A stretch of 55,816 nucleotides of DNA, filler included, from Sphacelaria rigidula (GCA_964200075.2; 6 parts of 6 records of this genome joined end to end with filler, not necessarily neighbours in it), one strand, 5' to 3'; counted from the first letter of the whole stretch, positions 1-55,816 are shown. A program made the numbers and translations. Notes: generated by a model not told the origin, from the letters alone.

Positions 1-208
1 TTCGGCTTCATGCACGAGAACGCAGTACCAGACTCATGCAAAAAATGACCGTCTGTGTACAGAACCGTTTCACAAATCTGTGATACTGTACCGTCTATGC
101 CATAAAATGGTCCCCTCGATTTTGAGTTCGTGAATTTGAGTCCCCCCGATTTTCTCAAAATCGGGGTCCCAAAAAATCGACATTCGTTTGCCATAAAAGT
201 GAGTCTTA

Positions 209-942
209 CGCCGCTCCTCACAACAGACAACAACAAAAATCAGGAAAAATGCTTTTTTGGAGCGTCTACGTCGTTTTACGCCTTAAAAGAGAGTCAGGCG
301 GAGTTTGACACCTTGAAATGACTTGCTCTACTCGTTGGGGCGGTTCCAGGACATCTTGCCGTTCTCCAGTGGCCGTAGTTCTTATTTCTGGCCAAACAAG
401 AACTTTTGGCCAAGAACGGTCAAATCTAGATATAACAAATCGCCATTATTCTATGGACTTGACTGTTCTTAGACAATAATTCTTGTTTGGCCAAAATGAA
501 ATCTGCGGCCACCGGGAAACGGGAAGATGTCCTGGAATCACCTCAACTAGTAGAGCAAGTCATTCCAAAGTGTCAAACTCCGCCTAGCTCTCCCTTGAGG
601 CGTAAAACGACGTGAAACTCCAAAAAGGCACTTTTCCAGATTTTTATTTTGTTATAAAAGTGTTATGTTGGCCAAACAAGAACTTTCGTCCAAGAACGGT
701 CAATTGTTCAAGAGTTGACCTTTTTTTCCCGTTCTTGGAGAAAAAATCTTGTTTACTCGTAGCCAAAATAAAAACTGCGGCCACCGGAGAACGGGAAGAT
801 GTCTGGAACCGCCTCAACGAGTAGAGTAAGTCATTCCAAAGTGTCAAACTTCACCTAGCTCTCTTGAGGGCGGAAAACGACGTAGACTCTCCAAAAAGGC
901 ACTTTTCCAGATTTTTATTTGCGTCTGTTACAAGCCGCGGCC
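209..942. mobile_element. Foldback MITE, PIF/Harbinger (Tourist)-like, with a duplicated right arm
   Basis: About 209-430 is the reverse complement of about 455-660, and a second right arm follows at about 665-942. Termini are (C/G)GCCGCTCCT...GCGGCC, with TTA at 206-208 and TCA at 943-945. Same family as 4654-5095. Confidence 0.75.
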
Positions 943-2804
943 TCATCAGCAGGCATCAGTCTTGCGCGAAAAGAAAAAAATCGGGACAGAATTGGAGGTC
1001 TTTTCATCCCTTGGCGCACTGCTGCTGCAGCGCCCAACCCAAGATCTAGACGCACGGGCGTGCTGATTGTGGTGTACATGACATGATACCGAAGTTTCAG
1101 CGCATAGCAGTCGATACCGTAATGACGTTTCTACAGATCGTCATTATCCAGAGGGTGTGCCAGTACTTATCTGTGTTCGTTTGCCAGCTTTGTACTTTCC
1201 CAGGAGATCATGATGTGGAAGTGAGTGCACAACTATGTCCACATATGCATTCACTCACGGTACACGGAATCTGGGCTTCGAGATAGCCGTTTGGAGGGCC
1301 TATCGACGGTATCTCGGTATTCGCTTAGTTTAAGTTGCTTGCTGGCCGAAAGGAGCTGAAACTTGGTGCACATTCTGCCTGTGTTGTGTCCAACAAGTGC
1401 GCTAACTTGCATGGTGGTCCCTTTGCCCACAGTCGAGAAACGCACAAGCAAAGTTTCCGTACAAAAGCGCAATGATTTTTGTATGCAGGCCAAGTGCGGG
1501 CAGTCACAAATACAGGACGGGCATTATTCGGGTATATTTTTGTTTTCTTAAATGTTCGCGCAAGACTGGCATAAGCAAGGAAACGGTGCGAAACGCTACC
1601 AAGCCCGAACTGAAGATGGAGACACTGTACCGTCTCCATCTCGAGTAGCATTTCTATAGTCTGATGCCCCTTGTGCACTGCACGCCAATGACTACATGCC
1701 AAATCGCACGGGCACAAAGAGAAAACACGCATTCTGCTATACTGCGTGATTACCAAAACAATACTTTCCCCCGCTGGGTGGGAGGGATGAGAAAATGAAC
1801 GCTGCCTGCGCTACTTGACGATATTGCTGAATAAGCGCCATTTTGTACTGTCGCTCTTTCTACATCATTGTGCAGCTGACGCTCTTTCTCCTGTCCCTAT
1901 ATCAATCATTCTCCCCTACTGTGCTGAATCCGATTCCTGCTTCGCTGTAATCCGATCGCTGGATCCGTCGCATTATATAACGATTCATCCCGATACACAA
2001 ACCGCAGATCCCGCTACACTTCGATTCTTCACATTCCGAAACGCTGTGGACCGTAGTTCCGCTCTACTCCCAAAAACTAAACAACCCAGGCTTGTAATGT
2101 CGAAATTCTATTACTTCTCTCGCCGCAAGCGACAAACAGACGGTGTTTGCCCCTTCAGCTGTCTCTATTTTCCCACGATTTAGCGAGACATTTTGCTCTT
2201 CCGAAAGGGTCCAGTTCCGCCCCGCGTAATCTCATAAGACAGTACAGCACAGACATGCTTCGCGCTCTTGCGTGTGACTCTCAAGTTCCGAAACAATTAG
2301 CAGCTGATCTTCGGCGCCGGTAGGGTCGATGCCGCAACCGACCAACCCCCCCTACAGGATGGGAGTCTGATGCAAGAATAGGGAAATTAACTATGGCTCA
2401 AGTCACTGGCTTCAGTGGGGTGGGGGGGGCACACCATTCCAACTGCTCTCTGGTTGCTTGTCCCTCGAATGACGAACATCCCGTATTTTCTAACGGGTTC
2501 TACCAAAACGCAGGCCAGGAGCTACCCCCCTGTTTTCTATGAAAACCTCAATATGGACGAGGCCTTAGGGGAGTCATACCCTCGATTTGAGGAGGGGTAC
2601 CCCCCAAATACTCGAGTTAATGGCTTAAGTGGGACAGTACCAGGGGGACCTACCATGTGCACGTCAAGACCCACCCCCGCGTGTCTCAAAAGTGGTCTGA
2701 GGACGTCAAGGGTGTGCTACACCCTTTTCGAGGGAGGGGTCAAACAGAAGAGAACAAGAAACGAGAAACAAATGAACATATTTTGGGAGGTAGAGGTGCC
2801 ACGG

Positions 2805-2909
2805 AAGGCGTCCGCATCAGATGCCCATTACGAATGTACCGCGCAGATATGGGAACGGTTTTTAATGTGAAGACAGCAACAGCAACAGCAACAACAGCAA
2901 CAACAACAA
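2805..2909 (+). mobile_element. Non-LTR retroelement 3' tail with (ACAGCA/ACA)n microsatellite
   Basis: GTGCCACGGAAGGCGTCCGCATCAG...GGAACGG recurs as a reverse complement at about 28690-28756; both copies are followed by CAA-type repeats. Confidence 0.6.
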
Positions 2910-2943
2910 GGGATGAACCGGGAAAATATTTGTGTTCTAGATC

Positions 2944-3030
2944 TTGACCCTTAGACCGCGAGGTTAGTCTTGTGTTGAATCGGCATCAATTTCAAGTGAA
3001 AAAAAGTATGCATGATCCAGAAAATCGACA
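2944..3030 (+). mobile_element. piggyBac-like hairpin MITE, partial
   Basis: TTGA-CCCTTAGACCGCGAGG terminus plus the family core GAATCGGCATCA. Confidence 0.5.
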
Positions 3031-3595
3031 TGTTACCTTACTCACAGGTGCCGACCGCAGTATTGCGTTGGCCAATGAAGAGCCGAATTCCCCTGCTGCA
3101 TCGAGGATCATGAGGATATTAAGGCGTGCGCGTGGTGCGCGAGCCCCCAGCGGCAGAGCCGAGCGGTAATATAGTATTCAGTAGCCAGCGCTATTATACG
3201 ACGCCGGCCATAAACCGGTCGTATAGTAGCAGCTGCTGCACGGTCGTGTGAAAGTAGTGAGTGATCCGACGTGTATCCTTGCGCCAGTGGAGCTGAGGAT
3301 CTGGGGGCTGCTACTCATCGCTGTGACACGCGAAACCGCTGAAACGAGAGTACATGCCCCGAACAAAATGAAAGATATTGGCGAACGTTTGTATGGTGAC
3401 CAATGTAGTCCCGCCGCTGCAGTTGCACACAACTCCGGGCGCCAGTCGTGAGCTATCCAGCAGGAGCTGTATGCTTGCAAGGAAGCAAGGTTGCTTTGAT
3501 TGCGCCAGATGATACCAGTACTGTAGAAGAGTTGTAGGAATCCTCGTGGTTGAACTGTACAATCGTCTATTGTCAGTCTTCGAAAGCCAATACTT

Positions 3596-4097
3596 CACGG
3601 TTAGGACGAATCAAATCGTGATTCAATTCATACTCATCATTCCAACGAAAAAACCATACGATTCGTTTATCATTCGTAATTTTTTACAGGTTTTGAGCTC
3701 TTGAGTCGTGCAGTACACCCTCAACGGTACCTGTTCCCCTACCTTCCGTTTATACTGGGTAGATGATGGGCACATATTTATCCCCTGTGAAAAAATGCGG
3801 AATCAATCGATTGTACATGTTACCCACCCTTAGTTTCATGAGGCGTGAATGGCATGTACATCTATGTCATACGTATAACTCTTGCGGGACGAAGAGTCGG
3901 CACATGGTTGAATCCTCTCATTTCATCGGCCTTGCATCAAGCGTACTTTTTCTCCCAATCTGTAATGCAGTTGAGATGACTGCACTGCATACGTCATCTA
4001 CCGTCGGGTCAATGCGGGACCAACAGCCGGCATATGGTTTCACCCTCTCATTTCATGAGGGGCCAACTCGTATAAATCGTGATTCGTCCTAACTGTG
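3596..4097. mobile_element. Non-autonomous TIR element with CAC termini (superfamily unassigned)
   Basis: TIRs CACGGTTAGGACGAATCA (3596-3613) and TGATTCGTCCTAACTGTG (4080-4097). A homologous inverted copy lies at about 17870-18255. No clear TSD. Confidence 0.7.
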
Positions 4098-4653
4098 CAA
4101 TATTTGGGCCGTTCCTCGTCTGATGACCGGAGACGAAAAAGTATATCCCGAGCTCAATTATTCGCTGGGGATACCTACACGGGTGTTTCATTGTCCGCTA
4201 TGTTTATGTAGCCCTCCGCCAGCAATTCGATGGGGTGGCTATACAGCGTGGGAGAGGGGCAGGGACGCTTGGACGCTTGGATCATAGCCAACAGTAAAAA
4301 CTGTCGCGGCCTATCGCTTGAATTACATGTTTCAAGCTTGGCTGTTTCCTTCACCAAGAACGAAAAGATACACGGGTGGTTGGATCGTGTTCTCCGCTTC
4401 TTTTACAGCAACAGCGTCCGGCGCAGGCGATATGAACTCGTGAAATGTGCAGTAGGAGAGAACGTGCTTCGATCGCGCCCAGCATCTTGGACTGCCGCCG
4501 GCCACAGCTCCAGGCATTTGTCTCTGAAAACTGGGTTACTTATTTCGTGTGCAGACGACCTACTGTGTTCCTCTCTTGAATGAAGTCACTGTTCAAGAAG
4601 CTGTCCCGCAAGACGCAAGATGAATGAATTTTGTCAAGATGATTTCACCCTTC

Positions 4654-5095
4654 GGCCGCTCCTTATAACAGACAAAAAGAAGAAAAAAAAAAGCTGGTGA
4701 AGTGCTAGTGGAGTTTGGCACCTTGGAATGACTTGCTCTACTAGTTGAGGCGGTTCCAGGACATCGTCCCGTTTCCGGCGGCCGCAGTTTTTATTTTGGC
4801 CAAACAAGAAGTTTTGTCGAAGAACCGTAAAAAGGTCAAATCTAGAAAAAATCACCACTTTTCTCTGGACTTGGCTGTTTTTTACTGTTCTTGGACAAAA
4901 AATCTTGTTTGGCCAAAATGAAAACTGCAGCCACCGGAAAACGGGAAGATGTCGTGGAACCGCCTCAACTAGTAGAGCAAGTCATTCCAATGTGTCAAAC
5001 TCCGCCTGGCTCTCTCTTGGGGCGTAAAACGACGTACAAGCTAAAAAAAAGGCACTTTTCCAGATTTCTGCTCTTGTCTATCATAAGGAGCGGCC
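4654..5095. mobile_element. Foldback MITE, PIF/Harbinger-like, nested in a piggyBac-like MITE
   Basis: TIRs GGCCGCTCCTTATAACAGACAA and TTGTCTATCATAAGGAGCGGCC, flanks TTC and TTA, long internal inverted repeat. It splits CCC|TTA|GACCGCG of the host element (4644-5200). Confidence 0.8.
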
Positions 5096-5966
5096 TTAGA
5101 CCGCGGTGCGGGCAGTCCATCTAGATCACGCATACTTTTTTTGCAAGTAAATGTTGATGCCGATTCAGCAGATGACTTTCCCTCGCAGTCAAAGGGTTGA
5201 GGCGAACAGGCCTGTCGAAGATTTTCACGGGGAAACACGTTTTTTCTAGCTATCCGCGTGTTGTACGGCCCTCGAGTAGTTATTTCCGAAAATGATATCA
5301 TCTTCCGACTAATATGTGTGAGAAAACCCCGTGTGAGCATGTATGGCGTGCATGCACGCAAGAGCTCTTTGCTGCGGCATCTTGATGACATGTGTGAGAG
5401 TTACACGTGACTTGCAAACCGCCTCCTGCCACCTGGGCCATCTTCGGAGACCTATCATTGTACCATTCTGTCATCTTTTGGTGGGCAATGATTGAATTGG
5501 TCGCTCAAGTTGGTGTAGGTGACGATACTCGCTCTCCTCTCCACCCCCCTCTCCGAAGCCAAGGCCATGACTGAAAAAAAATACTGGCCAATCAAACCGT
5601 CGATGCAGCGAGCGGTCCCAAAGACATCGAAGATTGTTTAGAATAGTGGACCACCAATCCCAATATTTCGAATGGGGCGTTTTTTTAGAAAAACAAATCC
5701 GGTGTGGATGTATACTCGGGGACGGACCATGATCCCGTCCAATGAGTGATGATGACTTTTAACAAATAACGCAGTCTATTTTTCAAGGGTGGGAAAAAGT
5801 GAACGAAAAACCCTGCTGGCGAACATTTGATGTTGCTCATCTTGCGACTCTTGGAAGCGCGGGAGCAAAGGGGGTTTCGTCCTCGGGAGTTCACGATTTT
5901 GCTTGCGTGCGTGGCTAGCAACGCCGGCATTGGGAGTTCCAACACGGAGAACTCAAAGCCTAGTAC

Positions 5967-6350
5967 TGTGTGTGTTGTGTGTTGTGTGGTGTCCTCCCGA
6001 TTACTCTGGACGACAGTCGACACCAGTCGGTATATGCCGGCGCATCAACCGGGGTCACACAAGAAGAATGCCAACACGAGAGCTCCTTTTGTTTTTATTT
6101 GTTTTAGCTCTCTACCCTCCTTTTGGGGTGCTTTGCTTTCTTTTTATCGCGAGAAGGGTTATTGGACCTTTTCCCTCCTCGACCGTGAAGTCGACCTTTG
6201 TGTACTCACGACACAGTCGCTCTCCACTCTACGGTGGGGCATGGTGTGTGAGAACAAATCCCAGATCGTGCGACTTCACCGAGATTCGAACCCACGTCTC
6301 AACCGTCAGAAGGATTCGGGGTTACCAATTGAGCCACCGGGGCTACCAGG
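5967..6350 (-). mobile_element. tRNA-derived SINE
   Basis: Minus strand has an A box TGGCTCAATTGG (6325-6336) and a B box GGTTCGAATC (6283-6292), a CA/CAA-rich tail at 5967-5990 and a TAGTAC direct repeat at 5961-5966 and 6351-6356. The 3' part recurs at about 7515-7605 (+) and 9132-9220 (-). Confidence 0.8.
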
Positions 6351-6682
6351 TAGTACGGAGGGGTGTTTTACTCCGTCGTCTTCTGAGTATGATCTACGCC
6401 ACACACGACGTGTACATCGCCTCCACGGTGTATCTACACCAAAATATTCCCTCAAAGCGACCCCGTGATCTCCATTGCGAGCGCTCCTGGACTGTCTACT
6501 GGTCATGTTTCATTACGGTAGCCGGTAGTTCTTGATCACGTGACGCTGTGTCGTTGTGTTTGTGGCTAGTAAGTCGTTCATGATGTGACGCTGCCATCAG
6601 TGTGTCTGCGACTCTCTCTTCGTCTGTTTGTCTTCCTGCCCGTCTCGCTGTTTCTCACTGTTGTCACTCTTTTCCCCTCTCC

Positions 6683-6750
6683 TGTCCCTAGCTTTGTAGG
6701 GATGCGAGATCAACCGTCATATGACTACGGCTCGGAAGATCACAAGTACT
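6683..6750 (+). mobile_element. 5'-truncated LINE tail, C-tract family variant 2
   Basis: GGGATGCGAGATCAA...ATGACTACGG...AAGTAC followed by a C-rich tract. Homologous to 31553-31624, 38747-38814 and 37828-37885. Confidence 0.6.
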
Positions 6751-6810
6751 CTCCCCCTCCCCTGTTCTCCCATCATTCCATGCGACCTTTCCCCCGCTCG
6801 GCTGTAACAG

Positions 6811-6900
6811 GTGAACTTGCGCATGAAACGGAGTGAACGAGCGGGTGCAAGCGATGCTGGCGTCGAACCTCCTTCTACTGGGGCAAGAGAAAATCAGCAG
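6811..6900 (+). CDS. Internal exon A of an unidentified acidic/low-complexity protein
   Basis: aacag| acceptor and |gtgcgt donor, 90 nt, phase 0/0, VNLRMKRSER...ENQQ; splices in frame to 7135. Confidence 0.65.
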
Positions 6901-7134
6901 GTGCGTTGTGAGGTGCCGTACGACGTTTTTTTTTTTTTAATCTCGACTAGTGTGCTACCGTGTACTTGTGGATGGAGCATGATGCAGGGGGGAGCGGACG
7001 TGGACACATAAGATTTTCGGAACATTTTTTGAAGAAAAAATACGGCTGGATTCATTTCGGATCAGTTGAATGTGTATTAACCAGTCGATCGATCTATATT
7101 TTCAATTGGTTGAAATGGAATTCCCTCGGCGCAG

Positions 7135-7339
7135 GATGAAGACGGGTACACCGGTTTTCTGGCGTCGGAGGAGGACGAGGATGGCAAGGGTAACGGAGAT
7201 GCGGCGCCGGGTCGTTTGCTGGAGGAGGGAGGAGGCTCGGATTCGGAAGAAGACGAGAGTGAGGAGCATACGGATGATGACGATGATCAAAGCGGGGAAG
7301 GTGGTGACGACCGAGATGGCGGTGAAAGCTCCGACGACG
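7135..7339 (+). CDS. Internal exon B of the same acidic protein (D/E/G/S-rich)
   Basis: cgcag| acceptor and |gtgaga donor, 205 nt, phase 0/1, DEDGYTGFLASEEDEDG...ESSDD, no stops. Confidence 0.75.
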
Positions 7340-7514
7340 GTGAGAGAAGCAGACACACGTATGTGCCGAAGTGTGTATCTGGTACTGCAAAATTCGACTC
7401 AACGGTCGACGAGGGAAGGGGACTGCTAAACCCCTCTCGCGATGAAAAAATAAAGGCAAGCACCGCAGAAGGAAGGTGGAGTACTAAAAATAAAACACGA
7501 AAGGAAAAACTCCA

Positions 7515-7605
7515 ATGTTGACCTTCCTCCTGTGTGACCCACCCCGGCTGATGCGCCCACATAGACCGAAAGGTGTAGACAGGCGTCCAGAATAGATGAG
7601 ACGAC
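7515..7605 (+). mobile_element. 3' fragment of the tRNA-SINE family (or of its partner LINE)
   Basis: TGTGTGACC...CCGGCTGATGCGCCCACATAGACCGAAAGGTGTAGACAGGCGTCCAGAAT matches the 3' end of 5967-6350. Confidence 0.65.
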
Positions 7606-7970
7606 AGTACGCTGCTGCGTCCTTGCGCGCGTGTGTGTGTGGATGTGCGTGGGTGCGTGTGTATATGTGGTTGTCAAAAGGAAAAGGATCCCTCAAGACA
7701 CACATCGTGTCAGTTTCCCCCTTTTTTGCAGGGTATAATAGTACCCACACGCACACACTTCTCCGTCCCCTCTCTCTTCGTATCCACGTGCAGGTGGGCA
7801 CGCTACCGTGTCCGGGTGCAGAAAAAACACGCGGCGCACGGTTTTTTTTTCAACTTCTGCTCACGTTTGTGCGCTCGTTCAGTGTGTCGGCAGTGTGTGT
7901 TTCGTTTACATTCACTTCCTGTTTATTTTTATTTTTATTTTTAGTTGCTCCCTCGTTTTTAGTTCTTCCA

Positions 7971-8032
7971 CTTGTAGTAGTAGTTGTGGTAGTTGTGGTA
8001 GTTGTTGTTGTTGTTGTTGTTGTTTTTGTTGT
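7971..8032. repeat. (GTA/GTT)n microsatellite
   Basis: Seen directly in the sequence. Confidence 0.9.
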
Positions 8033-8116
8033 TTTCAGATGATTTGTATGCCCGCACAACCATCTCCCATGTCATACCCCCCTCCCATCCTTTTTCGTGG
8101 CCCTGCTTCTCTGCAG

Positions 8117-8325
8117 GTAGCGGCGAGTCTCAGAGCGAGGACGAGGAGGAAGACGGCATGCTGCGGCAACAATCATCATCATCACCGTGGGGGGCAAAGG
8201 CGGGTCTCTCGACAAGGATATTGGGAAATCACCATGGAGACCGGGCCGCTCGCTCTCTTGCGAGGAAATACGAGCAAGACGAGGAAGCTTGTTTCGCTAG
8301 GATAAAAGAGCTTTGGGCAGAACAG
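8117..8325 (+). CDS. Internal exon C of the same acidic protein
   Basis: ctgcag| acceptor and |gtttgt donor, 209 nt, phase 1/0 (compatible with exon B), GSGESQSEDEEEDG...RIKELWAEQ. Confidence 0.75.
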
Positions 8326-8373
8326 GTTTGTGCGTCAGTGCGTGACCGAGTAGCGGATGGGGGGGAGGGGGGG

Positions 8374-8441
8374 CGTACTCATTTGTTGCTTGCCTTAGTC
8401 GTTTGACCATTGACCACGCATCCCTTTCGAGACGGAGCACC
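8374..8441 (-). mobile_element. 68-bp 5'-truncated LINE tail (C-tract family) with a 21-bp TSD
   Basis: GCGGAT-G7-A-G7 is repeated exactly at 8353-8373 and 8442-8462. The insert matches the 3' end of the ORF2-bearing copies at 37314-37795 and 50490-50935. Confidence 0.85.
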
Positions 8442-8759
8442 GCGGATGGGGGGGAGGGGGGGGGATTGATTCGTACGGTATCAGTCAATTACACTACAAG
8501 CGAGTAATTTTCAGACGAACCGTTAGTCGTCCGACCCGCGGAAAAGCGTTAGTTTAAACATTCAAAACGTGAAACAGACAGCGGTTCACGTGCGATATGA
8601 TGTACATCTACTACTGCACAAGACAGTTGTCAATGAACTTGGTTCACGAACTTGGTTCAGTTTTTGCGGTCGGGACGTTCTCTTTTTATTTTGTGTTGTG
8701 GCAGTTGTTGTTGTCGTTGTCATGGATATATATTTTTTTGTTATTTTTTATTACTTTTC

Positions 8760-9130
8760 TATTTTGATTACGATCGTGATCGTGATCGTGACCGTGATTT
8801 TCATCTAGTTCTCACTTTGATCTTGATTTGATTCCGACATTGGTCTTATTGATCTGATTCGATTTTGACTTTGATCTTGGATGTAATTTTGACGTTGATG
8901 ATGGTTTAATTTTGACCTTTGTATCTTGATATTTGATTTTGACCTTTGTATCTTGATATTTGATTTTGACATCTGATCTCGATATTTGATTTTGACCTTT
9001 GATCTTGATATTTGATTTTGACCTTTGATATCGATATTTGGTCTTGATTTTGGTTTTGACCTTTGATTTTTACTCTGATCTTGAATCATAATAATGACAT
9101 TGATATTGATTTTGACTTTCACCTTGATTT
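8760..9130. repeat. TTGA-rich minisatellite, core unit about 26-27 bp (GATATTTGATTTTGACCTTTG[T]ATCTT)
   Basis: At least five recognisable tandem units at about 8905-9065, with degenerate flanks. Confidence 0.85.
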
Positions 9131-9131
9131 G

Positions 9132-9220
9132 CGTGTTGTGTTGTTGTGTGTGTTGTCATCCCATTAATTCTGGACGCCAGTCTACACCTTTCGGTATATG
9201 TGGGCGCATCAGCCGGGGTC
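9132..9220 (-). mobile_element. 3' fragment of the tRNA-SINE family, cut by the contig end
   Basis: Matches 5967-6058, including the (CA/CAA) tail. Confidence 0.7.
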
Positions 9221-9320
9221 NNNNNNNNNNNNNNNNNNNNNNNNNNNNNNNNNNNNNNNNNNNNTTAATTAATTAANNNNNNNNNNNNNNNNNNNNNNNN
9301 NNNNNNNNNNNNNNNNNNNN
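9221..9320. other. Artificial contig spacer (N44-TTAATTAATTAA-N44)
   Basis: The same 100-bp linker with stops in all six frames also occurs at 18541, 27860, 37179 and 46498. Confidence 0.98.
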
Positions 9321-9593
9321 TTGACCGCTGGTCCAAGGGGTATCCACGCAACTTTTGCGCCATTCTAGGTGTCTAGGCTGCGTGTACCTGGGTTGCAACG
9401 CTGAAAACAGAGCCTAGGGATTGGTTGGTACTAATCGGATCAGCTATACTAAAACCACGTAATTTCCAGACGAATCATTATCTGTCCGACCCTTGGAATT
9501 CATTGACCACTGGAGAAACCGTGGTCTGGAATTTTTTTCCCTCTTGCTGAGTCATGCGATTTTTGTTTTATCTCGTGCACAACGTTCGCGCAG

Positions 9594-9743
9594 AACGACG
9601 CCATGGATCGAGTTCACCCCCGGCGATCAAAGGGCGACATGACCGAAGATATGCACAAGGAGCGTAATGCGCACCGTGCTGGACACGGGCACCATCTTAA
9701 AAGGAGAAAACGAGAGGCCAAGACACAGGAACAGGAAGAGAAG
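9594..9743 (+). CDS. Probable internal exon of a hydrophilic His/Arg/Glu-rich protein
   Basis: cgcag| acceptor and |gtgaat donor, 150 nt, phase 0/0, NDAMDRVHPRR...GHGHHLKRRKREAKTQEQEEK. Confidence 0.55.
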
Positions 9744-9826
9744 GTGAATACATGATACCATGTTTTCAAGGCTTAGCCGTTTGACCTCTTGTGCTGCACC
9801 GGTATTATTTGCGCTCGAAGAATTAA

Positions 9827-9949
9827 CCCTCTGGGTACCTATCCAGTGACGATTTTTGTTTTTTGTGACTCGGCATCATTTTCAATGATTTTCAGGTGCA
9901 AATGATGCCGATGCACAAGAACAAAAATCTTCACTGGGTTCTCAAAAGG
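9827..9949. mobile_element. piggyBac-like hairpin MITE
   Basis: TTAA-CCCT...AAGG-TTCA; palindromic around GACTCGGCATCA...TGATGCCGATG. Confidence 0.7.
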
Positions 9950-10794
9950 TTCACGTGAAACCCAGACGATCAAACTGGCGATGAAAGGGTAAGCCCGCTG
10001 GGTGCTAGACCTCCTTTCGGAATAGAACCATTCGCTGCCTTTTTGACCTCCTGCCGGAAACCCCGACGCCGAAGTTGAACTGCTCCTTTTTATTTGCGAG
10101 TATCCCCCCCCCCCCCCCTCTCCTAACCACAGTGCCGACCATAAGATCGCATTTCCTGGATCCCGACTTGTAATGGGTTTATATCGTTAATCTCAATGTA
10201 GTTCATTTGTCACAATCTGTGAGCGGGCGATCTGGGGGCGATCCGTGACATGTGGTGCCCAAGAGACTCAACCCTTGGATCAACAGGGTGATTCATGCCG
10301 GGTATTACCGTCATTATTCGAGTACAAAATGATGCGGGTTTAACATATGACCAAGCTTGCGGTCGTACTGTTGACTCGAAGACCCCAGAGCTCTGGGGAT
10401 CTTGACTGCAGTGGACATTGTTCGCATATCGAAAGTGGACCGACATGAGCTCGCATTGACACAAATGTAATTCGATGAAGCAAGTCCTGCAGCGAAAGGG
10501 TTCGACGATTGACGCGAAATTCAGAACAATTTTAAGGCCTTTTGAGTCATTCCCCCTCCCACATTTTCAAGATTCGTCAACCGACGTCTCTCGAAAGGGA
10601 GAGCCCACGAGTGATGAAAATCTGCACCAACTCTTCCGCTTAACGTTGAAACCTGAATTTGGGGGGTGGTTGATGGGTGAACCTATACTTGCGAGATGCG
10701 AGAATTCACTTTTTTCAGAGTACTTCCTGTCATGGACCAGGAGCAAGGGTGTACGTCGTGTTTGATAAGTCGGTGGGACGAAGTAGCACACGTG

Positions 10795-11290
10795 GGATAG
10801 CTCATGAGCTAGCTCATCTGCAGGCTGTAGCTCACTGGCTTTCAAACCTGTACATGCGAGCAACGCCCGATAGCTTACCCACGGTAAACGTGCGCTGATG
10901 AGCTACGGGTTGGTCGCTTATCCAAGACAAACATGCGTAGCTCATGTAGCTCATGTAGCTCGTCCCAGGGCGAGTATGAGCTGATGAGTTATGGGTTAGT
11001 AGCTCACTTGGGGCAAACATGCGTAGCTCTTGCAGCTCTCATAGCTCGCCCACGGCGAGTATGAGCTGATGAGCTATGGGTTAGTAGCTCACCTAGGGCA
11101 AACATGCGTAGCTCTAGCAGCTCTCATGGCTCACCCAGAAAAATCATGTGTAGCTCATATAGCTCTTACAGCTCACCTGGGGGGAGTATATATGGATGAG
11201 CTACACTCGATAGCTCACCCTAGGCAAACATGTGTAGCTCACGCAGCTCTTATAGCTCACCCAGGGAACAAATGTTCATAGCTCACTCAC
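10795..11290. repeat. AGCT-rich satellite, block 1 (about 85-bp higher-order unit)
   Basis: CGAGTATGAGCTGATGAG starts at 10971 and again at 11056. TAGCTC and GGCAAACATG subunits recur throughout. Confidence 0.85.
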
Positions 11291-11464
11291 GTCATGTGCC
11301 TAGCTAACCCGGTGTTGCTCATGATGCTACGTTTTTGTTCGAATGGACGGCATAACATATCATTAGGTCGTGTTTTGCCTCGCTCTTCACGGTGGGAAGG
11401 AAGGAGCTCAACACGAATCGTCGTTCGCATGGTCGAATGGTTGAGGACATTTTTCATGTAATAA

Positions 11465-11880
11465 CCGATCATCGAAAATGAGGATGGAGCTTTTCATCGA
11501 GGATGAGAACCCGGAGAGTTGAAATCTTCCTATCCACACCAAATCCTCGAAATATGGTTCCATTTTTTCACTTACTGGTAGCTTTTGACAACTACTACAC
11601 GCCATACAAATTTGGGTTCTGATAACCGAAATGTTGGGATCCGAGGTGAAAAGCCAATTTTGGGTAATTTCTGCGATCCGATCGGATCACCTAGGTTCCC
11701 CAAAATTGTTCCTTCATTTAGGACCCCAACACGTCGGTTATCAGGATCGAAATTTTGTATGACGTGTAGCAGTTGTAAATAGCCACCAGTAGGTGGAGAA
11801 GTGGGAACATATTTCAAAAATCTGGTTTGGATACGAAGATTTTATTGAGTGTTATGTTCGGTGTCCTCGATTATCGACCA
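11465..11880. mobile_element. Foldback element, family B
   Basis: Long imperfect inverted repeat centred on GATCCGATCGGATC (about 11675-11688); homologous to 26424-27172. Confidence 0.7.
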
Positions 11881-12002
11881 ATCCATTGCTTTTGACCGCT
11901 CGGCCGCGAGGGTACGAGTCCGTCGGGTCATGCACATTTTTAAAAGTGAAATTGAAGCGGATTCAACAGATGATGCACTATGCTCGCCGTCGAAAGTGTT
12001 AG

Positions 12003-12120
12003 CCCGTTGACCGCGAGGGTAGGCGATCTGTTGAATCAGCATAATGCATACTTTGAAGTATTATTTTTCGGGTGTGAATGATGCCGATTCAACAGATAGC
12101 CTACCCTCGCGGTCAAAGGG
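12003..12120. mobile_element. piggyBac-like hairpin MITE, preceded by a degenerate tandem copy at about 11890-12002
   Basis: TTAG-CCCGTTGACCGCGAGGGTAGGCGATCTGTTGAATC ... GATTCAACAGATAGCCTACCCTCGCGGTCAAAGGG-TTAA. Confidence 0.8.
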
Positions 12121-12444
12121 TTAAGCAATCAAAAATTGTACATGTGTTCACTTTTACCTCCACATCGGTCGCCTGTTGCGGAGTATCCAGATCCACGGCA
12201 TCATTTCCGACTAGAGCGCCGCTAGAGCTGCTGCTGCCCCCGGCGGTCGCCATGTAGGGCGGGTTGTGTGCGCGTGTGGTTGTGTGTTAAGGGGGGCTAC
12301 GGTGCGGATGGCTTCTGATGCGGTCATGTTGATGTTTGAAAACGGCAAATCTATCACTACTCGAAACGGTGACAGATGTGTACACGTGTAACCGTTTTTA
12401 CGTATCAACGCGAATCAGCGTCGGAACAAGAACAACTCCAAAAT

Positions 12445-12846
12445 CTGCGTAGCTTCTGTAGCTGTCAAGCTCAACCAGGGCAAACATGCTCAGCTCATGT
12501 AGCTCTCAAAGCTCAACCAGGGCAAACATTTGCGGATGAGCTACGCCCGGTAAACACGCGTAGCTTATGCAGCTCTCATAGCTCACCCGCGGCGAATATG
12601 ATCTGATGGGCTACGGGGTGGTAACCCATCTAGGGCAAACACGCGTAGCTTATGCAGCTCCCGTAGGTCACCTAGGGCGAATATGATCTGATGAGCTACG
12701 AGTTGATAGTTCACCCAGGGCAAACATGCGTGGCTCGTGTAGCTCTCATTGCTCACCTGGGAAAAATATTTGTATCTCATATAGCTATCATAGCCCACAG
12801 GAGCTACGCTAAAAAAGAGCTAGCTCGAGCTACAGGTAGTTGAGCT
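12445..12846. repeat. AGCT-rich satellite, block 2
   Basis: Same subunits and orientation as 10795-11290. Confidence 0.85.
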
Positions 12847-12949
12847 GTCCGACGTGCGAAGAAGTGTGTCGAATATCCAATGAGACGGCTGGATCTTGGA
12901 GTTACCTTGAGACCACTTCACCACTCAGTGAGAGAGTCGCGGGAAATAA

Positions 12950-13800
12950 TCATTTCAGTTGACAAGTCATCTGCGTACCTTGGGTGACGTCTGCAGCCAC
13001 CGCAGAGGCATTCAGCGTGGTTTTACGGTGATGTCTTGGAAGGTGAAGTCGTTGTTATGCAGGCAAGAATTCAAGGTGGAGTTTTGTCATCCTCCCCCTG
13101 ATGCTGGCAGACGTGGCCGTCTGAAGGACCGTGTGTGATGTGTTCAACGCTCTCGTGCTGAAGGCTGTCGTGTAACCTGTTCATCCCTGTTCATGATAAT
13201 CGGTCGCCTCGTTCCCCGCTCATGTGTGTGCCTCAGGAGGAGAAAGGAGAGCGGACGATCCATCACCACAGAGGTTACCACCACAAGGAGGATGTGCCAA
13301 TGGAGGTGAGAAGACTAGGAGCATCGCCTGAAAGGTGGTCTGGGTGGGGGTACCCTACCCGTAGGGGAGAGCGCCTTGATGGCCGTTTCGTGACAATACT
13401 CCAACCCTCAAGTCATTTTTGACGAGGTCTCTGACGAATATATGCCAGCACGTTACTTTTCAAGTCTTGAGTGTAAACACGAGGATGGAGTATGCGGACA
13501 GCTCTACTCGCCCAAACCCAACAAAAGCACGATACACATGACAATATTCCGCCGAGCATCCTCAGGGTGCCTGTCGGGTGTTCGGGGGAATTTTGGTCGT
13601 CGTAACGCTCGGTTTCCGTTTTCATGTCGTTGCTGTTCACCACAGCGGTAGTCAAGAACCCCGATGGTGAGGTATCTGAATGCCCTTTTCTTGAAAACTG
13701 CGGCTACCGCGCCGTCTCGAGTTCTGTGGGTACGATGTTGACACGTCCCAATTGAAGGGTATTGATTTTGACGGCACGTGAAAGCCTGGGAGGTGCTTGC
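12950..13800 (-). pseudogene. Heavily decayed non-LTR reverse transcriptase remnant
   Basis: YADDL at about 12962-12977, and an upstream AVAAVFKK...YLTIGVL segment (about 13650-13715) resembling the RT domain-1 region, in the expected order. Many frameshifts. Confidence 0.4.
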
Positions 13801-14012
13801 TTGTTGGATGAAGCTATGGCCGCATCGCATAGCGTTCTGTCTTCACCGCGTTAGTTGCCATTCTCCTCACCCACGAGCGTCATGCCAAAATGCCTGACGT
13901 GTGACTGTTCGGAGAAATCCTCTCAAAACTCGCACTCCGACCCGCGCCCATTCGTTTTCTCCGTCGTTCATTTTTTTCTGTGTTGAACATGACATGCACA
14001 TCGTTCCCGCAG

Positions 14013-14063
14013 GATCGCCACCATGTTCACCACGCCTACCACCACCAACCAGGGGAAGAAAAG
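14013..14063 (+). CDS. Probable short His-rich exon, likely the same gene as 9594-9743
   Basis: ccgcag| acceptor and |gtaacg donor, 51 nt, phase 0/0, DRHHVHHAYHHQPGEEK. Confidence 0.55.
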
Positions 14064-14241
14064 GTAACGGTTGATCGGTTTATACTTTTTTTTGACGCTT
14101 CCAATTCCTTCCCTCCTCACTCGAAGTCATGCGGTAGGGACCTGTCGAGTCTTCATTACTCAGCGCTGGTGCTAGATGTTAGTCTTGCGCTGCTGCTGTT
14201 CTTCCGTTCCCCTTTGCTCCCCCTCCCTGCCCCCCCCTCCC

Positions 14242-14307
14242 GCGCCCCCTCGAAAAGGGATGCGTGGCCAATGGTCAAACGACGGAGACAAGTAGCAACT
14301 GATTGCA
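14242..14307 (+). mobile_element. 5'-truncated LINE tail (C-tract family)
   Basis: CGAAAAGGGATGCGTGGCCAATGGTCAAACGAC... flanked by CCCCCCCTCCC at 14231-14241 and 14308-14318. Confidence 0.75.
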
Positions 14308-17300
14308 CCCCCCCTCCCTTTTTTTCCAGTTTACCCTGCTCTCCTATCTTTCTCCATTTTCCCCCTTCTGGAGTTTCTTTCAGCATGTATCCCTGTTTTT
14401 TACCGCAAGTACCTTTACTTCGAGACAAGTGCTGCGTTTCGAAGCGGCTCGGTCCATGTGGGACAATCAGCCAATCAAGCAATTACGCGTTCGTTCGTTT
14501 TTGTGGAACTGGTAAGATCCCGGGAGGTTGGAGGCACCAACACAGGCAATGGGCCAACCACGGACACCTCACGCTACTGGGGACACGCTACAATCTAGGC
14601 CGAGCGAAGTCGCGAGCTAGGAAGGAGCTGATCGACAGCTACGTTTTCAAGTAGGTTCCGTTCCCACCTATAAAGAGCTTCGGGTGTTTGTTTTATCACC
14701 CCTTTACTGCTGCAGGATTTTTTCGTTGTTTCTCATGTTCGAACGTGCTGTGGCACGTAGCTTCATTTCCACAAACGGTTTACTGCCGCAGGCGCGTCTA
14801 CCGTACAGTTGTCCTCAAGATACGTGGCATGGTTGTTCCGTACGGGAATGCAAAGATTGGAGTACAGCAAGACCGGCCGTGGTAGTACCCGGAACAACCG
14901 AACAGCAACGATATGGCCATACTGTAACAACAGATACACCAATGCGGCGTGTCACAATCTCACTTCAACATGACGTCATTATATCGCGGAATCGATCTTG
15001 TGCAGGAGAGGGCCTGCGTCCTCACACCAGACCTTGGCCTTCACCGACGCTAAGCGCTGGCGTGCCCCCGGCCTGTGGATGATGATATTTGGAACAATAT
15101 CCATCGCATTCTGCTTGGTAATCGGCAACTTCCAGCCCAGGTGAGACCTGTGACAGCAGCGAGCAGCTTTGACCGTTATCCGGTATGACGAAATTTGAAC
15201 ATGTGATCAATTATGAACTTGAGTCGACCTTGTCCCCGGAGAAACTTCACTTGACCTCTTGAGCTGACTCTGGATATATCGATCAATCATCAGGGATATG
15301 TATTAAAACGAATGCTTTGACGTCGTTCACAACGCCATATTTTTCATGGACCAGGGATCGGAGATTACCTAGAGCGCAGGTGATATGTGGACGTCAGGGT
15401 TAGGGCTGCTCCTCGCTAGTCGAGAGAAGCTTATTAAGAAAAGCGTACAGATATTGAGATCCGACGGTACTGTCCCGAGAGGCGAGTCCGCTTCCGATGT
15501 ATCGATTGAGAGAAGAATCTTGCCCCTGCTGCATTTCGTGGAGAGCTGTGCAAAGTCGCTGTGTAAATACACACAGTAGTGGGCGGCCTAACCAATCATT
15601 TTGTGGAATTGTGTGCTTTCTTCGTGATTGGCGATTTTCTTGGGCTCTATTTGCTTGCCACCGCGTATCACTTTGGGGATCTGAAGGTATTTGTATCCGT
15701 TCCACATTCCAACTTTCATCTGTACACGGTATTGAGTGACTTACGGGCTGACCGGTCATCGGGGGTCCTGCCACGTTTTAGGCAAAATTCTTATCCTTCG
15801 GTATTCTCGTTCGATCCAGCTTGCCCCGATCAAATTTGTGGAGAAATGTACAGTTTCATTTTTTTCAAAATTTTACTTACTCATGACACTAAAGTCGAAA
15901 AACAGTGTTTCAGACTCAGTAACACCCTCCTGATGAACGGGGTATTCACTCGTATCGTGCGATAACACCAACTGACACTGACTTGGGTACTGTCTTTCGA
16001 AGATGATCTGTTTGTACCAAAATCTACTGACGCTGCCAATTTCGAGTTCGATCGGAGAGTGGTACGCGAGGGAAACCCCCAAACGCCCCTGAACAGTTTG
16101 ACCTCCCACTACTGTATTCTGAAACCCACCCAGGGAAGCAGCACCAGTACTGGATCGTACATGGCGGCTTCTGGTTCACCGTCATGAGTGATGGTTCACC
16201 GAAAGACCTTGAAATGAATTGCTTATCAAAGTTCTGAACTCAGGTGTGGCCCTTTGTACATCATACACATCGGTTTGCATCCGCACTGAGCAAATCTTTC
16301 AAAACATTGCCTACGGCATCCTGCTTGGTTACGACTACAATTCAGCTTCGCTTGCGGTCTAGCAGGCGCGCCGCCGAAGTCATGATGCCGACGGTCCTCG
16401 GAATGGAAGAAAAACTGCCCCTTCCCTCAGAGGAGTCCCCAACACGACGATAAAAGCGAAGAAGGACAATACTGTCCGTGGTTCACAACCGTATCGTTCG
16501 TAACTGTTTGACTGCCCAGGCGTGTACCATATGTTGAGTCCGGCATGATGAAAAAATGTGATCAGACTCGGGTGTTCATCTCGTGGCGCTGATCGGGATA
16601 GGGACGGAGGCCATAAAAATCTCAGATGAAGAAGATGTTCATGTGCACACTCCCAACGTTGTGTCAATCCGTTGTTGTCTGTTTGCACTTTCTCACCCGC
16701 CGCGGCCAGACCGAAGGTGAAGAAAGTGAGCTGAGTGATGCCTTCGGAGCCCCAGGGCATCAATTCCTGGGCCCACGTGTCGCGATCCACGGCACAGTGC
16801 ATGGCTACGAGTGTTTCGGTGTACGTTGTGGCAGTTCCAACGGCATCGAAGGTACTGCCGTATTTTTTTATATGTGTTTTTTCCTGCGTACAAAGCCACC
16901 AGCCTGCAGCTACAACAGGTACCCAATAGTTTCGAAGAATGCTTTTCTTTCTTTTCTCGAGGTGATGGTGCAGTCGTAAGTGCTGGCAGTGAGTTCCTGC
17001 TACTCAAGGTACAGAAAATGGGCGGCGGGTTGATATTCCACGACTGGGTTGAGATATATGGAGAAAATGTAAGCCATTGAAGGCGGGGTCAGAGGGATCT
17101 GTGAGAGCATTTCGAAGTGACCTTGGGCTGAAAACGAATGAGTGAGCGGTTCGACTGTTGGCAGGATTTTCTTGAGATGGAAGCGGTGATGCGAATTTCA
17201 CGAATTCGTCCTGTTGCAAAGTCGACGGGGTGGAGTTGTTGGTATTCACTGGTGGTGGGTGATGGTAAAGTGGGAACATCATGTCACGGTCTTGCAACAT

Positions 17301-17869
17301 TCCACTCGCAGAACGACGAAGCTTGTGTTCCCAAGTTTGTCATGAAACGATTCTGTTGCGTTTGCATTGGCAGCAGGAACCTATACTTGTGCTTTTGTGA
17401 ATCCTCATGACAAAATACACTGTGTCTGTTACAGTAGCTAGTTGTAGTTTTGTAATAAAAGACAGGGTAGGTGGGGGCTGGGGGGGAAATTTGCTTTTCC
17501 AACTCGATATGAGTAAGTGTGTCTATGTGTCTGGTCGCTATCAAAGCGATGAAGCATACAAATATCAGTGCTGACCGTGATTCTTTTATAAAGGGTGAGC
17601 TGCAGTACACTTCTTGCACCACACAGAATGCCATGTACGCGTATTTCGTTAGTGGTAGGCGAGCAGTTTCGGGATACTAGTTGATGGCAAGAATACTCCT
17701 TGTGAACCTTGACTGTTCATTTGATGTCTTTATTTACGGTGGTGGAAGAACACTGTTGAACTTTCGCTCGTTTTCGGTACTTCAGTATACACTGCGTGCG
17801 TTTCTGAAGAATGACGCGTCTTGCAGAAGCAAGATAGAAATCTTTCAAGGAGCAGGCGGAAACAATCTT

Positions 17870-18255
17870 CCCAGCTAGGACAAATCAAGATTTATACGAG
17901 TTGACTCCTCATGACATGACAGGAGTCAACCTGTATTCAAGTGTTGGTCCCGCATCCACCCGACGGTGAATAAAAAATGCAGTACAGTCATCTCAACCGC
18001 ATACAGATTGAGAGAAAAGTACGACCGATGCAAGGCCCATGTCATGACAGGATTCATGCACGCCTCATGGTGAGTGTATGTGGCATGTACAATCAACGCA
18101 TTCCGCATTTTTCCACAGGGGGTCAACTTGTGTCCATGATCTACCCCCAGGTCTTGCTCCGTCTCGAAAGGGATGCGTGGTCAATGGTAAAATGACCAAG
18201 GCAAGCAACAAATGAGTACGCCCCCCCCCCAATGACCTGGAGTAGGTACCGTTGG
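17870..18255. mobile_element. Second, inverted copy of the CAC-terminus element, interrupted by a LINE tail
   Basis: Reverse-complement homology to about 3720-4097. Confidence 0.7.
18155..18220 (+). mobile_element. 5'-truncated LINE tail (C-tract family)
   Basis: TGCTCCGTCTCGAAAGGGATGCGTGGTCAATGG...ATGAGTACG followed by C10; CCCCCA lies upstream at 18144-18149. Confidence 0.8.
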
Positions 18256-18540
18256 CAGTGTACTGCACGACACGAGATCTCGGAACCTGTATGAATTACA
18301 AATGATGTACGACTCGTATGATTTATTCGTTGGGATGTTGAACATCAGATGAAGCACGCGATGTATCACCTTTTTTTTCCCCCTACCTAACCGTGGTTGT
18401 TTTCCGTCCATGTTTTTCTCCACAAAAAATCGGAAAACGTGCGCGTCTGTTGCTCCCTCACGTACGAGCGGTTTGAGCCTGACAATGAGTAACAGGGTTG
18501 CCAGAAAAATGAGAACGTATTTTGAAATGAGAATCAACCG

Positions 18541-18640
18541 NNNNNNNNNNNNNNNNNNNNNNNNNNNNNNNNNNNNNNNNNNNNTTAATTAATTAANNNN
18601 NNNNNNNNNNNNNNNNNNNNNNNNNNNNNNNNNNNNNNNN
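18541..18640. other. Artificial contig spacer
   Basis: N44-TTAATTAATTAA-N44. Confidence 0.98.
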
Positions 18641-19559
18641 GTTCTCTGTCACACACATGCCAGGAAGGGCGGTGCTGCGGCAATAACAGATAGATCCAAT
18701 TTGAACTTAAGGGGTGTTATTCATCGTTGATTTTCGCCGACCTCTCCTAACGGAGTGCCCGACGAGAACAGCCTGCCACACGCCAGTTGAGGGAGGTATA
18801 TGAGAGATCAAACACTACTTGTAGAAATCTTTTTGACATGCGGAGTGAAAAACGATACCTATGGTGGTTACCCAACTGTTGCTAGCGTGGCGCATAGGCA
18901 ATGTGCAACACGCTGGTCGCGTGAACAGCTCGTTACAGTACGAGTAGTAGCTTCCCATAATAACTAATAGTTATTCCGATGTCCGGAGGACGTGGTTACG
19001 CTAACCAACTGCATCGAAGTCGCACGACCTGTGAAAGCTAGAGAGTTTGATTTTTATGATCTGCATCCACAAAATTATAACTGTTCTGAGAACTTGAGGA
19101 ACATTGCCCTATTGATTCAACAACATGTTTTTCAGCGCACAGAGGCGCGTCCTGTCCAAAAGGGGAGGAAGAGAGAAATCGATCTTCGCGTTGGCGACAG
19201 GCAAGAAGAGACGACGGAATCTCTCCGCAGCTTGGTGCTTCGGGACGTGGAAAATTTGGCATATGCTGGTAAGATCGATTATGCCAGTCTCTCTAGAGTT
19301 TAGTAAACGCCGAGCGGGGACACACAAAGGACGCGGGCGAGGAGCTTCTTCTTCGTCGATGCTTTTCACTCTCGTGATATCACCATTGACACGCGTGTTC
19401 ACCGCATTCGTTAGGTGCACCTAGCCACAGCTGCTCAACTTCTGCGGACATTTGGGGGAAAAGATGGCTTCGCTAGGTCGCTATAGTGTTCCGGTTCTTC
19501 CCTGCAAAGGAGAAATACCACTTCAACCCCATATTTTGTATCAACCCCATTTTCTAGGA

Positions 19560-21660
19560 TTCACTGTTGTGCATTATTGTAAAACTCCCTGTAAGATATG
19601 TAATTATCATTTCCCGTCTAGCAGCATGGCACTTTTAGCACATTGTGTCATTTTCTTCACCGTTCTGCGCAACTTTCCTCTCATCCCAGTTTCTCGCAAC
19701 TTGTTCCACAGCCCATTTCTACATACTGTGTGCCATACGCTTCTTGTACGTCCAGAAAGAAACAGTACGTTGTTAACCCGATGTATTTCCTACCCTGCAT
19801 AATCTTACCTAGTGTGTACACATGGTCTAGGCAACTACGGTTTGGTCCAAATCCTACTTCCTCCTCGCTGATTTTTTCTTCCGTTTCTAGCATCGTTCCT
19901 ACTTCATCGTTCAGCACCTTACAGAACGTTTTCCCTACTGTGCTCAGTAGCGTTATCCCTCTATAATTCCCTGCGTCGGCCTTGTCTCCTTTCTTGGAAA
20001 TATTGACTACTACTCCTTCTCTCCACCTCTTGGGTGTATACTCATTTTTCCCTGTCCAGTTATACAGCATAACCATAATGGTAATAAATCCATCCCCCCG
20101 ATGCTTCAGAAATTTGTTCACTATTCCGACTGCCGCTGCTGCCTTTTTGTTCTTGAGTTTTGCTACGCACTCCTTGATTTAATCTCTGGTAAAATATCTC
20201 CGCAGTTTTTCTGAGCTATTGTCCGCCCGTTTTGACGCCTCTGAATTTTCTTCTTCTGCCCAATCGTTGATCTTTTTTTCGAATTCCGTGTTGAAGCTCG
20301 TGTTAGTGTTTGGTATTCCTAGTTTACGATAGTGCCCGACTAGTACTTCCCCCTTCCCTTTCGAAGTACTGTTCATTTTCCCGTTCTGTGCCCATAGTGT
20401 GGCTATCCCGTTGTCTATACCTTTCTTGCCTGGTTTCCTATAATCCCTTTTATGCCCACCCACACTTATTTCATCCCGCCATCGAAATCTTCGTTTGTTT
20501 TTTCATTACACCTTCCTATGCTCCCTTATATTTCTTCTGCACGATCTCTTTTACTTCCTTTCGAGCTTAAGTATACTCCTCCCGTCCTCCCGTAGTTTTG
20601 CTCGACATACATCTCGCGTAGGCATCTCTCCTTACCCTTTCAGCTTCTTTCTCTTCCTCATCCCACCACGTTACTGTACTGCTGAATACGATCAGCTTCT
20701 TCCCTATGAGTTTACTCGCTGTGTTCTTGACCAACCGTTCCCATCCTTCACGATCTTTGCTTCTACTCGATGTATTTCCATTTCGGTATCAACTGTACCC
20801 ACGCGTCCCAACAGTCCGGAAACTTTCACTGCGTTTTGACCACCCCTTCTTGGAATCCTTGTTATTATTCTTCCACTTCTAGTTTACCGATTCTCCAGCT
20901 GTACAATCTTTTGCCCCGGCCGCCTATTTCTCTCAGCTCTCGTCTGTTGGCTTTCTGTTCATATTAGGCAGTGGTAGTTCCCACGTTCTCCGCGCATATA
21001 TATATATATACGTAAATTTCTTACATTTCCATGTTCTACCACCAAATAGTCAAGAACGGAGCGTCCTCTTCCGTCTTGGCGGTCTCTAGTCCATGTCCAT
21101 TGTACCTCTGGCTTGAGTATTTCATCGTTCACCGTCTTCATCTCGTTGTGCTCAAGAAATTTGGGCATTTCTATACCATTCGTGTTCTTTTTATTTTCCC
21201 CGTATTGCCCGATGATATTATCCGGTTGACCTGCTTCCCTTACCCTTGCATTAAAATCTCCTGGAAGCACTACTTACCCTTGCACTTTATACTGATGTAC
21301 TGTACATCTGCTGCTATCTCTCCAAACCTCCGTTGTATATCGTTCACCCTACTCTTCGATTCTGGGGGCATAAAGATGTTCCCTACAAAGCAGCCCTTTG
21401 TTCCCCGCTCTCCTGGTACTCCTATCCATACGCTCCCATCGAATTTGGTGTCGTCGATCACTTAGATAATGTCACCCAGGTATTCCTTGGCTAAGACCCT
21501 TACTCCCCTCGCTCACCTGCTCTTGTGCTTCTTCCCCTTCCGCTTTCCCCCTACCCATGCGTACTCTTCAACTTTGAATCCTACTTCCGCCCCCTCTTTC
21601 TCCCATGGCTTGAATTCCTATTATATCTAGGTCGCGCTTCCTAACTTGTTGGCCTATCTC
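19560..21660 (-). mobile_element. Decayed LINE ORF2: apurinic endonuclease plus N-terminal half of the reverse transcriptase
   Basis: APE motifs LDIIGI, GDFNARV, NTNG, WTW and SVLDY (about 20960-21640). RT motifs WREGVVVNISKKGDKADAGNYRGITLL, GFGPNRSCLDH and FLDVQEAY (19681-20121). Frameshifted. May extend upstream to about 22790. Confidence 0.92.
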
Positions 21661-23082
21661 TAATATTTTGTGCTTGTCTGTGGTGAAACTTCCTCCCCGA
21701 ATGATCATCTGCTCTCCTGTTGTCTCCTGTTCTTTTTCCGTGCCTTTTACTTCTACTTCCCTTTTCTTGATTGTTCTGCCCCTTGCCGGTTTGGTCTTCT
21801 TCTAGTTGCGTCCGGCCGCTATGTCTCCTCCCCTTCCCCTCCCGGGTATTTACCTGTTCCGGCGTCTCTTTTCCTCCGTTTGCCCGTGCACTACGTCTGA
21901 GGTTTGTCATTCCGTTAGCAATGCAAACTCTCCACCCTACCCTTGTAACCCATGCCGATACTGTACGTGTTTCTATCCTTTCCCAGTCCTCCCTCGCGCT
22001 CTGTTTTAGCGTGACTTGAAGGTGTTCTTTCTCCCTTGCTATTTTCCCTCTTGCCAATCAGTATAGCCCAACTCCATCGCATTTCCTTTGAGACTGTATC
22101 CTCGTCATATCGCTACGGAATACCGGCACTACGAGTACTTTACCCGACCGCCCTCTACTCCTCCATCCGCCCTTCCTTACCGTCTCTCTCTCGATCCCCT
22201 TCGAGAGAATCTCCAGCTTGATCGTTTTGATTGTATTGGTGGGATATCTTCAACGTACAGGAACATCCCAATCCTAGTACGTGTTGCGGGTCTGTTGCCT
22301 TTCAGTTATTTTGGTGGCTCACCGACACTGAATGATGCCTCCAACATGGGCTCGTAGCCTGAAGCCAAGTTCAACACGTTTGACATAAGTATCCCCCGTT
22401 TGTGCCAGGCGATCTTCATGCTACATCATCCACGTGTGCCACCATCGCATCTTCGTTTTTCTTGCCCCGCTGCTGTACAGGATACTTTCCTCCAGGCAGG
22501 CCATTCTCACCGTGTAAGGTTCGAGGACGGCTTGCATAACACAAGGTCTTACTCACACCGGGATGTCCCGTACACCACTCTTCCACTCCGTGTACGATTC
22601 ACCATGGTGGGTCGCGACTCCACTGGTGCTTCCGAGTAGACCTTCGCTGCCGAAAGCTCGGCCAACGATTCCCCCACACTCTGTACCAGCTTCTATCCTA
22701 CATGATCCCAAGGCGTCCACATACCGCTTGGTGCTCCTTCTCGAAGATCATGTGGACGGTCATCGGTGAGGTGTTTGTTTCATGAGTGCAGTAGCGGGGG
22801 GGGGTAAGCAGGTCACAAGGACGGTTTCGACCAGCGGTGTGAGCTCACAGAGTCGGTAGAAGGCGTTAAAATAGTATTTACACGATCGAGGGGCAAAAGG
22901 CCGACGAAATCGTCATCGGGAACCGTCACTGCAATCGTGGGGAAAGCACTGTTTCGGGCTTGAGACTCATTTTTGTGATCAACCTTATTTCATAGAGTTG
23001 TCTCGCCCTTCATAAAGCGAGGTTTAAGTCCTCGCTCGTGGATACGATATGCCGCGTCTAGTTACTAAACCCGATGACATTG

Positions 23083-24100
23083 ATTTATTGATTGATTGTC
23101 GCACATTGGCTGATCCCCGAAGGGTCAAGCCGTAGTCAAACAATGGAGGTCCCCGAAATCAAAACGAAACGGAAGCACTCGCTGAGGAAAAGCGAAACAT
23201 ATATAAATGTAGAACAGAAAAAGTAGACAAGAAAATAAAACTAAAGAACGAATCACACAGGACAGATGACACAACAAAGACTAGAAATGGGCGGCTTCTG
23301 CGACGTGGCTTTGGTAGAAAAGATCTTGCGCAGGAATACGCTATCATACCCAATCGAAAACACAAGCGGTGGGAACAGAGCGCGGCTCATTGTTTTCGAC
23401 ATCAGCGTTTTGGGTAATGAAGCTCTCATCCAACCCTACGGACGCGAGACACCAAACTGTAACTTGCATACACCGGGAGGAAAAAACAAGTAGGGAGAGA
23501 AAGAATAGGGAAATATCTCAGAGAAATGGAGACTGCAGACGTGATGAATCCAAAGGGCACAGTACCGGAGAGCAGCTACAAACACGTACCAAAGAGGACA
23601 GTAAACCCACCGCCCAAGGACAACACCCACACAAAAAAGACGGGTGCATCAGTTTCCGTCTCAGTTCAGCTTCTCGTAATAGTCCCTAGCGTGATTCCTA
23701 GGGTGAATCTCTCGGTGATTTTCATCGTGGATTCCACGCGAGCTTTCTCTGTTGTGGTGCTAGCGACGGCACTCCTTTAATCGGCGGCTCACGACGCAGC
23801 AGCCTCTCGTTTGTGGCGGCCGTGCGGTACTCGTTTGTCTTCGCATGACCACCGTGTGTCCTCGGACTCTTCCGGCATGTGGCCAAGCTGTAGAGTTCAA
23901 GAAAATGTTGATCGTGTGTACAGAATAATGGGTCGATTTGGCCAATTTGCCGAATATAAAGAGACTGCTGCTGCTTCGCTGGATGTGGTCGGATCCACGA
24001 AGTAGACCTGGCATGTTGTTCCCACGAGTAAGGGCTTCACGCTTTGTTCGGGGGTTGCATCGGCTGTACATTCCGTCAATCAGACCAACCATTGAATCTA
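23083..24100 (-). mobile_element. Probable 3' portion of another non-LTR element ending in (CAAT)n
   Basis: Minus strand TTTGACTACGGCTTGACCCTTCGGGGATCAGCCAATGTGCGAC-(AATC)n at 23083-23140. The upstream extent is inferred and uncertain. Confidence 0.4.
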
Positions 24101-26423
24101 GGAAATCGTCCAGGACTGGTGAAAAGGGTCACGATCATCTGGGTTTGAATAAAACGCTGTTGTTTGCCGTTTTCTGATGAGGTACGTTCATGTTCAAAAG
24201 GAAGTCAGGAAGTAATTACCGTTGCTTTGCGCTTATGGGACTTGTTTTGCTTTCCATTTAGTCGTACTTATTATCTTTGCTCTAGTTTGGTCTTTCGGAG
24301 ATCATTCCTGCATGGTGGCAGCGGATATACCAAGGCTTGTTCACTTTAGCATCCCTTCTTGAGGTTGGTAACGGTAACCATGGTATCTAGCCACCCTGGT
24401 AATGTACAACCACCTTCGGATGTTGACGGGTCATACTGCCACTCACCGGTATAGAAACCAGTCAGCTTTGTAGTAATGCACGGTGGTTTTTAGATGGTTA
24501 CGGGCTACCCTGGTAGTCATTGGCACCGAAGCGTAAAAAAAAAAGCTTGAAAAAGGAACGCCATCCAAGAAGACAAACGTCATCCAACGAGATAAAAACG
24601 AAGCAGAACTGCGAGCAAAAAACCTACTATGATCTTGTAGGTTCTGAATCCACCACCTAACCACCGGAGATCGTACACGCTTACGATTGTACTACTGAGG
24701 TGACGTGCTGTTGACTGACGCATATGGTTAATTTCGTATTACTCTGCTACAGCAAATGGGAGCAGTACATCTGCGCCGTTTGTTCGGGTGGTAGTGAAAA
24801 AGCACAAGAAGACCATGTTTTGCTTGGGAAGTTTTTGGACGGGAATGGGATGATACTCCTTACTCGGTGACGATCTGGATGGGAGCGGGAGAAAAACATT
24901 TGCTTGGTAACGGTTTGGATGGGAACGGTAATTCCGATTCATCTTGCTTACCTCCCATTTCCGTAACGTCCCATTATTTCCCAATCATCATGGCTACACC
25001 GCGGAAAATCCCACGTGAAAAAAACATCAAGTTAAAGTGAGGTGGGGAAAACGGCAGTTTCCCAGCGTTTCCCGGTGGTAAAATGATACAACCGAATCCG
25101 CTAGGTCGCGAAAAACTGGCTTCGATTTCCGGTTAACGCGTGTGTGTGTTTCCTGTAGAATTTCAGTCGTTGTTAGTGTGAGGGAGGGCTTGAGTGGTAA
25201 GACGAATTTATTCCATGAAAGTCGACGCGATGAGGAGGTAGGTGCCGATGATTCAGTCCGCAATGTCAAATTGCGAGGAGGGCGTGTATCCGTTTTAGTT
25301 GTTTCCCCTACAGAACGGTAAAATGGTTAGTATTGCGAGGCGGGAAAAAACGTACCAGTAGAGCGCTGCCGAAAACTATCATTACCAACGACTAACAAGA
25401 AACTACACGCAAAATTCAAGAAAGAAATCAACGCGTGCGTAACGGCAAATGTAGAGGTATCGAAACGGGAAGGTGGTGGATCAAATGAGTTGCAAAGAGA
25501 GATTATACAAGAGAGAATTATTAATGGAGTGTGTCGCTAAACTCAAGAATGTAAAGGCAGCGAGGGCAGGCGAAATAGTTGTTGAATTCATTCAGTACGA
25601 AGGAGATGGAATGCTGAACATAATGATGATTGTGTCGAATGATTGGATCTAGGAACACGAAGCATTCACATCCAAAAGGTGCAGAGAAGGAAGGTTAGTA
25701 TGCTTTGTCAAGAAAAGAAATAAACAAGGCCAACCCAGAATGTTTTTTCTGTAAACCATTGAACGATAGAGTGGAAACGATGCCGGAGAAGGAAGAAAAC
25801 ACCATCGAGGAACACGTGGAGTTTAGACCAAACCCTAGCTGTCTGCGTAGGCCGTGTGTACACATTAAGCAAGATTATTCAAGGTGAGAAAGACGCCGGG
25901 CTGACAACGTACTCTTTGTTTCTAGACGCCCAAAAAGGCTCTGACAGCATGGAGAAGTGGTCCGCGGGAAAATATGTGAAAAGCTGGGAAAAGAGGGAAG
26001 ATGCGGAGAATGGTGAAAATGTAACAGAATGGGCGAGAAATGCCCTAATAATACTAGATGGGGAAATGTCCAAATATGATGATTACTCACAAGGAGTTGC
26101 ATAGGGGTGCACGTTATCACCCACTTTATTCAAGGTCATTTGCATTGGTAGTGACACAGGAGCAGCAATGCACGGAGTCAGGGTAGAGGAAGATAAGAGG
26201 TATTTGAACTGATATTCGCAGATGAGTTTGCGGGGATATTAGAAACACCAGAAGACTTGCAGAAGCAAATGGAGAAGGCGATAATACACCAGGAAATAGA
26301 TAGTGACAGCGAACGTAAAACCATGCGCGGTACTTGTGTGTACGAGCATAAAAAACACCCGGTAGAGTTCAAATGGACGTGGGAAGAAGAGGAAGTGCCG
26401 ATCATAGACCAGTATACGTATCT

Positions 26424-27172
26424 AACAGTCGAGCATCAAAGTTGAGGATGGACGTTTCATGGGGGATGACGACGCGGAAATTTTAAATCTTCGTATCCAC
26501 AACAATTCTTCGAAATATGGTCGCAGTCCTTCACCTCCTCCTGGTAGCTCTTGTCAACTTCTACACGCCCAACAAATTTCTAATCCGATAACCGAAGATT
26601 TGGGGTCATAGGTAAAGAGACGATTATGGGGAGATCGAGCGGTCCGTGTTGATTATCTGAATTCCCCAGGAGTTGGTTTTTGCCTGGGAAAATTTCGGTT
26701 ATCGGAATCTAAATTCTATGCCGCGTAGTAGTTGCCAAAAGCTGGCAGGAGTTGAAAGAATGCAACCATATTTCGGAGATTTGGTGCGGGCCTCAAATTT
26801 TAATTTCTCGATTGGGCAATGCTACGGTCGGGGTGCACTCTTTTCTCTGAGGCTCCTACAACAAGGAGCCTCTCAATGAAAAATATCTGCGGCTTACTGT
26901 GCAGCCTTGACTCTTCGGGGAGCGGACTCCCAGAAACATGGTGTTTACACGCCAAGACCGTTTTGTGAATCGGCATCATTTCCAGTCATTTTCAGGTAAA
27001 AGTGATGCCGATTCGCCATATTACCCCTTCGTGCAAACATAATGTTTCTGGGAGTTCGGTCCCCAAAAGGGTTTAGACAAGTTTTATCTTGAAACGTTCA
27101 CCTTTACCGTGACATCCCTAGAGTTTCCATCCTCAATGAAAGCTCTATCCTCAATTTTGATGATCCGCTGCA
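26424..27172. mobile_element. Foldback element, family B, with a 4-bp ATCT duplication
   Basis: Ends are CAGTCGAGCATCAAAGTTGAGGAT and ATCCTCAATTTTGATGATCCGCTG. ATCT at 26420-26423 and 27173-27176. Removing it restores YTYLGVEI in the host RT. Confidence 0.75.
26911..27071. mobile_element. piggyBac-like hairpin MITE nested in the foldback element
   Basis: TTGA-CTCTTCGGGGA...TCCCCAAAAGGG-TTTA with core GAATCGGCATCA...TGATGCCGATTC. Confidence 0.7.
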
Positions 27173-27519
27173 ATCTTGGCGTAGAAATATGAAACACTGC
27201 TCTTGGGCTGCACGAACTCATGAAGTAACACGAAAGGGTAACGCACAGATAGACAAGATGGACGTGATCCCAAGAGACTCGCACCTCTATACTAGAGCAA
27301 AGAGATGCGTTCTAATGAATGGGATTGTACCAAAGCTGGATATACAGGAGAAATATGGGAAGGGGACCAAGCAGCTGAAAATGACAGTACATACGATGGC
27401 AGCGTTCCAATGAATGCTATTGTACCAAAGCTGAATATACAGGAGAAATATGGGAGGCGGACGCAAATATATATAACACAAGGATCATATATATTACATA
27501 TGTTATATACTAAATAGAA

Positions 27520-27859
27520 TCATATATATACATGTATCATTCTACTTTTTTCATCACTTTTGCTGAGTTTTCTCTGGCGGCAAGGCATCTCGTCACGCGC
27601 TTTCTTTTGCAGTGCGCGACGAAAGCACAGCGGTACATTACCTTTCAGGTTTGGGTGTCATCTGATACCTGTGGCGCGTGTTATGGACATCGAAAGTCGC
27701 CCGCACTGGCTCTTTTTCGCGGCGTGTCGATCCCGAACAACAAAAACCTTCCCAAGTTTATGAAAAACTTCAAGCAGCAGGATATAATTGTTGGCGGGGT
27801 ATTTCCCCCCGTGTTTCTCTTCGTCGCGTTCTCGTTCATTTGGGAGCACGAGTACACCG
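27520..27859 (+). mobile_element. Helitron-like non-autonomous element, 5' part, cut by the contig end
   Basis: A|TCATATATATA start; clearly homologous to 33020-33410. Confidence 0.55.
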
Positions 27860-27959
27860 NNNNNNNNNNNNNNNNNNNNNNNNNNNNNNNNNNNNNNNNN
27901 NNNTTAATTAATTAANNNNNNNNNNNNNNNNNNNNNNNNNNNNNNNNNNNNNNNNNNNN
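27860..27959. other. Artificial contig spacer
   Basis: N44-TTAATTAATTAA-N44. Confidence 0.98.
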
Positions 27960-28035
27960 GTACTGTTTCTAACCTCTCCACCAATTTCGCGGTTCCCTCC
28001 CATACTTTTCCTGCATATTCCAGCTGTGGTACGAA
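27960..28035 (-). mobile_element. LINE RT-thumb fragment whose 5' truncation point abuts a C-run
   Basis: VPQLEYAGKVWEGTAKLVERLETV matches 27320-27395. A G-tract at 28036-28054 (+) lies immediately upstream on the element strand. Confidence 0.75.
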
Positions 28036-28312
28036 GGTGGGGAGGGGGGGGGGGTGATAAATCTGAAACGATACCCCTTGGCCTGGCACATACGATATTA
28101 TCCAGGTCAATCGAACAATCAACCGTGGTGAAGGATTGAAAATACAGTTATGTGGCACACACATCACGTATCCTCACGCTGGCATTTCTGGTATGCGACA
28201 TGCGTCGCGCCGTTGCAAGAGAGCGCCAGATCATTCTGCAAGGGAGAGGAATAGCCTTGACGAGCGACACGTGCGTTGTGTGTGAAGAGCGATACTTTTT
28301 TGGAGCGCTTGA

Positions 28313-28428
28313 CCCTTTTGGAACCCATCGACGATTTTCGTTTATGTCAATCGGCATAATTTTTAGTCGTTTTCAAGTCAAAATGATGCCGATTCACAAA
28401 AACAAGAATCGTCATATGTCCAAAAGGG
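28313..28428. mobile_element. piggyBac-like hairpin MITE
   Basis: TTGA-CCCTTTTGGA...TCCAAAAGGG-TTAA with the AATCGGCAT...ATGCCGATT core. Confidence 0.75.
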
Positions 28429-28641
28429 TTAAGGAGCGCGTCATTCGTTTTACTCCGATTTGCCATCTGTTTCAGTGAAGGATTCTAATGTACTGTATCG
28501 AATCTTCCTTTGCCTCGCTTCAGAAACGACTAGGTTGAAAAACGGACGGCTGAACACAGATAATAACAGCAGGTAACATAAAATTAGTAGTACGCTACGA
28601 CGTGTGCCCCCCCGCCTTGACTCCGCAATCAGAAATATGTA

Positions 28642-28690
<49 letters not shown>

Positions 28691-28760
28691 ACCGTTCCGA
28701 TATCTACGCGGTACATTCGTAACGGGCAGCTGATGCGGACGCCTTCCGTGGTCACAGGCT
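28642..28760 (-). mobile_element. Non-LTR 3' tail with (CAA)n microsatellite
   Basis: TGTGACCACGGAAGGCGTCCGCATCAG...GGAACGGT followed by about 16 AAC units; same family as 2805-2909. Confidence 0.7.
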
Positions 28761-29554
28761 AGCGAAAACAAAAACAAAAAAAGCAAAATAGACGCAGAGT
28801 AAAACTCACAAAAGAAGTATACACGGCAGATTGCTGCCTTTACTTCGGCATTCAGCACCTTGGATGGGATGAAATTATTGGTGATAAGTGGGCAAGCTTT
28901 CGGCTGTTCGCTTGCTGAACCAATTGTACTGGTTGGTGGAGCAAGGCAGTAAGGTAGCAATATCAAGTCGTAGTTGTAGGCACCCGTTGCTCTGTACGAG
29001 CTAAGTTGTGAAGTAGGACGAGAGGATGAGAAAATTGACAATGCCAGAGCCGGTCTACGCCGCTTGAACTGGGGTGAGCAGCGTGGATTGGGGTCATGAC
29101 CACTAGCCAAATCTCACCGGATAATTTGTGCCTCTTCCGGAATTGGCCTCATATGGCAAGTTTTTACAAGTCCAACGACTCTTGAGTCGCGATTTTCGCC
29201 TCCTAGTTTCTCGCGTGGAATCCATTGCTAGTCATGTTCCCTCCTTTTGTTATTTTTGTCATTTTTCCTGTCTTGACTTCATGGCAGATCTGATGTGTTT
29301 GTCTCACCACACCCCAACCAACTCGGGGGGGGGGGGGGGGGGTTTCTCCTTCGTTTAATTTTTTTTTTTTTTTTTTTGTGTTGGGGGTCTCCGGAAGAGA
29401 AATGGNATATTTGATTTTTTTTTTTTTTTTTTTTTTTCCTTTTTTTACTTTATGGCCGATTTGGTGGGTTTTTCCCCCCCCCCCCCCACCCACGGGGGGG
29501 GGGGGGGGGGGGGGAGTTTCTCGTCCGTTCAATTTGATGTTTTTTTGCTTTGTG

Positions 29555-29750
29555 TTCGGAGTCTCAGCAGAAGAAATGGGCGCTCTATCTCCTGGAAGGA
29601 ATAGCAGTGATGGTACAGGCGGGCCTACGTCTGTGACCACGGGTTCGAGCGGTCGGGCTAATGTGCGAGAATATCAACAGTAATTGTGTATACTACTACT
29701 ACTACTGCTACTGCTACTACTACCACTACCACCACCACCATCATCACTTC
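29555..29750 (+). mobile_element. Non-LTR 3' UTR/tail with (TAC/CAC)n microsatellite
   Basis: GAGTCTCA...AAGGAATAGCAG...GCCTACGTCTGTGACCACGGGTTCGAG, shared with 51140-51260. Confidence 0.65.
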
Positions 29751-30738
29751 TACCTAAGTAGGAGAATGAGGGATGACTCAGGGCCGATTCACAACAATTC
29801 AGCGCCGAAACCTCGTCTGGTGTGTGAAAGCTTGGCTGAGGACAAGCACACGCTGAACGACCTGTCAGTCGTGATGTTCGGGCATACCTGTGTGGGAGCG
29901 TGCGCATGTGTGTAAAACGACCTCGGCTTCATAACTTTTGTGTTGTTTAGATATTTAACAATTGAAACAAACTCGATTCATGCGGGCCAATTCGTGAAGA
30001 GAACGACGGCTCAGAGGTGACTCAACCAACTGAATTCGCAACATAACAGCACAAGGTCAACTCATACTGCCGAATTCGTAAAATGTGGGACTACTCAAGC
30101 CCGCTCGTTCGGTTTGATTGGGAAAGGCAGAGACGACTCATGGATCGACGCATGGACTCATTTCGGAAAAGGAGAGACGATTCTGAGTTGACTCATCGAA
30201 ATCATTTCGGAAAATGAGGGACGATTCATAGTCGACTCATACAACTCGATCTAGAGAAGGACCATTGATTCAATGCCTCAATTTCCACGACTCACAGTCG
30301 TAGTGATTGAACATAGGTAACGTTCCATGGTCAAACGGTGCCACATGGAAGTGGGTACCAGCTGGTGCTTCACCCAGACAAGTCAAGGCATGCGGTGCTA
30401 CCGACCGCGGAGATTTCGCTATTGGTTGATCAGATGCAGATGGTGTTAATTATTGACGCCGAATGAAGCACTCATCCCATAGCAACGGGAGATTACTACA
30501 TACTGCCTGTTATCATATCAGAGTTGTGCGAAGTGGATAACCGAACTCTTTGACCCTTCGAGTTCCTGCGAATGAACACCCATGTGTGACAAGCCATCCT
30601 CCAAGTGAAGATCATGCCGACTCAACCGGTGTATACGCCCAGGCGATCAAGAGGTGAGGGATGAGTGTTTTTACGCTTTTTGTGTGTCGGCACTTCGCGC
30701 TGGTGTTCCTCTTCTCGTTTTCCCCTCTCTTTTCGCAG

Positions 30739-30856
30739 AACGAGCCATTGTTCATGCGGACTTACGATGAGGCGGACGGAGAAGGGGGGGAGGATGCCAC
30801 TCTCCGCCTGCACAACATCGTACATAGCTCTCTTGACGTGGTTGGAGAGCGAAAAG
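30739..30856 (+). CDS. TRAPPC2L: Internal exon of trafficking protein particle complex subunit 2-like (sedlin family)
   Basis: ttcgcag| acceptor and |gtgaac donor, 118 nt, phase 0/1. NEPLFMRTY...LRLHNIVHSSLDVVGERK matches the N-x-PLYIR...LKFHYIVHxSLDVVxE pattern of TRAPPC2L. No other exons were found in this contig. Confidence 0.75.
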
Positions 30857-31552
30857 GTGAACCGTTGACAGGGGTGCTGTTTTTGTATTTTATTCCCGTC
30901 TTTTTGCTCTCCCAACGATGATGACAAGACTAAACGTAGTATTGCATACAAGACGCCACCCCTTTCTGCAAATTTGTGAAAAAAAATCAACGCGAGTTGA
31001 TCATAATGGCATGGGGGACAGACGAGTTGGTTTGATGGCTCGACTCCAACAACTTCAAAACGTAGCCCACGCGTGGAAGGCATTGATTGAAGTTCACGGA
31101 CGCCAGTTCGTACGATATCAGACTCGTACTCGTCGTATGTGTGATATCCTTCCCTTTGTTACATCCTTTTATGCCTCATCGGAGGCTCGCTCCGTTGCAA
31201 AACTCTCCTTTTGAGGATTGGCGTCGGTTGGCAACGACGCTGTGAAACATGCCATTCATTGCGGAAGATGGGGAACCCAATAACCGGGTGTTTTTCGCTT
31301 GCGTTCTTCTTTTGCGGTAACAGTGATGGTAATCGAGCTAGATCATATTGTGCGGAATGGAGAACCCTAACTCCGGGCAAAGGAGATGATCGTGCTGCGT
31401 GGTGTTGAGTTAGCGCGACATCCATGAGGCACTGCGTAATCCGCGGCTGTCTCTGAAGGTGACGGTCCCAGAAAGTGAAGCGGTTCACTGTAGGCTACGA
31501 TCTATATGCAAGATAAACAGCGATTGCGAGCCTGGTCCGGCGAAAACCCGCG

Positions 31553-31624
31553 TGCTCCGTCCCGGCTTTGTGGGGATGCAAGATCAATGGCCTTATGACT
31601 ATGGCATGCAAAATCATGAGTACA
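31553..31624 (+). mobile_element. 5'-truncated LINE tail, C-tract family variant 2
   Basis: GCTCCGTCCCGGCTTTGTGGGGATGCAAGATCAATGG...ATGAGTACA followed by C6. Confidence 0.7.
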
Positions 31625-33019
31625 CCCCCCGCAAAACTCTGCAAGGGGCAAGATATCCAAGGATACTTTGGCTGTGATGTTCACAGGGCGCCCACAACAG
31701 GCTATGCTCAACTTGGCTCAAGTGAATCAGAACAACTCCGACCTTTTTTAATTTGTCGGATTTGTGTGGCGCCTCTGGGTTCATTTACTGCATGAAGACC
31801 TGCGGTGCAATGCGCTAGCATGACCGCCAGAGGTTGCTACGCGAGGTTTCAGAGGTGTGAAACCTCACCATGACTCTGCATTTTCTTTGGTGATGAGCGG
31901 CTCGACCTTCCTATCCCAGGAGATCTTGTCGTCGGTACCAAAATACTTGCATATACACATCCAAGACGTTTTATCATGGTTTCAAAAATACATATTTGGC
32001 GCACTTTGGACCCCTACCCTTCCTCGGGAGGAGTCCGTGATCTCAAGGGATCAACCCATCCATCTCTCACCTTGCGAGGATAAAAGCTGTGTGTCGACAA
32101 GAGTGATGGCGAATGTGCATGGAACAATCGTAGAGATGCGCGAACAGTTCGCTTGGAATCTCCCACCGACACAACGAACGCACGTAGACTTTCGTTTTTA
32201 CGTGAAAATCTGTCGGACTTTTGCCGACGCGCCCCCGCCCTTGAGTACACAGGGTAGAGCAAATGAGCTGGTGCTCCTGAAAGAGTAACGTTCCACCATC
32301 TTCTACTCCTTTCTTTTTTTTCGAGTGGATTCATTCCTTTTTGTATTACAACTTCCTTCAGATGCACAATACACTCCGCACCTGCTGGGGCACGCATCGC
32401 ACCAAATCGTGGTAGGCCTCGCAGACGTACGCCTTCAAGTTGTCAACCATTTATCGATACCAACGCAGCTGAAAGATCGGGTTCCAGCCCCTCATTTGTC
32501 ACATGCTTCGCTAAGCGCATAGGTTTCAACTTCCTATACCCGTGCACCGTCTGCTGGGAAACGACCTGCATGAGATATCTCTGAATCCCATCCAAATCCA
32601 CGCAACATTTTGTACCGCCCCAGCCCTGTTATGCGAAGCGAACATCTACATATATCATCAACAGCCGATGAATCGCCACAGGAGATGGGTCCCGAGGTCG
32701 GGTACCATCACCTCGACGTGAACGGTGAGGAGGGAGGTTCCTTTTCGTAGGATAGCGCAAAGGGCACACCTCTGTATGAGCGCCTCTGTGTGAGCGTACC
32801 ACTTCTGTCCCACAAACAAAAGTACCTTACACTTTAGTGTTCATATCTCACGTTTCTCGGGTGATTTTTTTATCTGATGACGGGATTCTGCGCGAAGAAA
32901 TGTTGATCGACATTTAATGTCTCAGCCTTGAAAACGCTCCCTCGTAGTTTACTTTTTTTGCACGAGAATCGTAGCCCTGCAATGAGCCTATGATACGCTC
33001 GCCCTTCGTTTTATATAAA

Positions 33020-33936
33020 TCTTATACATGTACATGTATCATTTTACATTTCTCACCACTTTTGCCGAGTTTTCTCTGGCGATGAGCCATTTTTTCCCGC
33101 GCTTTCTTTTGCAACGCACTAAGAATGCTCAGCGGGACATTACCATTCCGGTTCGGGTATCATCCGATACCTGTGGCGCGTGTTCTGACCACCGAAAATC
33201 GCTCAAATTCGCCCTTTTTCGCGGGGTGTCGATCCCGAACCACAAAAGCCTTTTCAAGATAGTGGAAAACTTGAAACAGGAACCCGAACCACAAAAGCCC
33301 GTTGAAGATCATGGAAAACTTGAAATAGGATGACTTTTGGCGGGGTATTTTCCCCCCGTGTATATCTTCGCCGCGTTCTCGTTCATTTAGGAGCACGATC
33401 ACACCGGTTATGCCGTCAATGCAAAGAGAACATGGGAGCAGAGCAGTTGAAAACAATTCATCGTTGCCTTGGCCTTAGTCACAAGCAAACCCAAGACCGT
33501 GCAACGGGCCGTTGACGAGTTGAACAAGGCACAGCAGCACGGCTGCACAGGAATGTTTTGCCGCAAAAAACAATGACCTTGTTTTAAAAAAAGGCCCGGT
33601 GATGTGGAAGCCACGGTGATGTACAAAGGACATGCCAAGAATGTTGCACGCATTCCAATTTTTCGGGAAGTGTCTCCCGCTGTCATGTCTTTGTGGCACG
33701 AGAGCTACTTCGCACTCTGGCACCTCGGAAATACCACACATGTCCTACGCCGGCGGTTGCGCAGTCGGCCTCCGTCCGAATGCCCATATTTCCTGACGAC
33801 ATTCGATAACACATGCGATGTTTTGTACAGCTACGATCACTACTATACATTGAGATACAACAGCCTCTCTTAACCATATATTTTCGACTTGCTCACCCCC
33901 GGGAGGCCCTCACCAATCTCCCGAAGGGGAACCTCG
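33020..33936 (+). mobile_element. Helitron-like non-autonomous element
   Basis: A|TC start, subterminal stem CGGGAG...CTCCCG (about 33900-33923), CTCG|T end, no TSD; a second copy starts at 27520. Confidence 0.55.
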
Positions 33937-35749
33937 TATATATATATATAATTGAATGACCAGCTCTGAGACTACTGTGTGAGCCCTATACATGTCAGGT
34001 TTACCGTAGACGATATAAAAGCCAAGGTACGTCACTTTCAATGCATACCGCGAGTAAAGATGGGTCTCGATGGTGCTCTCACATGAGCTGTTCAAAATGG
34101 TTGGTGTGTATTTGCACGGTGTCTTTTGAATTTGGCCAAGCCCTGAAGTTGGGCCCACTGGTGCGCGAGTTCTGTGGAGACCCACAGCCTGCAGGAGCTG
34201 AGGTCCTGGGTAAATAAATAAAAAAGTAAATATTGCCTAGTCCAGTCTCGATATATGCTCTGTGGTGAGTCTTGATTCAAAGTTTGTTCATTTTGACGTT
34301 CATGAAAGACTCCAGTTTTGCTATGTACGATGCGCGCGTGAAACGTTCTACATAGCAAATTGATGCGTACACACTCTACTGGCAAAGAGGTCTTCTACAA
34401 AACAACACATGTGTCTCAAATATTTTTTGCAACCTATGCGGGCCTGACACCAGCGTCTCCTACACAACACATTCCTGTTTCCATCAACTGCTACTTCCGG
34501 AGTTGACGTCGGTGCATCAGGGTCCTCCAAGTCGAATTTTTATTTCATTTTTTTTCTATTTCCGGAGTGGGTTGGTTCCAGTATTTCGAGGTCCGATAAA
34601 TCAAATCTATGTTTCAAGTGTCAGCTATTTCAGGAGTTGCTGCTGGTACATAAAAGTCCGGGAAAAAATGGAAGAAAAATCAAGTTTGACAATAAAGTTG
34701 CCTTGTATAATACGTTGATGCCAGTACGCTGGTGTACGGGACGACAAAAGATGGCACACGCTTGAAATAGAAATTTTAAATCTAGGAGACGGTAGGGTCA
34801 GTATTTTGGCGGCCGGGACAGATAGCTCATGAACAAGACATGTACGTGATGAACAATTGATGAACATACGAAATATATTCTTTGCGCGAACCCTTTTCTC
34901 TTCCTTTTTCCTTGCTAATGTTGGAAATTTGAAAACACGGCTAGAACGCGGCTTTTCTCGGCCGACGTCTTATTTCTGCGCCGCGGGCGTGTCCTTTGGA
35001 CTTCGCAGATTAGTGGGGTTGGGAACTGGACCAGTACGTACTGCCAGTTCTTCGGAACTGGCCACTCCCTAAGAACTGGCAAACGGGCGGCCAGTACCGC
35101 CCGTACATACACAACTTACGTACGTCCCACAATACGCCTCAGAAACCAGCGGAAACTCATCCAAACTACGCCACCACGTCGCCTCAAAGGAGAGAACATA
35201 CACCACACACAACGCACACGCAGTACACAGCGGGAGACCATTAGAACGATGCACAGGTTTTTCACGTCTAGCAGTCCGCCGCCAGCAGACCCTGGCGGTG
35301 GTGGTACCCCGGGGCCTGCTGCGTCAGCAGCTGCACCCGCTGCGTCAGCAGATGCGGTGTTGATGCATGTTCAGGGCTGCTACGTCTTTCGTTTTGTTTT
35401 TTATTTGAGAGGCTGTCCTATGATCAATAATGTAGGGTGCTCACGCCTTGTGCAGTCAAGGGCGACTATATCCTATATACCTGCTCCCTACATTTTTTAT
35501 TTGGAAGTCCGAAGTACTCTCTACTTGTTAAGACTGAAGACACACCATACACTCAAATTGCAACAAATGACGTGTAGGCCTCACCACGATGCTGGAGTTG
35601 ATGAGCATCGCGATATTTATGGCATATTTATTATTTTTTATCTTCATATTTTCCTTGAGTTGAAAAAAATAATTTGGGCGTTGTACTAGACGTTGTCTCC
35701 CGAAATAGTGCCTCTTAGGTTGGTCAAAAACCGCTCAGTTTTTAGGCCC

Positions 35750-35803
35750 TTATTGTTACTACTGTTATTGTTATTGTTGTTATTATTATTATTATCATTG
35801 TTA

Positions 35804-35835
<32 letters not shown>

Positions 35836-35895
35836 GTTATCATTATCATGTTCGTCACATTACCTCGATCTCTCGAACCCGTGGTCACAGAGTGC
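35750..35895 (-). mobile_element. Non-LTR 3' tail with (TAA)n microsatellite
   Basis: Minus strand TCTGTGACCACGGGTTCGAGAGATCGAGGTAATGTGACGAAC followed by TAA/CAA repeats. Confidence 0.65.
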
Positions 35896-37178
35896 GAGGA
35901 GCATACCACATACCACCTAAACCCATAGGTCAAACAGTACGCGGAGGAAGGCAAGAAATAAAACATTTACACGAAAGAGGGCACCTACACTACGATAGAT
36001 CCGTATAAGACCTATTGAAGTACAGGAGGCCTACCGGAATCTAAAAAGTCCCCGCGATCTCTCCGACTACGTTGCCACGTACTGGTGTATACACAGAGTA
36101 GTAACAGCGAGAAAGCCGTTAATCGAAACTGTCGCGTAGAACAGAGACCAATCCCGACATAGATCTACTGTCTAGAGTGCTGTTCAAAGAGATCCTCTAC
36201 AGAGCCCTCACCGGAGACTGAACAACGTCAGATATGAATATCCAAAAAAGACAAGAAGAACGAAAAAGGAATAGCCGATGGCAACAAGGAGGGAAAGCCA
36301 GAAACTATGATCTCCCTCGGGTTCTGGTCAAGTAGCATGGTCATGGAAACACAACAGACGGCGTGCCTAGCCTACATACGGCATAGCGCTATCAGCAAGA
36401 AACAGAATCTGTACAGAGTGTCGTATATTCAACCATAAAAACATGGGATACTATCTGCATGTAGTATCCACAACAAACAAGTATAGCAAAAATCCAACAG
36501 GAAAAAAGTATTCCGCCCTCAACGAAATTAGCCGCATGCTCTGCTCTTCTCCCCTACAAGGTCCTCTTCGAATTTGACCTCCTGACGCCCCCATCTGTCC
36601 TCATCAGCGTCCATTGGCCAACCCGACCGCCCATCCTCGCCGGTGTCCATGATCCCAAACAATGCCCCCTCTGCTTCCTTTCGTGATGAAACACTTCCTC
36701 CTTCGTTTTTCACTCTGGTTCTAGTCTGTAGTAAGTGCCTCGTCCAGAAGGCTCAACCAGACCTATCCCGTGTGTTGACGACTGCTCCTCCTCCATCCTT
36801 GACGCCGAAACCTCTCTATACACCGGCACACGCTCCCTTGTATCAAAGGTGTGCGTGCCAGCTTTCGACAGCGGTGTCATCTGCCTCCGCGCACACACCG
36901 AGTCCCAACATGCCCGCACTCAGGGTATTGACACATTGCACTGCTTGTAACGAAGGATATGCCCGCATTCAGGGTTTTTTTATATCATGCTGCACTACAA
37001 CAGGGGTGGGTGTGCCTGATGCGCACCGTGCTGACCCAACTCTACCACCACACCACGGCCTTGGCCAAGGGTGATGGTGAGGAGAAATCACTCCTTGAAG
37101 GTGATTCCGGCCCTACACCCGCCGAAAAGACTCTCCCCACGCCGTATCGAGAACACCGGTAATGGCCTGCGTTGGAGG

Positions 37179-37278
37179 NNNNNNNNNNNNNNNNNNNNNN
37201 NNNNNNNNNNNNNNNNNNNNNNTTAATTAATTAANNNNNNNNNNNNNNNNNNNNNNNNNNNNNNNNNNNNNNNNNNNN
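37179..37278. other. Artificial contig spacer
   Basis: N44-TTAATTAATTAA-N44. Confidence 0.98.
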
Positions 37279-37313
37279 TGCGGCTTGTTTAGGGAGGGGG
37301 GGGGGAGAGGGGG

Positions 37314-37795
37314 CGTACTCATTTGTTTCTTGCCACATTCCTTTGACCATTGACCACGCATCCCTTTCGAGACGGAGCACCGTTCCTACTCTTGATAGAG
37401 ACACCTCCAACATTTCGGTGCTCTTTACTTTTTTTTCAATAGACTACACAAAACCTTTCACATGTCTCATCCCTGTCCTGTTTCGCCCGTCTGTGGCCAC
37501 CATCCATCTCCTAGTACAGCCATTGTTTTCTCGCTTCTGTCTAATGGATCAAACTATACCATGCCACCTTCGTCTACGTCCCGCATTTCCCCCTCTAGCA
37601 CGTTTCGTTCTTCCTTGTACAGTTCACATTCTGCCACTATATGAGTTCTGCTCTCTATTGCTTTGCCACAAGACGTTGTCTGAGGGAGGGTATCGAGAGC
37701 TGCACGTTGTGTAATTTGCCGTAAGTGGTGTTTCCGTTCCTCTGTTTTGAAGGTATGAGCATATAAAGATGATTTGCGCGTTTTTTGCAAGCCCT
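37314..37795 (-). mobile_element. LINE 3' end (C-tract family) encoding the ORF2 C-terminal Cys/His zinc-binding region
   Basis: CGKAIESRTHIVAECELYKEER, then the conserved tail ...ATGAGTACG and a C-tract (37292-37313). Confidence 0.85.
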
Positions 37796-37827
37796 ACTTA
37801 TGGGGGGAGGAGAAGGAGGAGGGATAT

Positions 37828-37885
37828 GTACTCATGATCTTGCATGCCGTGATCATGAGACCATTGGCCTCGTATCCCTCCGAGG
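37828..37885 (-). mobile_element. LINE tail variant 2 between G-rich flanks
   Basis: Reverse complement of GGGATACGAGGCCAATGG...GGCATGCAAGATCATGAGTAC; G-rich tracts lie on both sides. Confidence 0.65.
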
Positions 37886-38746
37886 ATGGGGGAGGGGAGG
37901 TGGGGTCAAAATCAATGTAACGCTTGTGGAAACTAGGGAATGAATAGTTGTGTGAGCTGCAGTTGGGTACGACCCCTCAAATAGGGAGAGTTGATATCCT
38001 GAAGAGATATGTAAATTGTGCTACTCTTGAAACTTAAGCCCGACAAGAAACACAGCGGAGACGCGGGAGGGTGAAGAAGGCCTTGACACTTACCAGGGCC
38101 TCGAGACTATCGTACATCTTGAAGTTATGTATGAATATTTGCTCGTTTCATGCTTGCTACGTTTTGTTCTCACGACTCGCTCTTATGGAGTTATTTCGTG
38201 CATATTTTTGTTCAACACTCCGGCGTGAAACAAATGAAAAACCCCACATCACGCTGCGTGTTTTTGCGCCGCGTCACGCATGGCACCATCGCACCCCAAC
38301 TCGATGGGGAAATGGAACATCCACATTTACTACTTTTAGGCCCGGGAAAAATACGCTGGAGAAGCAGGCAGACAGGGTGAAGAAAACGCTGACGCCGATC
38401 CAAGGGTGCCTCGTCCAACAACAAGCGGCCATGCGCAGGGCAGCAGCACAATCATCGACCAACACGCGGTCTGCTGCTGGGGGTACAAGGTCAGTACCTT
38501 TCACTGCGAATACATTCCTCCGTTTAGTACCTGCGTGGTGAGGCACCCATAATGCAGTGTATAAGCCGTGGCTGTTTCTGGAAGTGGCGATATTAGAAAA
38601 TGAAGCAACTTGCCGTAGGCTGTCATTCAATTGCAAGGTAACCAGTAGGTCTCGGTTCGAACAATCTGAGCAGGATGCAGCTCACCCTTCATGCGACTCG
38701 CCGAACACACCACGGCGCTTCGCGCTTGGTGGTTTGNNNNNNNNNN

Positions 38747-38814
38747 CCGTCCCGGCTTTGTAGGGATGCGAGGTCAATGGTCTGATGACTATGGCATGCA
38801 CGATCATGAGTACA
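38747..38814 (+). mobile_element. LINE tail variant 2, next to a 10-N gap
   Basis: Nearly identical to 31557-31624 and followed by C5. Confidence 0.7.
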
Positions 38815-39924
38815 CCCCCTTTAGTACCTGCAAGGTGCTTGAAGCATGCTCCAGAGTACCCCATGTCAACTTCTCATTTCGTGCTCAACGCGGGACCCTT
38901 GGGTCGTTCCGCCGATCCAAGGAGATGAGGCGGCCGGCGAGCACAGAAACGCCTCTTGCTGCTCGCTTTCTCGGCAAGTTCTAGAACGTTTGAGGATTAA
39001 CAACTCGAGTCTAGAACGGTATCTTTCAAGGGTGTGTTGTGTAGGGTATTCCTTTCATTTGGGTCTTGCGAAAAATCGTGTTGTTAGCACCCGAAACTTG
39101 GGTAGAGCGTTGAGATCGTACTCGACAATAGCCACATTGTGGATAGAGTATCAAAATCGTCCCTTACCCTACCCAATACTGGACCATTGCAACGCAAAAT
39201 TCGGGAGAGTGGATACCCGGATATTCACCCTACCCAACATCGCACACCCTTGGCATCTTTTCTTGCACTGGGCTCCGGTGCCTTCAGGCCCAATGCTCGT
39301 AAATACAAAAATATACTTCGAAGTACATACTACTTTGCATGGTTGACCTCAAAACACCGTGCAGCATCGCACGCGAAGCTTCGTCCATCAGCACCACGCT
39401 TGCCTCAGCGCAAGCCGAACAGCTCGTCGGGTCGGCGCGATACCATTCGCAGCTTGCTGCACTGTATGGGATACAAGAATATGTCACCGGATATGAACTG
39501 TTTTGGATCACCATGGAACTCGGGAAACGCTAGGACGTTTTACCGACCTTGGCTTGGAATGATACGAGACACAAATCATTCGGCAAGGAGATATACCGAC
39601 GGCCTCGACTATGAAAGCTCATGGGTTCTACAACTACAACTACTACAACTAATTTTTTATTATTATTTCTGCGCATTAATGAAACAAAAATATTCAATTT
39701 GAATAATACCGACAACGGATACCAGAGGTTGCAACGAAAAAAACGTTGTTTCGAGACTCCAACCCGTGACCCCCGTAACCGGCGTCTCCTCCTCCTCCTC
39801 CTCCTCCTCCTACTTCTACTTCTGTTCGCAGTCTACCGCTGTATACTGTCCGTACTGCCCTAAGCCGTACCTGCGATTATTCTGCAGATAGTTGGTGCGT
39901 TGGGGGGGGGCTGTGTATTGCCTA

Positions 39925-40420
39925 CACCTGTAGCTGTTCACTGAAACTGTGTGCACTGCCCTAACCCATGCTCGCACTTATTGTACAGTGCTGTGTCTGC
40001 GTGGTGGTACTGCATGTAGCTGGCACCACGCTGCTGCATCCGTGTTTCGTAAGGGAACGCATGTGCCTGATACCCATGTGCTACAATTACAGCTGTGTGA
40101 ACAGCCTGTACTGTTGCACAGCGGTACTGGCTGCATCGAGTGTGCTTGTGCTGCATCGTACACTGCTTGTGTGTATGCTGTTGTCTCACTTGTGTACTAA
40201 CTGTAGACAGCCATTGCACAGTCTTTGGTTTTTGTTGTTCGGGAGGAGCCTCTGTTCCGACGAAGTTGTGTACGTGCAACGATAGCACTAGGTGCGTGAA
40301 CGAGGTACTGGTTGCTGCTGCTGCGCCATACACTGTGTGTGTTGTTCGTACTGTACTGCGTGCAGCTGTACTCCATGTATGCACGAGTACTGTCTGTACG
40401 GCTATTTGCACCGTGCTTGC
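39925..40420. repeat. Low-complexity TG/CTGT/TACTG-rich degenerate repeat
   Basis: Dense ACTG/GCTG/TGTG words; stop-poor, with overlapping spurious ORFs in several frames. Confidence 0.6.
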
Positions 40421-41709
40421 TCGGAGATTTGAGGCGCTTTTGTTGGGCCCCTTCTGCGATGTACTCCGAAGTTTAATAGCCTGACCGATATGTCCATCGT
40501 CCGCCGCTTCAAACTTATAGACCGCCTGCACACATATTGACCGTCTGTATGCCACATTGGAATTTACAGCATCAAGGTCTCGGTTTTTGACGATACACGC
40601 CACTCTAACCCTTTGACGGCGACGGCAGGTGATCGGTTGAATCGGCATCGTTCGCATTTGAAACGTGGGAGTGACGCTGATCCAATAACCCGCCAACCAT
40701 GCCGGTGAAACGTTTAATTTCCATTGCTTGCTATGAGTAATTTTTCGAAGCCTTGGAACATGACTTCCATCAAAGACACTTTGCGCTGGTGACTTGTGCC
40801 TTACACAATCTGGAGGGGATAAAGCCCATTCTAGCGCGAAGCTCCAGCGCAACACCTTGTGTGCGTATACATTTATATGTAACTACTGGTCCATGTCGAC
40901 GGAGGAATCACGTAAGAAACGCCTCAACTACCGCACAGTGTTGCGAACTAGGTGCCTCCATCAAGACACCAGCTGCGGTCGGGTGCAAAAGGGTTACTTG
41001 CTTGGCTACGTACGTGTCGGCGGTCCTCCTTCTGGATCCATTTACGAGTACAGCGCAAGGTGCCGCCTCGAAAATGGAGGCTTTGAAGAAACTTCTGATG
41101 TGTGTCGCTCTAGTCTTGGAACAGAAATCTGGTTTGCATCAACACCAGCCACTGACTACAACGGGTTATAATTGTTTTTCCATAGTGTGCCTTCGCTACG
41201 ATGTTCTAGGTCAACGTGCAAGTTGAGCCACGTGTAGTGTCATGGGTGTTTCCTCTGCGGCCTTCTCATAGCATGTAACTAAATGTTTGCGTCTATAATA
41301 TTCTCTCTTTGGATATCCGGTGTCGGTAACGCAGTGCAACGGCAGTGGTAAACGTCGCGTTGTATGATGATTGTTGTTCTTCAGCTGTTCATCGATCGGT
41401 ATGTGTTACCGTTTCGCTCAAAACTGTCCTCCGTTTTATCCGGTGATCCTCGTACCTTGGTACCAGCTCTCTAAAAACGACGCTACGGTCCACGTGTGTG
41501 TCTACTGCTGCTGCAATGACTGCCACGAACCTAAACAGCAATGCACCATTTCCTACGTGGCGCGTACGACCCCATTGGACCTCAAATCATTTGCGCCTAT
41601 CCCCTTCCCCCTCCTTCCAAACATCGGAACGGTTTTTCGGTGATGTTTTTGATATCCGCTTTGAACTATCCACATGCCGGCGTTGACGGTGGCGGGAACG
41701 TTTCACCAG

Positions 41710-41996
41710 CTCACCGTTATGGGGAGCAGCAAACGGGTGGGAAGGGGAAGGCCCCGGAGCGGTGGAAACACGAATACGCCTACTGACTCTGGAGGGAGAG
41801 TGGCTGGAAAAAGAGGGTCGCATCTTACGGGAACAGCAACAACATCACCACACCGCGACGAGTGCGAGTGGGGGAGCAAAGCATCCCGCCAAGAGTTACG
41901 ATGGCGCGCTTGCTAGCCTTGAGGAAGCGGCAGAAATCGGCGACGGGGTGGTCACCGACGGCGAAATGACCTCATCGCTCAGCTCTTCCCCCGCCG
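41710..41996 (+). CDS. PRKDC: DNA-PKcs-like gene, FAT-region exon (first of four seen)
   Basis: caccag| acceptor and |gtaagc donor, phase 2/1, open frame SPLWG...RIRLLTLEGEWLEKE...SSPA; phase-compatible with 42344. Assigned by splicing to the diagnostic downstream exons. Confidence 0.65.
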
Positions 41997-42343
41997 GTAA
42001 GCGGAGTGTTTGGAAGTATTGTACATGTACACAGGACATTTTACTTTTATCCCGCGGGTGTGCAAACATTTCATCTTCTCCTACCGAGCGGGAGAACGCA
42101 AGTATCCTGCAGAATATAGGTATCTTGCACTTTCACGGGGGGCGCATGATCGGCGGGGTGTTTCATACCGCCACCTTTTTTTTATCCCGCAGGAATTTCG
42201 GGCTGTGGAGCGTTCAACACTTTTTTATCACTCTCTCGGCATAATTTTTTTACAACCTTTTGCCAGATGTAACGGGGTATCGTTTTTGGAGCTGAGTGAA
42301 ATGACGACTAACTCGTGACCCTCACACTTTACCTGCTTCGCAG

Positions 42344-42512
42344 GAATCGTGGGCGCCGCGGGGGAGGCAATGCTGAAACTTGCGAAGCTGTGCGAAACTT
42401 TGGCCACGAGCGCAGACGGTATTTTGGAGGGCGCAGGCTGGGGTGTGATCAGGGGGCGAGAGAAGTTGGCAGCGCTGTCGGTGAAACGGTACCTCAGCGC
42501 CATGGCAGCCGG
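42344..42512 (+). CDS. PRKDC: DNA-PKcs-like gene, FAT-region exon 2
   Basis: ttcgcag| acceptor and |gtgggt donor, phase 1/2, EAMLKLAKLCE...LAALSVKRYLSAMAAG. Confidence 0.8.
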
Positions 42513-43685
42513 GTGGGTTGTTCGTACTTCTTGTAAATTCTGCTCTTTTGGGGGGGGGGAGGGGGGGGGCACCGCGCGTTCCTCAGAGTCACGATGGAAA
42601 TGCGGCGGTCCTTCGATTCCAACTCGAAGTTCACTTGTCTAGTCCACCCGCTCGATGACATTGAACAAAACTACGTGTGAAGTTTTTCTGTGCATATGGG
42701 AGATGTTACTTGTTGGCACTGTATCTCCAAGTGTTGTGTTTGGTCACTTCTATTTCAAGATTTTTCCTGGTGTTCACTAAAGCGGTGCGTCATGACATCA
42801 AGTTTCTACTGTTTCCCCTCGGGGTGTACTCGTGTTCCCGCACTTGTTACCTCGGGGGATGGGGGGGGGGGGGGGGGGGGGGGTTCCGAATGCAGTACCA
42901 CAACGGCTTCTCAGGACGCTGTTCTTTTCCCGACCACATGCCGATTGTGTAGCATTGGTATTACGTACACAGGAGGGAGTACCGTACTTGGGAACAACCG
43001 GTGCGGCATACTTCGACGTCCGCTGCGTCTGCCCTGCGTTCTTTCTGATCACTTCCGTGTGGGATGTTGTCTTCGCTTTTAGTGAAAACCAAATCCAACA
43101 ACGAAACATTCAGCATGGATTTCCGCAAATTTGAGACAACATTTATCTGTGTATCAAATACCTGATTCCAGTCTAATATCGCCCGTGGGCTACGAGATCT
43201 GGACCCCGGTGTACCGACGTCCATGTCTCGCACAGCCGTTGTTTTCGTTTTTCAAAACTGGTACATCCCGTTACACTCACGATTCCAGAAAATGGTATCT
43301 GGTTTTGCAGGAGGCGTTCACCCGAAAAAATAATTTCGCGCTTTTGATGCAAAAATCCATCTCCTCCCCTTGCCCCCCCCCCAAAAAAGAGGGGGGGAAA
43401 GCAACACATGCAGCAAGAACAATAACCGAACAATGCATTTGATGGGTGTTAATTGCTCGCTCGCTCGCTTGCTTGATTGTTTGATTATCGCACGTTAGCT
43501 GACCCGCTACGAATCGGACCGTGATCATACGACAGATGTATCTAAGATAATCGAAAGGCAGAAAACTCGCAAGAGGGGTGTCGAAGAGGGGTAAACCTTG
43601 AACAATAAAATAGGAGGACTTATGGTGCGTACTAAAAATACAACATTTATAATGCATATGTTTCTGTTGCGTGCCATATAAACAG

Positions 43686-43860
43686 GTCGGCAGACGCAAG
43701 AGACCGCTTCCCACGTGTCCTGTTCCTTGTGGGAGAGTTTTCGAAGGCCCGCGAGGCCTTTGCCGAGGGGGCGAAGACTGTTCCTGAGTGGGCTTTCCTC
43801 CGATGGGTTTCGCAAATGCTAGGTGTGACCGGAAGAGCGGAAGGCCCTGTTGTTCTGGAG
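43686..43860 (+). CDS. PRKDC: DNA-PKcs-like gene, FAT-region exon 3 (GC donor)
   Basis: aacag| acceptor, AG|GCAAGT donor, phase 2/0. SADARDRFPRVLFLV...TVPEWAFLRWVSQML aligns by eye with DNA-PKcs SxEARxKFPRLLQ...VPxWxFIxWISxM. Confidence 0.85.
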
Positions 43861-44174
43861 GCAAGTGTACTGTTTTGGAAAGTTGTACTCGATATATGCC
43901 GTCATACATATTTTCAGAATATAGAATGCAGTTAATCAACTTGCTACCGTTCTTGACGCCAAAAACATTCGAAATTCAGAATACAATGCGGCTTAACGTC
44001 CTACCGTTCTTTATGCCAAATATTCAAATTCAGAGTTATCCATACAAGTTGTTTCTGAATAGGGAACAAGATTCACAACACCTAGATGTAACGAAGCTGA
44101 GATGGAAGCTAGCGGTGGAGATTATTGTTCAGTACCAGGTATGATGTGACGTGGAGCGCACAGTATTGTGGAGT

Positions 44175-44900
44175 CACGATACTTCGGGTACTCCGGTATA
44201 CTGAATACTTTCGACAGTTGGCCTTGTTTTCATAGAGTGTAAGGCAGGCAGGGGGGGAGCAGGTTGGTTTCTTAAATCTTCGAACCCGCCCCGAGGACGG
44301 GGCGGTCGATGGGGGGATGAAAGTGTGGCGACAAGAAGAGCAGGTGGATGATGGGGGGTTAAGTTACCCAGTATACCCTGAAATTACCAGTATTTCGGGG
44401 AATCGGTGCCTTAGGTACCCGTGGTATATATACTCAGTACTCTGGCTGTACCACTGGGTTTTTCGGGTGTGGGTATTCGAAGAACCCTGCGATACTGGGT
44501 ACTTTCAGCTATCGGAACTATTTTAATTGTTTCAGGTACCGCATCGGGTATTTCAGGGGGGCGAGAACCCGAGGTACCCTACGATGCTGGGTACTTTCGA
44601 TCATCGAAATTATACTCAGTACTTCAGGTACCACACCGAGTATGTCAGGGGGGCGATTACTTGAGGTATCCTGTCGTATTCAGTGCTTGCGACAATTGTT
44701 ATTCTAGGTACTTCAACGATACTAAGTCTTCGATTGTTGATGCCCTGAGTATCATTGAATTCTTCGTCATTTTTGCTGTCGATAGCCTGGTTGCTCTAGA
44801 GTACTGCGTATCTTGGGTGGTCGATACCCTGGGTACCTCCTGGGGTACTGAGTACTTCGAGTAGCCGAGAAATCCACGGCCCTCAGGGTACCCGATCACG
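44175..44900. repeat. GGTAC/GGTAT/AGTAC-rich degenerate repeat, probably TE-derived, intronic
   Basis: Dozens of GGGTA/GTACC/TACTC words; similar word composition at about 49440-49590. Confidence 0.5.
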
Positions 44901-45238
44901 CCCTAACCGTCGTTGGATGAGTTCTTCATTTTTTCGAAAACAGACACATCTTAAAATCCAAAATATATCGCTTTCTTGAATGGACGTCTGCTTGACGGGT
45001 TTCCCAATGCTCTGCGATGCGTCAATGCGAAGGAGAGCCAGCCTGTCGTGTTGAACGCGAGGTATAGTCTGCTTTGCTCCTTTTTTTCGCAGTGCGTTTG
45101 TCTACAAGAGTGTTGGTTTCAGCGAGGGAAAAATCATGAGACTGTTGTATCAGTGGATATCTGTTTACACGAGATGACACGTTGTGCTTCCTTTTTGTTT
45201 TTTTGTCAAACGCCCGTCTTTTTTTACCGGATGATTAG

Positions 45239-45445
45239 GTACTGGAGAGGGTAGCGTCCTCATATCCGCGCGCTCTGTTCTACCCGTTACTCATCACCAA
45301 GACATCGGCTGAAAGGGGTCGTGTCGAGGGGGCGGCAGATGGTGACGGTGATGGCAGCGGCAAGCTCGGGAAGCTCGGGAAGCTCGGGAAGCTCGGGAAG
45401 CTCACGGCCTTGACATCCGACCCTTCGGCCGAAGCGTTTGCGGAG
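45239..45445 (+). CDS. PRKDC: DNA-PKcs-like gene, FAT-region exon 4
   Basis: attag| acceptor and |gtaaga donor, 207 nt, phase 0/0. VLERVASSYPRALFYPLLIT matches the YPQAxxYPFxIS motif. Contains (GKL)5. Confidence 0.85.
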
Positions 45446-46497
45446 GTAAGATCCGATTGAGAACCCCTGTGGTTCTAAAACCATAACGCACACAATGCAG
45501 TATATTCTTAGCGGCGCATTTTCCAGCCGTATCTACCACCCCACGGGGTCAGGAATGCGACGGCGTTGGCAATTGGGCCGTGGCGAAGTGAAGCTACCGT
45601 CGCCATGCTGCGTTCTCTGAGTAGATTTCCAAGGGTCGGATGAATCAGTGATTCGTCTGGAAATTACTTGATTTTGGTGTGATTGATTCGTACCGTACGA
45701 ATCAATCCTTGGACTTTGTTTCCAAGCGTTGCATCCAAGCCGCGCGCACTCCAGGCGCGTGGAATGGCGCAAACATTGCGTGGAGGCCTTTTTCGATTAG
45801 TGGCCGGCTTTTTTCTCTCTTTTTTGAGGAATCAGGCCTGAAATATCGTGGAGTTGGTGATTCGAACCGGCGGTGATTCGTCCGAACTTCGGTAGATTTG
45901 CGCCGTTTTTTTCGTGCACAACTGGTGAATACCGTCGTTCACTTGTAGTCGTTTGATTCAACGGGCCACACGCACGACGGAACAGATACGAGCGTTCACT
46001 CTCATGGACGTAGTACAGTGGCCATATATATTTGATCTGTGCTGCACAGAGTTCTGTTGTATACGGAGAGCATTGGATTCGGTACAGAACAAGAAGCATC
46101 AGCGTGCTTGGTTCGTGGATAAGTTGTTACGCAATGCTTGGCAAGTAAAATATAGGGTATAAGAGGTATCGTGCGATCTCTCTTGTAGCCATACTGCAAA
46201 GCACTGGCATAAACCCGACAATATTATCGTTCTATCACAGCGTTCATGAGATTGTCAAATGCTAAAAAGTGCACTATGGTGACTCTTGAAATTTACGAGA
46301 AATTTGTCGGGGAGAATGCGAGAGATAGCTTTTTTCATACAACTGCCTCACCGATATTGCATTTTCGGGGGGGAAATGCCGGCGAATATTTCCCGTCCGC
46401 CACATTTGGCTGACACTTTCTACTATAGCCCCCCCCCCAAAAAAAAAGTCCATGGTTTTGGGAGGCAAAATCGTGACGTAAATCGAAATGGGAAAAG

Positions 46498-46597
46498 NNN
46501 NNNNNNNNNNNNNNNNNNNNNNNNNNNNNNNNNNNNNNNNNTTAATTAATTAANNNNNNNNNNNNNNNNNNNNNNNNNNNNNNNNNNNNNNNNNNNN
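46498..46597. other. Artificial contig spacer
   Basis: N44-TTAATTAATTAA-N44. Confidence 0.98.
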
Positions 46598-46689
46598 TAT
46601 CCCCCCTTTTCGATGGTGGTCTTTTTTTTTTGTATTGATTTTTATTTTTTGTCGTCCTTTAACTGCCCCCCCCCCCCCCCCAGGGATTC

Positions 46690-46697
46690 TGAGTACG
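46690..46697 (+). mobile_element. 8-bp LINE micro-insertion (TGAGTACG) with an 18-bp TSD
   Basis: C10-AGGGATTC at 46672-46689 and 46698-46715; the insert equals the last 8 nt of the C-tract family. Confidence 0.7.
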
Positions 46698-48340
46698 CCC
46701 CCCCCCCAGGGATTCAGCCGTGGTCACATAACAGATGCACCCGAGATAAAAGCAAAACTTGAATGCTCGTTGAAGAAAACAAGAAATAGAGAAGGTGGGA
46801 CAGAACACCATAGTAGACAAAGACGTAAAAAAATATATGAAGACAGGAAAAAAAAAAAAATGGTCGGTCTTTGCCACATGACTTCGGCGGAAAAGGTCTT
46901 GCGCAGAGCCACACTCTTACCCTGTCGTAGAAAACCATACAAAAAGGCCAAAGAATAATCACACAGAGGGAAATATGGGGAAAAGGGAGAACAGAGAAAC
47001 AAACTACAGCAGTGATGACGGTAGATATCAGATACAGGCTGGTTCAGGGTGAATCCCCAATATATTGACTTCCCACTATTTTATATGCAGAATACAAAAC
47101 TGACCCGAGAGAAGCATATTTGGTATCATAACGACGCCCTCAAGCAAGCGAACAGTGTGGCATGGCCAGATTTTTTCTTGCGTCGTCTGCCGCGGCGCTG
47201 GTAGTGATAGTTTTTCTCGGCCAATCAGAGGCCTTCGAATTGTTCGGGAAAAATTTGCGAGTTCTCGACTTAATTCGTACCCAGTCTCCTCACAAGTCAA
47301 ACCACAGTAGTCGCCCATCAACTAGGGGCTCTAACTCAAGAAAAAAATTAAAAGTAATTCGAAAACCGTTTCTAGGGGATCGAGTTTTTTTTTACCCCAA
47401 AACGTGGTATTTCGATTGTGTGGAGTCTTGGCATCGTCGTCGGATTTCCATTAATTATGTGCATCGAAGATCCAGAAAGCCTCTTGACGTTTTCCCCCGT
47501 GACTTTCGCTCAAATCCTTCGATCATCCTTAGATTTCGCAGTTCGGTAGATACGGGTGCTACGAACGCAGAAAAAATATAATTGAAATAATACTTGGAAG
47601 TTTATCCCCCCTCTACCGGCTTCCGGGGGTCTTCATGCTGGGACCCGGGACCCCCTGGAGCCGTACAAATTGCTTCAATATCAGAAATTCGAAAATTTGA
47701 GTCGTCCTGAGGCAGTCCAAGGAACGTTTTTACAACGCTCCGTTGCGTAACTCGAAAAGCTGATCTCAAACGGTCGATTCAAGGTCAAGCGCACAAGGAA
47801 ATGTCGGTAGGATACTATACTCGGGTAGTTAGGGGGATTCCGGGTACTTTTGTATACTTCAACGCATACACGGGAGATTTCTCGCGCCATTTTTTCGAGT
47901 TAGTCCCTGAAGGTTTCGCACACTGGTGCTCTGAGACATTCAGCAAGGTTATATGAATGGGGTTATCTTCGCCAGATATCCGGGGTCCCTCACACCGCCT
48001 CCTGGGACCCCGGGTATTTGGCGAAAAAAACGAAAAAAGACGAGGAACCCTTTTCATACAGCCTTTCCAAATATCTGGCGAAGTATCGTTATATATATAC
48101 ATATATATTCCATTCTTGCTCCCCCTCGTTAGTGAAAGCGGGATAGGTTTGCGAGGGACTCGAAGCCGTGTCCGATGCATCAAGCGATGACGCTCTGGTT
48201 ATCTTTGCCATTTTATCGGCTGGTTTGTTTTTTCGTTCGTGCACTACCCTACGTGGGTGAGCGCACGGCCGAGAAAGAATCGGTCGTCCTGAAAATGGCC
48301 GTATTTCGTCCCTCTTCCAGGGGGGGGGAGGCGGGGGGCA

Positions 48341-48443
48341 CGTACTCATTTGTTGCTTGCCTCAGTCCTTTGAGCATTGACCACGCATCCCTTTCGAGAC
48401 GGAGCACCGTTCCTACTCCTAGTGGAGACACCTCCAACATTTC
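48341..48443 (-). mobile_element. 5'-truncated LINE tail (C-tract family)
   Basis: Matches 37314-37415; G-rich tracts at 48320-48338 and 48449-48463. Confidence 0.85.
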
Positions 48444-48479
48444 TCTTCTGGGGAGAGGGAGGAGAACGTTGGGAAAAAA

Positions 48480-48765
48480 GGCCGGCTCTGCTTGTTGACC
48501 GTCTGCATCGCCGCGGCCTATGTTTTACTAAGAGGCAACGGCCGCCCACTCCGATGTTTGTTTGAAAGGTCGAGCTCCACGGTGTCATTCATCTGAGGTT
48601 CCCAGTTTTTTCAGAGTTTTGCAGGGTACTCGGGACCAACATCGTAGCGCTCGGCCAGCGGGCCTAGAATGCCCTTTGGCACCCTTGACTTGCCTGGCGG
48701 AATGGCCAACGCTATCCCCAACGTCATGGCGAAACGAAGGCCCAATGATACTTCGGCGCCCCGTG
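48480..48765 (-). pseudogene. Possible Tc1/mariner-type transposase N-terminal remnant
   Basis: ...LAERYDVGPEYPAKL*KNW...DLSNKHRSGRP resembles an HTH followed by the SGRP linker; in-frame stops; no catalytic domain seen. Confidence 0.35.
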
Positions 48766-49678
48766 TAGGACGTGATGGGGGGGGGGGGGGGGGGGGGGCA
48801 CGGGAAAGCCCATAGTGGCTATGGTAAGTAGTGGGCGATTCAAGATCTATATTAAAAAAAAGAACGGAGAGATGCAAACAGATCTCAAAACGATTGTCAA
48901 AATTATTCCCAAACTTGTGGGAAATTTCGGCATAAACACCCTCCGACAAGCACACAGAAGCCACGTTTTCCACATCTATTCAGACCCAGGGTTGCATGAC
49001 AGAAGATCCCGAGGGCCAACACGGATACCGTAAGGAGCATGAGCATCTAACGTGCACGGCACCACATGAACTATCATGCACTATTATGGCAACTCTCGAC
49101 GCGAATAAAGGAGACGGAACACAAGTCCATCCATTGTAATTATTAGGTTCATCATTATTCCCGCACGTTAGCCCCAATCTCTCCAATCCGTGGTCATAGA
49201 CGTGGGCTCGCCTTACAAGCACCACCACTACTATTCCTGAAAAGCGATGGAATCGCTTATTGTGCGGCTTCTCCTGAGACTCCAGAGAACAAAAGAGCGA
49301 AAAAACAAAAAACGTTCTCGAAGTCGGCTGGGGTGTGGTGAAAAAACGAACAAATCGAACATTTTAGATCTGCCAATATCCAAACCAAGAACTAATACAA
49401 CAGAGACAAAATCCAACGTCGTGTTCTGTAGGATATGAGATTCCCTGCAGAACTTACAGAAGTTACGGGTACCGGTATTAAAGTCTTACAGAAGTCGAAG
49501 AATTTCCGGGTACGGACAATATCCAGGAAAATACCCCGGTTATACGAAAACAAATGTACATACGCACCCTACAGAACACAACCACGGAAAAATCTATCGC
49601 TCTGTCCGCGTGCTGAACGCTGCAGACACAACACACGGGTACATCCACGAGCGTGTGCGCAGAGACACATATACACAC

Positions 49679-49826
49679 CTTCAGCGCCCTCTTCCAGTCC
49701 GGCATGAGCATAAGACCCCACGTACACGTAACCACATCCACGGAGGCGTCTTGGAATTCATCCAAAGACTCCCCGTCTGCGATGGCCGCCCGGACGTTTG
49801 AAACGCCGGCCTCCGCTACGCGCTTC
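49679..49826 (-). CDS. Internal exon of a class I SAM-dependent methyltransferase (UbiE/Methyltransf_11-like)
   Basis: ggcag| acceptor and |gtgtgt donor, 148 nt, phase 2/0, AGVSNVRAAIADGESLDEFQDASVDVVTCTWGLMLMPDWKRALK. Confidence 0.85.
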
Positions 49827-50489
49827 CTGCCTCGACAGAGGGGGGGGGAAACATAGGGACGCGGACAAACGGTTACGGAAACTTGTGTGGGCAGTGCAGT
49901 AGCAGTGCGACCTCCGAAAAGCTTGAGTCGCGACCTGCCGCTACTACTACTACGTTTTGCCCTTTTTTTTTGTGTAACGTCCGTGTCCGAAGCCCCCTGA
50001 CGAGGAGCCGTGTCGGCGTTGCTCCGTCCGCCGGTAGTAGTCCTAAGCCCGGTGTCTACTTTGTCAGCTCCGCCTATCTAATTTTTCGTCGTTGTTTGCT
50101 CATTTTTTTGGTTTGCCCGATTCCTCGAGCTTCCGTGAGGGAGTGGTTCCACATACTTTCCAGAGGTACGTGCATCTTGTATCTGATAAGCAAACCTTGG
50201 TCGGTCGGGGACGAGCCAGTGAGGGGGAGTCCATGAAGCAATAAATCAATCGGTGAGGGAGGACGCAGGGGACGGGAACGGGGGGGGGGAGGCCAACACA
50301 CTACTTTTGCTTAGTCGCTTGACCGTCGACCAAACATGACGGGTAAGGTGCATCCCAATAAATGTTTGCTTAGTCGATCACCGAGCGCGAAGCGCCGTGA
50401 TGTGCCCGGCGAGTCGAATGAAGGGTGAGCGGCATCCTGCTAAGGTTATTCGGCCCATTAGGGGCAGGGATGGTGATCTGGTGCCCTTT

Positions 50490-50935
50490 GCCCCCTCCCC
50501 TGGACCTGCCAGAAAGAAGAAAGAGATATACGTACCAGTAGTCGCGTGGAGGAGAAAGTAGATGCATGGAAACTGGTCCTGTGGCAAAGCAATAGAGAGC
50601 AGAAGTCATATAGTTGCAGAATGTGAGCTATACGAGGAGGAACGGGACGTGCTAGAGGGGGAAATGCGGGACGTGAACAAAGGTGACAGGAAATCGTTTC
50701 ATGCATTAGACAGTAGAGAAAAAACGATGGCTATACTAGAAGATAGATGGCGGCCACAGACGGTGAAACAGAACGGGGATAAGATATGTAAAAGGCTTTT
50801 GTGCAATGCATGTAAGACACATGATGAGCGCCGGAATGTTGAAGGGGTCTCTACTAGGAGTAGTAACGGTGCTGCGTCTCGAAAGGGATGCGTGGTCAAT
50901 GGTTAAACGACTAAGGCGAGCAACAAATAAGTACA
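50490..50935 (+). mobile_element. LINE 3' end (C-tract family) with the ORF2 C-terminal zinc-binding region
   Basis: CGKAIESRSHIVAECELYEEERDVLEGEM...RKGCVVNG*, then the tail ...AAGTACA and TCCCCC; CCCCCTCCCC at the 5' junction. Confidence 0.88.
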
Positions 50936-51139
50936 TCCCCCGCTGAGAGGTCGAATATAAGAATGGCAATAGAAACTATGAATCTTTCGTGCACCCCTGC
51001 TATGAATCCTGCTTTTGTTCCGATTGAACAAACACCCCTCTTCCCCGCTTTATCGAGGATGCCCCATTTCTGCGTGTTATCCTCGCTTGTTTTCATTTTG
51101 GTAATACTTTAGTTGCTTCTGTTTGTTTTCGTAATTAGT

Positions 51140-51260
51140 CTGAAGTCTCAAAAGAAATGACGAGGACTCCATGTCTACCAAGGAATAGCAGGGGCGATAT
51201 TGAAACGACGAGCCTACGTCTGTGACCACGGGTTCGAGGGACCGGACCAATGCGCGGAAA
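51140..51260 (+). mobile_element. Non-LTR 3' UTR/tail leading into the large microsatellite
   Basis: Homologous to 29555-29672. Confidence 0.7.
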
Positions 51261-51590
51261 TAATAATAATAGTAGTGATAGTAATAATAGTAATAATAGT
51301 AATAATAGTAATAGTAGTAATAGTAATATAGTGATAATAGTAATATAGTGATAATAGTAATATAGTAATAATAGTAATATAGTAATAATAGTAATATAGT
51401 AATATAGTAATAATAGTAATAATAGTAATAATAGTAATAATAGTAATAATAGTAATAATAGTAATAATAGTAATAATAGTAATAGTAATATAGTAATAAT
51501 AGTAATATAGTAATAATAGTAATAATAAAAGCAACAACAACAGCAACAACAACAACAACAATAATGATAATAATAATGATAATAATAATG

Positions 51591-51654
<64 letters not shown>

Positions 51655-51778
51655 TAATAATAATAATAATAATACTAAAAATAATAATAATAATAATAAT
51701 AACAATAATAATAATAATAATAATGGTAATAATAATGGTAATAATAATGGTAATAATAGTAATAATAATAATAAAATC

Positions 51779-51812
<34 letters not shown>

Positions 51813-52344
51813 TTAATAATAGTAATAATAGTAATAATAATAGTAATATTAATATTGATAAATAATAATAATATTGATGATAATAATCATAATAATAATA
51901 ACAATAATAATAATAGTAATCATCATAATAATAACAATAACAATAACAATAACGATAATAACAACAACAATAATAACAACAACAATAATAATAACAACAA
52001 TAATAATAACAATAATAATAATAATGATAACAACAACAACGATAACAATAATAACAATAATAACAACAATAATAATAATAACAATAATAATAACAATAAT
52101 AATTATAGTAATAGTAATAATAGTAATAGTAATATTAATGATAATAATAATATTGATGATAATAATAATCATCATCATAAGAACAATAAAAATAATAGTA
52201 ATTATCATAATAATAACAATAACAATAACAATAATAACAACAACAATAATAATAATAGTAATCATCATAATAATAACAATAACAATAACAATAATAACAA
52301 CAATAATAATAACAATAACAATTATAATAATCATAATCATAATC

Positions 52345-52395
<51 letters not shown>

Positions 52396-52684
52396 TTGAT
52401 AATATCGATAATAACAATAATAATAATCATAATAATAGTAATAATAATAGTAATAATAATAGTAATAATAATAGTAATAATAATCATAATAATCATAATA
52501 ATCATAATAATAATAATAATGATAATAATAATAATTATAATCATAATAATCATAATAATCATAATAATCATAATGATAATGATAATGATAATGATGACAA
52601 TGGCAATAAAAATAATGATAATCATAATGATAATCATAATCATAATAACAATAATCATAACATAATCATAATCATAATCATAAC
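51259..52684. repeat. About 1.4-kb compound (AAT)n microsatellite with AGT/AAC/GAT/CAT variants
   Basis: Seen directly; contains higher-order units such as (AATAGTAAT)n and repeated blocks AGTAATCATCATAATAATAACAATAACAATAAC. Confidence 0.97.
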
Positions 52685-52865
52685 TGTATGGCGCAAAAAA
52701 AATACTCTACAGCCAAATCCCCGGGAAAAACACTGCACAGATTCCCTGAGCCCTGTAGACGTGCCCCACAGACAGGGTGCTATCTGTCCACGTGTGCACT
52801 ATTTTGTTGGCGAGAACTTGTGCATCTTCTCTCATGGTAGGGATCAGGGACGGTACTGCGTGGTA

Positions 52866-53018
52866 CGGTGGGCAACCGAGTATCGTGCACGCTCGCTCAT
52901 GAACAGTTTAGGCAGCACACAGCTGCATTTCTGCTTAAAATGAGACGTGAGCAAAATGCAGCTGTGTGCTGCCTAAACTGTTCATGAGCGAGCGTGCACG
53001 ATACTCGGTTGCCCACCG
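52866..53018. other. Perfect 65-bp inverted repeat (hairpin): pre-miRNA or young MITE candidate
   Basis: 52866-52930 is the exact reverse complement of 52954-53018; the spacer is 23 nt. Confidence 0.9.
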
Positions 53019-53719
53019 CGAGAGAACTGATAGTCCTGGCCTGTCTGCGGTACACGTTATCCGCTTCTCTTTTACATCCTCCTATACGAAACACGCACAC
53101 GCGCACTCAAGACACTGCTTGAAAGTAGTGCAGACGACAGTACAGACTGTTCTGTAAACGAGTCACATGTTCAAGTACCGTTTCACGATCTTCTCTGTCT
53201 TTTTTCGATCGAAAGCTTGAGAATTTGCTCGGACACAACCCGAGAAAAATGCACAAATTTCGCTCAAATCGATTCTGCCGCCCCATTTTTCGCTCGAGAA
53301 AAAAGTGCTCGACACGCCCTGACGAGAGCTGCGGACTGAAAAGGGCACCCCTACAGACGATGGCTTAGCTCGGAACTCCCAGACCTGAAAAACGCGCTTC
53401 GAGCACGCTGGGAGCACTCGGGACCGTCAGCCCACCTAAAGATCCGAATCAAGCCATATGAAGCATGTATCATGGCTCTTGGAGGGACGAACTCGAGGTG
53501 AACTGTACTGGCCACGTTCCAGAGAGAACCGTCACGAAGATTTGAATTTCGTACAGAAAATTGAAGTCGGACATTTTTTTTTATCATATTTGCTGTTGCG
53601 CTAGCACTGTCAGCTGGGCTTGCTTTTCCGTCGCCCTCTGCCCGCACACATCCCAGACCACCACCTGCCATCCCAAGGCAAAATACGGAATTACCTGAAT
53701 TTATTGGGTAGCCAAGAAG

Positions 53720-53952
53720 ATGGAGGATCTGACACCACACTTGACAATTGTTTTCCTTGCGCTGGCGCTGAGCCGCACGGTACTGGTATTGGACGGTGTG
53801 CTGGCATTTCACGGCTACGGGAGCGTAGTCTCTCGCATGTCATTCTGCTGCAGAGATATATCGTCTCCTGTCGGAGAAGGTCTCGAGGAACTCGGCGGCG
53901 CTGCCGCACAAGCATCCCATTCGAGCGGCAGTGAGAGCCCCAGGAACTTCAG
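53720..53952 (+). CDS. Possible first exon of a signal-peptide-bearing protein
   Basis: ATG, hydrophobic IVFLALAL...VLA-F segment and a strong CAG|GTGAGT donor; no recognisable domain. Confidence 0.4.
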
Positions 53953-55320
53953 GTGAGTATCTATCATGCAGCCCGTGTAATCCCTATAGATCATAGTTGG
54001 GATCGGTAAGTAGTGCTTGCTATATGTCTGCAAGCTTCAGCTTTGATCAGAGCGGCTAATTTGCCCAAACCAAGGCATCTATGGAGCCAACAAGTTATTT
54101 ATTCGATCCACTTTGTAGCGACCACGGACTACTAAAGTTCTATTTCAACCGAATTAACTATTTGACCGCTGGCTCTTTTGAAGAAATTATAAAGCCGGAG
54201 TTACTTTTTTTCCTATCGCCTTTGCGACCCACCCCCACCGCGTGTTGTCTAGATTTTGCACACTACAATTGGATAGGTAGAGTGAAAGGAGTTGGCCCAC
54301 GTGAGACACACCGGTAGGGCTACGGAATGGTAAGAACTACGCTCAGTTCTCGCAAAATAGTGTTATGCAAGCAAATAAGTGAGCGAGGCTTGGCGTGGTT
54401 ACTGACCACGTGACTGGGTACACGCGCATTCGTGGAAACCAAAATCGGTGCCATCCACAGTCAACACTCGTACAGTCGGGGTTTGTTTCTGCCATCCACC
54501 TTTGCAGCCCGTGTCATTTCCAAGAAGAAATTCCAACCAACCGAAAACGATCACTAGATTTCCACACCTAGCAAGGTAGGCACCACGCTTCGATGACCCT
54601 TAAAACCAGGGATCCAGAGTTGCATCTGCTTCACCGGAGATATGTTGGCGAGGCTATCCAGTACTACGGTAGCTGCACTGTACCATCACTTCTATACCTG
54701 TCATAGTGCGCCGCACATGAAGGTTTGCCGTTTCAGGTGTCAAGACTAAAAACTGCCAGGAACAGGCAGAGGTGCAGAAAGGACACTCTCTGCATGCTGC
54801 CGCGTGGCTCCTGTGAGAAATTCAACTACTCACGCACGCCTCCGCCGCAGGATTCCGCCCGGCATCGACACCTCATTGCGCGGTAGAAATGTTTTGGTCT
54901 GCAGGTGGCTGTTGCGGCCGAGATCAACTGAGACGGCACTGACAAAGGTTCTGCTCTCCTACTTTTCCCAGGCCCGTCATTGGGTAGTCAGTTACTCCAC
55001 AACCTGCCACGAGCGTGTGAGACGCGAAGCTGCGACTTTCGACCATGCAGCGGTGTGCGTGAGCTCGTCTCGTCAGAGAGCGAACAGCTTACGCATAATT
55101 CAGCGAGCTCACTGGTTCAATAGGCAAAATGTCCGCCTCATGAATTGGAGGTGTGCGGTTCGGACACCAGCATGATCGTTTGGGACAAGGAGTTCGAACC
55201 GTCAACAGAGGAGCTCGCGAGGTTTTCAGTTCTCGTGCGACCACCATTATATCATCATGCTGGGATGGACCAAAGAGAATATTTTTTCACGGATGTTGCC
55301 CATTGCACCAGATAGGCCGT

Positions 55321-55816
55321 GTCTTATCAAATTGTTTTGGTGTCGAAAACGTGCGGTCGAATCGACTTCGCTCGTTTCTGATTCGTCCACGCTACTAATT
55401 TTCTGAGATGGGTGAGAACATGAATGTCGTGGACGTAGCAGGTACGAGCAAATTTGATTCCACCGTACGTTCTCGAGTCAAGAACAATTTGATGAGACAG
55501 CTTACTCATTTGAAACTTTGAATTCTCATGGATGGGCTCTTTTTTGCACCGTGTTCGCGTGATTTTTTTCTGGTTCCGATAGTTTACTCCGAGTGTTCAT
55601 ATTCTTCTACCCTGTTTTCACCACTGAAGGCGTTCGTATCAGATGCCCAGTTCGGGGCATTGCGCAGATATCGCAAGGGGTTTCAGCCCGTGCCTCATCA
55701 AATTGTTTTCGACTCGAAAACGTACGGTGGAATCGAATTTGCTCGTACCTGATACGTCCACGGCATTTATGTTCTCACCCATCTCAGAAAATTAACAGCG
55801 TGGACGAATCAGAAAC
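55321..55816. mobile_element. Foldback element with about 125-bp inverted arms, cut by the window end
   Basis: 55374-55497 pairs with 55693-55816; 55321-55391 is a further diverged copy of the arm subunit. Shares the GACGAATCA word with 3596-4097. Confidence 0.75.

Follow-up and report, generated by a model that had tools for sequence, protein, structure and literature searches.

L1 has a poly-A tail, an endonuclease (EN) consensus of TTTT/AA and a T-rich nick site, and its target-site duplications (TSDs) begin with As. Repeat-targeting or site-specific LINEs include R1, TRAS and SART, the Tx1-clade elements Kibi, Koshi and Mino, and Dong at (TAA)n. Initiation in R1 and SART1 is guided by target sequence that the RNA carries at its 3′ end owing to read-through, and R2 begins reverse transcription at the end of its RNA without any homology. 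LINEs of the RTE class, as reportedly described by Malik and Eickbush in 1998, have 3′ UTRs that are very short and composed of short repeats.

The closest described systems belong to the brown alga Ectocarpus, in which RTE-X leads the LINE groups in abundance, with 16,418 copies making up 3.41% of the genome (PMC12477816). In the rows of the accompanying table of transposable elements, RTEX-1a (5,867 bp) is entered as 'single EN-RT ORF; (C)n 3'' with a 'C-rich' TSD (PMC12477816, Supplementary Material 3) and RTEX-2 (5,582 bp) with '(C)n termini/TSD', while the short elements RTEX-N1 (607 bp) and RTEX-N2 (188 bp) are annotated, respectively, with '60 bp 3' end 83% RTEX-1/RTEX-2' and 'can be present in tandem', and with a similar 3′ tail and a 'C-rich' TSD; the rows for RTE-1/2 and CRE-1 carry (CAA)n and (CA)n (PMC12477816). 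The origin of the head of RTEX-N1 was not found by the Ectocarpus curators, and in the main text of the study 'C-rich' has 0 occurrences and no mechanism is discussed (PMC12477816). RTEX-1 is given as reconstructed also in Saccharina, and the RTEX clade is entered in Repbase as defined by RT phylogeny.

The window analysed here, i.e., the whole stretch of 55,816 nucleotides including filler, consists of six pieces of ~9,220 bp that are linked by N44-TTAATTAATTAA-N44 and are not necessarily neighbours in the genome. Since the named relatives of its element ORF are Ectocarpus proteins and the exon of its host gene is nearest to brown-algal proteins, the DNA is that of a brown alga. This exon, coding for part of a methyltransferase, has its best named matches in Ascophyllum (78%) and Laminaria (76%). 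It was also matched in a Pfam search covering 178 of the window's 188 ORFs with a length of 85 aa or more, along with one RVT_1 fragment and three weak matches (DUF3413, Sedlin_N and ApoO), the remaining 10 ORFs overlapping simple-repeat arrays at 8808-9155 and 51080-52940. An Rfam scan of the entire window returned 0 families at the gathering score. A second family of repeats with (CAA)n tails is also present in the window. With a probability of about three in four, the repeats considered in the following are dead, 5′-truncated copies of a brown-algal APE-type LINE, most likely an RTEX element, and of its partners, which entered C/G tracts by target-primed reverse transcription, with a putative pairing between a G-ended primer and a C-ended RNA.

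What unites these repeats is a tail with the 18-nt core GGGATGCGWGGTCAATGG, for which a pattern search allowing up to 3 mismatches gave 10 matches in the window against 0.10 expected, a number reached by 0 of 100 shuffles. In element orientation, the ten 3′ ends are located at 6750, 14307, 18220, 31624, 38814 and 50935 on the plus strand and at 8374, 37314, 37827 and 48341 on the minus strand, and on the element strand all ten tails terminate in (A/T)GAGTACR, in some cases decayed. Adding the variant tail that ends at 50290 on the minus strand and two micro-copies that end at 46697 on the plus strand (9 bp) and at 42825 on the minus strand (25 bp) yields 13 ends. At 10 of these, at least 6 of the first 8 bases 3′ of the tail are C, compared to a background of 0.83% on both strands of the window (binomial P ~5e-19), and at 11 of 13 there are at least 5 C. 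Weak or missing runs were found at 37827 (TATCCCTCC..., C-rich with no clean run), at 42825 (CCCCGAGG, C4) and at 38814 (CCCCCTTT, C5). As the run is invariably C on the sense strand of the element, with seven copies on the plus and six on the minus strand, a strand-specific sequencing artefact is ruled out. A run of As, as it would be expected of an L1-type LINE, follows the tail at 0 of the 13 ends, C-rich sequence being found behind all of them. The copies are 9, 25, 66-71, 106, 436 and 450 bp long and have one 3′ end in common, and such variable 5′ truncation towards a single 3′ end together with TSDs of variable length is the signature of a LINE. When the 11 full tails were turned into an HMM, nhmmer detected no additional copy above noise in the window, the 11 themselves matching by construction. 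The statement of the preliminary description that about ten copies of the tail abut C-runs therefore stands. Of the coordinates it had listed, 8374, 37314, 37828 and 48341 are indeed 3′ ends, but 6683, 14242, 18155, 31553 and 38747 are the low-coordinate 5′ starts of plus-strand copies, and 50490 is not the end of a tail but the C-rich junction on the 5′ side of the copy that ends at 50935.

The target is best seen at the 68-bp copy at 8374-8441 on the minus strand, a 5′-truncated LINE 3′ end comprising 20 C-terminal codons (GAPSRKGCVVNGQTTKASNK), TGA as the stop, and GTACG. On this strand the interval 8353-8462 reads CCCCCCCTCCCCCCCATCCGC, GGTGCTCCGTCTCGAAAGGGATGCGTGGTCAATGGTCAAACGACTAAGGCAAGCAACAAATGAGTACG and again CCCCCCCTCCCCCCCATCCGC, i.e., a 68-bp insert between direct repeats of 21 bp, of which the one at 8353-8373, on the 3′ side of the element, reads CCCCCCCTCCCCCCCATCCGC on the element strand, and the one at 8442-8462, on its 5′ side, is identical over 21 bp and is preceded in element orientation by two extra Cs (8463-8464). 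A scripted check confirmed this TSD (C7TC7ATCCGC) and three further ones as exact. The 66-bp decayed tail at 14242-14307 on the plus strand is flanked by 11 bp, CCCCCCCTCCC or C7TCCC (14231-14241 and 14308-14318). The 9-bp micro-copy CTGAGTACG at 46689-46697 on the plus strand is embedded in a C-tract and has the TSD C10AGGGATT (46672-46688 and 46698-46714), which is 17 bp long, or 18 bp counting an ambiguous C, six further Cs preceding its 5′ copy. The possible 25-bp micro-copy at 42825-42849 on the minus strand, ending in ...ACGAGTACA, has a TSD of 8 bp, CCCCGAGG (42850-42857 and 42817-42824), with a C23 tract just upstream. The lengths of 21 and 11 bp given previously for the first two duplications were thus confirmed, and the 18 bp given for the third holds when the ambiguous C is included.

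All four exact TSDs start with the C-run, which is then followed by unique bases (ATCCGC, AGGGATT, TCCC and GAGG). In the 5′ copy of the TSD the C-run accordingly lies upstream of the unique bases and away from the element, so that it can be neither the tail of the element nor an addition at the junction, and the C-tract must have existed before the insertion. Furthermore, the base just 5′ of the upstream TSD copy is a C in 4/4 exact cases (2, 6, 1 and 1 extra Cs), and a TSD that starts with the C-run and is preceded by yet another C places the first nick between adjacent Gs on the bottom strand, in line with the nicking of G-runs proposed before. C/G tracts thus served as sites of insertion by target-primed reverse transcription, the nick leaving a primer ...GGG-3'OH, and the second nick was made 6-21 bp downstream of the first. 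C-tracts at two further 5′ junctions fit such a target. One is the C-rich 5′ flank (50490-50499) of the copy at 50500-50935, and the other is found at the fragment of the RT C-terminus at 27961-28054 on the minus strand (P0002 aa 1036-1059), where the C-run reported previously is present as C11 (28044-28054) together with TCCCCACC; the cut of the RT part of this fragment (27961-28032) is the piece boundary at 27959 and not biology. Beyond the C-run the flanks of the exact TSDs are unrelated to each other, unlike the conserved flank of a site-specific LINE.

With respect to the possible addition of Cs, the 3′ run is shorter than the 5′ run in 4/5 TSD cases (7 vs 9, 10 vs 16, 7 vs 8 and 4 vs 5), where differences of 1-2 C carry no weight as homopolymer lengths from short reads are unreliable, and there is no sign of added Cs in these cases. 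The remaining case is the ~70-bp tail at 18150-18220 on the plus strand, which is followed by C10 (18221-18230), has a weak TSD of 6-7 bp (CCCCCA) and sits in an older repeat with an uninserted paralog at 3620-3840 (~80% identical). The paralog reads CTAC-CCAG (C3) and the filled site CTAC-CCCCAG (C5) on its 5′ side, against C10 at the 3′ junction, which suggests, from one case with a weak TSD and a paralog instead of an ortholog, that ~5 Cs came with the element. The view of the C-run as target sequence, which the preliminary description had taken, hence holds for the start of 4/4 clean TSDs, but the 3′ run at 18220 may not be purely target (C10 vs C5 and C3). At the 8374 copy, in turn, the target tract is located where the repeat at 8463-8544 breaks off, and since two paralogs of this repeat (45626-45708 and 9343-9501) run on without a C-tract, the tract is itself secondary and possibly a relic of an earlier event. 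No empty allele of the insertion at 8374-8441 was found among the listed contigs from sequencing runs, in which contigs of the runs X1, X3 and X4 enter the insert from the unique flank.

The tail could be traced to a coding element. It covers the final 20 codons and the stop of one ORF of 1,360-1,382 aa for an endonuclease-reverse transcriptase, and the element ends only 5 nt after this stop (...AAATGA GTACG, then (C)n). In the window, the 450-bp copy at 37314-37763 on the minus strand (P0002 aa 1207-1360 with the CCHC motif; then CCCCCTCTC10) and the 436-bp copy at 50500-50935 on the plus strand (P0002 aa 1244-1360; 5′ flank GCCCCCTCC, 3′ flank TCCCCCGC) contain the C-terminus of this ORF with the Cys/His motif CGKAIESRTHIVAEC and continue in frame into the tail, in agreement with the Cys/His C-terminus noted previously on the long copies. 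Another copy, of ~106 bp, at 48341-48446 on the minus strand has C-rich flanks on both sides. A protein search with the ORF led to the protein P0001, and a search with P0001 led to full-length APE plus RT proteins of 1,360 and 1,328 aa. The named relatives are Ectocarpus proteins with 48-64% identity to P0001, and a search against PDB sequences revealed generic RT similarity only, to L1 ORF2p and R2. The C-termini of the proteins P0002, P0003 and P0004, ...GAPSRKG(C/R)VVNGQMTKASNK, equal the peptide encoded by the tail, and P0002, for which Pfam likewise reports APE plus RT domains, maps to both the LINE bodies and the tails of the window; for the tail at 8374-8441, tblastn with P0002 aa 1341-1360 gave 95%. 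The bodies themselves are decayed. The one at 19568-22180 on the minus strand covers P0002 aa 1-879, i.e., the N-terminus, APE and most of the RT, without the 3′ part, with C9 (22796-22804) ~600 nt upstream, just before 5′-UTR sequence homologous to the intact outside copy L123; the one at 25346-27404 on the plus strand covers P0002 aa 618-1064.

This intact copy (L123 on contig G001:C43, from a bin labelled as a bacterial MAG) is 5.2 kb in size, the contigs with outside copies measuring 4.9-5.6 kb, and has an ORF of 1,382 aa with Exo_endo_phos at 193-437 (E 8e-11) and RVT_1 at 763-1012 (E 7e-32). An AP-like endonuclease thus lies N-terminal to the RT in a single element, as is characteristic of an APE-type LINE, and the link between tail and APE-RT element, previously indirect, has become direct through the full-length proteins and the intact copy. 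L123 terminates in TGA-GTACG-C13 and a copy on a marine metagenome contig, L029, in TGA-GTACG-C8, the tail of the latter differing from 8374-8441 in 1/68 bases. In a metagenome scan with the 18-nt tail pattern there were at least 119 loci, and among the listed matches L029 was the one with the rest of the tail, the others being chance 18-mers. A scan of genome contigs with a 28-nt pattern yielded 1 match (L120), in a bin labelled as a bacterial MAG, on an algal contig that stops short of the 5′ junction of the element and gives no TSD, and a scan of viral contigs yielded 0 matches. A single EN-RT ORF, a (C)n end, C-rich TSDs and short partners sharing the tail, which together distinguish elements of the RTEX-1/2 type, were all found; membership in RTE-X is therefore most likely, as judged from the Ectocarpus relatives and these matching annotated features.

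In addition to the LINE proper there are tails with the same core and the same end but with an in-frame stop or a non-coding body. They comprise the B variants, i.e., the decayed tail at 6686-6750 on the plus strand (then CTCCCCCTCCCC), the tail at 31557-31624 on the plus strand (then C6), the decayed tail at 37827-37891 on the minus strand in its C-rich flank, and the copy with a non-coding body at 38658-38814 on the plus strand (N gap 38737-38746), as well as the C variant at 50290-50452 on the minus strand, which ends in ...TGTGTTGGCCT followed by C10 and has the same body as 38658-38731 (38658-38731 and 50379-50452 are 88% identical). These variants are likely to be non-autonomous partners that use the tail of the LINE. 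Because GGGATGCGWGGTCAATGG is coding in the LINE and is nevertheless kept by the non-coding partners, the template would probably be recognised through the conserved last 60-70 nt, and the conserved core looks like a recognition signal at the level of the nucleic acid. Folding of six tails gave hairpins no more stable than those of shuffles (z from -1.24 to +0.59). Neither the B and C variants nor the 66-nt unit were identified as SINEs, as no tRNA, 5S, 7SL or snRNA head was recognised in them (no Rfam family at the gathering score), and an origin of the 68-nt unit as a retroposed small RNA was rejected since the unit is coding sequence from the 3′ end of the LINE ORF.

A view beyond the window is provided by Logan contigs from four sequencing runs (three studies; X1, X3, X4 and X6) that were placed on window positions 1-9220 at 92% likeness. 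In X1, the summed word depth reaches 5.1 million in the tail bin in comparison to ~60-80 in single-copy bins. Past the 3′ end of the tail, the consensus of the loose ends continues with 10-17 more Gs on the plus strand, i.e., Cs on the element strand, and, in counts that like all those given here for contigs rest on part of the joint and loose-end tables and on contigs that break inside the repeat, at least 174 contigs in X1, 183 in X4 and 25 in X6 have the extended run, past which the sequence is heterogeneous (agreement 0.35-0.44). On the 5′ side of the copy at 8374-8441, most contigs pass into LINE sequence (at least 348, 282, 236 and 51 in the four runs), and a second large class has a fixed start that is preceded by T and a run of 22-24 Gs on the plus strand (at least 139 in X3 and 140 in X4). 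There is a recurrent 5′ start at GGTGCTCC. Finally, joints that go back by 81 were seen in at least 12, 11 and 3 contigs of X1, X3 and X4, respectively, and joints that go back by 77 in at least 8, 8 and 4, from which it follows that units stand in tandem with C-runs between them. X6 holds a spliced contig; its label as an RNA run is a guess.

How the C/G tract is used in the reaction is a matter of mechanism, for which priming by the G-run on a C-ended RNA is plausible. A G-ended primer would pair with 3′-terminal Cs of the template RNA. These Cs might belong to the (C)n of the element itself or stem from transcription that read through into the C-run downstream of the source copy, and reverse transcription would then begin precisely at ...GUACG. 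Each event might add some Cs, and the new C-tracts could become the next targets, in which case targets of the element's own making would explain both the tandem arrays of unit plus C-run and the many long C/G runs. In the window there are 21 C or G runs of at least 9, about half of which have no recognisable tail adjoining them. Tentatively, and with odds that fall somewhat short of even, the system might be extended to a homopolymer-C counterpart of the poly-A system of L1, with a nick in the G-run, pairing of Cs, reiterative copying of Cs, and fresh (C)n seeding new targets, arrays and tracts throughout the genome.

Several other explanations have to be weighed against target-primed insertion at C/G tracts. 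The abundance of long C or G runs away from recognisable tails could be taken to mean that the adjacency of tail and C-run is a mere by-product of a genome rich in C/G homopolymers, or else of a poly-G sequencing artefact, but this is firmly rejected by the binomial probability, by Cs that are always on the element strand of copies in either orientation, and by two outside assemblies that show the same junction, the runs being embedded in unique sequence. It is also highly improbable that the C-run is merely the simple-repeat tail of the element, analogous to (CAA)n in RTE and (CA)n in CRE, with insertion sites that are not C-rich and TSDs that have been misread. While the table entries of the Ectocarpus curators give (C)n as the 3′ terminus (PMC12477816), the 3′ junction at 18220 has ~5 Cs more than the 5′ flank where the paralog has C3, and many copies in the loose-end consensus have runs far above 15, the table has 'TSD C-rich' as well (PMC12477816), and a tail by itself does not account for the C-run that the 5′ TSD copy carries upstream of unique bases in the 4 clean cases, nor for C11 at 28044-28054 and the C-rich flank at 50490-50499.

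The pairing step, in contrast, could be dispensed with if the endonuclease, or a structure of the G/C tract such as a G-quadruplex or an i-motif, alone set the nick and the RT started at the end of the RNA without pairing. The position of the nick within the G-run in 4/4 cases, the intact APE domain of L123 and the lack of visible extra Cs at the 3′ junction in 4/5 cases are all compatible with this possibility, which we nonetheless consider decidedly unlikely since the same final base (GTACR) lies directly against the Cs in every copy; the many long runs and the curated (C)n consensus, too, would be easier to understand with Cs that are templated or reiteratively copied, although none of this is decisive. 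Amplification at the DNA level, by unequal crossing-over or by minisatellite replication slippage, might have produced the arrays and the many 66-nt units flanked by C-runs, as could be concluded from the fixed periods of 81 and 77 in three runs and from the large class of contigs with one fixed unit start after T and 22-24 Gs. However, the dispersed copies in the window differ in their flanks, have individual TSDs and come in many lengths, so that amplification could account for the arrays only and is unlikely as an explanation. Target-primed insertion at C/G tracts remains the preferred reading.

The family lends itself as a test case for the relative contributions of primer-template pairing and endonuclease specificity to target choice in LINEs. 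It is also extremely abundant in the sequencing runs considered here and probably the source of many long C/G tracts in brown-algal introns, and such tracts can form G-quadruplex or i-motif structures. For genome annotation, it accounts for orphan C/G runs and for insertions of 9-70 bp that repeat maskers would miss.

In comparison with the known systems, the family resembles R1, SART and Tx1-type LINEs in that a simple target is regenerated beside the new copy, in that head-to-tail arrays are possible and in a possible pairing with read-through flank, but differs from them by its clade, by the unrelated flanks and by a target that is a short dispersed homopolymer instead of a defined gene or a long microsatellite. 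With L1 it would have in common a homopolymer at the RNA end that is complementary to the one exposed by the nick, and it does share TSDs that start with the homopolymer, frequent 5′ truncation and the mobilisation of partners, and the RT is distantly similar (phmmer E 6.6e-21 to the RT domain of human ORF2p). Unlike in L1, there is one ORF, the 3′ UTR is almost absent, the template is probably of the stringent type and requires its specific last 60-70 nt, and the homopolymer is C and hence does not stem from polyadenylation, so that the RT would either copy encoded or read-through Cs or make them by slippage. As in RTE-class LINEs, a very short 3′ UTR is followed by a simple repeat; here, however, the repeat consists of just one base and is found in the target itself as well.

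The greatest similarity is to the RTEX elements of Ectocarpus as entered in the rows of the curated table. A single EN-RT ORF, a size of ~5.5-5.9 kb (4.9-5.6 kb for the contigs with outside copies), a (C)n 3′ end and C-rich TSDs are shared with RTEX-1/2, and a 3′ tail of 60-100 bp common to short partners, a tandem arrangement and a very high copy number with RTEX-1/2 and RTEX-N1/N2, the likeness to RTEX-1/2 being one by description and not by alignment. The host is a different brown alga, as its exon is 76-78% identical to those of Ascophyllum and Laminaria. The suggestion in the preliminary description that such a target preference is undescribed had to be abandoned, as (C)n ends and C-rich TSDs are already entered for RTEX-1/2 and RTEX-N1/N2 in these rows (PMC12477816), which limits the value of the family as a discovery. 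A literature search for the targeting of C-tracts by a LINE, or for its mechanism, gave nothing beyond this table note (PMC12477816), a poly-C match in Blepharisma being rejected as the TIR of a DNA transposon. The target preference is thus on record as a table note, and the family is a further brown-algal case of a catalogued kind, to which the window adds junction detail that the RTEX rows of the table do not contain, namely the position of the nick within the G-run, the 3′ UTR of 5 nt, the micro-copies and the recurrent 5′ start.

Some short copies of the LINE tail share not only a 3' end but also a recurrent 5' start. In the window, the 5' starts of four short copies (at 8441, 14242, 18150-18155 and 31557) fall within 3 nt of one position, GG|TGCTCCGTC, which lies 66-68 nt from the 3' end, and the same start is shared genome-wide by a large class of contigs, in which the sequence of other copies departs from the aligned repeat at 8439. 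This recurrent start reflects either a truncation hotspot or else a distinct mini-element.

With respect to the surroundings of the copy at 8374-8441, a 5,396-nt contig from the sequencing run X6 omits 6897-7130 and 7339-8115, and the ends of both gaps are GT..AG. This indicates a spliced host gene on the plus strand, with exonic segments at 6809-6896, 7131-7338 and 8116-8325. The LINE tail lies antisense within the next intron of this gene, 48 nt past the donor site at 8325/8326. Its target was a C-tract at which a palindrome-rich repeat (…GATTCGTACCGTACGAATCAATCC…; 8463-8544), possibly a MITE, stops exactly; in the two other copies of this repeat, at 9343-9501 and 45624-45784, the sequence runs on without a C-tract. 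Host sequence is also represented by a UbiE/COQ5-type methyltransferase exon on the minus strand (49481-50077; Pfam E = 5e-6), the best named relatives of which are brown-algal proteins.

Several C/G runs in the window, 9-22 long (10104-10118, 39902-39910, 43373-43382, 46429-46438, 48777-48798 and 49840-49848), have no recognisable tail beside them and could be what is left of insertions that aborted or decayed. The C15 at 10104 adjoins GCGAGTAT, and the C10 at 46429 is followed by A9. The window itself is a composite, its six pieces, each about 9,220 bp long, being joined at an exact spacing of 9,319-9,320 bp by linkers of the form N44-TTAATTAATTAA-N44 (9221-9320, 18541-18640, 27860-27959, 37179-37278 and 46498-46597), and the cutting of features that touch these points is an artefact of construction and not biology.

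Amongst the outside sequences, the 5,259-bp contig G001:C43 (L120/L123) carries an intact eukaryotic LINE of brown-algal type. The bin containing it is titled as an uncultured bacterium MAG and is evidently contaminated with host DNA. In P0001, a protein found by searching with the window ORF, the C-terminal ...CLLYTSPSPRDATLSRMPSSA (residues about 320-340) is unlike all relatives and looks like translated sequencing-adapter read-through at the contig end.

Two further repeat families were found in the window. Two copies of the one, 76% identical (29245-29405 and 29416-29579), end on the minus strand in ...GAAGGAGAAA and ...GACGAGAAACT, abutting C18 and C21, respectively, and also contain long A/T runs; they may represent another (C)n-ended non-autonomous family. 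The other is a second retroposon tail family with two copies, 83% alike, at 2796-2909 (plus strand) and 28642-28755 (minus strand), in which a stretch of about 62 nt (…CCACGGAAGGCGTCCGCATCAG…GGAACGGT) precedes a (CAA)n/(AAC)16 repeat. In its (CAA)n 3' end this family resembles RTE-1/2 of Ectocarpus, for which such an end has been noted.
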